Positions 1 through 64,000 of a stretch of DNA of 64,000 nt are shown here, in pieces. Under the pieces are notes generated by a model. The model saw nothing but the letters and a program-made list of their open reading frames with translations. It searched no databases and had not been told where the DNA came from. Numbering within the stretch: position 1 is the first letter of the stretch; the number at the start of each line of letters is the position of its first letter. Source of the stretch: Blasia pusilla (lineage: Eukaryota); assembly GCA_050084515.1 (NCBI GenBank), contig CM114271.1, positions 48,236,001 through 48,300,000 of the forward strand, given 5' to 3'. The translations under genes were made by a program, and so were the position numbers.

Positions 1-39
1 CAACAGGGAAGCCTAGTACCTTGCCTATTAACCCAACAT

Positions 40-730
40 AAGCAAAGCGTGCAACCTGTCGGCTTCGGACATATTGCACGCTTCTGCCTCACCTTGTAAC
101 GCTAACATGAAGGAAGCGTGCAACCCGTCGATCTTCGACGAGTTGCGCGGGTGCCGCACCTTCTTGCCCGAAGACGGTGGAGGCGTGCAACCCGTCGGTC
201 TCATACGGGTTGCGCAATTGCCTCACCTTGTGTTACTTACATTAAGGAAGCGTGCAACCTGTCTCTTTCCGACGAGTGGCACGGGCCGCACCTTCTTGCC
301 CAAAGACGGCGGAGGCGCGCAACACGTCGGCCTCAGACGCGTTGCGCAAGTGCCTCGCCTTGTAACGCTTACATGAAGGAATCATGCAACCTGTCGGCCT
401 CCAACAAGTAGCGTGGGAAGCCCACCTTGTTATCCCAAGACGAGGGAAGTGTGCAACCCACCGGAATCCGACGGGTTGCGCGGGTACCTCGCGTTCTTGT
501 TCGAAGGCGGGAAACCTGTCGGTCTCCGACGGGTTGCATGGGAACCTCGTGTTCTTGTCCAAAGACGACAGAGGCGCACAACCTGTCGGTCTCCAACGGG
601 TTGCGCGGGTATCTCGTGTTCTTGTCCGAAGATGACGGAGGCGCGCAACCTGTCGGTCTCCGATGGTTTGCCACGAGGACCGATGCCTTGAACCCTCGGG
701 AAGCGTCCAACCTGTCGAAGCGTTCGGGTT
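40..730. repeat. Tandem array of about 60-65-bp units, each containing the palindrome GCAACCCGTCGG-N3-CCGACGGGTTGC
   Basis: About ten degenerate copies are visible and the spacers resemble each other. The homologous array is at about 22960-23590. Confidence 0.9.
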
Positions 731-827
731 GGTTTTTTTTCACTCAAATTGTCCAGACTTCCATAACGGCCGGCACGTTGCCGTCGGAAGGACGATGCGT
801 CCCAACGATCAGCCCAATGACTCAAAA

Positions 828-840
828 AGTATAAATAGGG
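828..840 (+). promoter_or_regulatory. Putative TATA box of the cargo gene
   Basis: AGTATAAATAGGG lies about 330 bp upstream of ATG 1159 and is conserved in copy 2 (CCCTATTTATACT, 22862-22874). Confidence 0.5.
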
Positions 841-1158
841 GAAGGCTCGCTCATTTCCGGTTTTTTTTCGCGGTCTCAATTGCTCTTCCGCGTAGCAGTT
901 GACCAGATACCAAGGGGTGATTTACACGGCGACTCATCGCGAGACGATTCGAGTGAACGATCGCGAGACGATTCAAGCGAACGATCGCGAGACGATTCGA
1001 GCTACTCATCAAGGCGACTCACCGCGACATTAGCAAGCTGACTCATCGAGGCTACTCATCGCGATATGAGCAAGGCGACTCATAAAGGCGATTCCTCGAG
1101 CTGATTCATTGTGCACACATAGCAATTTCCTTGTCCATAGGAGGCATTTTCGGAAACA

Positions 1159-4100
1159 ATGACGAGGAAAAAATCTCAAGCAAACAAGGCTGGGAGCTTC
1201 ACTCCCAAGTCCATGAGGACTTCTGCTTCACCATCTCCAGGGCCTCGTTTGGCCAATGAGATAAGGTAGCAAGAAATCGAGGAGCGGGAAAGGGAAGCAG
1301 AGATGCACAAGCAGGAGCTTCTTGCAAAACGTGTACATGAGGCGCTCAAAAAATAGAACGCAGAGGCTGAGGCGTCGCAGGCATTGAAGAAAAGGTTCGG
1401 AGACGAAAAGTGAGAAAAGAAGCGTCTGGATGCGTCGGTAAGGAGAGCAGAATTGGAAAAAGCTCGAAGGGAAAAAGAAATTGCCATTAAAGAAAGCCCT
1501 GCCCGTCCAACCGAAAAATTTGAGATGCAGGAAATGTCCCCGATGAAGTCCGGGGACACAATCAATGTAGCGGAAACGGCCAAAGTTCAAGTGACGAACG
1601 ATGAGGTCACGAGAACCGCCAGCGTGGAGATGGTGGACATCGCTGAAGAAGCAGGAGAGCGGTCATCCTCGTCCCTAAGCCCGGCGGAAGAAATCGACCT
1701 CTATCGGATCCACGAGTTTCCAGTGGACTTGCCAGCTGCTGTCCTAGAGCAGTTGGCTGGCCTAGACACCGACCCAATCTTCGAGCGGGTAAGAGAGGAT
1801 TTGTATTCATTGAATTATGTGAAGGCCCATGTTGCGATTCATTGGAAATTCAGTGTAGCTTGTTGACCTTGTCCCCGCTGTGACAGGTGGTAAAGCAAAT
1901 GGCACTGATGGAGGGCCAGTACGTCCACAAAATTCAGTCTGATGCGGATATTGCGAAGCTGAAACAATCGGCAACGACAGCATCCTACGTCGACAGCTTC
2001 CCTCCGTTCTATGTTCAGCCTCGACTGATCACTGGTTTAGGATGATTTTGGCCGAAAGAAACTCGTTGAACTCTGACGAGTTGCTCGACTGATCACTCGT
2101 TTAGGATGTTTTTGGCCGAAAGCAACTCGTTGGAGTCCGACGAGTTGCTCGACTGATCACTCGTTTAGGATGTTTTTGGCCGAAAGCAACTCGTCGGAGT
2201 CCGACGAGTTGCTCGACTCACCGCTGTTTTTGGATGTTTTTTGAAGAAAGCAACTCGTCGGAGTCCGACAAGTTGCATTCGGAAGTAGCGGAGCTATATT
2301 TTTGTGGTCAAATTGCACCTTAATTGAAATTGCGCAACCTGTTGGACTCCGACGGGTTGATATGTTCACTTTTTTCGTGGAAACCACTATGTAAATACGG
2401 AATATCTGATAACCCGTCGGCGTTCGACGAGTTGAAACCAGACAATCACAACTCTGAATGCAATCCGTCGGACTTTGATGGGTAGCAAAATTTAGCTCGT
2501 TGCTTCCATTCCGACCATGAGCTGTGACGACCTGTCGGAGTCCGACAGGTTGCAAGAACCCATGTACCTTGCAAAATTTCTAATATTGAGTTCGGATGTG
2601 CAGGATTGTATCAGAGAGGAATGTCACCCACCACTAGATCCATGATTGCGATCGGGTGAAGAAAGTGCTAACGACGCACCCGGAAGAGTACAAGGGGTTC
2701 TTGGGCGACGCCCTTGTAAATGAGATGTTGGCAAAGGGTGCTCAAATAAAAAAAAAGACTTGGGCAAATAAGTTTATTTCCCAAGATGCAGCCGTGACAA
2801 TCCTTTGTTGGTCGAAGATACAAGCCGCCAAGAAGAGCGTTGCATTGGAGCTGGAGCGGAGCGAGAAAGTGTTTGTGTCTAAGCGTGCAAAGTTCATCCA
2901 TGCTGCAGTATCTGCAGCTACGAAGTACACGGCAAGCAAGATGCAACGCTACATCACCATTCTCAACCCACAGCTTGGCCCCTATTTTTACAAGGAGCTG
3001 AAGGCGATCATCAAGCGCCAGCGGAAGAGGAATGAAGATCCGCACGGTTGGATTGGGGAGAAAGTGTCTCTCGATCGCGTGCATCGATTTGCCTTGTCTG
3101 GAATTAGCGAATTTAGGAGAATCCGACTGATGAAAATCAATCTCGAGGGCACAGAGGCCCAAAAGAGGGCGGCACACTATCCTTCGGGTGTCTCTGATCC
3201 AATGATCTCCCATTGGCTCTGTGAATGGTCATTCTGGGATGTGTTGCGGCTTCTCGGGAAGTCCATGCTCGTGGGTCTCCAAGCGGAACTGAAAAAAATA
3301 GAGCCAGTTCCAGAGGAAGAAAACCTGGAGAGTGCTGAAGATTTTGAACTTTGGCTTGATGACATGCGGGACAAACCCATAAAAAACGCTGGTTTCAGGA
3401 CGATGTTCAAGGATCGCATCCTCCCTCAGGCAGACCTTGACGAAGAAATAGAGGCGAAAAAAGGGATTTCGCAAAGAAGAAGCAATATCTTCAGGAGCAG
3501 GCGGCCGATGCATCTCCACTAAGAGCTGCCCAACGCATGGTGTTCAGGTACCTCGTCCATTGTAAGAATGCAAGTACATGGCGAAAAATATCGGCAGCCT
3601 GCAAATTGTGGGCTTCTCCGCGTGATGGAGAGACATTTTCCATGTACGACATGGAGATGGCTCAAAGCATGTCCGATTGGGAGGTGGAGAATTGCCCGAT
3701 TTTGGCTGGACTTCAACGACCCTGAGGACATAACTGAGAAAGATCTACGCGTGCTCTATGATGCACTGGCCGCAAGTAGGGACGACATCCCCAATTTTGT
3801 GCAGCCTGAAGACTTTTTCGAAGGAGATGTGGAGGAGCAAGCCCTCGAGACAGCGGAGTTGGTGTCCAAGGTCGTCACCGTCAAGGACAAATCTATAGCG
3901 GGTCTCAAAGCCAAGGCAAGGGGATCGAAGAATTCTGAGGCTGAGTCTTCCCAAAGAGAGGCTGAAGATTCAAGGCGAGAGCCGAAATCGTCTGGGCGAG
4001 CGGGGAGAGAGGGTCGGACCAGGTCCCCCGCAAAGAAAGAGTCTGAGGTCATAGAGACCCCAACAAGCCGACCGTAGACTCAGGAGAAGCGGAAGCAAGA

Positions 4101-5614
4101 GGCGCCAGGGTTGTCCCAGGAAGCAGACCAGGATGTGGAATACACTCCATCATCCTTGGGAAGACATAGAGAAACAATGACCGGGACAAGCGTCATCCTT
4201 CACTGCAAAATCTTGTGGATGAGCTGAAAAGTTTCAGTTCCCAAGCATCGACACCCGCCATCGAGAAATTGACAACGTTGGGAAGAAAGCTTCAACGACG
4301 GTCCATGGGGAGGTCGAAGAGGTGGCGGTGGATCTCCTCGTCGCTGATTTGCCCTCGGGGTTGCGCTTGTGGGATGAGAATCCGTCCGACGGGGTCTCGG
4401 ACTGGAATGTCCCTCTTTCTTATGACCAGATCGCGCTCCTATTTTCCTTTGCAGACGCTTATCTTAGTGACAGGGGTTGTTTCTTAGTTTTGACTGGAGG
4501 AAGCAAGGATGAGCTCTTCAACCTCCAGTGCGTCAAGAGGTCGCTGAAGTGGAGGACGGCGGAATCGTGGGTCATCAAGAACGAGTACCCACTTCGATCC
4601 GCGATGAGTCAAATTCGGGTAAGGGCTCTTAATTTGTATCCAAATTGTCTTTCTCCGACGGGTTGCATCTCTGCATGCAACCCGTCGGATTTTTTGAGAT
4701 GGGTCTTTTTGCAATCCGTCTGAAAGCGACGGATTGCAAAAAGACCCATTGGGTGAATGCAACCCGTCGGAACCCGACGGGTTGCAAGTGCTACTGCTTT
4801 TGCAATTTTCTGGAATGATGCAACCCGTCTGAAAGCGACGGGTTGCAAGTGCTAAGGCTTTTGCAATTTTCTGGAATGATGCAACCCATCTGAAAGCGAC
4901 GGGTTGCTCATGGACAAAAAAATCACAAGACACTTGTTAAACAACCCGTCAGACTGTGACAGGTTGCTCCAATGTTAGGATCATAAAGAAGTTCTCTGGG
5001 GTTAAGCGAAGTTCTTTGGGGACGTGTTGCACATTATGTCACCATACTGAGAGTAGACCAAAGTGGTTGTTCTTGACATTGTTTCCAACGTGCTTCTTTA
5101 CAGATGGACCACTCCTATGTTTACTGCTTTGTTCGGCCCGAGCACAACTTCCAGGTGTTTAAGATCCTAGATCCTGTGGATCCATGCTCCGATGGATATA
5201 GCTTACATAGTTTATACAATCCCCCTGGGAATTTTCATGCAAGACGGTACCCCATTACTTGGAGGAAGGGAAAAGTCGCCAGCCCTGATGCAAACGCTCA
5301 TCGAGCTCTGCTCAAGGCCGGATGGGTTGGTGTTCGACTTAGTGGGCCTTTCAGGGGCGAGTATGAGAGGCGCCTGGCAGAGCGGTAGGAACATTCTCTG
5401 CCTTGAGGGAAGGCAACAACTCTTTGACCTTTGCAAGGAGGCAAAGGCACATTACGACAGGCTAGTTGGGGCGTACAACTCTACTCCAAAGCCGAGAGCT
5501 CTCGTTCCAGACCCACCATTGGTAGTGACACCATCGTCACTTCCCACGATTTCGAAAATCCGGAGGGCAAGGCCGACAATAATCTTGGAAGAGCTCTCAG
5601 ACGATGACGAGTGA
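1159..5614 (+). pseudogene. Spliced cargo gene, copy 1: coiled coil, truncated ParB-like domain, helical region, and beta-class N6A/N4C DNA methyltransferase-like domain
   Basis: Predicted exons about 1159-1788, 1887-2021 (truncated), 2604-4618 and 5104-5614, with GT..AG borders (GTAAGA 1789, GTAAGG 4619, CAG at 1886, 2603, 5103). Motifs VAVDLLVADLPSG (about 4322-4360) and EKSPALMQTLIELCSRPDGLVFDLVGLSGASMRGAWQSGRNILCLE (about 5270-5407). Disrupted by CAG>TAG and CGA>TGA stops and frameshifts. Confidence 0.75.
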
Positions 5615-5692
5615 GTTCAAAGAACTCAAGGACCCAGCTTGACTACAGCGTTTGGAGTAGGGATTTATTTGATGATAAGGCAAAAGATTTCA

Positions 5693-6790
5693 TAGAATAG
5701 ATCAAATGTACAGTTCCGAGCTTCTTTCGGATGTAATAAAGGACAAGATTTTTTTGAACGATGATGGTGTTTGTAAAAGTTTGTTGAATATCTTTTTTGG
5801 TCTTGTCGAATGTGATCGTCTATGTACTCTGAGGACTTCTATTTTGCAACCCGCCGGATTTCCACGGCTTGCAACTTTTCACTTTTTGACCACCGCACCT
5901 TTTTAACCACTTCCAAGCAACCTGTCGGATTCCGACAAATTGGCTGCGTGAGTGATCGGACTCTTTAGAGGCATTCTAGCGGGCTTCTTCACTTTGGCAC
6001 CTTCCCCTAGTATCATCAAACAAGGCGTAGGCTTCTTCTCTTCTCTAAGACATGTTGGATTCCTCCGACCTGTTGGATTGCCATCATGGTATTTCCAAGG
6101 ACGGAGCACATATTGATACTGGATGGGTGTCACATTGCAGAGCGTACAAGATATACTGCCGAGGAAGGCAGTGGGACTCAAATCAGGTTACATGGGACCA
6201 TTATGGTGTACCTAGGGGGGGCCAAGGCTCTCGAATTCGCCAACATTTTCGATCCCCGTCTACAATCGGCCAGAGGAGCCACCAGGACATTTCTTTTGTA
6301 CAGGAACCTAGGAGAGTTAGGAGTAGATTTGTAGATGACGAGGCTGAAGAAATCATAGACTAGATCAAATGTACATTTCCGAGATTCCTTCGGATGTAAT
6401 AAAGGACGAGATTTTTTCAACCGATAATGGTGTTTGGAAAAGTTTGCTGAATATTTTTTTTGGACTTGTGGATTGTGTTCTTCTAGCTACTCATAATTAC
6501 AATTTTGCAACCCGTACGATTCCGACGGGTTGCAAATTTTCACTTTTTGACCACTGCAACTGTTAAACCATTTCCAGGCAAGCTGTCGGATTCCGACAGG
6601 TTGGCTGCTTGAGTGATCGGACTCTTTCCCTGTGAGACCAACTTCTGACGCATTGTGGCCGGCTTCTTCACTTTTGGCTCATTCCCCTAGATTCGTCAAA
6701 CCAATTGTAGGCTTCTTTTCTTGTCTAAGATGTGCAGGATTCCTACTACCTGTCGGATTGCCATTTCCTCCTCCCAACCTGTTGGATTTT
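5693..6790 (+). repeat. Direct duplication (about 660-bp period) of the 3' region of the cargo gene
   Basis: TAGATCAAATGTACA...GGATGTAATAAAGGAC...GGTGTTTG occurs at about 5698 and 6361. The same duplication is in copy 2 (about 17340-17470 and 16650-16780). Confidence 0.85.
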
Positions 6791-9129
6791 TGTGGGTGCA
6801 GGATGGAATGGAATCACTTCTCAAAATCTTTCCTTTGTTATGGTGCAAGCCATCTGATTCAGACGGGTTGCAAGAGTTGCAACCTGTAAAATTCGGACGG
6901 ATTGGGAGGGGTGCAGCTTCTCGGTTTCTTAGATTTAGGATCTGAATGAAGGGACATCAGTTCCTCTTTACTCTAGACAGCTAACAACCTTTTGGTTCAA
7001 TTATCGTCTCCTGTGTTCACATTTCACAAAGTTGGTCTTTATTTGATCCTTTCATTGAGATGAGATTGCTACTTCTGGTCAAATTATTTGCCAATGGTCC
7101 TCCAACAAAAATACCCCTGGGCACAGCTTATTGTAGACTGAGACAGAAAATGTGAAGAAACTTAGGCTCACGTGGAGAGTAATGTAGTGGTCTTATGATG
7201 TCTACTTGTTTTTCGCCCCCTTGAAAAAGGAGGTTTCTTTAGGCTCGAATGTGGACCACTACCTACTCTCTTCTATTTGCTTTCATGAATTTGAAAGCAA
7301 ACAAAAATTTCAAATATGTCAAAAATTTTTGAAGAGAGGAGGCGGATTTGGCCCCTTTTTTTTAAGAGAGACTCTCCTCTCTTCCTCTCTTCCTCTCCTC
7401 TCTTCCTCTCTCCTACCAGAATACCAACCCCCAGTATGTTCCATCAATATGATTTTTGGTTTTATACTTCATTTCTGTTGTAGGTTCAATTCCTGGAGGA
7501 TAAGTAGGCTCTCTTGTAGGTACATTGATCTCATACTTAAAGGATCATATGTTGATTTACCTTTGGTTCTGCACTTCTATTTTCTGATTGATTGTATGCA
7601 ACTCTAGTTGGAATTGATCCTAGTATGTGCCTTGTGTTCTATCTACTCATCAGAATAGTATGTGGTAGAGTTTTGCTATTACGGAGGGGTCATGGGTCAA
7701 ATGGAAATCGTTGACACTAATGGTGAGGGAGGTCTTAGCTCTAACAATGGGTCTGATGATGGTTGTCCAAGTAGTAATTCCACATGATCCTTGATATACA
7801 AAGAAGTTTGCGAGGTATTGTGCACAATGGTGAGGGATTGTATGCGCCAGTTGGTGGAAGAGTTGCGGTATTACTCTTGCCTTTACTGATTTTCGCTTTA
7901 GATTCTTGATCCCAAATGCTGATTACTGAGTGTGGAATGATAATGACATGTAAATGTTTTACCTTTTTCTCATTTTCATATAATAAACCATCTAATTTTT
8001 AATAGATAAGTGATTGTAGTATTCCGTATCCTATGCTAGGATTTGTAGGTGACTAGCATAACTTAACTTCTAGAATTGGAGGACTTCTTTTTTGGAGGCG
8101 TATCTTGATACTACTAAAAAAAAAGGACTCGCAAGGATTCTGAAGGTCACTCGTACATTCTTCCAAAGATTCATCATACCAGAGCTCGTGTGAGGAATCA
8201 GAGTGTCCAAATGGAGGAGAATATCATAGATGGAGAAAGTCTGAGTGGCCATGGAGTCAACTCTTCAGATCCAAAGTTCGATGTGGAGATGGAACCAATA
8301 TTTTCTCTTAGTGATCATGAGCTTCAGATGGGAAAATCGTAATGTAAGGGAGTGGGGAAAGGAAAGTCTCCTTCCAAAAGGAAATCTCCTGGGAAAGGAG
8401 AGTGCTCATCTCTTGGAAACAAGCGTGGAAAGGTTCATAAGTGCTCCAAGAATAGTCGACCTTCCGTGAGATTTTGTTTTTGTACTCTTTTGTTTTTATG
8501 TTACAATATTACTTGAATGATAGACTTGTTGAAGAAATCCACCAAAGAAGTTACACCTAATCTTATCATGTTGATCTATATTCTTGTAGGTACCCATTCC
8601 TCAACATCATAGTATGTCTCAATGGCCTGGGTAAAGGCTTCATCCAAGCTTTACCATGCCATCACAATGGCCCCTCCACCAAGGTAAAATTACATGTCCC
8701 GCATGTCCATTTACACTCTGGTTTTTGGAATCATAATCAACTTTGGCATGGCCTTACTAATATCTGCCATTTAATTTTGTCCATGGACAAGTAGTTCTCA
8801 ACCACCATCGGGATTGGCTCCTCGTGGCACATACTATCGTCCCAATGGACCTTTCTATAGATCCCTCCCGACCAATATACATCTTGTACCTGATTGGCAT
8901 GGCCAGACTCTTGTAGAGACCACAACCATTGAAGGAGAATCAGATGGTCATAATGTTGTTGATGAAGATGCCTACCCATTGCGTGAGTAAATCTGCTTGT
9001 GCATGTAATATTGCAAGAATGGATTAGTTGAGGTTCAATTTTATCAGGTCCAACTTTGGAATTTAGGCCCCTAGCATAACTTCCTCCATTCATGATGAAT
9101 TAATATGGAATGCTTGTCTCTACTGGGTG

Positions 9130-10925
9130 GCGAATTTACAGCAAGTTCAAAGGCAAGACAATAGAGGGTTGAACTTAAGTCATGGAAGGCAAGTACCAAG
9201 CAGCGTGCTTCTCAAGGGAAGAAACCAATAGATGATAAATATGGATGATAAAATATGGGACTCCTTGAAAGTATATTGGCTATTAGAGGCTGGCCAGAAA
9301 AGGTCAGAGAGAATGAAGATGAATAGATCCAAGGTGCATTATATCTAGAGAATATTAATCAAACCGGGAGAGTTGGATACAAAGGGAAAGTAAATCAATT
9401 GGTAAGCCCCACAAAAATGCATGTTGGAATTTATATCATTATGCTATCTAGCTAAGTCTTGCTTGAATTTTTCTTTTTTGTATTTGTTCTCCTTATCATT
9501 TTGAGGTGTCAAAAGAGTCATATGTTCACTCTTTTTGAACTATTATTTCTTGAAGTATATGCATGGCCAACACTATACGTATTGATATTACTTGGAATTT
9601 CTTTATGCACAATTGTTTATTGTATGAGATCTTCTAAACTACCATATTTCAGATTTCTTTGAATTATGAGATGTTGAATAGAAAGTATTTCTTGAGTTAT
9701 TGGTTGTGGATTATTGTCTTATTTTTTTGTACTTCTCTCGTGCTTCTAGACAACTAGCGCATCGTCCACTTTGACAACAAGAGTTGAGTCAATGGAGAAG
9801 GAAAATCAATCGACCAAGGAAGAACTTGCTTCAATCATATCATTGTTGACTTCCATTGAGAGAATCTTGGCTGAGTTGACATCACTGTGAGGAAGGAAGA
9901 TCAGAATAATCCATCCCGTGATAAATTGGTTGTTCCAAAGTTGAAGGTACTTTCAATTGAGGGTCTAGAACCAAAACCTACATCTAAAGTCTCTCATGGG
10001 GTATCTAACTCTCACCCTATGTCAACTCCCAAAACTCTGGTTACCTCTCTACCAAGTAGCTTAGATCTTCTTGATCCCTTATCTACTCATGTTGTTGACA
10101 GTATTGATGCTAGCACTAGAGAGAAAGTACTTACATTGGAGGTTGATAGCAAATCAAAGTCAAAACCTAGTGGGGAGAAAACCAATACTTTTAGAGAAAT
10201 TTCCCACTTCTTTAGAAGTGATTTCAAATACAAAAGATTTGGTAATGAGAGAAAATGTTGGCAGTGGAACCCTTAAACTTCCACCCATGAAGAAGATTCA
10301 CAAAAATCCAAGCCTCATACAACAAAAGAAGACAAATATTGTAATTCCTATGGATTTTGACCTTTGCTATTTAAGAGCTATTAGATTTCAATTTATGACT
10401 GTTGAATTTTTTGTGCGTTCTTGCTGGTAGACAGTAGCTCATGTACCATTGATTATAAGCATCTACTTTTGCATTGTAGAAATCGTCAAGAAATTTCACT
10501 TTAAAATCCAATATTCCTCCTAGTGGATGGAGTTTTACCAAGGTACAAGCTTGTATAATATTACTTCGGTTTGTGATGTATTATATTGTGTTTTTTGGGA
10601 AGAGTTGTATGGATATTAATTATGATTTGTATTCCTTGTCTTTGATTGCATGTGTAGTTGGCAAAGGGAGATCATGTCTTCTTGAAATAGGTCACAACAT
10701 CTAGGGAGCATGTGGGGTCAAGTATCATCTCCGGTCTGGCAGGGCGTGACAAATATCATGGTGCACACATACCACTTGGTTATGTGAAGGTGGACCTTTT
10801 AGTAGTTTTAGACGAAACTATTCCTTTGCCTATTCCCAACCATGTTGATGATCCTCCATATTTGCTCCTTGGAGATGCCAAAGGGAGCAGCATTTTATGG
10901 TTTGAGTGCTTGGTGAACATGATTG
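9130..10925 (+). pseudogene. CACTA/En-Spm TnpA-like gene remnant
   Basis: KIWDSLKVYW...KRSERMKMNRSK (about 9250-9335) resembles Ptta/En/Spm transposase-associated proteins. HGAHIPLGYVKVDL...PLPIPN...LLGDAKGSSILW (about 10757-10900) resembles the Tnp1/En/Spm C-terminal domain. Many stops. Confidence 0.55.
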
Positions 10926-11439
10926 CACAAAAACGGACAAGTCCTTCCTTAAGACGGACATGGACGGACAAGTCCGGACATGGGTTCCAAGAGGTGGGAT
11001 CCACACTTATAGTCCATGATGGAAGGCAAGGCAAGGATGAGAGAAGCAATGAGGGAGGAGGGAGTGGAGATGGAGGGAGGAAGAAATAGGGGAGAATGGA
11101 ACAAGAAGGCAAGTAAGGGGAATAAGAAAGAAGGGAAAGGTGGGGCCCATATGGACAAGTCCTTCCATAGGACGGACATATATCCACGGATATGGACTTT
11201 GTCCACATGCAACCTTGTTCGTGAAGAAGGCCTAGCTAGCTAGCAAATAATAATCATTTTAGATTTTGCACTTGGATGAAAGTTATAAGTTCACGAAATT
11301 TAATAGAGTGTAAGAATTTTGTTTCACTTGCATTGTCAATTAACCCTTACTAGTTGGATGATGCATGATGCCATTATTTCATGCTCAGAAAATCTTGGTT
11401 TTTAATACTCTTATTTCAGTGGAACTAAAATTTGAAAAT

Positions 11440-11713
<274 letters not shown>

Positions 11714-14700
11714 CTTGGTTGGGTTTAAACCCCAAAATTACAAGTCCCGACAGACCTAGTATGTTGGGACGACATGTTCTAAAGCACTGCTCTTGGGTAG
11801 CTTATAATGAGTGAATCGCGTGCAAGCAATATAGCAATACTCTCTATCGAGTTGCCCCTTGCTGTAGCTGGAACTTGTAGTGAGCTTGCAATGTCGTTCC
11901 CCTGGTTGGTAGGTGTGGATTAGTGTGTCTGTAATCCATATGACTTGTGGCAGTTGTGCCACAAGTAAGGTGTCGAGTGGACTTAGTTGGAGAAATGGAG
12001 ACCTCTTCTTCTTTTGAAGCTGGATTCACGGGCCCTCCTCTACAGCTTAATGCCACGACTGTTGACCTTGGCAGGTCGTGATGATCTCTGGGGGTAACAA
12101 GCGGGCTCTCTTTGGGCACCGTGCCGCTTGGAGGCAGCCCCTCCGCACAAATAGGACAGTGAGTCCCTGTCTGGACTCTCGGGCTGGGAGCTTAAACATT
12201 CTCCCTAGATCCTAAATTAGTTGTTTGCCAAACCTCTACATATAATCAGCGGCCTTGAGCCCAATATATCTCCATTCTCCCAAGCTTGTGAGAAGTATCA
12301 ATTCACCTATCAAAGGCGCATACCAAAGCTGGGCAAGAAATAACGGCATGTTTATGTGCATCATTAAGCTAGGCAAGGAATACCGGCATGTTTATGTGAG
12401 ACGATCAAAGGCCCCCTATAGTTTGGATGTGGGCAGAGAGTTCAATATGGTCTATAGGAGGAGACCACGGTTCCACATGATCATTTTTTATGTACGTCCC
12501 ACAATAGACTTCGTCTTATTTAAGATCATGTGTGCAACTTTGGGCTTTGAATTCCTGGCTATTGATGGAGTAACTCGGATGATGAATGGCCGTCAATGTA
12601 TCTTCAAGGTGTCCATCAAGGGCAGAGGAGGCCAATACTTTGCTTGGCACAAAAACCAAGTGTCTCAAGAACTGAGACGTGCCTACAACTGGAGGGCTAT
12701 GGTAGTCGAGGGTGGTTCCAGCTTGATGGAAAGGCCCATCTCCACAAAACCGTTGGTGATCTACACACCTCATATCTTTAGTGCTCTCCAAGGAACCAAC
12801 CATGAAGAGCCTGCACATGAAGAGGTTCCATGTTGCAAGCAGCCACACCTATGCCAAAAACGTGCTTGCTGACCCCCAACCCACTTAGTGATAGGTCTCC
12901 ATTTTGGTACCTAGAACTTCTGTGGACTGACACATGCAATGAAGCACCTAGAGGTTGTTGAAGTTTTGCTGAAAAATCAAATACATATATGCAGTGGTCA
13001 GGAAACTTGGGAAACCAAGTTAATGGAGATACCCCATGTACCACACTATGCATGGTTTGGAAAGATGTGCAGCACCCAGGCGGACAACAACAAAGGTATA
13101 TATGAAGGGTGTCGGGTTCTTCATTAGAGACTTCATGGTGGACAAGTGTGATATCATCAACACAGGGCTTGAGTATGAACACAACATATGGGTCAAAGTC
13201 TGAGCAAAGTGCAACTCGTGGGATATGTATATTGGGTGTATTTACATGCCTACAAATAGTGAATCTGCTGCTGTATTAGAGGAAACTTTTGATAGTGTGA
13301 AAACTGATTGCCTTGGGTTCAAGACAAAGGGGAACATAGTCTTGCTGGGAGACTTCAACAGCTAGGTGGGGCAAGGCACCGATTCCCAAGCGGAGATCGG
13401 GATGTTTGGAGATGTGAGAGTTAATGGCAATGGCACAAGGCTGATCACGATGTTGAGGGAACTTCAACTGATGGCACTTAATGATAGGCATAAGGTGGAT
13501 TCCCGGCTTTGGACTTCAGGAGAATGAAAGCTCTATTGTGACTTCATAATGGATGAGGAAGGGTCACATTGGAAGATCATATCATTTAGGAGGCCAAAAT
13601 GACTAGGGTCAAATGAAGAAAGCTCTATTGTGGACTTCATAGCTGTGGATGAGGAACTCTACACACAAGAAGAAATTGAACCAAGCGACATACTCATCCA
13701 TCAATGAGAATTTCACTGAGAATCACAAAAAATTCTGGATGGAAGTGCAGAAATTGAGCAAGTCCAAGGACAAAAACAACATAAAGGCCTTGAAGAGAAA
13801 AGACGGTGGAATGGTGACCACGGCTAAATAGATCCAACATGTGTTGGAAGACCATTACAAGGAGTTAGGCAAGAAGCCCGATTGGACATCCCTTGAAGAG
13901 CAGAACTTCGAGAGGGTGGTGGAGGATTTTGTAAAGATACAACAGGAGAAGGTAGATGATGAGGTTGAGTTGGGTCCCCCATAAAACAATTGGTTCTCCC
14001 TGGCTGAGGTAGGAGCAAGGATCAAAGAACTTATGAACCACAAAGTAGGCGGTGGTGATGAGCTTGTGAATGAGTTGTTGAAGTATGGCGATGCTGCTAT
14101 GGCTCGTTCTCTAGTGAGTCTCTTCAACCTGGTCTGGCAGGCAGAAGTCATCCAACAAAGATGGCGGGCGGGAGTCATTGTGCACCTCTTCAAGAAGGGT
14201 GAGCGAGAAGACCCTGGAAAGTGTCTTACCAGGTAATACATGGCGAACACACAACCCAGGTGAAAATATTGCTAGTTCCACCAGTTCGGTCTCATGTAAG
14301 AGCTTAGGGCCAGATCAAAAGATCAGAACTCTATGATGTACTCCTTAACAACTGTAAACCCCACCTCTTTACCTTAAGAGGCTGGAGAAACCCTCTCCAC
14401 TTCACTATCACAATCCTGTCCTCACCCCACTAACCAAAACTCCTTCCATTCTCTTGAGTGCTTTGAGTGGAGTGGCCAGTGGAACCCAACAAGCACACTC
14501 TACTTAGAAATCACAGTCAAGAATGACCAGGGAAGCATAAGGTCCTCCAATGTGCTGCCTTGGACTAGTTGAATGTACCAAGGAAATCCTCTAAAGCACA
14601 CCCAACTCCTAACTCGAGGTAGTGCAATCACCTTTTTCTCCTCACTGAGTATCTAGTGAGAGCTTGGGTGTAGTTTTGAGTCCTTAGATAGAGTGCTCAG

Positions 14701-17540
14701 TGGAAATTCAACCAGCACACCTACTCAAGGCTCACAACTAGAGACTACTAAACAACATAAGGCCATCCAATACGCTGTCTAGTATAATCATCCACCCCTA
14801 GGGTAGCCTGAAAGGGGAGCAACTCTCTAGTTGCTCAAACCAACACCCACATCCCTTCTTCTTCTCCTCTTACCTTGCTGGTCCTTTGTTCTCCCTTCTT
14901 GTTCAGGTAGTAGGAGACTTAACAGGCTGAGCCCATGGTCTTCTACCTATAGGGAAGCTCAAGCATGACCCTCTCTCTCCACTCACTAATCTCTTATCAC
15001 TTACCAGACTTGGAAGTCCAGGTTGTCACACCCTAGAAGTAATCAGTGATTGGTGTCAAAGGCCATACTCAGGTGGGTAGAACAGCAAGCTTTCAAAGCA
15101 TACCTTGGAGGAGCACAATCTTGGAACCCAAGCTTTCCTCCCCTCTATTGGTATAGCCTCTTGTACACTCACTACACGTTTGAATGATTAGTTGAACCAG
15201 CTCCAAGAATCTCACTTCATCAAGCCCCCCAACTCATCACTCAATCATGCACAAACTCAGATACAGGGCAGTGGAGTGAAATCATTTCACAGGGCTACTT
15301 TCTGTGTATCACAAAATCATCGAGTACATGGGAGACCTTCTTAGTCTCAGCCCCCTTCAAGCACACTAGACACTACCTAGATCTAGGAGCACATACTCTG
15401 CTGGTTAGCTTGGCTCAAGAGATCGAGTGTCTACTAGCCAAAAACATGTATGCCCCCTTCAACTAAACCAAATTGAGTATTTATAAGTGAAGCTGAGAGC
15501 CCTCTACCCACTTGGGCTTCTCTAGCATTCTGATTTCCTACCTTCCTACAAATCTACATCCCCCTAAGCATCTACTGCCTGAAATTTCTACCTCATCTAC
15601 TTGTGAACCTGTCTTAACTAAAGTCTCTTGAGCAGCATTGATGGCATAGGCTCGACTTGTCTCTTGGACATGCTTGAAGGTAAGATCTACCTTTACGGGG
15701 GCTGGTATTCTGGCAGGAGAGAGTAAGAGAGGAGAGTCTCTCTTAAAAAAAAAGGGCCAAATCCGCCTCCTCTCTTCAAAACTTTATGACATATTTGAAA
15801 TTTTTGTTTGCTTTCAAATCCATGAAATCTTTAGAAGAGAGTAGGTAGTGGTCCACATTTGGCCCTAAAAAAACCTCCTTTTTCCTTGGGGCGAAAAAAA
15901 AGTAGACATCATAAGACCACTACAAACATTTTTCCATCTCCTCATCTCGGTCAAAAAAAAGCAATGCCCTTGGTATTTTTGTTGGAGGACCACCCGGATG
16001 CCAACCCTAAGCATCTACTCCAAGGCATCTACTGCCTGAAATTTCTACCTCATCTACTTCTGAACCTGCCCTAACTAAAGCCTCTTGAGCAACATTGATG
16101 GCATAGGCTCGACCTGTCTCTTGGACATGCTTGAAGGTGAGATCTACCTCTATATTCTTCCCATGCTTGCTTCTTCTCAATCTGGTTCGAGCCCCTGCCT
16201 CGTTCACACCTCCACTTAGCTCCATCTACACAAATCTTCCAGAAATCACTCCTTGGATCCTCTCAACTCCATAGATCTCTCCTTGATTCTCAAGCTTTAT
16301 GGCCTTCAAATGAGGTCCTCTAGGCTTCCATGAGGAATCTTCTAGCCCACAAGATTCCAAGCATTTGAGCTCAGCCTCCATTGACCTCTTCTTAGCCCCT
16401 TATTCTTCATTTCTTGGCCCTAACAATCAGATCCACCCCTTGGTTCAAACCCTCCTCTACAACAAAGCAATCAAGCACTCTATCTCCTTCATTGGATACC
16501 CCGAGACTCCCTAGTGCCTACACCATCTCCTTGTCTCCTCTAGGCTTGAGGTCAATGGAGTGACTTGGCTGCATTATCACCTTGTACAATCTTCTTGACT
16601 TGTTCTTGACAAACTTTTGTCTTTGGCCTTTCTCTTGCACCACCTCCACAAGTCCAAAAACATATTCCAGAAAACTTTTACAAACACCATTATGGGTTCA
16701 AAAAATCCTTATTACCTCCGAAGGAACCTCGAAATGTACATTGAACCTAGTCTATGATTTCTTCAGCCTCGTCATCTACAAATTTACTCCTAACTCTCCT
16801 CGGTGACAAGTACCAAAGGAATGTCTTGGGATTCAAGTGGCTCCTCCGGCCGGTTGTAGACGGGATCAAAATGTTGGCGACTCGAGAGCCTTGGCCCCCC
16901 TAGGTACACCATAACGGTCCCATGTAACCTGTCTCGAGTCCCACCGCCTTCCTTGGCAAAAGATACCTTGTACGCTCTGCAATGTAACACCCATCCAGTA
17001 TCAATATCTGCTCCGTCCCCGGTAATACCACTATGGCAACCGCACAGGTAGAAGGAATCCAACACGTCTGAGAGAAGAAAAGAAGCCTATGCATACCTTT
17101 ACGAGTTGAGGGGAAGGTGCCAAGGGAAGAAGCCCGCCAGACTGCCTGATCCGAAAGGGTTCGATCAGGCAACCTGTCGGAATTAGACAGGTTGCCTGGA
17201 GGTGGTAAAAAGGGTCCAGTGGTCAAAAAGCGAAAAGTTGCAAGGAGGAGAAATCCGACGGGTTGCAGTGGTCATAAAGTGAAAATTGCAAGCACGAGAA
17301 ATCCGACGCTTTGCAAAGTAGAAGACCGTGGAGTACATAGACGATCACATTCAAAAAGACAAAATGATCACCAAACATTTACAAGCACCACCATCGATCG
17401 AAAAAATCTTCTGCTTTATATCATCCGAAAAAAGCTCGGAACTATACATTTGATCTATTCTATGAAATCTTTTGCCAAATTATCAAAAAACTCCCTACTC
17501 CAAACGCTGCAGTCAAGCTGGGTCGTTGAGTTCTTTGAAC

Positions 17541-20500
17541 TCACTCGTCATCGTCCGAGAGCTCTTGCAAAATCACTTTCGGCCTTGCCCTCCCGATTTT
17601 GGGAATCGTTGGAAGTGACGATGGAGTCACTACCAAGGGATGGCTCGAACCGAGCTCGGCTTCGTGGAGAGTTGTACGCCCCAACGAGCCTTTCAGATTC
17701 GCTTTGCCTCCTTGCAAAGGTCAAACAGCTTCCGCCTTCCTCGAGGCAGAATGTTCTCGCCACTCTTCCAGCCGCCTCGACGATACTCGCCCCCTGAAAG
17801 GCCCACTAAGTCGAACACCAAGTCACCCGGCCTTGAGTAGAGCTCGATGAGCGCTTGCATCGGGTGGCGACTTTTCCCTTCCTCCCAAAAGCGGGTATGT
17901 CTTGCATGTAAATTCCGGGGAATTGTACAAACTATCTAAGCTGCACGCCCGAGCATGGATCCACAGGATCCTGGATCTTGAACACTGAAATTGTGCTCGG
18001 GCCGAACGGCAAAGACACGAGGGAGTGGTCCATCTCTAAATCAAAGACGAAACAATGTTTAAAACTAAAGAAGTCGCTTTGAGAAGATTTTCAATAATCG
18101 ACTTTGATCAACTCGCCGGAGTCCGACGGGTTGTTTTGTCTCGACCCACCCGCCGGAACCCGACGGGTTGCGCTTGCTTTTGGGTTTTCCAAGTTGATTT
18201 TGGTTTTCGGATGCAACCCGCCGGAAGGCGACGGGTTGTCGCCCAGACCAGCCCATGCTCGCTTCTCGAGAGCAACCCGCCGCTATTAGACGGTTGCATC
18301 CAAAACAAAATCAATCAGCAACCCGACGGAACCCGACGGGTTGCGTACACCGCGTTTTCCCCCTGTATGTGGGAAAGATGCAACCCGCCGAAACCGACGG
18401 GTTGTTTCTCACGAGCATGGGTCGCTCTAAGCCAAAGAACCCATCGCTTCCGACGGGTTGCTCACGGACAAAAAAACCCAGATCGACTCTCATTCTACAC
18501 ATCATTATAAGATAATTGAAATTATTGTACAGAATATAGCCTTACCCGAATCTGATTCGTTGCGGATCGGAGTGGGTACTGCTTTTGATGATCCATGATT
18601 GTGTCGCCCTCCACTTTAGCGACCTCTTGACGACTGGGAGGTTGAAGAGCTCGCCCTCGCTCCCTCCATCAACACCAAGAAGCAGCCCCCTGCCACTCGG
18701 GATAGGCGTCGCAAAGGAGAACAAAAGTGCACTGGTCATAAGTGAGCGGCGATTCCACTCAGTACCTCGTCCGCCGGATTTTCGCCCCAAAGTCGCAACC
18801 CCGAGGGCAGATCGGCGATCAAGAGATCCACCGCAACCTCTTCCACCACTCCATTCACCGCCCGGCAGCGTGCCCGCTTTCGCTGGAGCTTCCTTCCAGC
18901 CGTTGTCAATTTTTTGATGGCGCTTGTCGACGCTTGAGAACTGAAGTTGTTCACTCATCCAAGAAAGAGGTGAATCAAGGAGGACGCTTGTCCGGTCGTT
19001 GTTTGTCCGTGTCTTCCCAAGGATGATGGGCTGTATTCTCCTTGGGACAACCCGGCACCTCTCGCTCCGCTTCTCTAGTCTGGGGGACGGCTTGTCGGGG
19101 TTTCGATGACCTCGATTCTGGTGGCGTTTTCTTTGCCGAGGACCTGGTCCGACCCTCTCTTCCGCTCGTCCGGACGATTCCGCCTATGGCCTCTCATCTT
19201 CAGGCTCTCTTTGGGAAGTCTCGGCCTCTGAATTTTTCCCCTCGCTTTGCCTTTGAGACGCCTGTGGATTTGTCTTTGGTGTCCGGACCTTGGAAGCCAA
19301 CTCACTGCCTCTGGGCCTCGCTTCTTCAGCATCTCCTCCAAGAAGTCTTCAGCCGGACGAAATTGGGGATGTCGTCTTGTCCCGAGGCCATTGCATCATG
19401 AAGCACTCGTAAGTCCTTATCCGCGATGTCTTCAGTGGTCGTTGAAGTCGAGCCAAATGGGGCAATTCTCCACCTCCCAATCCGACATGTCCGACCCATC
19501 TCCACGTCGTACATGGAGAATGTCTCTACATCCGCGGCGGCCCACAATTTCAAGGCTACCGCAATTTTTCCCCACGACGCGTGCGTTCTTACACCGACGA
19601 GGTACTGAATACCATCCGTTGGGCGCTTTTAGTCAAACATTATCGGCCGTCTTCCTCAGAGATCTCGCTTCTTCATCGCTTGATCCCGTTTGTTACCCTC
19701 TACTTCTTCGTCAAGCTCGCTCGAGGGAGGACGCAAACCTTGAACATGGTCTTGAATCCAGGGTTCTTGGTTGGCTTGTCCCGGATGTTGTCGAGCCAAA
19801 CCTCGTAATCTCCAGAACTTTCAAGGTTTGCTTCCGGCGGAATGGGCTCTAATCTTCTCGAGCCCGCTGCGCACCGTCAAAGACTGACTTCCCGATTACC
19901 CACAACGCATCCCAGAACGACCATTCGCGTAGCCAATGTGAGATCAGTGGATCGGACACACCTGGAGGATGGTGTGCCGCCCTCTTCTGGGCCTCTGAGC
20001 CCTCGAGACTGATTTTCATTAGTCGTATCCTCTTGAACTCGCTAATCCCGATAACGCAAAACGATGCACGCGATCCAGCGACACTTTCTCCCCAATCCGA
20101 CCATGCGGATCTTCATCCCTCTTCCGCTGACGCTTGATAATCGCCTTGAGCTCCTTGTAGAACTCCGGACCAAGTTCGGGGTTGAGAATGCTGATGTATC
20201 GCTGCATCTTGCTCGCCGTGTATTTCGTTGCAGCAGATACAGCAACTTGGATGAATTTGGCGCACTCAGACGCAGATACCTTCTCCCTCCGCTCCAGCTC
20301 CAGTGCAGCGCTTTTCTTCGCGGCCTGTATCTTTGACCAACAAAGGATGGTTACGGCTGCATCTTGAGAAATAAACTTGTTTGCCCAAGTTTTCTTCTTA
20401 ATTTGAGCACCCTTTGCAAGCATCTGATTACGGAGGCATCGCCCAAGAACCCTCAGACTCTCCCGGGTGCGTCGTAAGCACCTTCCTCACCCGATCGCGA

Positions 20501-22594
20501 TCCCCGGATCCAATGGTGGGTAACATTCCCTCCGATACAATCCTCGCACATCCAAACTCAACCCGTCAGGAAATTACATGGGTTCGTGCAACCCGTCGGA
20601 CTCCAACGGGTCGTCACAGCTTAGGGTCGGATTCTAGCAACAAGCTAAATGATGCAACCCGTCGGAGTCCGACGGGTTGCATTCAGATTTGCTAATGCCA
20701 GGTAAGCAACTCGTCGGACTCCGACGGGTTCTGCCGGATCGCGACGCTTTTTCGGATGTTTTTAAGATTGCAACTTCGCGGACTCCGACGACTTGTATGA
20801 TTGAACATAGATTTAACTAGTTGTTGGCCCAAAGCAAACCCTCGAGTCCACGGGTTGCTCGATAAGGTCGCCTTGTGAGGTTTTTTTAAGAATGCAAACT
20901 CGCCGGACTCGACAAGTTGTTTCGAGTAACTCGGAGGTTTAGAAGGTTTTGCCCCAAAGCAACCCGCCGGAGTCCGACGGGTTGCTTTGCCTCGGCTATT
21001 TCTCCCTAATCAACCCGTCGGAGTCCGACGGGTTGATTTCGGCCAAAAATAGTTTCGAGGCAAGTTACCCGTCGGACTCCGACGGGTTCCTTTGGGGCAA
21101 AAACCTTCTAAACCTGCAGTCACTCGAGCAACTCGTCGGAGTCCGACGAGTTGCATTCTTAAAAAAACAACCTCACAAGGCGGCCTTTCGAGCAACCCGT
21201 TGGACTCCGACGGTTTGCTTTGGGCCAAAAACTAGTTAAATCTACGTTCCATCAAACAAGTCGCCGAGTCCGACGAAAGTGTCAATCTTAAAAGACATTC
21301 GAAAATCAGGCTTAGCAACCCGTCGGAGTCCGACGAGTTGCTTTCTGCCTAAACAAACCTAACCCATTCATCAATCGATCAACTCGTTGGAGTCCGACGA
21401 GTTGCGAAAGTGTTAAAGATACTTACGTGTTCATGGCATGCATTGCCATCTCCACCGTCGCCATGTGATGAGGGTATGGGTGAAGGACCACTGCCTTCAC
21501 GCAGAAATGTGCCTCCAATGAGTTGGGGCGCTCCTCCACAAACTTGGTCCATGCCATGAACTGTGATTTCCATCCCGGATGAAGAAATGCAGATTCCTCA
21601 TCCGGCTGAATTCCGTGCCCTCAACTTGCCTTCAAGTCCTGGTCTCGCATCCTCCGAGAATGTGTCGAGATTTTCCAAGTCCTCCTTGGTAACCAGAGCT
21701 TGGGTTCCATGCTCGTCGTAAGGCTGAACATAGAAGGGAGGAAAACGCCCACGAGGGATGTCGCCGCCACGATTGTTTTAGCTTTTGCGATGTCCTCGTC
21801 GAATCAGATTTCGCGGACGTATTCCATTGTCCTTAATCGGCAGAGTGGAATCCTCGGGCGTTAGGCCCTCCATGAGTGCCATCTCGCTTTACCACTGTCG
21901 AACCGGGACAAGAGGAATAAGCTACACTGAAATCCCAATGAATTGCAATTCACATAATTAAAAAACCATAACCTCTCTTACCCGCTTCGAAAATGGAGTC
22001 GGTTTCTTGACCACTAACTTGCGAGACAGGGTGGCAAATCGATTGGGAACTCGTCGATCCGATAGAGGTCGATGTCCTCCGCCGGGCTTGGAGTCAAGAA
22101 TGACCGCTCTCCGGCTTCTTCCGCCATGTCCACCATCTCCACGCTGGCGGTCCTCATGACCTCGTCGTCATCGAGTTGAACTAGTGTTGTTTCCACTATG
22201 TTGATTGTGTCCCCGGACTTCGTGGGGGACATTTCCCGCATCTCAACACTTGCGGTTGGACGGGCTGGGCTATCGCTTTTTCCCACCTCGCTTTAGCCAA
22301 TTCCGCCCTCCTCACCGACGCGTCCAGACGCTTCTTTTCTCTCTTTTCGTCGGCGATCCTTTTCTTCAAGGCCTGCGACGTCTCGGCCTCTTTGTTCTGT
22401 TTATCTAGCGCCGCTTGAACACGTCTCGCCAAAAGCACTTGGTTGTGCATCTCTGCTTCCCTTTCCCGCTCCTCGATTTCCTGCTGCCTAATTTCATTCG
22501 CCGAACGAGGCGCAGGAGAAGCTAACGCAGGAGTCCTAATGGACTTGGGAGTGAAGCTCCCGGACTTGTTGGCTTGTGTTTTTTTCCTCGTCAT
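17541..22594 (-). pseudogene. Spliced cargo gene, copy 2: ParB/Srx-like domain plus beta-class amino-methyltransferase-like domain
   Basis: Starts MTRKKTQANKSGSFTPKS (22594). Exon about 21894-21427 reads FPPFYVQP...LHFFIRDGNH[R]FMAWTKFVEERP...AMHAMN, then donor GTAAGT. VAVDLLIADLPSG lies at about 18800-18840 and LVFDLVGLSGAS at about 17785-17825; stop at 17541-17543. Many 1-bp indels. Confidence 0.75.
20570..21410. repeat. Intronic palindrome array
   Basis: Includes a perfect ATGCAACCCGTCGGA-G-TCCGACGGGTTGCAT at 20652-20682, with more than ten variants around it. Confidence 0.9.
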
Positions 22595-23850
22595 TTTTGC
22601 CGGAAATGCCTCCGCCTATGTCCACGATGAATCCCTTGATCAGTCGCCTTGCTGATGTCGAGATGGGAACTCGTCTCGCCTTGGTGGTTAGCTCGAATCG
22701 TCCCGATATCGCTCGGTCGAACCGTCTCGCTCTCGTTCCGTCCTATCGACTCGCGATGTGTCGCCGCGTGAAATGCCCCTTCAGATCGATCGCCTCGCTG
22801 GGAGAATGAGGAGTGAGGAATGAAGATCGCGAAATGAGAAACCGGAAATGAGCGACTTCTGCCCTATTTATACTTTTCTAGCCGTTGGGCTGACCGTTGG
22901 GTCCCGTCGTCCTTTCGACGGCGACGTGCCGAATGTAACGGAAGTCCGGACGTGAAAAATCGCAACCCGTCGGAGTCCGACAGGTTGCGCGGCTCCGCCA
23001 TCCTGGGTACGTCGCCACGTGCGCGAGCAACCCGTCGGAGCCCGACGGGTTGAGCGCCTCCCATCGTCTTCGGAAAAGAACGCGAGGTACCCGCGCAACC
23101 CGTCGGAGACTGACATGTTGCGTGCCTCCGCCATCTTGCGAACGTCGCCACGTGCGCGAGCAACCCGTCGGAGACCGACAGGTTGAGCGCCTCCGTCGTC
23201 TTCGGAAAACAACGCGAGGTACCCGCGCAAGCCGTCGGAGACCGACATGTTGCGCGCCTCCGCCGTGTTTGGGACGGGAACGGGACGTATTTTGGGCAAT
23301 CCGTCGGAGACTGTTGGGTTGCACGCTTCCCTTATCAAGGGTTAGGAACGATGGCTTCCCATGCAAGTCGTCGGAGTCTGGCTGGCTGCACCACAAGGCG
23401 ACGCCCTTGCGCAACCCGTTGGACGGCGACGGGTTGCACGCCTCGCCGGGAACAGACGGTTTGCACGCCTCCGGCATCTTTGAGCAAGAAGGAGCGGTAT
23501 CCCAGAAAGTCGTCGGAGAGCGACGGGTTGCTCGCTTCGACAATGTTTTAGAGCGTGCAACCCGTCCGATGCCGACGGGTTGCGTGCTTCGTAAGCTTCG
23601 GGTAATTTTCGAGTTACAGGACTCGACGGTTCCAAGTGATGCGCAACCCTCTGCTTCCCAAATCCGATAACATATTGCAACACAATTGAATGTGTTACAG
23701 AATTGGATCCATTGTGTCAGACAATCTCCCCCACCGAATTCATCTTGTTAGTAAAAATCTGTCAGGAGTATCTGTTTCCTATTCACTATAAATTAAATAT
23801 TCTCATTCTCATTCTCATTCTCAATCTCCTCCCGTAGGAATCTTCTTGGA

Positions 23851-26800
23851 ATGGATAATTATGTTAAGCTCACTTGTGGCAGTCATCTGGCGGCCCTTCC
23901 TCAATCAGAAATCATTCGACCCCAAGCTCGTGAGTCTTTCGAGCAAAGTGGATGAAAATTTTCTTTCATTCGATTTCTTCTTCAATTGGAACCATCTTTG
24001 TATCCAAAGATGTTAGGTGGAAGGTACGGAAGACATAATAGGTGAGACGGTCCAGCTAGTGACCTCGCACGCAAAGTATGGAATCTCCTACCGCCAAATG
24101 GTCAATACAGAGTTTACGGCCTGCCCCTGAATTCGTCTGTTTCCCAAGTAGACGGTCTAGAATTTCCTAGTGCTCCGAGCTCTACATTTGCAACTCCAAG
24201 CTCTGCAGATCCGGCTTCGACTCCAACTTGGCATACTCAGAACAATGTTGTTCTTCCCGAAGAGATTCCGGATGTTATCAACCTCGGCGGATCTCGCTTC
24301 GGACACCAATCGGGCCTTGTGTCCGCCTACTCGTTCCTCTTGCGAGTATCAGGCAATAGTTTGCTTTCGTCTCTGCCCTTCAAAATGTTCAAACATATTC
24401 TTGTCGACGAGCTGCCACCCACGTACGATGGTAACTGCATTTTTGAGTTGCCTCCACTTGCCGCTCTGCGCCAAAAGAAGGATGGAGGACGCTGAAGGGT
24501 ATGGACAGAAAGTATGATTGTCATCGATGGTGCATGCTTCAACGGACCAGTGCTTCCATCCCTAATGGTCCTTGGATTGTCTCCCGCTGCCAATGCGTGG
24601 GAGCCTTGGAGTGTAGAAGTCCAGCATGCCCGTATCTAGAGCGCAACGGGCGAGTCAATACGCCGTAATTCCCCCAAGAATGCAGAAACTCCATACGAGG
24701 TGGGTGCCACAATACCGCCGGGAGGCCATCGATGTCCTCATTGTCGCATCGCCCTTCGCGTTGGAGCGTGTCCTGCATACATATTTTTCATTGTCCATGA
24801 CTTGGGCTCCACGCCGAGTATACAAGGCCGGGCGATTCATGTTGGCTCCCACACTCATCCTGTGACCGATGCAATTCAAAGACACATCAAGGAGGATGTG
24901 GGAAGAAAGTAGCCGAGGTCTTTGAAACTCTCTCCGGGTTCAAAGCCCGGGTGATCAAGCTCACAACGGCATCACAAATTTGTGAACAATTGCTTGGAAT
25001 CCTCGGATGGGCGAGATCACGCAAGCGGTTGAGAAGAAACAACTCTGGGAAAATCTCGCATTTTCGCTGATCCCGAATGCTTCAGAATTTTTGCGCCGAT
25101 ACGAGTTCGGATGGAAAGACGACCGAAATGGATGCCATCGCCAGAATCAAGGCCAACTCTTGGTTTCCATTCATTCAGAGATGGCAGTTCATGGGCCAAG
25201 GAGGCGAGGGATCCATGGCCTATGTCTTCAAAATGTCAACCACAGGTCCGTCGAGTGGCCTCGATCTTATAGATCGAATGAGGGAAGGGGAAGATCTTTA
25301 CGGAGTGGGTCGGCTTTGATATTTGCTCAGAGTGTCTTTGAACGGATGGTTGACGATGGGTGCTCACGTTTATGACCATGTGGAGAAGGACTCAAAACTA
25401 TATTTGTGTGTGAAGTAAAAAGGCGTAAGATGTTGGCAGTTTGAAGATGTGCTGGTTACTCTTATTGGAGGTGGTGAAGGAAAACAAAAGGCCACCTCCG
25501 GAAATTTATGGGTTCATGGTGGACAATGCACAACCTGGGTGGATTGCTATCCGGGAAGTGTTCTAGGGTGGAGAGGTTCAACCTGAGAGGGAAAGGTCGG
25601 ATGCTTTCCATTGGCAACAGTCTGTGACCCAGTACACCAAATCTTGCATCAAGGAGAATAAGAGGACGGAGCATGTCACTCTACTCCAACGCTGCAAGGA
25701 CAACAAAACCTTGAAGCAGGCCATGGACTGCCAGGAAGAACTTCATGGGTGGTGGAGGAAGCATGCGATTGAGGGGAAGTACAAAGAGTTGTGCTCTTGG
25801 TTGAGTTGGTGGACTGTACGTATGAGACAATGGGGAAACTTCATGCGGCAGGTGAGTTCACTATTTTGTCTTGTCAAGCTCACGCTGAGAATTGTTTGTA
25901 AAGTTGTAGCTCAGGGTGAGAAGCGTGGGAATTATATGGATTTCAACCCCAAGAGACCAAGCAAGCTGTCGAGTGCGACGGGTTGCCTGAGTGTGCAACC
26001 CGACGGAAACCGACGGGTTGCCCGAGTGTGCAACTCGACGGAAACCGACGGGTTGCCCGAGTGTGCAACCCGACGGAAACCGACGGGTTGCCCAAGGGTG
26101 CAACCCGACGGAAACCGACGGGTTGCATCCACATGTTTGGTGTCGTCCCGGGTGTGCAACCATTCGGGACCCGACGGGTCACACAGTCGTTCATGGGATG
26201 CCTCGGCATTGCAACCCGTCGGGTTCCGATGGGTTGCAGTAGGTGGGTTTAAGGTTACAACACGTCGGGACCCGACGGGTCGCAGAGTCGTTCATGGGAT
26301 GCCTCGGGCCTGCAACCCGTCTGGTTCCAACAGGTCGCTTATTTCTTTGATTCCTGGGTTATTTTCGTTTCCCTTCTAACATTGCCGTTCGTTGCGTGGA
26401 TTGAACGTTCATGAAAATGCCTTTCGCCCCAACACAAGTGGAGCGAAAGTGTTCATTCCTCTTGAGGTCGTCACAAGCATGCCAACGAATTTCACTTGTG
26501 GAGGCATGCCAAAAGACCAGGCAAGAGCAATGCTGATCTGCATAAAGATCCCATATCTTTCTCACAAAAGGCATAACAAAAGGAAAAGGGCCGTCGATCT
26601 ACGAGCTCTATGTCGTATGGGCCGTGTGAGATCTAGTGATGAAAATTGTATGTAAAGCCTTCAACCGGTGCGTAGTGGAACTCCACTCGAGCAAGACGTA
26701 CACATTGGTGGGGATATTCGTGGCGGGTTTCAAGACGTCCCATACAGATCTTTGGTAGAGCGATCCGAACGAGACTCGTGGAGACCAGATAAGTATCTTG

Positions 26801-27892
26801 ACTTGAGGCAAGTGAAGAGGCAAAGATCGAGAACGAATCCGGTGATTGATTTGGATGAGGAAATTACACCGCCCAGGTATTCGGGGACCCTGGACCCGTC
26901 CCAAATCCGTGATGGAGTTACTTCTCGAAAATCAGTGAATGTTTTATTTCAAAAGCCCTCCGTTATCGGAAGTTCGCAACATCCCGCCACTGGGGTGGTT
27001 CAACAATATGGGATTCGGTAATGGAGGTGGATTGCAACCTAAAACGGTGGCATATATCTCGGAGCAACCCAGGACGTGGACCCATCTGGCAGGCGGGATC
27101 GATGGCATTAGGAGAGCATGCGGCACTTTCCTAAATAAGAACTATACAAGGATCGGCGACACTCGCCTGGGTTTTGGGGACTCAAAACCTTTGATCGTTT
27201 CACGAGGACCGAGGGATCAATTGAAGTACTTCTTCTGCCCAAATGAATCTTGCGCTTTCCGGAAGTCTTATCCACTGCCATTGAGCTCCCGAATACCCCA
27301 CGATTTGGCCCATCGCCGTGAGGGGCACCGAGCGCACTCAAGACGGTGGACAATCTTACAAGTGCCGGTTTCAGACTCATAGACGGGAAGTTCGGAGCAT
27401 GTTCGCGATTCATGAGAGACCTTTGCATTTTGTATTCAACCCAAGATTGATGTCAACATGTACCCGGAGAAGGTGGATGATCTCAATCCATTATTTCTGT
27501 TTGATTCTAGAAATGGGGTGAAGAGAAACAGAATGTGTAGGCCAACGGTGGAGAGAGCAAAACGAATTGCAGCAGCTCGGGAGGCAAAAATGGAGATCAT
27601 TGCCACGAAAGATGTCCTGAGTGGCAATGGAATAGGAAGGATGTATTGGGTCAAGAACAACACTGTAAATGCAAGTGTCACAGGGGTGTATGTGGTGCAC
27701 ATCTGTTGCTTTCCCACATGTTCATGTGATGACTTTGTCCAAAGAGAGACAAGTGGCAAAAGGTATTTCCCTTGTAAGCACATGTACTATCTATTGCTGG
27801 TAGTCTTAAGAGAGTCGGAGGTAGGAGTAGGAATCCACCAACCAATTCTGTCCCTCAAAGAAGTTCGAAGTATTTTAAACAAACCACTTTGA
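23851..27892 (+). pseudogene. MULE-type DDE transposase with a C-terminal SWIM zinc finger (frameshifted)
   Basis: Cys/His-rich N-terminus (RCPHC...HVGSHTHPV). Candidate catalytic motifs WVGFD (about 25305-25320), GFMVDNA (about 25510-25530), DAFHWQQS (about 25600-25623) and TNSLVEA (about 26485-26510, frameshifted). SWIM motif CSC...PCKHMYY (about 27718-27790). Intron donor GTGAGT at 25852. Start codon uncertain. Confidence 0.8.
25975..26130. repeat. 35-bp tandem repeat (x4) of a palindrome variant in the transposase intron
   Basis: GCAACCCGACGGAAACCGACGGGTTGC (one copy with a substitution) starts at 25995, 26030, 26065 and 26100. Confidence 0.92.
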
Positions 27893-28891
27893 GGATGCAA
27901 AATGAGGTTTTAGATTGTACTTTTATTTTTTTCTCAACCTTCACTGTGAGCTTGAACTCTATTCAGCCCGAGGCAAATGATAGATTTTTTCCAGACCTTG
28001 GATGGAAAAAAGTGATTGGTTCCACACTTATGATTCCACTAATTTCTCAGTTTTGTAAATTTTGTGCAATTTGCAACTCGTCGGACTCACAGGGGTTGCC
28101 AAAATATGGAAGAGGAAAAAAAAACTGTGGGATTGTTTAATAAATGAACAAAAAAGTGCAAAAAAATTCACAAAAAAAGTTTCCTCTCTTCAACCCAACG
28201 GAAACTCTCTTCAAAAAAAAGTATCTATTTCGGTTGAAGGTAGTTTCCTCTCTCCTCTCTCCTCTCTCCTCTCTTCCTCTCTCCTCTCTCCTCTCTCCTC
28301 TCTTCCTCTCTTCCTCTCCTCTTACCGCACCTCTACCTTTACATTCTTCCCATGCTTGCTTCTTCTCAAGCTGGTTTGAGCCCTGCCCTCAGTTCACACC
28401 TCCACTCAGCTCCACCTGCACAAATCACTCCTTGGATCCTCTCAACTCCATAAATCCCTCCCTTGGATTCTCAAGCTTTCTGGCCTTCAAATGAGGTCCT
28501 CTAGGATTCCATGAGTAAGCTTCTGGCCCACAAGAGTTCAAGCATTCAATCTCAATCCTCGTTGAGTACCCTATGCTCCTTATTACTTGCTGAAAACTCT
28601 TGTGGATGACCTCCATAGTGTAGAGCATCTCAAGGCAAAGCCATACCATCAATCAGATCTAGATTTGGCCAACTAGTGCTCTAGGTAGCAGCCCTCGAAT
28701 AGCCTGCCCTCCTGTTTTCCAAAAATCCAGACTCCTTGCCTTTCTAATCTACCTTGAGAATTCTAGCCCAGCATCCAATGTCTTGATTTGACTGTATCAG
28801 CTTGAAGAGCATCCAAAGACCTTTCCAACGAGCCCTTTAAATCACCAAACGGATCAGCCATGCTCCAACTGTGAACACCTGATTCTCCCCT

Positions 28892-29350
28892 CTATATTAG
28901 CCACCATAGCTTCGAGCTCTGATAAGGTCCAAGACAGCGAATGTGCAGCTTTCCCGGAACATTTTGGTGTCGACTGTCATACGTCAGCCCCAGGTTCCCA
29001 TCCTTCACTGGGTCATGCTTGATTCGGTTATCAAACCTCATCTTCCTTTGTTGCTGGACTGCCTTGATCTTCTCCAAATGCTCCCTCTCTCTCCTCCTCT
29101 AGTGCATAAATCATATCCAATCTGCTGTCCATGCCACCTTCACGTTGGAAGTGCTCTTCTAGAGTATGATCAGCCTTCAACTCCAACTCTACTACCGAGA
29201 GTGGGTTCTGCCCATACACCAAGAAGTAGGGACTTTTCCCTGTTGTACTCTTCTCAACTGTGTTGTAAGCATGAACAACTGAAGCTAATTTCCTATCCCA
29301 ATCTGATTTGTGAGCTGCCACCATCTTGGTCAAAATAGCACCAATGATCC
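28892..29350 (-). pseudogene. Gypsy integrase C-terminal fragment
   Basis: ILTKMV...DWDRKLASVVHAYNT...TTGKSPYFLVYG, and PGKLHIRCLGPY. Confidence 0.8.
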
Positions 29351-31276
29351 CATTTAAATTACACATTTAAATTTGTTCTAGCCCCTTCTACTCACCTAAC
29401 TAGAGTCCCAAAAGTATCTAACACACATGGGAGCCACTTATGAAGGGGCGCACAGAAACTACAGGGGTATTACATTTATGAGTGAAGTTGAGAAACTCCT
29501 CTGCCGCATACTCAACAATAGGATCTCTATGTAGCTAGAGGAGAATTCTGTCATCAAGGAAGGCTAGGCTGGCTTTTGGCAAGCCCGAGGATGCATGGAT
29601 CACATCTTCACCTTCAATCAGATTATCCAGGGTAGGAAAAAAGAGGGGAAACCCACCTATTGCTTCTTCTTGGACCTCAAGAAGGCATACAACACTGTAT
29701 GGCGTGACGGGCTATCTTATAGCTTGTGGAAGGCGGGGCTGAGAGGGAAAATGTGGAGGGTGGTGGAGAAGATGTACCAAAACACAAGGAGTAGAATTCT
29801 GGTGAATGGCCAAAAGAGTGGGACATTTGACATCAAGCAAGGAGTGGCTCAAGGATGCCCGCTCTCCCCCACTCTCTTCAACATTTTTGTGAAGAGAGTC
29901 TCTCCTATTGGCCTCGAGGAAATAGGAGAGAAACTCCAAGATATGATCTCCTTAACCAAAATTTGGTGTGACATGTGGGGCATGGAGGCAAATGTACTAA
30001 AGTGCGGTGTGATGATTTTCAATGGCAAGGAGGAGGACCAAGACCAACAGTGGTACTCGGGTGACCAAGAGATCCCCCGTGTGGCTACATACACCTATCT
30101 GGGCATAGTATTCTAGGAAGATTGCATGTGGGATGCACATATTAAGAAGACTACTGAGAAAGGCCACAAGAAGGTGAACGGTCTGTTTAGATTCCTATAG
30201 TGCCAGGATATCACATCAGAAGTAAAGCGCTCTGTCATTTTGCATACCATTTGTCCCTCGCTGGAATACGGGGCAGCAGTGTGGGATGCCAACACTAAAC
30301 AAAGGGATAGGCTTGAAGTTGTGCAACTGAAGGCGTTTTGGGGTATGATGTCAACCTCATCACGAACAGCCCGAGTTGGTGTGAGATCAGAACTAGGTGT
30401 GGAACCCTTGGAAGATAGACGTGACATTGCCAAGTTGAAATGGCGCAGGCAGCTGGAGACAATGGACTCCCATCGCTATCCTAAAGAGGTCATGGGAAAA
30501 ACCTGGACCCAAAGAAGACCCGTAAAGCAGGCCAAATATTGGACGAAAAAGGTTCAAGAGATTGTGCAAGCTTCCAAGCTCCCAGTAGGGCCTGAATTGT
30601 GGGAGCAAGATGAGAAAGCATTCGTGAATACCATAACCAAAGCAGTGGGCAAACGCTCATAGCATAACAGCATGGAGGAAGCCATGAAAATGTCTGACCT
30701 CTCTCTCTTGACGGTATATCCCGAGAAGGCAGAACTGAAGAACTATTTGTGGGGAAACCCTTGCTTGGGAACCCGGCTCAAGTTCAAGTTCAGAACGGGA
30801 GCAATCCCCTTGAACCATAAGAAAAGTAAGATGGGAGCACAACTAAACTCTTGCGCCGTGTGTGACGATGGGGATGAAACCTCTAGTCATTACTTGGTCT
30901 CCTCCGCAAAATTCACAAAACACAGAACAAGAGCATATGTTGATATTGCTAAGTTGGTAGCACCAGAATTGTTCAACATATTCATTACCCTTGATTCATT
31001 GCCCAAAGTTGCTACACTGGTAAGTAATGTCTATTGGGGATCCCAATTAGGTAAAGTAGATGGTGTGGTGAAGAGTTTCTTGGTTGACACTTGGAAGCTC
31101 CGCACAAACACGTTGTTTGGTCAGCATTCATATGATATGAGAGTGTCTCCCTCCTCTCATATGGTATCTTCTTCATTTGCTTCTCTCTCTACACCCATCC
31201 CAGTCTCAAGCACCGTCCAACCAGGGTGCGGGGTCTATGGTCACAAGGCTACGACAGACACTACTTAATGAGTACA

Positions 31277-36328
<5,052 letters not shown>

Positions 36329-36947
36329 TTCATTGATCATTAGTTTATAATGCAAACATGTGGTTTCACAATAATAGATTCCATTTGCTTCAATTGAGAA
36401 GTCCATTCTCCTTCTTGTGACAAAACAAATACAAGAGGAAGTGTGTCACTAATCTGGCCTCTTTAAAAAAAACATAAAAGCTTACCTAACTAAACTAAAA
36501 CGAGTTGAAATATTGAGCTTAGCATAGTTGTGTTTAGTACCATTGTATAACTATGATTGGTACTCATACTACTCCTAATAACTAGATGTAGTCCTCATAA
36601 TTCAACTACAAAATCCAACATGGATCTATTTAGTTATAAATAGGGAACTATCCTAGCAACTATTGTTAGTTGCAATAGAAAACTACAATGTACACATGGC
36701 AATCGTTGATTTTCAAAATCAAGCCGCTTACAACTACCACAACTATGACGAGTACATGGACGATATGCCACCTCATCTCCACCTAGTTTCCATATCATCA
36801 TGAAGTATATAATGAGAGGGAAGTTCATAGTTTTCAATATCCACAAGAACTACTCAAATATATTCCATGTCATGTCCCATGTCATCATGCCACATCACCA
36901 TTCTTACAACTAAGATCCCTTATAAGGTGCCCTTTGAGACCATTTGT

Positions 36948-39900
36948 CTATCTAGTTGTATTAGTCATATGAGAGATTGGCTTACAAGTCGTCATACTAT
37001 ATTTTGAAAGCGTGTGAAGAGCATATTCTCGTTGTAATAACCATATGTTCTCTCCAACCTTGATAAACTCAACAGCATGGAAGTACTTGAGTTCTCCCAA
37101 GTCCTTCATATCAAATTCTGCTTGTAACTTTAGCTTGACTTGTTGTACCATATCCTCAGTACTCCCAATAATCAAGAGGTTGTCAACATACAACACAATT
37201 AATAACCGTATGATCTTGTCCTCTCAAAACATATAAGGAGGAGTCACAATCACATACTCCAAAGCCCAACTCTTATGGGATGTATCTAATCTTGCCATAC
37301 CAAGCTTTTGGAGCTTGTTTGAGCCCGTATAGAGCTTTCTCCAACTTGCATATATGAAATGGAAACTTAGGATGCTCATATCCAAGTGGTTGAGTCATAT
37401 AAACCTCCTCATATAGATCTCCATTCAAGAAGGCATTCTTGACGTCCATGTGATATAATCTCCATTTCTTACTTACTATAACTGCAACCACTGTTCTAGT
37501 AGTCGCCATCTTTGCAACATGGCTAAGTGTTTCCTCATAATTGATGCCATATTATTTTGCATAGCCCTTAGCCACCAATGTGGCTTTGTATCTGTTAACT
37601 ATATCATCTTGATTGCGTTTGATTTTGTAAACCCATTTGTAACCAATAGCTTCCTTACCAGAAGGTATATTAACCAACTCCCAAGTTTGTTGATGTCTTA
37701 ATGGAGCAAGGTGTTCCTCCATAGCTATAATCCAACCAACCTTACTTGCAGCTTCTTCAAAATAACTTGGCTCCTGTTCTTGAAGGGTAGTCATCATATA
37801 TGCATCATGTATCACAAAGAATCCTTCATTTATGAATCTATGGACAAGATATGTGACTCTACTTCACCTATGAAGTTTTTGTTCGGAGGTAGATACCTGT
37901 GATACTTGACTCAAGTTCACTTGACTAGTGTCTGCAGACTTAATATGTACTCTTCACGTCTATGGACTCATATATTTGACTGAAAAATGTAGGACCTCTC
38001 CTAATCCTGCACTAGTACTTTGGGAATTCATAGGCAATGTCTGTTGGTTGATAATCATATTCTCCCCCTCAATAGACAAGTTTAGAGGTGGAACAGGCTC
38101 ACATGGAGCATACCATGACTTTAGCTCATCAAAGACAACATCATGACTCATAATAAGCTGCATAGATAATGGAATGTAGCAATTATACCCCTTAGTTCCA
38201 TCAGCGTAGCCAATGAAGATACATTTTTCAAACTTGGGGTCTAATTTTTGACATCTTTTATAAGGAACATGAGCATAACAAATACAACCAAATACTTTCA
38301 AGAAGGAAAATTTAGGCTTACCTCCTGTGAAGACTTCAAATGGAGTCTTATCATGAACTCTTTTTGTTGGAGTTAGGTAGATTAAGAAGAGTGGATACGC
38401 TATAACCTCTGCCCAATACATCTTAGGCATGTTCTTCTCATTCAGCATAGCTCGTGTCGCCTCAGAAATATGTCATTTCTTCTTCTCATCCACTCCATTT
38501 TTTGTGGAGTGTAACAGCAAGTCACTTGATGTTGGATGCAATTATGACGTAAGAAGTCATCAAACTCTATTGAAAGATACCCTACTCCTCCATCATAACG
38601 CAATTTTAGAATATGTTCTTCAATCTACTTCTCTACTATAACTCTGAATGTTTGGAATACAAAGAATACCTCTAACTTGGCTTTGAGAAAATATACTCAT
38701 GTATACCTAAAGAAGTCATCAATAAATGAAACAAAGTACTGGAAACCACTAAGACTATGTCGTGATATTGTCCACACATCACTGTGAATCAACTCCAATA
38801 TCTTGGATGCTCTTCTACCTTGATTTGGAAATGGAAATCTAGCTTGTTTTCAAATTGGCAAGCAAGACATACCTCTAACGTAGTAGGACTTACTAACTTA
38901 GGAAGTCCTATTATTAGATTAGACGATGAAAGACTTTGTAATCTTTGAAGATTCATATGTTCAATTCTCTTATGCCACACATTTAGATCTCTGACTTGTT
39001 GGCAAGTTTGACCATACTTTTCTCTTTGAATCTTTGACATAGAAACATCTAATTTGAACATTCTGCCACATCTAGTTCTTTTGGCTATCGTAGTCTAGTC
39101 ATCCATTGTTTCAATGAAATAACCATCTGTGTTAAACTTCACTTGATAACCCTGTTCTACTATCTGTCCAACAGAAATCAACTTTCTTGCAATGGTAGGA
39201 ACATAGAGAATATTTCCAAGAGCACAAAGACCATCTGATGTTATTGGAACTTTATCGGTATGCGTGACAAGATGTCGAGTGTAATCTCTTGTGAGCACAA
39301 TTATACGATCTTTCACCAGCTCCATACTATTGAACCATTTAGCTTGTGAGGTCATGTGATTTGATGCACTGGAGTCAATGTACCAATCTGTTGTTGAGTC
39401 TTTCTTGACCATTGCTCACATATGATGAGTCATGACCAAGACGTGCTCAGTTTGTAAATGTTGTTGTTCTAAATACTTCCCTTTGTATTGTTGCTCCACA
39501 TAGTTTTGTTGTTATAAGGCTAATGTTCTCATATCTTCCTTCTTCTTGAAGAAAAACTTTGCATAGTGACCATTTATCCCACAATAATCGCAAGATCCTG
39601 GGACCCTCTGTTGCTGACCTCGACCCCAATCATTTTCAGCATCACCACCTTTTGATTGTGTCTGGTACTGATTCCTAGTTGATTGAGTGACATTATATTG
39701 AGTACCCCTTCCTCCATATGCTTGATGTCCACCACGACCACAGAAGCTTCTACCACGATCTTTGCCTCTATTTGATCCATGATCTACAAGTAGCGCACTC
39801 TCTTGCATACTAGACGAGCTACCGCTGTCTACTAAGCACATCTCTTCATTGATTAACAATGGGACTAACTCTTGAAAGGTTGGATATTTCTCTTTCACAG

Positions 39901-41232
39901 AGATAGAGGTCTCAAAGTATTTGTAAGCCTTTGGAAGGCCTTGAAGAGTGAACAAAATCAGATCATCATCTTCTACTGTCACTCCAATGCTATTCAAATG
40001 ATCAAAAATATGTCTGATAATCAAAATATAATCATTGATGCTCTGCGATCCTTTCCTCACTTCGTTCAATTGTTATTTCAATTGAAGCTTTTTGGCCTTT
40101 GCAGATGTCCGGAATAGTTTTTCCAATGCATCCCAAGTCTCCTTCGGAATATCAACATCTTGAATGTGACCTATCATTGGTGAACTGATCATTATTGAAA
40201 TATAGTGGATTACTTGCCCTGCGCGTTTGTCCCAAGCGCGATCATTCAAGTCTGTTGAGTCACCTTCTGGTTTGGCCTCATCACCTATAAAAAGCTCCCA
40301 TAGTTCTTGACCCATTAAAAATTCTTTCATGAGAAACTTCCAGACATTGTAATTTTGCTTCTTTAGCTTCTCCCTTGTGATTGTTGTTGAGGAATACTCC
40401 ATGACGAACGATTTTATTCACAAAAATGTAATTTCAAGCTCTCCATTATTCCAATTGAAGCATAGACCACTCCTAAACAGAAATCGTTTTGAAATTTTCC
40501 AAAATTGACCAAAGTATGAAAGAACTAGTTGAAATTGACATGTAGGGAGCAAAGTGCACAACTTTTTTTCACTAATTGCACTTTCCTACACTGAAATTGC
40601 TAATACAGGAGATCGCAATATCAAGATCCAACGATTTTGGATGCATTGGAAAGCTCTCAACAAGCTCTAAAAAATAATTAGAACAAGCCTTTGGGGTCTT
40701 TCTCACTAATATGGAACCAGATGCGTTAATCGATCGGAAAAGCCTTAAAAAATCCCTCCAAAGTTTAATCATCGTCACAACTCCATTTTAAATCTGTATC
40801 CACTGAGTTCTGAACAAAATATCCTTCTTCCAAACTGAAATTGTGCCTTCTCTTGCCTCTCTTCTCTCCTCAAACATCAAGAAATTCAATTGATGTTCTC
40901 CTATCGCTCCGATATCACGTAGAAAATTGCTAAAGAAGCATAATTGGTGGAAAACCGCTCTCACACTCACACACCACCATGGATAATGAAATTTTGCAAT
41001 AAGATAATGAGTGGAGGTTGATCCCCTTCTCAATTATATAGGGTATGTACAAGCAACCCTAACCCTAATCTTAACCATAGTCTCGAGTTAGACCAATTCT
41101 GATTAACTAACCGTAGTTAAGATAATCGCGCTTAAGTGACTAACCAAGATTAAGCTTCCCTACTTCATGTGAGTACCAAATGTAGCAGTTCGGATGTGTG
41201 ATAAGCTTAACTGTAACTCAATCTTCAATACA
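36948..41232 (-). mobile_element. Degenerate Ty1/Copia LTR retrotransposon, 3'-truncated in RT
   Basis: Copia order gag-PR-IN-RT: gag (NYNVWKFLM, zinc knuckle CDYCGINGH), protease WYIDSSASNHMT, integrase (KVFGCICYAHVP, KCIFIGY), RT ([24 protein letters not shown]). The 5' LTR start TGTATTG at 41232 is tentative. Confidence 0.9.
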
Positions 41233-41274
41233 TCCTTGCAAGATATTAAGGAATCTTTGGGTGTAGCAAGAGCA

Positions 41275-41699
41275 TCCCCGAGTTGGGAAACTGTGAACAA
41301 GGTATACTTTCAAGTGCTTTCTTATCCAGTCTTCCATTTTCTTATAGCTTTGCCACATGATTAACATGAACTTTATATTCTCCAAAAATATGTTCTTAGA
41401 GGTTTTCTTATAGCTTGTTGATTGATCTTATAGCTTTGGCATATCTAAATTTAGTATGAAATCGGGATTTTCCAACAAACCACTGAAGTAAGAGTAGATG
41501 CATGTTATTTACAGTAGTGTGGATAACATGCATCTAAACCCTATAAGATCAATCAACAAGCTATAAGAAAACCTCTAAGAACATATTTTCGGAGAATATA
41601 AAGTTCATGTTAATCATGTGGCAAAGCTATTAGAAAATGGAAGACCGGATAAGAAAGCACTTGAAAGTATACCTTGTTCACAGTTTCCCAACTCGGGGA
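41275..41699. repeat. Long near-perfect inverted repeat (about 159-bp arms)
   Basis: Arms 41275-41433 and 41541-41699, with about 3 mismatches by eye. An inner IR, TAGATGCATGTTAT/ATAACATGCATCTA, lies in the loop. Confidence 0.95.
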
Positions 41700-42739
41700 A
41701 ACAATGAACAAGGTATACAACTCATGTAACAATACATGTATAAGATCATGTATTGTTGATATTTACAATTGCATCCAAATTGTAAGAATTTGTGTATATC
41801 CTAATTCTGGTAGCTTGATAGATTGTAAAACTCTCTCTCGCTACTTTTTCCCAAGAAACTACGTTGTTTTAAAATTAGAGGCTTTCTGAGCATGGACCAT
41901 TTCTTGAAGATCCTTATGTAAAATTTGATGCATCACTACTAATTTGCATACAAATTTTACTTACCTTCATGATATTTCAATTGTTGTCACTAGTTAGATT
42001 GTTGCAGTGCAAGCTCCTTCTACTTTCTAACCCATTTAATTGCCTTGGTTTTTCAAAGTGGCATATCCACCTTAACTAATAGGAGACAAGTTGTGGAAAA
42101 TGATTGGGAAGCCCTAAACGTATTGACATCTTGATAGGAATGATTACCGAGGTCAAGAGTATGATGAGTAAGGTTCATAGCAATACATCACATACTCCAT
42201 TACTCCTCACGTGTGAACGTTGGTGTGGATTTGCCCCATACACATCAAGATGAAATAGATAAGAATTACGCCAAGAAATCTTCATATATTTTGGATGCAA
42301 TTGTAAATATTGATACAAATCAGAAGGAGAAACCATAAGTTTCTCCAAAGGGAAATTCCAAGAGAAAGGCTTCAAAAATTCTTGAGAGGAGAGAGAAAAA
42401 CGTGGTAAGTAAGCTTAGCAAGCATTACAACAACTAGCCTTGGTTAGGTAAGTTCTCCGTTTGGAAAATAGAATTGCTAGAAAAATTTCTTTGATAATCC
42501 AAAGTTTTGCGTTGATGAGTAACTTCTTGCAGCATGTGAGCTATACATCCAACATTCCAAGCTCTGGTTGGAGTTTTATGAAGTGAGCACATCAATAATA
42601 TCATCAATTTGATGATGACTAATTAGTTTCATGTAACGCTACACACTTGAAGTAATTGCCAGTGGGATGATTCAATCAAATGTCTTTCTTTCGCAGTTGG
42701 AAAATAGAAATGAAGTTGTACTATCACAGAGCAGTAAAG

Positions 42740-42977
42740 GTTAGGAATATATAGGTATTGGGAAAGTATGAGGCATTGTAGGTAGGGATAAATGTCATGG
42801 GAAAAAATTCCACTTGGCCTTTTGAAAGTGGATGTTTTAAGTGTTAATGATCTCACTGTAGAGCTCCCATTTCCAAACTTGGAAGATGATACGCCACAAT
42901 ACCTGGTCAAGAAAGCTTTGGGTAGTTGTGTTTTGTGGCCAGAAAGATGTGTAAAGAAGATTCCACTTCCTCTTTAG
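42740..42977 (+). pseudogene. Tnp1/En/Spm-like (CACTA) domain fragment
   Basis: KIPLGLLKVDV...ELPFPN...KKALGSCVLWP is similar to the motif at 10757-10900. Confidence 0.5.
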
Positions 42978-43475
42978 GTGTTTCAATAGAGGCTATGCCT
43001 TTATTTTGTAATGGACTTCACGCTCCATTTTTTAGGAAGTGTAGTTTATATAACTTTATAATGTTGATGTTGGTACTCCATCCCCAAATTTTTCTGCAAG
43101 GGGCAATAGTCCTATCTTCATTACTTTTGTAGAAAATCATGATACAAATAAAGTTGGATCTTTCCATGGTATTGTGTTAGTTTTCTTTAGAGATATGCTT
43201 GGCCAACAGAGACAAGTTTGTAGAAGAGACATGTTTTCATGAAGTCTACAATTATGATTTGTTGAATTTGTGTCCATATTAAGACATGAACCAAATCTAA
43301 TGTGTTTACTTACATACCTACTAGTCACCTCCACAATATAGGAAAATCATTGTTCCAAAAAGAAAGGAAACCAATTCTAGTTATGAATCAAATATAAAAT
43401 AGAACTAGTTTATAAGTTACCACTACTAGTACCAATCAGATAGCTAACTTCTAGTCAACATTAAATAACTACATA

Positions 43476-43694
43476 TCTATATTATTATTATGGGAGAGTG
43501 CCTTCTTGATTTGCAAACACTTCTATGCTTGACACGTGGTAATTGGGCAGGAAGAAAATGTTCCACATGTTACGGGCAGCAAGAAAAAATTTGAAGTTAT
43601 GTGCAACATCATTAATCTCTTCCTTTCACGGGCTATACACTAGCTCTTCAAACACTTTTTTTATTTCCAGTGCATCGCACGTGCACCTTACTAG
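43476..43694 (+). mobile_element. Short non-autonomous Helitron
   Basis: 5' end A|TCTATATTATTA. 3' hairpin GTGCATCGCAC followed by CTAG|T (43691-43695). A related segment lies at about 44500-44655. Confidence 0.65.
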
Positions 43695-45599
43695 TTTCAT
43701 AGATAATAATGGGCGACCACATGTGTATAATACGACAAGATAGTGGGGTAATAAGACAAAATAGGCAACATCCTTGAATTTTGTTGCTTGAGCCTTATTA
43801 GATGGGTAGAAATAGAACAAAGGAAATGAATAGGAATTTGAGTGGAATATATATAAATCAATTAATAATTAATTTAATAGTATAATATGTGATTATAAAT
43901 ATTAATAAAATATAATAAATAACCAAAATTTTGGAATTTCTACCTCAATTAATATTTGATGGAAAAATGAGATAAAAATTTAATGGAGGAGTATATTTTG
44001 TTTAAATTTTATGGAAAGATAAAATTGCTTAGTGTATTGGGATATCATTTAAATTTGAATGGAGAATTGTAATTACTAAGAACAGTGAAATGTTATTACT
44101 CTTCTAAGATTTTAGAAAAATAAAAATCATATTTAAATTTTAAAATAAATAATATGATCATTTTTAAAAATAATTTTATTAATTCACATGTGATATTTTT
44201 GGGAAAGGAAAATTAATTTGAATGGAAAAGGAAAATGTTTTCGTTAATTAAAATTAGCTACGATTTTGGGTAGTGAATATTATTTTGGTGGGAAGAGTGT
44301 AAGGGGAAGAATAGTTTTTGTTTGAGCTTTTACGGAGGAGTGAAATTATTTAGGGGAGATGGGTGTTATTTAAACGTGAAATTTTCTTACTCTTTTAAGA
44401 TTTTAAAAAGTGGAAATTATACTTAAATTTTAAAATTAAATAAAAATTGCAAATTTAAACATAATTTAAAAAAACTATTATTGACACATGTTTATTAAGG
44501 CCCTAATGACATGTGATAATTGGATAAGAAAAAAAATGTTTCACATGTTATGGGCAGGAAGAAAAAAGTTTGAAGTTGTGTGTAGCATCATTAATCCCCT
44601 CACTAACAAAAGCTCTTTAAAGACTTTTTTACTTTACGTGCATCGCACGTAAAGTGAAGTGAAAAGAAAAAACCAATCCATGATAAACGCGTGGGATAAA
44701 TGTTCTTACAACTATTTGTAGCCTCAAATTGTATACTAGTTTGGCACTTAAGTTACATGTGAATGACTCCATAAACTAATTTTAGTACCAAAAGATTAAG
44801 AAAATGTCGGGAATAACTATTAAACACTAAATTTAGTGAAATAACTAATGAATAATAATCTCAAGTACTCAATTTTTGTTACGTACACGTAAGCAGACCT
44901 AGGATTCCGTGTCAAACCCACATGATTGATGACTAGGATTCTCTACCCTTGTATACTAGCCATCTTCGTAACCCGACTTAGGCCAAGTCATATTGCCAAC
45001 GTGCCATTTTAATACTAGGAATCCTTTATGATCCCAAGATTTTTCTAGTTATAATCTAGTATTATCAAGCTTAAAAAACTAAATCTAGTTTTAAATGCTA
45101 GTGGCTATGGAGGCAATTCCTTCTAGTGGCATCCGTGCGGCGTTGCAAAGAAATCCCATAACTCTTAGATCTCCCGCCATATCTTGGGCCTAAGCAAATT
45201 CAGACGTTGAGGCAGCCTTTTCACATGATGTAGATGCCTGTTAGGCCATCATTGCCTCAAGGCGTTGCTCCAACGTCATAGGTGCGTTTGACGCAAGTCC
45301 TCCACTCACTCTAGCATGTGGTGGCTCATGTAGATGCAATGGTTACGAGAGGCAAAGTGAGAGTGTATGAACCACGAGGATCCAATGTGGAGTTGGATAT
45401 CCATAGGGGGAAGCTGGCACAAAAACTAGACTCCCTGAGTCATTTATATTGTCAGAGGCTCTTCGGACCCCATCGATGGTCCCTAGATCCCCCATGAGGA
45501 GTATTGTCGTAGATGCCGATGCAGTTAGAAGTGAGTGGGTGAGGTGAATATGTCTTCCATACCTATGTAGCATTCAACATGGCCTAGCACTGGCATATT

Positions 45600-46839
45600 G
45601 CGAGAGATGGCGACAACTTTGTGCAACCTGGACAACTTTGTGGCACGTGTATCCTTGGATCAGATGCTCATGACAAGGTCCAGAAAGAGTTGGCATGCAA
45701 CAACAGCTAAAGTGGCAAAGTTTCCAGCTAGACCAACGATTGAGCGTGCAACCGTCTTTCTAGGAGCTATTATCTTAGACAACCAAGATGGATTATTTCA
45801 GTTGGTTGGTCCGTCCGGAGTCGTGTTTCGATCGCAGTATATTCTACTTGATTTAGGAGCACAATCCCTTATGTTGGGAAAGGCGACATGTGTATCCATG
45901 GGATTGCAGAAGTGTGAGATCACTCCATGTCCGTTCCAAATTCAGACTTCACTGGAAGGTACATCCCCGACATAGTACATGACTCGCGATGAGATTACAA
46001 TGAGGATTCAACCCGATCATCCTACTGATAATGCGATGGTGCAAATGCGATTAGTGGTGACACCAACCGGATCTTATGATGTTTTGGTAAGGGCTATCGT
46101 ATTTTATCCTTTAGGGTTCATTCTTGACTTTTGGGAGGAGATAGCCTCTTATCAATCAGGTTGGCAGTCATGTTAGGGACGAGCCAGTCAACTACCCATG
46201 CGGTATGCAGGGAGACTTGATGGTTCACTTTGAGGGTCGACCAAAATAGATCAACTTATTGTGGCATATTATGTTCGCTTGGAGATTTAGTGGAGGGAAA
46301 CGCTGATGGAGAGGATATTTCTGTAGAGGATAGTCTGGAGAGTGGCATGTGATGACGAGCGTGGCTACACCCATTCGTTACACTTCTTCAGCTTTGTGGG
46401 GAACGAGCATTGATTTGCAGAGGAGAGCGACGAGCTTGTGAGGCAAGTGTGGATCCGAGCCTATGCTCTAGAGCGAGACAGGTTAGAGTTCCCACGCGCT
46501 CTAGGAGTGGAGACGTTCACATCCTTGGACACCACACCAATTATGTGGCAGTGTCTCGAGGAGGGTGTAAGTATTCTAGATCTTTTTGGAGGGATTAATA
46601 CTACTTTGGATGTAGCATTGGAGGTCAAAGTATAAGTACAAGAGTACTTGTATGTTGAGAGGGATGATACTGCATATAGAGTCTCACTACATCATGTGTT
46701 GGGACTTGTCCAACAATATCCTCAGTTATTGCCATTGTCTACAGTCAAGGAATATCAGCATGTGTTTTCGCCTGACATTTCCTTGTTGGGGCCACCGGAT
46801 TTGGATAGGGTTGGTCCAATATATTTGGTGATGGCAAGG
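45600..46839 (+). pseudogene. Retroelement remnant: aspartic protease-like region followed by the N-terminal part of a C5 cytosine DNA methyltransferase
   Basis: ILLDLGAQSLMLG and YDVLV (protease-like). GVSILDLFGGI (motif I), YLYVERD (motif II), DI (motif III) and GPIYLVMA(R), cut just before the expected motif IV PCQ. Confidence 0.7.
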
Positions 46840-47466
46840 GAGGAGCGATAAGAGGAGAGAAAGAGAGGATAGAGGAAGAGAGGAGAGAGGAAACTATTGT
46901 CAACCCAAAGAGATCATTTTTTAAGAGAATTTATTGTGATTTGAAGAGAGTTTCTTATGTGTTGACGAGAGGGAGGAAATTTTGGGAAGATATTTTACAA
47001 TTATGTTCCCTTTTCGATCTTAGTCACTCCTACGAAATTCTTTCCTCTTACCCACTATGGCAACCCGTCTGAATTCGATAGGTTGCAACATACATGAAAC
47101 ATTCATGTATCCAATCATCTCTCAACACATAGTTATAAAATTAGAAAAATCATTGGAAGCAAAAATGTGGAACAAATCACTTTTTCCATCCAAAGTCTGG
47201 AATTTTTTTTTATTTAAACACATTGATGAAAGTTCAAGTTTACAGTGAACAATTTGGCATTCCAAACTACACTCTTAAACCTAATGTTGCATCCTCAGAG
47301 TTGCTTGTTTATGATACTTTATAATTCTTTCACGGACAAAATTGGTTGGTGGATTCCTAATCCTCGCTCCGACTCTCTTAAAGATACGAGCAAAATATAG
47401 TATATGTGCTTACAAGGGAAATATCTTTTCCCACTTGTCTTTCTTTGGACAAATTCATCACAAGAA
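46840..47466 (-). mobile_element. Terminal fragment (transposase end) of the MULE family, copy 3
   Basis: The reverse strand reads SCDEFVQRKTSGKRYFPCKHIYYILL...GIHQPILS (SWIM). One palindrome at 47060-47086. The GA-rich terminus matches 28333. Confidence 0.88.
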
Positions 47467-50400
47467 ATTGAGATTATTATTATTATTTTGTAATTGAATA
47501 AAAAAACCTTTAATAATATGACTATGATTTGTCATTATGTGTGATTATCTATATTATATATATTTTTAGTTAAAAAATAATATTTGATGATAAAATCAAA
47601 GCTTTCTACATGTGGGAAAGCAACAGATCTATACAACATATACCCAAGTGAAATGTTGGGGTCCAAAATGCGAATGTTGCTGGAACAGTTCAAGATCCAT
47701 CCAACTTTTCATGTGTCTCGTTGAAATTTTTTTTTCAAGATAATGTGCATCATGAGTGGAGACCAATTTGGACCAACAAGTATCAGTACTTGTCTTGGGC
47801 GGCGGCGCACCAAGATGCAAGTAGTCACGCGGACTCTGCTAGGAGACACACGAGTCTCACGGGATGCCGTGCAAGTCTAAGACTAGATAGGCAGACCGCC
47901 GCTGGTACTCTCAAAACCCGAACACGAGAACTGGCGTGTACGGGGCTAGTACAACCACATCTAGGAGCGTGAGGAACTGAACCACCGCAGATCGGCCAGG
48001 GGTCGAGCGGGAGTCCGCTGCACCATAAAGCCCAGATGGGGCATCAAACGCGGGGCGTTTTGAGAGCTCTTGGTTGCGTTAGAAACTAGAGAAGCAAACG
48101 CTCATGGTGAAGGATTGCATGCATGCAGAGCTCACGAAAAGCTCTCAAATTTTAGCTCGGAAGAAGGGGGTCTATGCAAGATTGATAGGTTTTGTGTCTG
48201 AGTTTCGGTCCGCGTCTCAAGTGCAAGTTGAGGCATGAGTGCAAGTGGAGCAAGCTGAGTCTGAGAGTCAACGTTTGTGTTTGGAGACGTGCTTGGAGTG
48301 CTAGGTGCTGATTCTTGTGGTGGAATACTGAGCCCATGTTTGAGTCTTAGGATCGGAGATCTTGAGACGGGAATCAGAGTTGTGAGACGTCTGAGCTAGT
48401 CAACAGGATTAGTGACATCGTGGAGGATTGCAGTAAACCTAGACCTTTGCATTGGATTTTGGTGTTTTTTGTTTTCCGTTGTGGTTTGCAGGAATCCTCC
48501 GTGACACTTGATATCAAAGTAGGTTTGACCTTGGAGCTACTAGGGTCCATACCTGATTTCAAGGGACACGTTCAGAGATGGAGTAGCAGCTTGCTGATTC
48601 ATAAGCCGCCCTTGGCGCTGCTGAATTGAGACTCAACGAACGCCAAGCTGAACCGCACGATCTGAGATCCACCATGCATGATCATGCGAGTGAGGTAGAT
48701 CCGATCGGCCCACCAGGAGTAGATTCTAATTAGGTAGCATCCACTGAGACTGGTCAGCCGTTAGAATCGGGCAATGCGCCTTCGATTACTACACCGTGCC
48801 CGCCGTTTGCTGGTTCTCCACGGAGATCAAAGAACTGAGGATCTCAACGCTGGCCCAAACCCACAGATCGGCCAATTGACAATGACGAACATGATTTGAG
48901 TCTGTTTGAGAGTTGGGAGCTAGCCTAATTATGTATTTGCACTGCTTTGATGAAGCCGGATGGTTCACGTATGCGTGTAGCCAAGTAGGAGGAGTTTCCC
49001 GCCGCTTGCTTCTTGCTGTTCAGTGTGAGCGGGAGATCAGCGATAAGAATCCGATCAGTTCTTGGGATGAACTCAAGAATCTGATCCGTGCAAGTTTGGT
49101 TCCCACCAACAAGTATGTGCTCAGACGCCGAGGGCTAGAGGCGCTTCGCCAGACAAGTAGTATCCGGGAGTATGTGTTTGAGTTCAACCACCTGATCACT
49201 CTCGTTGGAGTCATGGATATGGAGGAGAAGAGCTACAGATTCATTGGTGGTATGCAGCATTACTACCCCATCAAGGTGGAAGAATGGGGCGAGGAGGTTC
49301 CATTGGAAATTGTGTTTCACAAATTGGAACACATGGAGTTCATCTGTCGGGAGCATCAACCAAGCGTAGGTAATGCGAGATGCAGACGAGACACCAGTGG
49401 GGGGAAACGGAATCTTGATACACGAGGGTTCCACGATAGATTTCACAGACGTGGAAGCATCTCTAGGCCACCCCACATGAGGAGCGTTTAGGCTGGTTTG
49501 CCCCAAGGCACACTCGCTGCTTCCTCTGCCGAATCAGCCGCCGTTGTAGAAAGCCGCAGAATGCACCCTAGATTTCCGCCGTGACGTGCGCTTGCGATGC
49601 CCAAAACGGCGACTGCCGTGTTTGGTGATGGACAAATTCTGGTGTCGCCGCCAATCCCCAAAACGCATAGGTGTTTTTGTTGTAATCAACCGGGTCACCT
49701 TGCACGAGATTACACACAGCCAAGTGTGTATCACATGGATGAGCAGCTAATAGCGGACCAGAGTGGAGGGGTCAAGATGGTAGACACCTAGCCTGCCACG
49801 GGAGCCTCCGGTTACTCAAGTGAGCCGCAAGAACCACCAAGCCGAGATTCAGGTTTGGAGTGTGGTATTTCAGCTTGTGCCTTGCCTGTAAATTGCACGT
49901 TGCCTTGGATTCAAGTCAGTATTCGTGGGAAGTCTTTGGCTTTGGTGTTAGACACTCGTGCTAATGTGAATGCTTTGAATAGTTTGTTGGTCAAGGAATT
50001 AGGACTAGCGGTCACCCACATAACTTAGCGGCTAGTAGTCAAAGGGTTCAACCGAGATTAGTAGTAATGCCATGTGTGTGCTAGTGAAGATACGAAACAC
50101 GGAGAGGAAGTCAGAGTTCCTCATTATGGATCTGCGCGACTCCCTACTCAGAATCCTTTCTTGGGAATGGTTGAAGACTTACCAAGCCATAGTCAATGTC
50201 AAAGCGGGAACGCTCTTGCTAAACACGCCGTTTGGGGAATGGGAAGAAGTCCCACTCCTAGAACACTCCAAGGCAACCGTAAGACCCCAAACTGTAGCTC
50301 TAAAATATTGTAATGTGCGCGTCGTGCATCAAGTTTGTTCAGCCCGCCAATTTGCTTAGGTTTTGAAAACCGCTAGCGAGGCGTGGGTGGTGTTAGTCGC

Positions 50401-51965
50401 CAAGGAAAACTCTGTTGAGCATGCGAGACCTAAGAACTCGCCCATAGCGCCCGAGATGTAGGCACTCATGGATAGGTACCAAGATGTGATGCTGCTAGAG
50501 TTGCCGCCCAGACACGCCTTGGATCACGAAATCGATCTAGTTCCTAACGCCACCATCTTGAACATGGGAAGGGGCAAGTTTTTGACCTGCACCGAGTTGG
50601 ATGAGCTCAAGGAGCAACTCACAAAGCTCCTCAACAAGAATCACACCAGGCCAAGTGTCACACCTTATGCCGTACCCATTCAATTTGTTGCCAAGAAGGA
50701 TGGCACATTGAGGATGTGTGGAGACTATCAGGCCTTCAATAAGATTACATTCAAGAATAGATACCCACTACCTCTCATGGATGATACCATGGATCCATGA
50801 GCTTGTTAAAGTATCGACCAAAAGCTAGTCGACTTTACCAAGCTGGATTTGAGATCCGACTACCACCAAATCTGAATCGCCAAGGGTGATGAGTTCAAAA
50901 CCACCATTCGCACGCGGTATGGGCTCTATGAGTATGTGGTGTTGCCGTTTGGATTGACCAACGCCCCGTCACATTTTGCACCCTCATGAAAAATGTCTTT
51001 AGAGATCTGCTAGAAGTGTGCATCATTGAGTATCTAGATGATATCATTGTGTTCTCAACCACTTGCCAGTAACACTTGAAGGATGTTGAAGAGGTACTCA
51101 AACACTTGAGGCGAGAGAAACTCTACATCAAGGAAAGCAAGAGCTCGTTTTTCCAACCCAATGTGGTGTTTCTCAAGTGTTTGATTGACTAGAAAGGAGT
51201 CCATCCAAACCAGAACAAGATTCAGGTGTTAGTACAGTGGTCGATGGACGTCTAACCTTGCGGTAGGAGGCGTTCTGATCCAAGAAGGCAAACCAATCGC
51301 CTATGAGTTGCATAAACTCACCAAGACATAGGTTCGCTGGGCAGCTCATGAGAAGGAAATGTATGCGGTCATCTATTGCCTCAAACGCTGGCAACACTAC
51401 TTGCTACCGAGCGAAGTGACTATCGTGACCGACAACATAGCCAAAACTTGTTTTCAGACTCAACCTTGCCTCTCGCCGAAATAGGTTAGATGGCAATTAG
51501 AACTTTCTAGGTTTCACGTCACTTGGAAGCACAAGAAGGATAAAGAACATGTGCCCGCTAATGTGCTAAGCCGCAAAGTTAACGTGCTTGTCACCTACTC
51601 ACTGGATCAAGAACTGCTTGACCAAGTGAGAGCAGAAACCAAAGAGGACCCGCAAGCAAGGGAGTGGAGACAACTCCAAACCGCGGAGGCCAAGGTGAGG
51701 CAACTAATCTTTCAGAATGGTCTCTGGTTGTTTGGACAGGACCGAGCTTACATTCCTGTAGGAGATCTTAGGACTCGCTTGCTGGCCGAGTGTCATGACT
51801 ATGTTTTGGCTGCTCATGGCGGCCGCAAGAAGACCTTAGAATGGTTCAAGGCCAGGTTTTACTGGCCCAAACTTATCTTAGACGTGCGAGACTATGTTTC
51901 CGCTTGCCTTACTTGCCAACAGCAAAGGGCTGATTATCAAAAATCTACGGGGCTCTTGTAGCCGT

Positions 51966-52350
51966 TGTTGGATTCTCAACATCCACTCCTCTGAGCACCA
52001 TTAATCTGATCGGCCCCTTTGTATGAGGAGAAGCCTAGATTGATGGTTCCGACTTAGACGTCGAAGGAGTCATAGTAATATGACGTATGTGGTTTTAGGA
52101 GTAGCGTTACTAGGTTTATCTAGCAAAATTTTTCTATGAATAGAAACGAAGAAAAATAGGTAAAAACCCTAGTTTTCCCAAGTAGTCAAATAGTCGGGAG
52201 CCGCTGCGTTAGCGCATTCTCGTATGTCGAGTTATCTCCATGTTTAGGTTCCATCGAAGCTCTTCTGTGAGCGCACGGACGGACTAGGCCACTTTGTATC
52301 TCTAAGTTTGTAAAGATTTCCGTGATTTCGTCACTTTCTGTTTTCTCACA
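51966..52350. mobile_element. Solo LTR (385 bp) inserted in the Gypsy integrase
   Basis: TG...CA ends. TSD GCCGT/ACCGT (one mismatch). Removing it restores GLL(Q)PLPI.DGIWES. Confidence 0.8.
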
Positions 52351-55186
52351 ACCGTTGCCTATTCTTGATGGGATTTGGGAGTCATTGAGCATGGATTTTG
52401 TCGTGAGTTTTCCAGAATCACAAGGGCTCAACGCCGTTTGGGTTGTTTGTGACCGGTTTAGCAAGCAAGCGCACTTCATTCCGTGCTACGACACCATCAC
52501 CGCGGTGATAACCGTTGATCTGTTCTTGCGCCATGTCTTTCGATTACATGGAATCCCGCAAGACATAATGAGTGATAGGGACTCCAGGTTTACCTCGGAA
52601 TTCTGGTTGACTTTCTTTGCTCGCTTGGGCACGAACCTGAAGTTTAGAACGGCTTACCACCCACAAACCGACGGCCAAACCGAGCGCGTGAACCAAGTGC
52701 TTGAGCAAGGCCTTCGAAACTATATCATGGGAGATCACGCTGATTGGGTCTCGCACCTACCTTTGATGGAGTTTGCATACAACTCCACCAAGCACTTTGC
52801 CATCGGTATGTCCTCATTCGAAGTTGTCTACTGAGGGCCGCACCCGCCGCTAACTCCGTTGTCACTATCCATGTGGAATGAGAGTGTGAATCCCAGGGCG
52901 GACGCCACACCTGAAGTTGATGAGTTCCTGAACTTGAATGGTTATGTGCTTGCTCTGGCTAAGACTAACATGCAGCGCGCCCAACGAAGATACGCCAAGC
53001 AAGCCAATCAACACCGGCGAGACGTCGAGTTTCAGGTTGGAGAAAGAGTGTGGCTCAAGACCAAGAACTTCACGTTCCCGGAGAACCACACTCAAAAACT
53101 ACAACCAAGGTGGGCCAAGCCCTCCTTAGTTGTGAGGAGAGTTGGTAAGGTGGCTTACGAGCTCCAACTCCCGCCGAGCATGCACAAGTATCACCCTGTT
53201 TTCCATGTTTCAATGTTGAAAGAGTATGTGACTGATACTAATCAATTCCCTGCCAGAGAGCAGAAGTGGCAACATGTTTTGGAGGTGTTGCCGGACCCGC
53301 AAGAGATGATTTCCAAAGAGATTGTGGACGAGCGGCTAGTGCCGACGGGTCAATGTCGCTATCAGCGTGAGTATTTGTGTGAGTGGATGGGGCAGCGTGT
53401 GATAATCTGGGAACCCCTTACGAGTTTTCCTTGGTTCCAACTCAGAGATCCACTGAGGTGTTGGTTGGAAACCAAACGCAAATGGGTCAGAAGTGAAGAG
53501 ACCCAAGAGGCACGGCAGACATACATAGAACATCTAACGAGATTTGCGCAGTGATTGAGCCACGAGGATTAGTCCCCAAAGAGGTGTCGTAGAAGGTGCA
53601 ATGTGGCGGACTGATCCCCTGATCCACACATAGCCTGAGATGCGCTCTTGAACAGCTTGCTTGTGCTACTCAGTTGCGTGCACACGACTCGGACTCGAGG
53701 GGTACCTTGACAAATTTCCTGGGCAGTCAGTCCTAGAAGGGCTGGTTGGCTGGTAAGCCAAGCACTCACACCCGATGCTAGACGAAGAAAAGCATCTTTG
53801 CTGCAGGTAACTAGTCCCAGGCGGCCACGTCCAGCGAAACGCGGTCTTGGTAGATTTGAGGTGGATCCCATCCACGACCATTTGCAGATGGGCGTGGATG
53901 GAATCCGCCTCAAATATGCCAACCAGTCGCGGGGCGACTTGGTATCCGCCAAGGTTGGCGCGGCAATGTTGTTCACTCTAGGGCAGCATGAGTAGACACA
54001 TGATACAAGGAAGGAATATGACTCCTTCCATCATGTGTGGCAACTACATGTTCCTTTCTTCGATGCTAACTCTGAAGCAGGTTTGTGTGATCTTGAGGAC
54101 GAGATCTTTACTGGCCCGGGAGAGTGTAGCTAGAGATTTTGGCGAGCCGCCAAACACTAGCTTGAACGCCAAGAGACGCCGCTAGGGGCGCCCATCAAGT
54201 AACTTTCTACCTTGGAGTCACCAAGTGAGTCAGGGCTATTACGACATGAGCAATCCAAAATCGAACACCAGCCATCGCCAAAGGCGAGTCGCCAAAGGTC
54301 CAGGTTTAGAGTCGACAGTGGTATAGGTTTACAGGAGTCATAGGTCCAGGTTTACCAAAGCCAGAGGTCCAGGTTTCAGGGTCGACGTCCTAAGAAATCA
54401 GACCCGAGAGTGAGACACGGAAAGTCCGGGTTTGGAATATGAATCTTGGGGAAGTCGAACTGGGGCCAGGGACAACCGCCGCTAACTTGAGTTAGCGGAG
54501 GGCCAGAATGAGTTAGCGGGATACTCATCTAGCCGCCAGATACTCATCTAGCCGCCAGAACCGCCGCCAGGGCGGCGACGCAGCGAGACATAAGTAGTCA
54601 TGCGGACTCTACTGGGAGACACATGAGTCCCATGGGACACCGTGCGAGTCTAAGACTAGCCAAGCGGACCGCCGCTGGTATTCTCAGTACCCAAACATGA
54701 GAACTGGTGTGTACGGGGCTAGTACAACTGCGTCTAGGAGCGTGAGGATTTGAATCGCCGCGAATCGACCCAACGGTCGAGCAGGAGTCCGCTGCACTAT
54801 AAAGCCCAGATGGGGCATCAAACGTAGGGCGTTTTGAGAGCTCTTGGTTGCGTTAGAAACTAGAGAAGCAGATGCTCTTGGTGCAGGATTACATGCACGC
54901 AAACCTCAAGCAAAGCTCTTAGCGTTTAGCTAGGAAGAAGAGTGGGACTATGCGGGATTGATAGGTTTCATGTATGAGTTTCGATCTGCGTCTGGAATGT
55001 GAGTTGAGGCCCGAGTGCGAGTGGAGTGAGGTGAGTACGAGAGTAAACGCCTACCTTTGGAGACGTGCTTGGAGTTCTGGATGCCAACTACTATGGTGGA
55101 ATACTAAGCCCATATTTGAGTACTAGAATAGAGGTTGAGACGAAAATCAGAGTTGTGAGACACTGCAACTAGTCAACAGGATCAGT

Positions 55187-55344
55187 GGCAACATGGAGGA
55201 TTGCAATAAATTTAGACCTTTGCATTAGATTTTTTTGTTTTGTGTTTTCCGTTGTGGTTTGCAGGGGCAACATGGAGGATTGCAATAAATTTAGAACTTT
55301 GCATTAGATTTTTTTGTTTTGTGTTTTCCGTTGTGGTTTGCAGG
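55187..55344 (+). repeat. About 78-bp tandem duplication in the 3' LTR
   Basis: GGCAACATGGAGGATTGCAATAAATTTAG...GTGGTTTGCAGG occurs twice here but only once in the 5' LTR. Confidence 0.9.
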
Positions 55345-56063
55345 AAACCCTCGCGACACGGGGTGAATTAAAATTTAGGCTTTTGGTTTATTCAAACCAA
55401 AATTAGAATTCTAATTAGTTACCAACGCATTATGATGTTAAAATCAATCAATATTTTTGTTATCTCGCTTTGTGTAAATCTAACAACATATTTTCCCACT
55501 CATCCTAAATCTATCAGCATTATTAAATGTTGTTGCGTGTATATTACATAATTAGATAGACATTGCATAGATTTAATCCAGGAAAGTTCACATGTTAGTT
55601 GGATAGAAGGTTGCAAAGATTTCGATGGTACGATCATGGTGAAGCTCTTAGAGAAGGCTTTGATTGGAATAAAAAATATGACATGGAAACAGACTATATT
55701 GAGATAATGTTTCGTCCCCAACATATTTGAAGAAAGAGAAAGAATATCTCCAAACATTTTTCCATTAAGAACATGAAACGGGCCACGTCAACTGCTATGA
55801 AACTATGCTGTGACTATAATACTCAAGACGGGTTTCAAATCTTCCCAGCTCACATGGTTATTACTCATAGCATAAGAAACCATTATCAATCCTTGTAATC
55901 ACGTCGAACTACGCAATTTCTGTCTTTCCATCGAACGTATTGCCTTACACACCCTGACTGCGCAGTTATTTACACTGTATTTAGCACCGTAGGCGTTAGG
56001 CCAGAACTACGTCAACAAACCTTCTGGAATTTAAACCCGAGCATCGTCATCTCGATAAGCACA

Positions 56064-56594
56064 TTAATACGGGTGAGATACATTGTCGTTGCGATGGCCT
56101 GGCAGCACGGTATTATGGACCTTTTCTCCCACACCAGGCTCACTACCGTATCCCGTGCCAGTTGATCCTGCTTGTGCAGTGCCCCCGTGACCTGTGTTGA
56201 TCTGCGCACCGGCCGGAACATGAGGGGCGGTCGTTCCGTGATTTCCGGGAAGATAATCTTTGATCTTCTGCATCATGCTCTCCTTTTGGGGCTGCGCCCC
56301 GGTGGTCGCTGTATCCAACGCGGGAGAATAAGTCCCGGCCGCACGGTCGCCCGTCGGCCCAACACCACCGTGCGTTCCAATCTGACCAACACCACCGTGC
56401 GTTCCAGTCGGACCAACACCACCCTGCGTTCCAGTCGCACCGACGGTTGTGTGTGATCGAGTTGCTTCCGCGTCGGTGTGCGTTCCTGCGGTGTCGTGGT
56501 GGCCGGTGAGCTTATCTTTCAGGTCCACCGCCATCGTCTTCACCTTCTCCGTCATGGTGGGTTTGTGATCGGACGGGTACTGATTCGACGCCAT
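56064..56594 (-). CDS. Dehydrin (group 2 LEA)-like protein, 176 aa
   Basis: Intact ORF rich in Gly, Thr and His. K-segment QKESMMQKIKDYLPG, plus degenerate K-like DLKDKLTG and GVGEKVHNTVLPG. 9-aa GTHGGVGPT-type repeats. Confidence 0.85.
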   Translation of the reverse strand: MASNQYPSDHKPTMTEKVKTMAVDLKDKLTGHHDTAGTHTDAEATRSHTTVGATGTQGGVGPTGTHGGVGQIGTHGGVGPTGDRAAGTYSPALDTATTGAQPQKESMMQKIKDYLPGNHGTTAPHVPAGAQINTGHGGTAQAGSTGTGYGSEPGVGEKVHNTVLPGHRNDNVSHPY

Positions 56595-56848
56595 ACTGAT
56601 CGATCAGCCTCTCCCTCGAAGATATATGGGGACGGGAACGACTATTGCCTATCGGCCTCTCTCGAACCGAAGACTATCTAACTCCGACTCTGAAACTTGA
56701 CCCGGCTCGCGATGTTTCGAGATGCGCTCTTGAACAGGGAGGAGACGAAAGCAGCTAATGAGAATTGATTAGGAAGTCGACGTGGGAGTGCAACAACTGA
56801 CTGAGTGTATGATGGAAATGTGTTGCGGTTGTGAGTCGAATTTGGCGG

Positions 56849-56930
56849 TTTTATACAGCAGAAGATCAGCAGAAGATCAATGATAGATGAGCGGAGCAAT
56901 CTGGCTTTTTTCCTGCGGAGATGACACGTG
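56849..56930 (-). promoter_or_regulatory. Putative dehydrin promoter: TATA box and ABRE
   Basis: Minus-strand TATAAAA at 56849-56855 and CACGTGTC at 56923-56930. A further G-box CACGTG lies at about 57319-57324. Confidence 0.5.
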
Positions 56931-58089
56931 AATTACCCTCCAACGAAAAGTCGAAAGGTGTAATATGCTCGATATCGATGCGGGCCATTCTTCACTGTCT
57001 CGGATTCTTGGTAACAGGTGCCTTCGTGCATGGCTGGGACGTTTCCCAGACCTTGATGCGGAACCCCACTCCGCCCAACCAACCCGTTGGTGAGATCTGT
57101 AGACACAGTCGACAAACCGTCAGTCCAGCGCATAAGATCTTAGGGCTCCATCTGTCATCCTCCTGATAATCCACGAATTCCTAATTGCATCGTAACCGGA
57201 CAACTGTGCAAACTCGCTATCTTCCTCACAGCCGCAGGGTACGATTGACCCATGAGGAACTGACGCAATGGAGCTGGCGTACAAATGTCACTTTATAGCC
57301 TGTTTGATGTCGTGGCCACACGTGGGGATGGTCACGTTGTTTGCGCTCTATGCTAGGCGAAAGGAGACGTCTTTCGTTTAGAAGGAACATCTACCCATCA
57401 TCTATACTATAATGCGAGGAATGGGGTTATTTTTTGGAAAAAAAAATTCCCAAAGAAGTGAAGCCCTCCATAAATAATCATCTATAATGGTAGCTTAGCA
57501 AAAAAAGTTCAAAAAAAATCAAAATCAAATGTATGAGAAATCTTCCGTGGACTTCTATTTGAACCGAGGACTTCTATGTGAAGTTTTCCACCGGCTTATT
57601 TCTGAATGAGTCAAGTTTTTTCGGATTTTAATGGGACACTTGTCAGTTCATAAATAAAAGAGGAAGTGGCCAGCCGTATTAAGACACCTATGAACTCCCT
57701 AACTCTAACTGATTGCAAATAAATCATCCGCTCTACGTTGGAGTAGACTAACATAGGTGGTGGCAAAGTGGGGGCAGCGTCAAGAAGGTGGTGGTGAAGA
57801 AGGTGGTGGCAGAGTGGAGGTAGCGTCTAGGTGGTGGAAAATCTGGAATCGGCCAAAGAAGGTAAATTTCTCCCCAGGTCGGAATTGGTTTGGATTTTTT
57901 CTCTGTCCTCTTAGATTCTGCGTGGGCCTTCTCCATGTGACAGGGGGGAATTCAGAAGTTGTAAACTTGCTCACAAAATCTTCAAACAAGGTGGCTGCAA
58001 ACAAACTGCAAGAATTCGTGACTTGTTAGTGCAGGAATTACTTCCGTTCAGATCAGACTCACGTCAGATCAGACATGGTTCGCAAGCTC

Positions 58090-58781
58090 ATGATTTCACA
58101 TCTTTGGGAAAAAGCTTCTCAGCTCGAGGAATAACTTTCCAAAACACAGCCGGCCCCAGATTGCACCAGGCTATGGCTCTGTGCGTGGACGGTGATTTGG
58201 CTGCAATTGAAGATTGCAGCTTCGAAGGCTACCAGGACACCCTCTACGTATACACTGGACGTCAATTTTACACCAACTGCATAATTTTGGGAACAGTCCT
58301 CTTTGTTTTTGGAAACTCGGCTGCTTTGTTTCGAAGTTGTCAGCTGCTCGTGAGATCGGGTCGCGTTGACGCTCTGACGAGCGTATTGACGGCTCAAGGT
58401 CGGACCGATCTAGGCCAAAGCACACACTTGGTGTTTCAGAATTGCACCATTTCGGGCACGCCATATTACATGGAGGATCTTCACGAAAATCCGGCATCGC
58501 TTCAATCCTATCTCGGGCGGTCGTGGAAGAGGTTCTCCCGGACGATGTTCATCTACTCCTACTTGGACTCCGTGATATAACCTGAGGGATGGCTTGCCTG
58601 GGATGGAACTTTTGCATTGGATTCACTCTTCTACGGGGAGTATCAGTCGTGTGGCCTTGGAGCGGTTGCCGCCTCCAGAGTTCCGTGGTCCAACCAGCTC
58701 ACCTCCGACCAGGCCGATGCTTTCGGCATCGAGAGATTCATCCAAGGAAACCGTTGGCTTCCCTGCGCAAGGATTTCTTGA
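58090..58781 (+). pseudogene. Pectin methylesterase C-terminal exon fragment
   Basis: FSARGITFQNTAG, HQAMAL, GYQDTLY, RQFY, GTVLFVFGN (catalytic Asp lost), LGRSWK, an in-frame TAA at 58578, then PEGW...LFYGEY...RVPW. No N-terminal part. Confidence 0.9.
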
Positions 58782-59802
58782 TTTTCAAGAAAACAAACGC
58801 AGACACTCACATGCAATTTGATCTTGCGCATAGAGGAAAAGAGAGAGAGAGAGAGAGAGCGCGATGAAAGTAGAGTTGGAGAGGAGGGAATGCAGACAAT
58901 GACTTAGTCCAAGAGTGGCGTCTTAGAATTGGCTGAAGAGAAGTGGAAGTACGAAGCTTGCAACTACTACTTGTAGATGTGCCCCACGTGCTCCTTTTGC
59001 TGACAGCCTTCCAAGACAGACCGACTGACAGAGCGCTCTTTTCGACCCGCGACTCATTCGCTTCACCCGCAAGCTTTAGGGGCTCACGCAGACAACTTGA
59101 GACTCAAGAGTCCAAGAAGAAAGCGGCTTCGGTCCCACAATCCTCCTTAGGCTATGCCCTCGGAGTTCGGAGGAGCTCTGTTATGGACTCTGGAGCATGG
59201 AGCTACGGACAGTCGTGGAGGGAGGGAGTTGTTGCTCACCACTACATTGTTCTCGCAACGTGAGCAGTGCATGACAAACCTTCATGATCCCCTTCTTTCT
59301 AGCTCTTTCTTCCTAGCTTCAGAATCGAGGTTTCATCCTCTAGAACCCCTACGTTCATCCCTCAACTACCCGCAGCGACTACAAGAGCACCAAAACGCGA
59401 CCATCTCGTTTTGCCACGTATAGGTTACGTGGGTGACCTTTATCATCTGCCAGTGCCGCTAGAGGACGGGCAAGGGTGAAACATATTCCTGCTCGGAGTG
59501 GGACTCAAACCCGGTCCACTTGGCCCGCACTTCATGACTCGGCCTTACTCACATAGCCCTGCTATATGTCAAGAGCTAGGGGGACTTTGGGTTTTAGTTA
59601 TGAAAATCATTTTTTCTTATGCCCGGATTTGGCTCTCTTACAAATTTTATAGCGTTTTTATTATTTGAGTCTTATGAAATTATATTAGTAGTTATGTTTT
59701 TTTACTTGAAATATCTAATTTATATTGAAAATTTAATATGCTCTTTTTAAATTTGCAGTGAATAATATTGCCTATGCGGAGTGAGCCTAACTAGCCTACG
59801 CC

Positions 59803-62800
59803 ATGTCAACTCTCTCATCGAGATGCAAGAGGCCGATAATTGTGGAAGAAATTGTAATAAATACGAGTCCTCAATATTTGGTAGAGAGAGATGAACATAG
59901 ATTTTCATTATCTTGCTCAGAACGAAAACGAAAATTGTTTGATGTGGACCCTAAATTTTTTGCTCCTACTTCAAATGGTTTTAATGAGACTCGGGAGGTT
60001 AGAGAAGTCTCAATAGGCGAGGAAATTGTGATTACTCTCAATAGTAATGAGAGATACTCTGTAGATATTTGTCTTGGTCTTGACGATGGAGAATATTCCT
60101 CCACTTCCCTCTATGATTCCGAGGGATGGTATGTTGGTGATGAGTTCGACTTGGAATATAGGTGTATGGATTATGGGGATTTAGACATAAGTGCATATAG
60201 TCGAGATATTGGAGATAAGTAGCCTAGAGAGTACTATCTATTGTGTATATCCAATTAATCATCAAATCCATGTTCGTTTTGTTCTCAGATATGTCTGTTT
60301 GAGATTGTTGAGGTGAGCAAACGATCAAGTTTCATTTCTTTGGGAGTGGAGTGACTCAAAAAAGTAAGTCTTCTCTGCTTGTGTTCTAACATTCAGGTGT
60401 GGAGATTTAGTATCCTTTTCTATTGAGTATTTCTTTTATTATTTTGAAATATTTCTTTTATTAAAGTAATTGTGTGGATAATGCAAGATACTTTATAAAT
60501 GAGTGTTGAAAATTTACGCTTTAGCGATGGTGAGTTCTACGTTCCTCTTGATGAACAAGAAAGGGATTATACACCTATAGATGTCAACGTCGTAGAGGTG
60601 ATACAAATATCAAGTCCGGAGTATGTCCCATCGCCGATCGTTGAAAATAGGAATAATGCTTCAAGTCTTGGCTATGTTCCATCACCGATTTTTGAAAATA
60701 TGGATAAGGCTTTAAGTCCTAGCTATGTACCATTACCAATTTTCGAAAATGGGATTAATGCTCCTAATGTTAGCATAAGCCCTTTGAGAAATGGTCAGAG
60801 TTGTAGTTATGATGAGAGTGCATCTAGGATTCAACCACACCTGTGGTGAATCATCATTCTATTTCACAAGAAGTAGTTGGAGATCAGGAGGGAGAAGGAG
60901 ATACAGATTCCACACATGATTGCATCCCTTCCTCAGACCCTATAGCATCTAGCCATTCATTTGTACGTGATTGTTGCGGGTCGGGATCATGGGAAATTAG
61001 TGATTGTCATACAATTTGCTCTGAGGACTCAAGTGAGATGAGTACGGCCGAGTCTCATTTCCCGTTAGAATGATTTTCCTATTTCATATTTTTATAAAAA
61101 TTTTAGTTATGTGTAAATTCATTTTTTAATATAGATTATAATATTCACGGACCAAATCTTGAGTATAAATTTTTTTAACAAATTTTTCTCTTTTTTCTAT
61201 GATTTTTTTATATATTGACAATACATATTTTTGTCGGATGGTTGATATTGTCACAAGATGCATGAATCTCAAGAGGAACCATGGAGGCGAAATGAAAAAA
61301 GACCATTCGTAGACATCACCAATGTAGTCTCTTTACCTAATATGGAGCATGATCACCACATTTCATGTAGTGCTCCATCTTCTATACGGATTTCGGAGGA
61401 AACAGAGAAGCTTGCATATAAGAAGGCTAGAAGGGTTGCTTCTCAAAGAAACAGAAAGGCGCTTCAAGATATGCGATTTGTAACTCATTCAACGACTTTG
61501 TCATCTCCAATGTAAAGATACTTAGTATTATGATTATAGAATGATATCGTAACCATATGTACACACTCTAGATTTGTTGTGTGACTTTAATATCTTTCAT
61601 GTTTGTGATGTAGACTTCCAAATCCATCGAACCCGCAACGATTACGTGATATACATCAAATTGTGAGAGCTCAAGAACAAAAGCGAAGACATGCTAAATT
61701 AGTTGAATTGAGATCTATCGAAGTTGTTATGAATGTTCCTGCGATGGAAGAATTACTGCCACCCATCATTGATGGCTCAAGGCGCAAATACTATAAGATA
61801 TTTATTTATGTATAACATTTCTACTTTTTATTATAATAATAGTTACAATTTTCTTTTGTATTATGACTTTTTTTTTATTCTTTATTCAGGTTGGTAGCAA
61901 CACCTTCCAATGGAAATCTTCAATAGACACTACATCGTCTCCAATGTATGTTTCATCCACTCATTAATTTCTTATTTTTTATTGGTTTTTTTTAATTTGA
62001 TTTTTTTAATTTAATTATTTTGACTTGATTTTTATTAATATTTTTTTTCTCAGTCTTCCACTTCCGTCTAACCCTCGAGGATTACATGTTATGCTTCAAG
62101 TTGCACGAGCACAAGGCCAGAGAATAAGGCACAATCATTTGGCCCAAACGAATGTTTATCAATTGTCTGTGAATCTTCTTCCTAAAGAGGAAGTCGAGGC
62201 TATGACTACGAATGACTTTCATACTCAAGCTAATACAAGGTATGCTTTACATACTTTTATTATTGATGCTTCCTACTTGGTCTTAAATTTTTATGAATTA
62301 TTTTTAATGACAAATTTTTTTGCAGGCCAATTATGGTACATCATGAAGTTGAAGCTATTCCAAACTCTAGGATTGTGGTCTTACCATCTCCAATGTATAT
62401 TTCTAAACTATATACTCAAATTTAATATAGATATATTTGTATGTATATTTATTCTTATTATAATCATATATATTAATTTAACCTCTGCTTGCAGTCTTCC
62501 AGTTCCTACCAATCCTCTACGATTATCTCACATGCTTCAAGTTGCTCGAGCTGAGGGCCAAAGAAGAAGACATGCTCATTTGGATGAAGTATATGAGATT
62601 GCACATGTTGGCAATTTGTTGATAAGGAATGATGCCAATGGATCTGATCGTGAAGGCCACATGGAAGTGAATGAAGACAATGTACATGCCTCGATTCCAA
62701 ATGTGGGATCTAGAAGGGTTGTGAACTTGAAAAAGTTGTTCAATATTGCACGTATTCCTAACTTTGAAGAGAATCACATTCGAATTCTTAGGTTGGGAGA

Positions 62801-64000
62801 TCGTATTGATAATATGACTTGCCGTTTTAGTGTTGGACTTATGAATGTTATTTGTCCGACTTGCAATGCTCTACATTGAAAGTGTGAGAGAGTGAAGTAT
62901 ACTAGGTTTATAGGCTCGCCTTTTAGTATGTGTTGTGGGCATGGTAAGATTCAATTACCATATTTGATAGCTTCACCTTCTATACAAGCAGAATTACTTT
63001 CTAGTATGAGTTCAAATAGTCTTCATTTTTTGCGTAATGCACGTGCCTATAATAGTGCTCTTCAATTGGCATCTACTGGGGCACATGTGACAGAGCAACG
63101 AGGCGGTACAAGAAACTTCAGGATTCAAGGTGGTGTATATCATTCTATTTGACCTCTTCATGCTGAAAGTGGTGCTCCTCCACAATTCATGCAAATTTAT
63201 ATTCATGATGATAAGCATCAGATGGAACATAGAATAAGGATTATGAGTGGAGATTATCGGTATCAATTGAGGCCAGAGATCTTAAGGGGATTACAAGATA
63301 TGTTACATGCCCATAATCCATATGTGGCTTTATTTTGAAATGTGGCTATTGATCCATGTAATTCTGACTTTCATATTGTTCTTAAGGGTAGTAAGCGAGG
63401 TCTCGATGCAAAACGATACACCTTGCCTGTTGCTTCAGAGATTGCAGCTATCTTGACCGGAGATGGGAGTGAGCCAGTAGAAGGATGTGATATTATTGTT
63501 CGCTTACATGGAGGAGGGATTCATCGTTTGTCAGACTTGAATGAAGCATATATCCCATTGCACTTTGTTTTGCCTTTTGTTTATGGTGAAGCAGGTTGGC
63601 ATCCTGGGATACCTTTGCAAGTGCAACATGATCATAGAGATGATCTGCCGTTAAGAGGGGATGCTATGATGGACGAAGATAGAGATGATATTGTACAAGG
63701 AGGAATTCAAGGTGAGGTTACCACTCATGAGGCGAGTTCAAAGACCATTATAGCTTTACAATTTGCTTCATTCAGACTTCAAATGCGAGCTAACGCTATG
63801 GATAATAATCGGTTGTTGAGGTTTGGTCGTCTTACTCAAGAATATATGATGGATATGTATGCGACTATCGAAATGCAACGGCTAACTTGAATACGATTGC
63901 ATCAAAAAGAGTTGAGAGTTGATTTATACCAAGGTGTCAGAGATGCCATGACTCGGCATGATGTGAACGGTCAAGGCATAGGGAGACATATTATCTTACC
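59803..64000 (+). pseudogene. Helitron Rep/helicase gene, N-terminal exons and Helitron_like_N region
   Basis: CPTCNALH, FSMCCGHGKIQLP, RAYNSALQLASTG, FRIQGGVYH, QIYIHD, HNPYV, EIAAI, GEAGW and GRLTQEYMMDMYATIE. Several TGA stops. The upstream exons are uncertain. Confidence 0.85.

What the first reader, a model, noticed from the sequence alone, without database searches (positions are those of the whole stretch)
4322..5614. Beta-class amino-methyltransferase-like domain with non-canonical catalytic motifs
VDLLVADLPSG aligns by eye with motif IV (vDlivtDPPYg). EKSPALMQTLIELCSRPDGLVFDLVGLSGAS...QSGRNILCLE aligns with the N6_N4_Mtase block (qKP..L...lI...s.pgd.VlDpFaGsGtt..aa...gR..igiE). Catalytic motif before SAM motif is the beta permutation. 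Both copies read DLPS and DLVGLSG, so the deviation is a family trait rather than decay. The protein may be an altered-specificity enzyme or a catalytically dead DNA/SAM-binding pseudo-enzyme (inference).
Basis: partly seen in the sequence, partly recalled or inferred. Interest (0 to 1): 0.82.

Follow-up and report, generated by a model that had tools for sequence, protein, structure and literature searches.

The report
Degenerate DNA-methylase domain in plant repeat
A many-copy repeated element in a plant genome carries the broken remains of a gene whose last domain descends from bacterial or phage DNA amino-methyltransferases but has lost the residues those enzymes need to bind their cofactor and flip a base.

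Summary

**C-terminal half (5192-5440).** This is a real N6_N4_Mtase (PF01555) relative.
- Pfam alone is below threshold (18.2 bits against a cutoff of 26.7).
- hhalign against 8 genuine phage methylases gives 96-97% probability.
- 28 of 30 sampled tblastn phage hits fall on annotated DNA methylases.
- 38 diverged relatives exist in public assemblies. With the window's own sequence that makes 39, of which 26 hit PF01555.

**N-terminal half (4283-4618, DLPSG).** Support is weaker.
- It is invisible to Pfam, PDB and BLAST.
- hhalign places DLPSG on DPPYG (E 0.002; 0 of 100 shuffles reach that score).
- It evolved under purifying selection (dN/dS 0.16).

The order, with motif IV before motif I, is the beta permutation. 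The odd motif I is shared with the relatives, so it is a family trait. DLPS is seen only in the two window copies.

Both copies are pseudogenes with stops and frame breaks. They also belong to a high-copy, unclassified repeat family.

The most likely reading is a non-catalytic methylase-derived module. Activity is untested.

The parts
36..674 (.). 5' array of about 67-nt units, each holding the palindrome arm GCAACCCGTCGG or its complement
1147..1866 (+). first exon-like ORF of copy A (Lys/Glu-rich, MTRKKSQANK...), with 3 in-frame stops
   Evidence: A-versus-B mismatches by codon position are 29/27/59 and dN/dS is 0.33.
2638..3519 (+). central ORF of 294 codons with no known family, closed by a stop at 3520-3522
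   Evidence: Codon-position mismatches are 40/32/94 and dN/dS is 0.19.
3523..4074 (+). continuation in the same frame (184 codons), closed by a stop at 4075-4077
   Evidence: dN/dS is 0.32.
4283..4618 (+). N-terminal half of the methylase-like domain: strand plus motif IV (VAVDLLVADLPSG, with DLPSG at 4346-4360), DW, and a motif V-like GCFLVLTGG
   Evidence: hhalign. ESM Atlas neighbours. dN/dS 0.16.
4619..5103 (+). intron-like gap (GTAAGG...ACAG) filled with copies of the 27-nt palindrome
   Evidence: No RNA joint was seen across it.
5104..5154 (+). MDHSYVYCFVRPEHNFQ, a strand-like piece in another frame. It matches ...VVLLVKTG... at the start of the relatives' continuous ORFs.
   Evidence: The frame break lies between about 5155 and 5190.
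5192..5440 (+). C-terminal half of the methylase-like domain: GGREKSP (in place of HPxxKP; EKSP = 5270-5281), motif I VFDLVGLSG (5330-5356), GR, and the motif II Glu (5405-5407)
5441..5614 (+). Pro/Ser-rich acidic tail and stop codon
   Evidence: no predicted structure
17500..22615 (-). copy B of the same gene, 74-80% identical to copy A in DNA, with many frameshifts. DLPSG starts at 18813 and VFDLVGLSG at 17818 (- strand).

Best explanation
The region is the 3' part of a decayed copy of a gene carried by a high-copy, unclassified repeat family of a plant genome.

The ancestral gene encoded roughly 1000 residues: a Lys/Glu-rich start, an orphan middle region, and a C-terminal domain derived from a beta-class (permuted) N6_N4 DNA amino-methyltransferase of the bacterial or phage type.

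The fold-defining core and two acidic cofactor-site residues (the motif I Asp and the motif II Glu) are kept. Three motifs have been replaced:
- The catalytic motif IV reads DLPS instead of (D/N/S)PP(Y/F/W/H).
- The glycine loop of motif I reads L-V-G-L-S-G (L-S-A-S-T-G in relatives) instead of P-F-x-G-S-G.
- The HPxxKP cofactor motif reads GGREKS (GSREIS in relatives).

Inference: the domain no longer transfers methyl groups. It was kept by selection as a binding module for DNA, or for a partner protein, serving the element.

Shown: homology of the C-terminal half, the motif states, multi-copy status, pseudogene state of both window copies, and past purifying selection.

Inferred: loss of catalysis, and any binding role.
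For: Homology of the C-terminal half:
- Pfam N6_N4_Mtase E 0.0026 at profile positions 165-220 of 221.
- RsrI and DpnA are the best PDB sequence hits.
- tblastn against phages found 86 records. Of 30 rows spread down the ranking, 28 lie on features annotated as DNA methylase or methyltransferase.
- hhalign against 8 phage methylases that each pass PF01555 (E 1e-23 to 3e-42) gives 96.6% and E 5e-10, 97.4% and E 1e-11 for the single sequence, and 96.0% for the 39-row family.
- 26 of 39 family members hit PF01555 at E <= 0.01 (best 4e-6). The only other family hit was one zinc-knuckle match.

N-terminal half:
- The only hhalign alignment puts EVAVDLLVADLPSGL on the DPPY block.
- With copy B added, the score is 25.4 and E 0.002. 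Column shuffles give mean 12.5, sd 2.7, max 21.6, and 0 of 100 reach it.
- ESM Atlas neighbours with a family are all methyltransferases (MTS, UPF0020) at 0.91-0.92. Genuine PF01555 proteins also touch UPF0020 at their motif IV.
- The joined read-through aligns colinearly over 189 columns.

Selection, from comparing A with B:
- dN/dS is 0.16 for the N-half, 0.19 for the 294-codon ORF, and 0.33 and 0.32 for the other two exons. Wrong frames give 0.75-2.1.
- Mismatches by codon position in the N-half are 18/9/36.

Motif states. Roles of the motif IV Asp or Ser, Pro carbonyl and Tyr, and of the cofactor contacts (His, Asp, Ser, Thr), come from passages of PMC10406627.

Multi-copy status:
- 10,665 reads of a genomic run (about 1 in 100 of it read) lie on 7,001 bases. 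Only 268 are at 99% or more and 7,518 are at 90-95%.
- The 38 relatives each sit on separate large contigs.
Against: - The window sequence does not reach Pfam's gathering score (18.2 against 26.7 bits).
- The N-terminal half has no hit in Pfam, NCBIfam, PDB or phage tblastn.
- The N-half adds nothing to the joined hhalign score: 70.1 against 69.2 for the C-half alone, and 81 of 200 shuffled N-halves do as well.
- AlphaFold2 models of the two halves are unusable (mean pLDDT 37.2 and 42.3), so the fold is not shown.
- dN/dS of the C-half between A and B is 0.71, no better than its wrong frames at 0.75-1.59.
- Loss of activity is argued from motifs only. The Asp of motif IV, its second Pro, the motif I Asp, one Gly and the motif II Glu remain, so an unusual enzyme is not excluded.
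- The element type is unknown. No transposase, reverse transcriptase or recombinase was found in the ORFs scanned within the repeated unit.
Confidence: 0.6

Rival explanations
1. The ancestral protein is still an active amino-methyltransferase (DNA or RNA) that works with an unusual motif IV (DLPS) and an altered cofactor loop, giving altered specificity.
For: The motif IV Asp and second Pro, the motif I Asp (29 of 35 relatives), the second Gly (26 of 35), GR and the motif II Glu (27 of 31) are retained. The N-half is under strong purifying selection (dN/dS 0.16).
Against: - The aromatic residue that stacks on the target base is Ser.
- The first Pro, whose carbonyl binds the target amino group, is Leu.
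- The His of HPxxKP is Gly.
- The first loop Gly is Leu or Ser, and the Thr after the loop is Ala (roles from PMC10406627 passages).
- Relatives also lose the Lys (Ile in 37 of 37).
Confidence: 0.13
2. Only the C-terminal half (helix, motif I, motif II) is methylase-derived. The DLPSG exon is unrelated sequence and its resemblance to motif IV is chance.
For: There are no Pfam, PDB or BLAST hits for the N-half. It adds nothing to the joined hhalign score. The single-sequence E is only 0.02-0.06.
Against: - The best and only hhalign alignment falls exactly on motif IV, in the right order and at the right spacing.
- The two-copy profile gives E 0.002, with 0 of 100 shuffles reaching it.
- The ESM neighbours are methyltransferases.
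- ESMFold2 places the halves together, but the support is weak: score 0.41 against a best control of 0.00 (see the full report for the calibration counts).
Confidence: 0.15
3. The domain is a neutral fossil of a captured bacterial or phage methylase gene that never served the element.
For: Both window copies are broken. The C-half dN/dS is 0.71.
Against: - dN/dS is 0.16-0.33 in four of five coding pieces, against about 1-2 in wrong frames.
- The same non-canonical residues are conserved between families only 23-39% identical.
- Introns are present.
Confidence: 0.08
4. There is no methylase homology at all, only a chance motif resemblance.
For: The Pfam score is below the gathering threshold.
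Confidence: 0.03

Closest known systems
Type II beta-class DNA amino-methyltransferases, Pfam N6_N4_Mtase PF01555 (for example M.RsrI and DpnA, and phage methylases)
   Same: Domain order is motif IV, V, strands, helix, motif I, motif II. The C-terminal half is homologous by profile-profile comparison. RsrI and DpnA are the best PDB hits.
   Different: Motif IV reads DLPS. Motif I lacks Pro, Phe and the first Gly. HPxxKP reads GGREKS. The domain sits at the end of a protein of about 1000 residues, is interrupted by an intron, and lies in a eukaryotic repeat. It scores below the Pfam threshold.
Eukaryotic domesticated N6_N4 methylases: bdelloid N4CMT and Marchantia MpDN4MT1
   Same: A bacterial-type permuted N6_N4 domain in a eukaryotic nuclear genome, with introns (PMC8885841 passages; bioRxiv 10.1101/2021.02.12.428880 passages).
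   Different: Those are single or duplicated host genes with intact SPPY or TSPPY motifs and shown 4mC activity. This one is a many-copy repeat-borne gene with degenerate motifs.
PAG2 accessory gene of giant Plavaka (EnSpm/CACTA) and other DNA transposons of red algae
   Same: A PF01555 domain carried as an accessory gene by a proliferating element. Arrays of inverted repeats lie inside the element (bioRxiv 10.1101/2025.02.11.637652 passages).
   Different: PAG2 also has a SET domain and sits beside a DDE transposase. No SET domain and no transposase were found in the ORFs scanned here. The host here is plant-like, not a red alga. Supplementary tables of that preprint were not seen.
MT domain of DIRS1-like retrotransposons
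   Same: A methylase-like domain of unknown function at the end of an element-encoded protein (PMC3266345 passages).
   Different: The DIRS MT domain is detected with Pfam Dam PF05869 and follows RT and RNase H, with a tyrosine recombinase in the element (PMC3783388 passages). Here there is no Dam, RT, RNase H or recombinase hit in the repeated unit. DIRS is reported as absent from land plants (PMC9033089 passage).
Pseudo-methyltransferases such as METTL14 (recalled, not tested)
   Same: A methylase fold with a degenerate motif IV, kept as a non-catalytic binding partner.
   Different: Different family (MT-A70). The resemblance is in logic only, and it comes from memory rather than from any call.

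Membership tests
N6_N4_Mtase (PF01555) | Score at or above Pfam's gathering threshold | tested here: not met
   18.2 bits against 26.7, E 0.0026. 26 of 39 family members hit at E <= 0.01, best 4e-6. 3 of 38 relatives carry a precomputed PF01555 mark.
N6_N4_Mtase (PF01555) | Homology of the cofactor-binding half (helix, motif I, motif II) | tested here: met
   hhalign gives 96.0-97.4% probability and E 5e-9 to 1e-11 against 8 genuine members.
N6_N4_Mtase (PF01555) | Catalytic half lying N-terminal to motif I (beta permutation) | tested here: inconclusive
   DLPSG aligns on DPPYG. E is 0.02-0.06 for one sequence and 0.002 for two copies, with 0 of 100 shuffles reaching the score. There are no Pfam, PDB or BLAST hits.
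N6_N4_Mtase (PF01555) | Motif IV (D/N/S)-P-P-(Y/F/W/H) | tested here: not met
   DLPS in both window copies.
N6_N4_Mtase (PF01555) | Motif I D-P-F-x-G-x-G glycine loop | tested here: not met
   The window reads D-L-V-G-L-S-G. Relatives read D-L-S-A-S-T-G, with first Gly position Ser 29 and Leu 5 of 35, and second Gly kept in 26 of 35.
N6_N4_Mtase (PF01555) | H-P-x-x-K-P motif before motif I (invariant in the 8 reference methylases) | tested here: not met
   The window reads G-G-R-E-K-S. Relatives read G-S-R-E-I-S, with Ile in 37 of 37.
N6_N4_Mtase (PF01555) | Rossmann-like methylase fold | tested here: inconclusive
   AlphaFold2 of each half alone gives pLDDT 37.2 and 42.3. No fold search was run on such models.
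N6_N4_Mtase (PF01555) | SAM-dependent methyl transfer to N6-adenine or N4-cytosine | not testable with these tools
   Needs a biochemical assay.
DIRS1-like retrotransposon MT domain | Pfam Dam (PF05869) match, with RT, RNase H and a tyrosine recombinase in the same element | tested here: not met
   No such Pfam hit at E <= 10 for the ORFs of 1414-5611. The definition is taken from PMC3783388.
Plavaka-type PAG2 accessory gene | PF01555 domain together with a SET domain, beside a DDE transposase | tested here: not met
   No SET or transposase hit in the ORFs scanned. Only ORFs of 100 or more codons were scanned, and copy A runs off the window's start.

The most novel reading that the evidence does not exclude
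A land-plant mobile-element family has turned a bacterial or phage DNA methylase fold into a non-catalytic, sequence-specific reader of its own DNA. The dead domain would bind the 27-nt palindrome (GCAACCCGTCGG, 3 bases, CCGACGGGTTGC) that fills the element's 5' array, introns and 3' region. It would mark copies for transposition or shield them from silencing, in the manner of the subterminal-repeat binding proteins of CACTA elements or the VANDAL anti-silencing factor.
Probability: 0.1. Interest if true: 0.8.

Novelty: new variant of a known kind. Interest (0 to 1): 0.55.

Why it matters
Bacterial-type N6_N4 methylase domains are very rare in eukaryotes. The known nuclear cases (bdelloid N4CMT, Marchantia DN4MT1) are active single genes, and a 2025 preprint reports the domain in accessory genes of red-algal giant transposons.

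[quoted passage not shown] My searches found no report of a PF01555-type domain in a land-plant repeat.

A conserved but motif-degenerate copy in a plant repeat family would be a natural example of a methylase fold reused without catalysis. It is a candidate for how an element recognises or protects its own DNA.

The limit is that this locus is a dead copy, and neither the element's class nor the domain's activity is known.

Tried and rejected
- **Own genome:** not held.
- **Protein searches that found nothing:**
  - The word-index search with the N-half at 'near' lengths returned none.
  - The same search with the 294-codon ORF returned none.
  - The library of 1.84 billion representatives, searched with the C-half, gave only P0001 and P0002. 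P0002 is a 3064-residue repetitive protein with 5 stretches, judged spurious and dropped from all alignments.
- **Metagenome contig scans:** two scans (alignment A2, and the 294-codon ORF) found pattern matches, but none was confirmed by tblastn.
- **N-half searches:** PDB sequence search gave 0 hits at E <= 10. NCBIfam gave none. Phage tblastn gave 4 records, none on a methylase.
- **ESM Atlas for the 294-codon ORF:** scores were only 0.81-0.82, with IQ-motif clusters and recognition 1851, so it was not used.
- **AlphaFold2 of each half:** pLDDT 37.2 and 42.3. I did not run fold search, because such models give meaningless matches.
- **Sequencing runs:** no RNA holder was listed.
- **RNA reads laid:**
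  - 74, 144 and 75 reads were laid, mostly 90-95% alike, so they come from other copies.
  - No joint was seen for 4618 to 5104, so the splice is not confirmed.
- **DIRS hypothesis:** rejected, because there is no Dam, RT or recombinase hit.
- **MULE idea:** a CxC...CxH-like ORF at 27416-27892 has no Pfam hit.
- **CACTA termini:** the A/B homology ends near 7432 without a TAGTG end. The 5' end of copy A lies off the window.
- **One paper reading** failed on a two-letter term and was not repeated.
Full report
**What is at the coordinates.**

On the + strand, an ORF piece at 4223-4618 reads ...VHGEVEEVAVDLLVADLPSGLRLWDENPSDGVSDWNVPLSYDQIALLFSFADAYLSDRGCFLVLTGGSKDELFNLQCVKRSLKWRTAESWVIKNEYPLRSAMSQIR. 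It ends at a GTAAGG donor-like site. After ...TTTACAG at 5103 comes MDHSYVYCFVRPEHNFQ (5104-5154). In another frame, 5171-5611 reads ...IPLGIFMQDGTPLLGGREKSPALMQTLIELCSRPDGLVFDLVGLSGASMRGAWQSGRNILCLEGRQQLFDLCKE..., followed by a Pro/Ser-rich acidic tail and a stop.

A second copy lies inverted. Copy A (about 434-7432, + strand) matches copy B (about 23272-15718, - strand) at 74-80% DNA identity. Copy B reads VAVDLLIADLPSG and VFDLVGLSG. With relaxed patterns for the two motifs, these four places are the only matches in all six frames of the window.

**Setting.**

The window looks like a plant genome.
- It holds a pectinesterase fragment (PF01095, E 2.5e-54). Its best PDB relatives are 1gq8 and 1xg2 (E 4e-37 and 5e-34), against 1e-16 or weaker for the rest. 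That the first two are plant enzymes is recalled, not printed.
- It holds a LINE reverse transcriptase, a weak zf-RVT match and a Ty3-type integrase SH3 domain.

Copy A and copy B are members of a high-copy repeat.
- A genomic run of the same species label, of which about 1 in 100 was read, laid 10,665 reads on 7,001 bases at 92% identity or more.
- Of these, 268 were 99% alike or more, 2,879 were 95-99% alike, and 7,518 were 90-95% alike. Depth per bin, summing the two strand columns, ran from about 16 to about 454.
- This locus can own at most the 99%+ reads, so at least some 40 copies lie within 92% identity. This is my arithmetic.

Many positions of copy A differ from nearly all reads. One example is 5325-5326, GG to AC in 262 of 267 reads, which turns PDG into PDD. 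Copy B reads PGD there, the same Asp just before LVFD.

Both copies are dead. Copy A has:
- three in-frame stops in its first exon-like ORF (1147-1866);
- a stop at 3520-3522 inside an otherwise continuous frame, 2638-4074, and a further stop at 4075-4077 that closes that frame;
- a frame break near 4290, where copy B has 19 extra bases that restore continuity;
- another frame break between about 5155 and 5190.

Copy B has many indels.

RNA runs of the species gave 74, 144 and 75 reads. These were mostly 90-95% alike and mostly in the orientation expected for sense transcripts over 5080-6480. This means low transcription of other copies. There was no joint for 4618 to 5104.

**C-terminal half: a real methylase relative.**

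- Pfam gives N6_N4_Mtase at E 0.0026 and 18.2 bits, under the 26.7 cutoff, at profile positions 165-220 of 221.
- PDB sequence search gives RsrI (E 0.027) and DpnA.
- The search of 1.84 billion representatives found one true relative, P0001 (E 3e-6). P0001 on its own hits PF01555 at E 1.8e-4.
- A profile of the two found 38 relatives in the larger collection. All are from ENA assemblies, on contigs of 36 kb to 1.18 Mb, and they are 23-39% identical to the window in the alignment.
- Of the 39 sequences, 26 hit PF01555 at E <= 0.01 (best 4e-6). No other family recurs.
- tblastn of the window's C-half against 50,697 phage records gave 86 records. Of 30 rows spread over the ranking, 28 lie on annotated DNA methylases or methyltransferases of at least eight host genera.
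- I took eight of those phage genes, all clear PF01555 members, and aligned them. hhalign then gave 96.6% and E 5e-10 for the 2-row profile, 97.4% and E 1e-11 for the single sequence, and 96.0% for the 39-row family.
- The family profile finds DpnA in the PDB at E 9e-4.

**N-terminal half: weaker, but in the right place.**

It has no hit in Pfam, NCBIfam, PDB sequences or phage tblastn. Joined to the C-half, it adds nothing to the hhalign score: 70.1 against 69.2, and 81 of 200 shuffled N-halves do as well.

Against that, four observations support it:
- Its only hhalign alignment puts EVAVDLLVADLPSGL on ns-D-iitDPPY (E 0.063). With a greedier setting the score is 19.4 and E 0.022, against shuffles with mean 12.5, sd 2.4 and max 22.7.
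- Adding copy B, read through with X at its breaks, raises this to 25.4 and E 0.002. Of 100 column shuffles, none reaches it (max 21.6). DW and GCFLVL fall on the methylases' D-W and motif V.
- ESM Atlas neighbours that carry a family are all methyltransferases (MTS, UPF0020) at 0.91-0.92. The tool says shuffled proteins reach that level 4-10 times in 100. Three of the eight genuine phage methylases also touch UPF0020 at their motif IV.
- ESMFold2 put the C-half against the N-half and the 30-residue piece with 'weak support'.
  - The score was 0.41, the best of 3 controls was 0.00, runs agree in at least 46% of contacts, and the partner's pLDDT is at least 52.
  - The mark was reached by 51 of 78 solved complexes and by 2 of 108 mismatched pairs.
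  - At 0.60 or under, it was reached by only 5 of those 78 and by all 4 mismatches that passed, out of 180.
  - The job is unlike the calibration, and halves of one known fold may pass by likeness.

AlphaFold2 on each half alone failed (pLDDT 37.2 and 42.3).

**Order and motif states.**

The colinear alignment runs: motif IV, motif V, strands, helix, motif I, motif II. This is the beta permutation.

The table compares the window and its relatives with the residues that are invariant in the eight reference methylases.

| Reference motif or residue | Window | Relatives |
|---|---|---|
| H-P-x-x-K-P | G-G-R-E-K-S | G-S-R-E-I-S (Ile 37 of 37) |
| Motif I Asp | kept | kept in 29 of 35 |
| Motif I Pro | Leu | Leu in 34 of 35 |
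| Motif I Phe | Val | Ser 25, Leu 9 of 35 |
| First loop Gly | Leu | Ser 29, Leu 5 of 35 |
| Second loop Gly | kept | kept in 26 of 35 |
| G-R before motif II | kept | kept in 26 of 35 (Gly) and 26 of 34 (Arg) |
| Motif II Glu | kept | kept in 27 of 31 |

Motif IV reads D-L-P-S.

In the N4CMT and CcrM structures, the first residue of motif IV and the carbonyl of the first Pro hold the target amino group, and the Tyr stacks on the base. A His, two Asp, a Ser and a Thr contact the cofactor analogue (PMC10406627 passages).

The shared Leu-for-Pro and the shared loss of the first Gly, in families this far apart, show that the odd motif I is old and conserved. DLPS is documented only in copies A and B.

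**Selection.**

Between copies A and B, mismatches pile up at third codon positions: 18/9/36 in the N-half, 40/32/94 in the 294-codon ORF, 29/27/59 and 26/25/40 in the other two pieces.

| Piece | Nei-Gojobori dN/dS |
|---|---|
| N-half | 0.16 |
| 294-codon ORF | 0.19 |
| First exon (1147-1866) | 0.33 |
| 184-codon ORF (3523-4074) | 0.32 |
| Wrong frames (controls) | 0.75-2.1 |
| C-half | 0.71 (74 codons, dS only 0.19) |

Most of the divergence between the two lineages therefore happened while the protein was in use. The C-half result says nothing either way.

**What it most likely was.**

It was an element-borne protein whose methylase-derived end was kept for something other than methyl transfer, most simply for binding DNA or a partner. 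This is inference from motif loss together with conservation.

A possible ligand is at hand. The 12-mer GCAACCCGTCGG, allowing up to 1 mismatch, occurs 79 times in the window against 0.1 expected. Of these, 77 lie inside 1-6871 or 17169-26323. It often occurs as a perfect 27-nt palindrome, and it appears in a 67-nt-period array at the 5' side, in both intron-like gaps and at the 3' side. Nothing here tests binding.

**Comparison with the known.**

- It works like a beta-class N6_N4 methylase fold but fails three motif tests and the Pfam threshold, so I file it as derived from that family, not as a working member.
- It is not a DIRS MT domain. That domain matches Pfam Dam PF05869 and comes with RT, RNase H and a recombinase (PMC3783388), and none of these is here.
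- The nearest precedent for an element-borne PF01555 domain is PAG2 of red-algal Plavaka and other giant DNA transposons, which also carries a SET domain (bioRxiv 10.1101/2025.02.11.637652 passages). Neither SET nor a transposase was found here.
- Land-plant DNA-methylase-bearing transposons are stated not to exist in PMC6338049. DIRS elements are stated to be absent from land plants in PMC9033089.
- My five literature searches found no report of this family.

**Verdict.**

- The homology claim is sound for the C-half and probable for the whole domain.
- 'Family trait' is shown for motif I and is plausible for motif IV.
- The locus itself is a dead copy of a repeat.
- Novelty: a new variant of a known kind. 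Interest is moderate.

Noticed in passing
window 36-674, 2020-2275, 4655-4907, 6522-6871; 17169-23583; 25975-26323: The 12-mer GCAACCCGTCGG (up to 1 mismatch) occurs 79 times against 0.1 expected. It often forms a 27-nt perfect palindrome, and it occurs in tandem arrays of about 64-67 nt period. Of the 79 matches, 77 lie in or beside the two element copies.
   Followed up: partly
window 5623-6092 and 5671-6627: A tandem duplication of about 663 nt lies downstream of the stop codon (84-87% between units). Reads of other copies, RNA (12, 20 and 3 reads) and DNA (16 reads), skip 468 nt from 5623 to 6092. It is therefore an indel among copies, not a splice.
   Followed up: partly
window 7183-7432 and 15924-15680: The last 250 nt or so of the A/B homology is far better conserved (92%) than the rest (66-80%). 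The homology stops abruptly after ...CCAGAATACCA(A/G)CCCCC. This may be an element end or a separate small repeat.
   Followed up: partly
window 27416-27892 (+), repeated inverted at 47264-47466: An ORF with a CxC...CxH pattern reminiscent of a SWIM zinc finger. It has no Pfam hit at E <= 0.01.
   Followed up: partly
window 12359-14209 and 32078-34317; 30328-30627 and 35251-35550: Other direct repeats of 86-93% identity, unrelated to the finding. The ORFs there have no Pfam hit.
   Followed up: no
window 29568-30116, 30663-31268, 52835-53554: A LINE-type reverse transcriptase (RVT_1, E 7e-18), a weak zf-RVT match and a Ty3-type integrase SH3 domain (E 1.5e-20). These are ordinary retrotransposon debris.
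   Followed up: no
window 57915-58580: A pectinesterase exon (PF01095, E 2.5e-54). It is the only ordinary host gene piece seen.
   Followed up: no
window 11362-11814: A long CT/GA dinucleotide microsatellite, which reads as SLSL... on one strand and RERE... on the other.
   Followed up: no
window 5436-5457: RNA reads of two runs (5 and 11 reads) leave the window sequence after 5436 and resume about 20 nt further on. The transcribed copies therefore carry a short deletion in the region just after the domain (loose ends).
   Followed up: no
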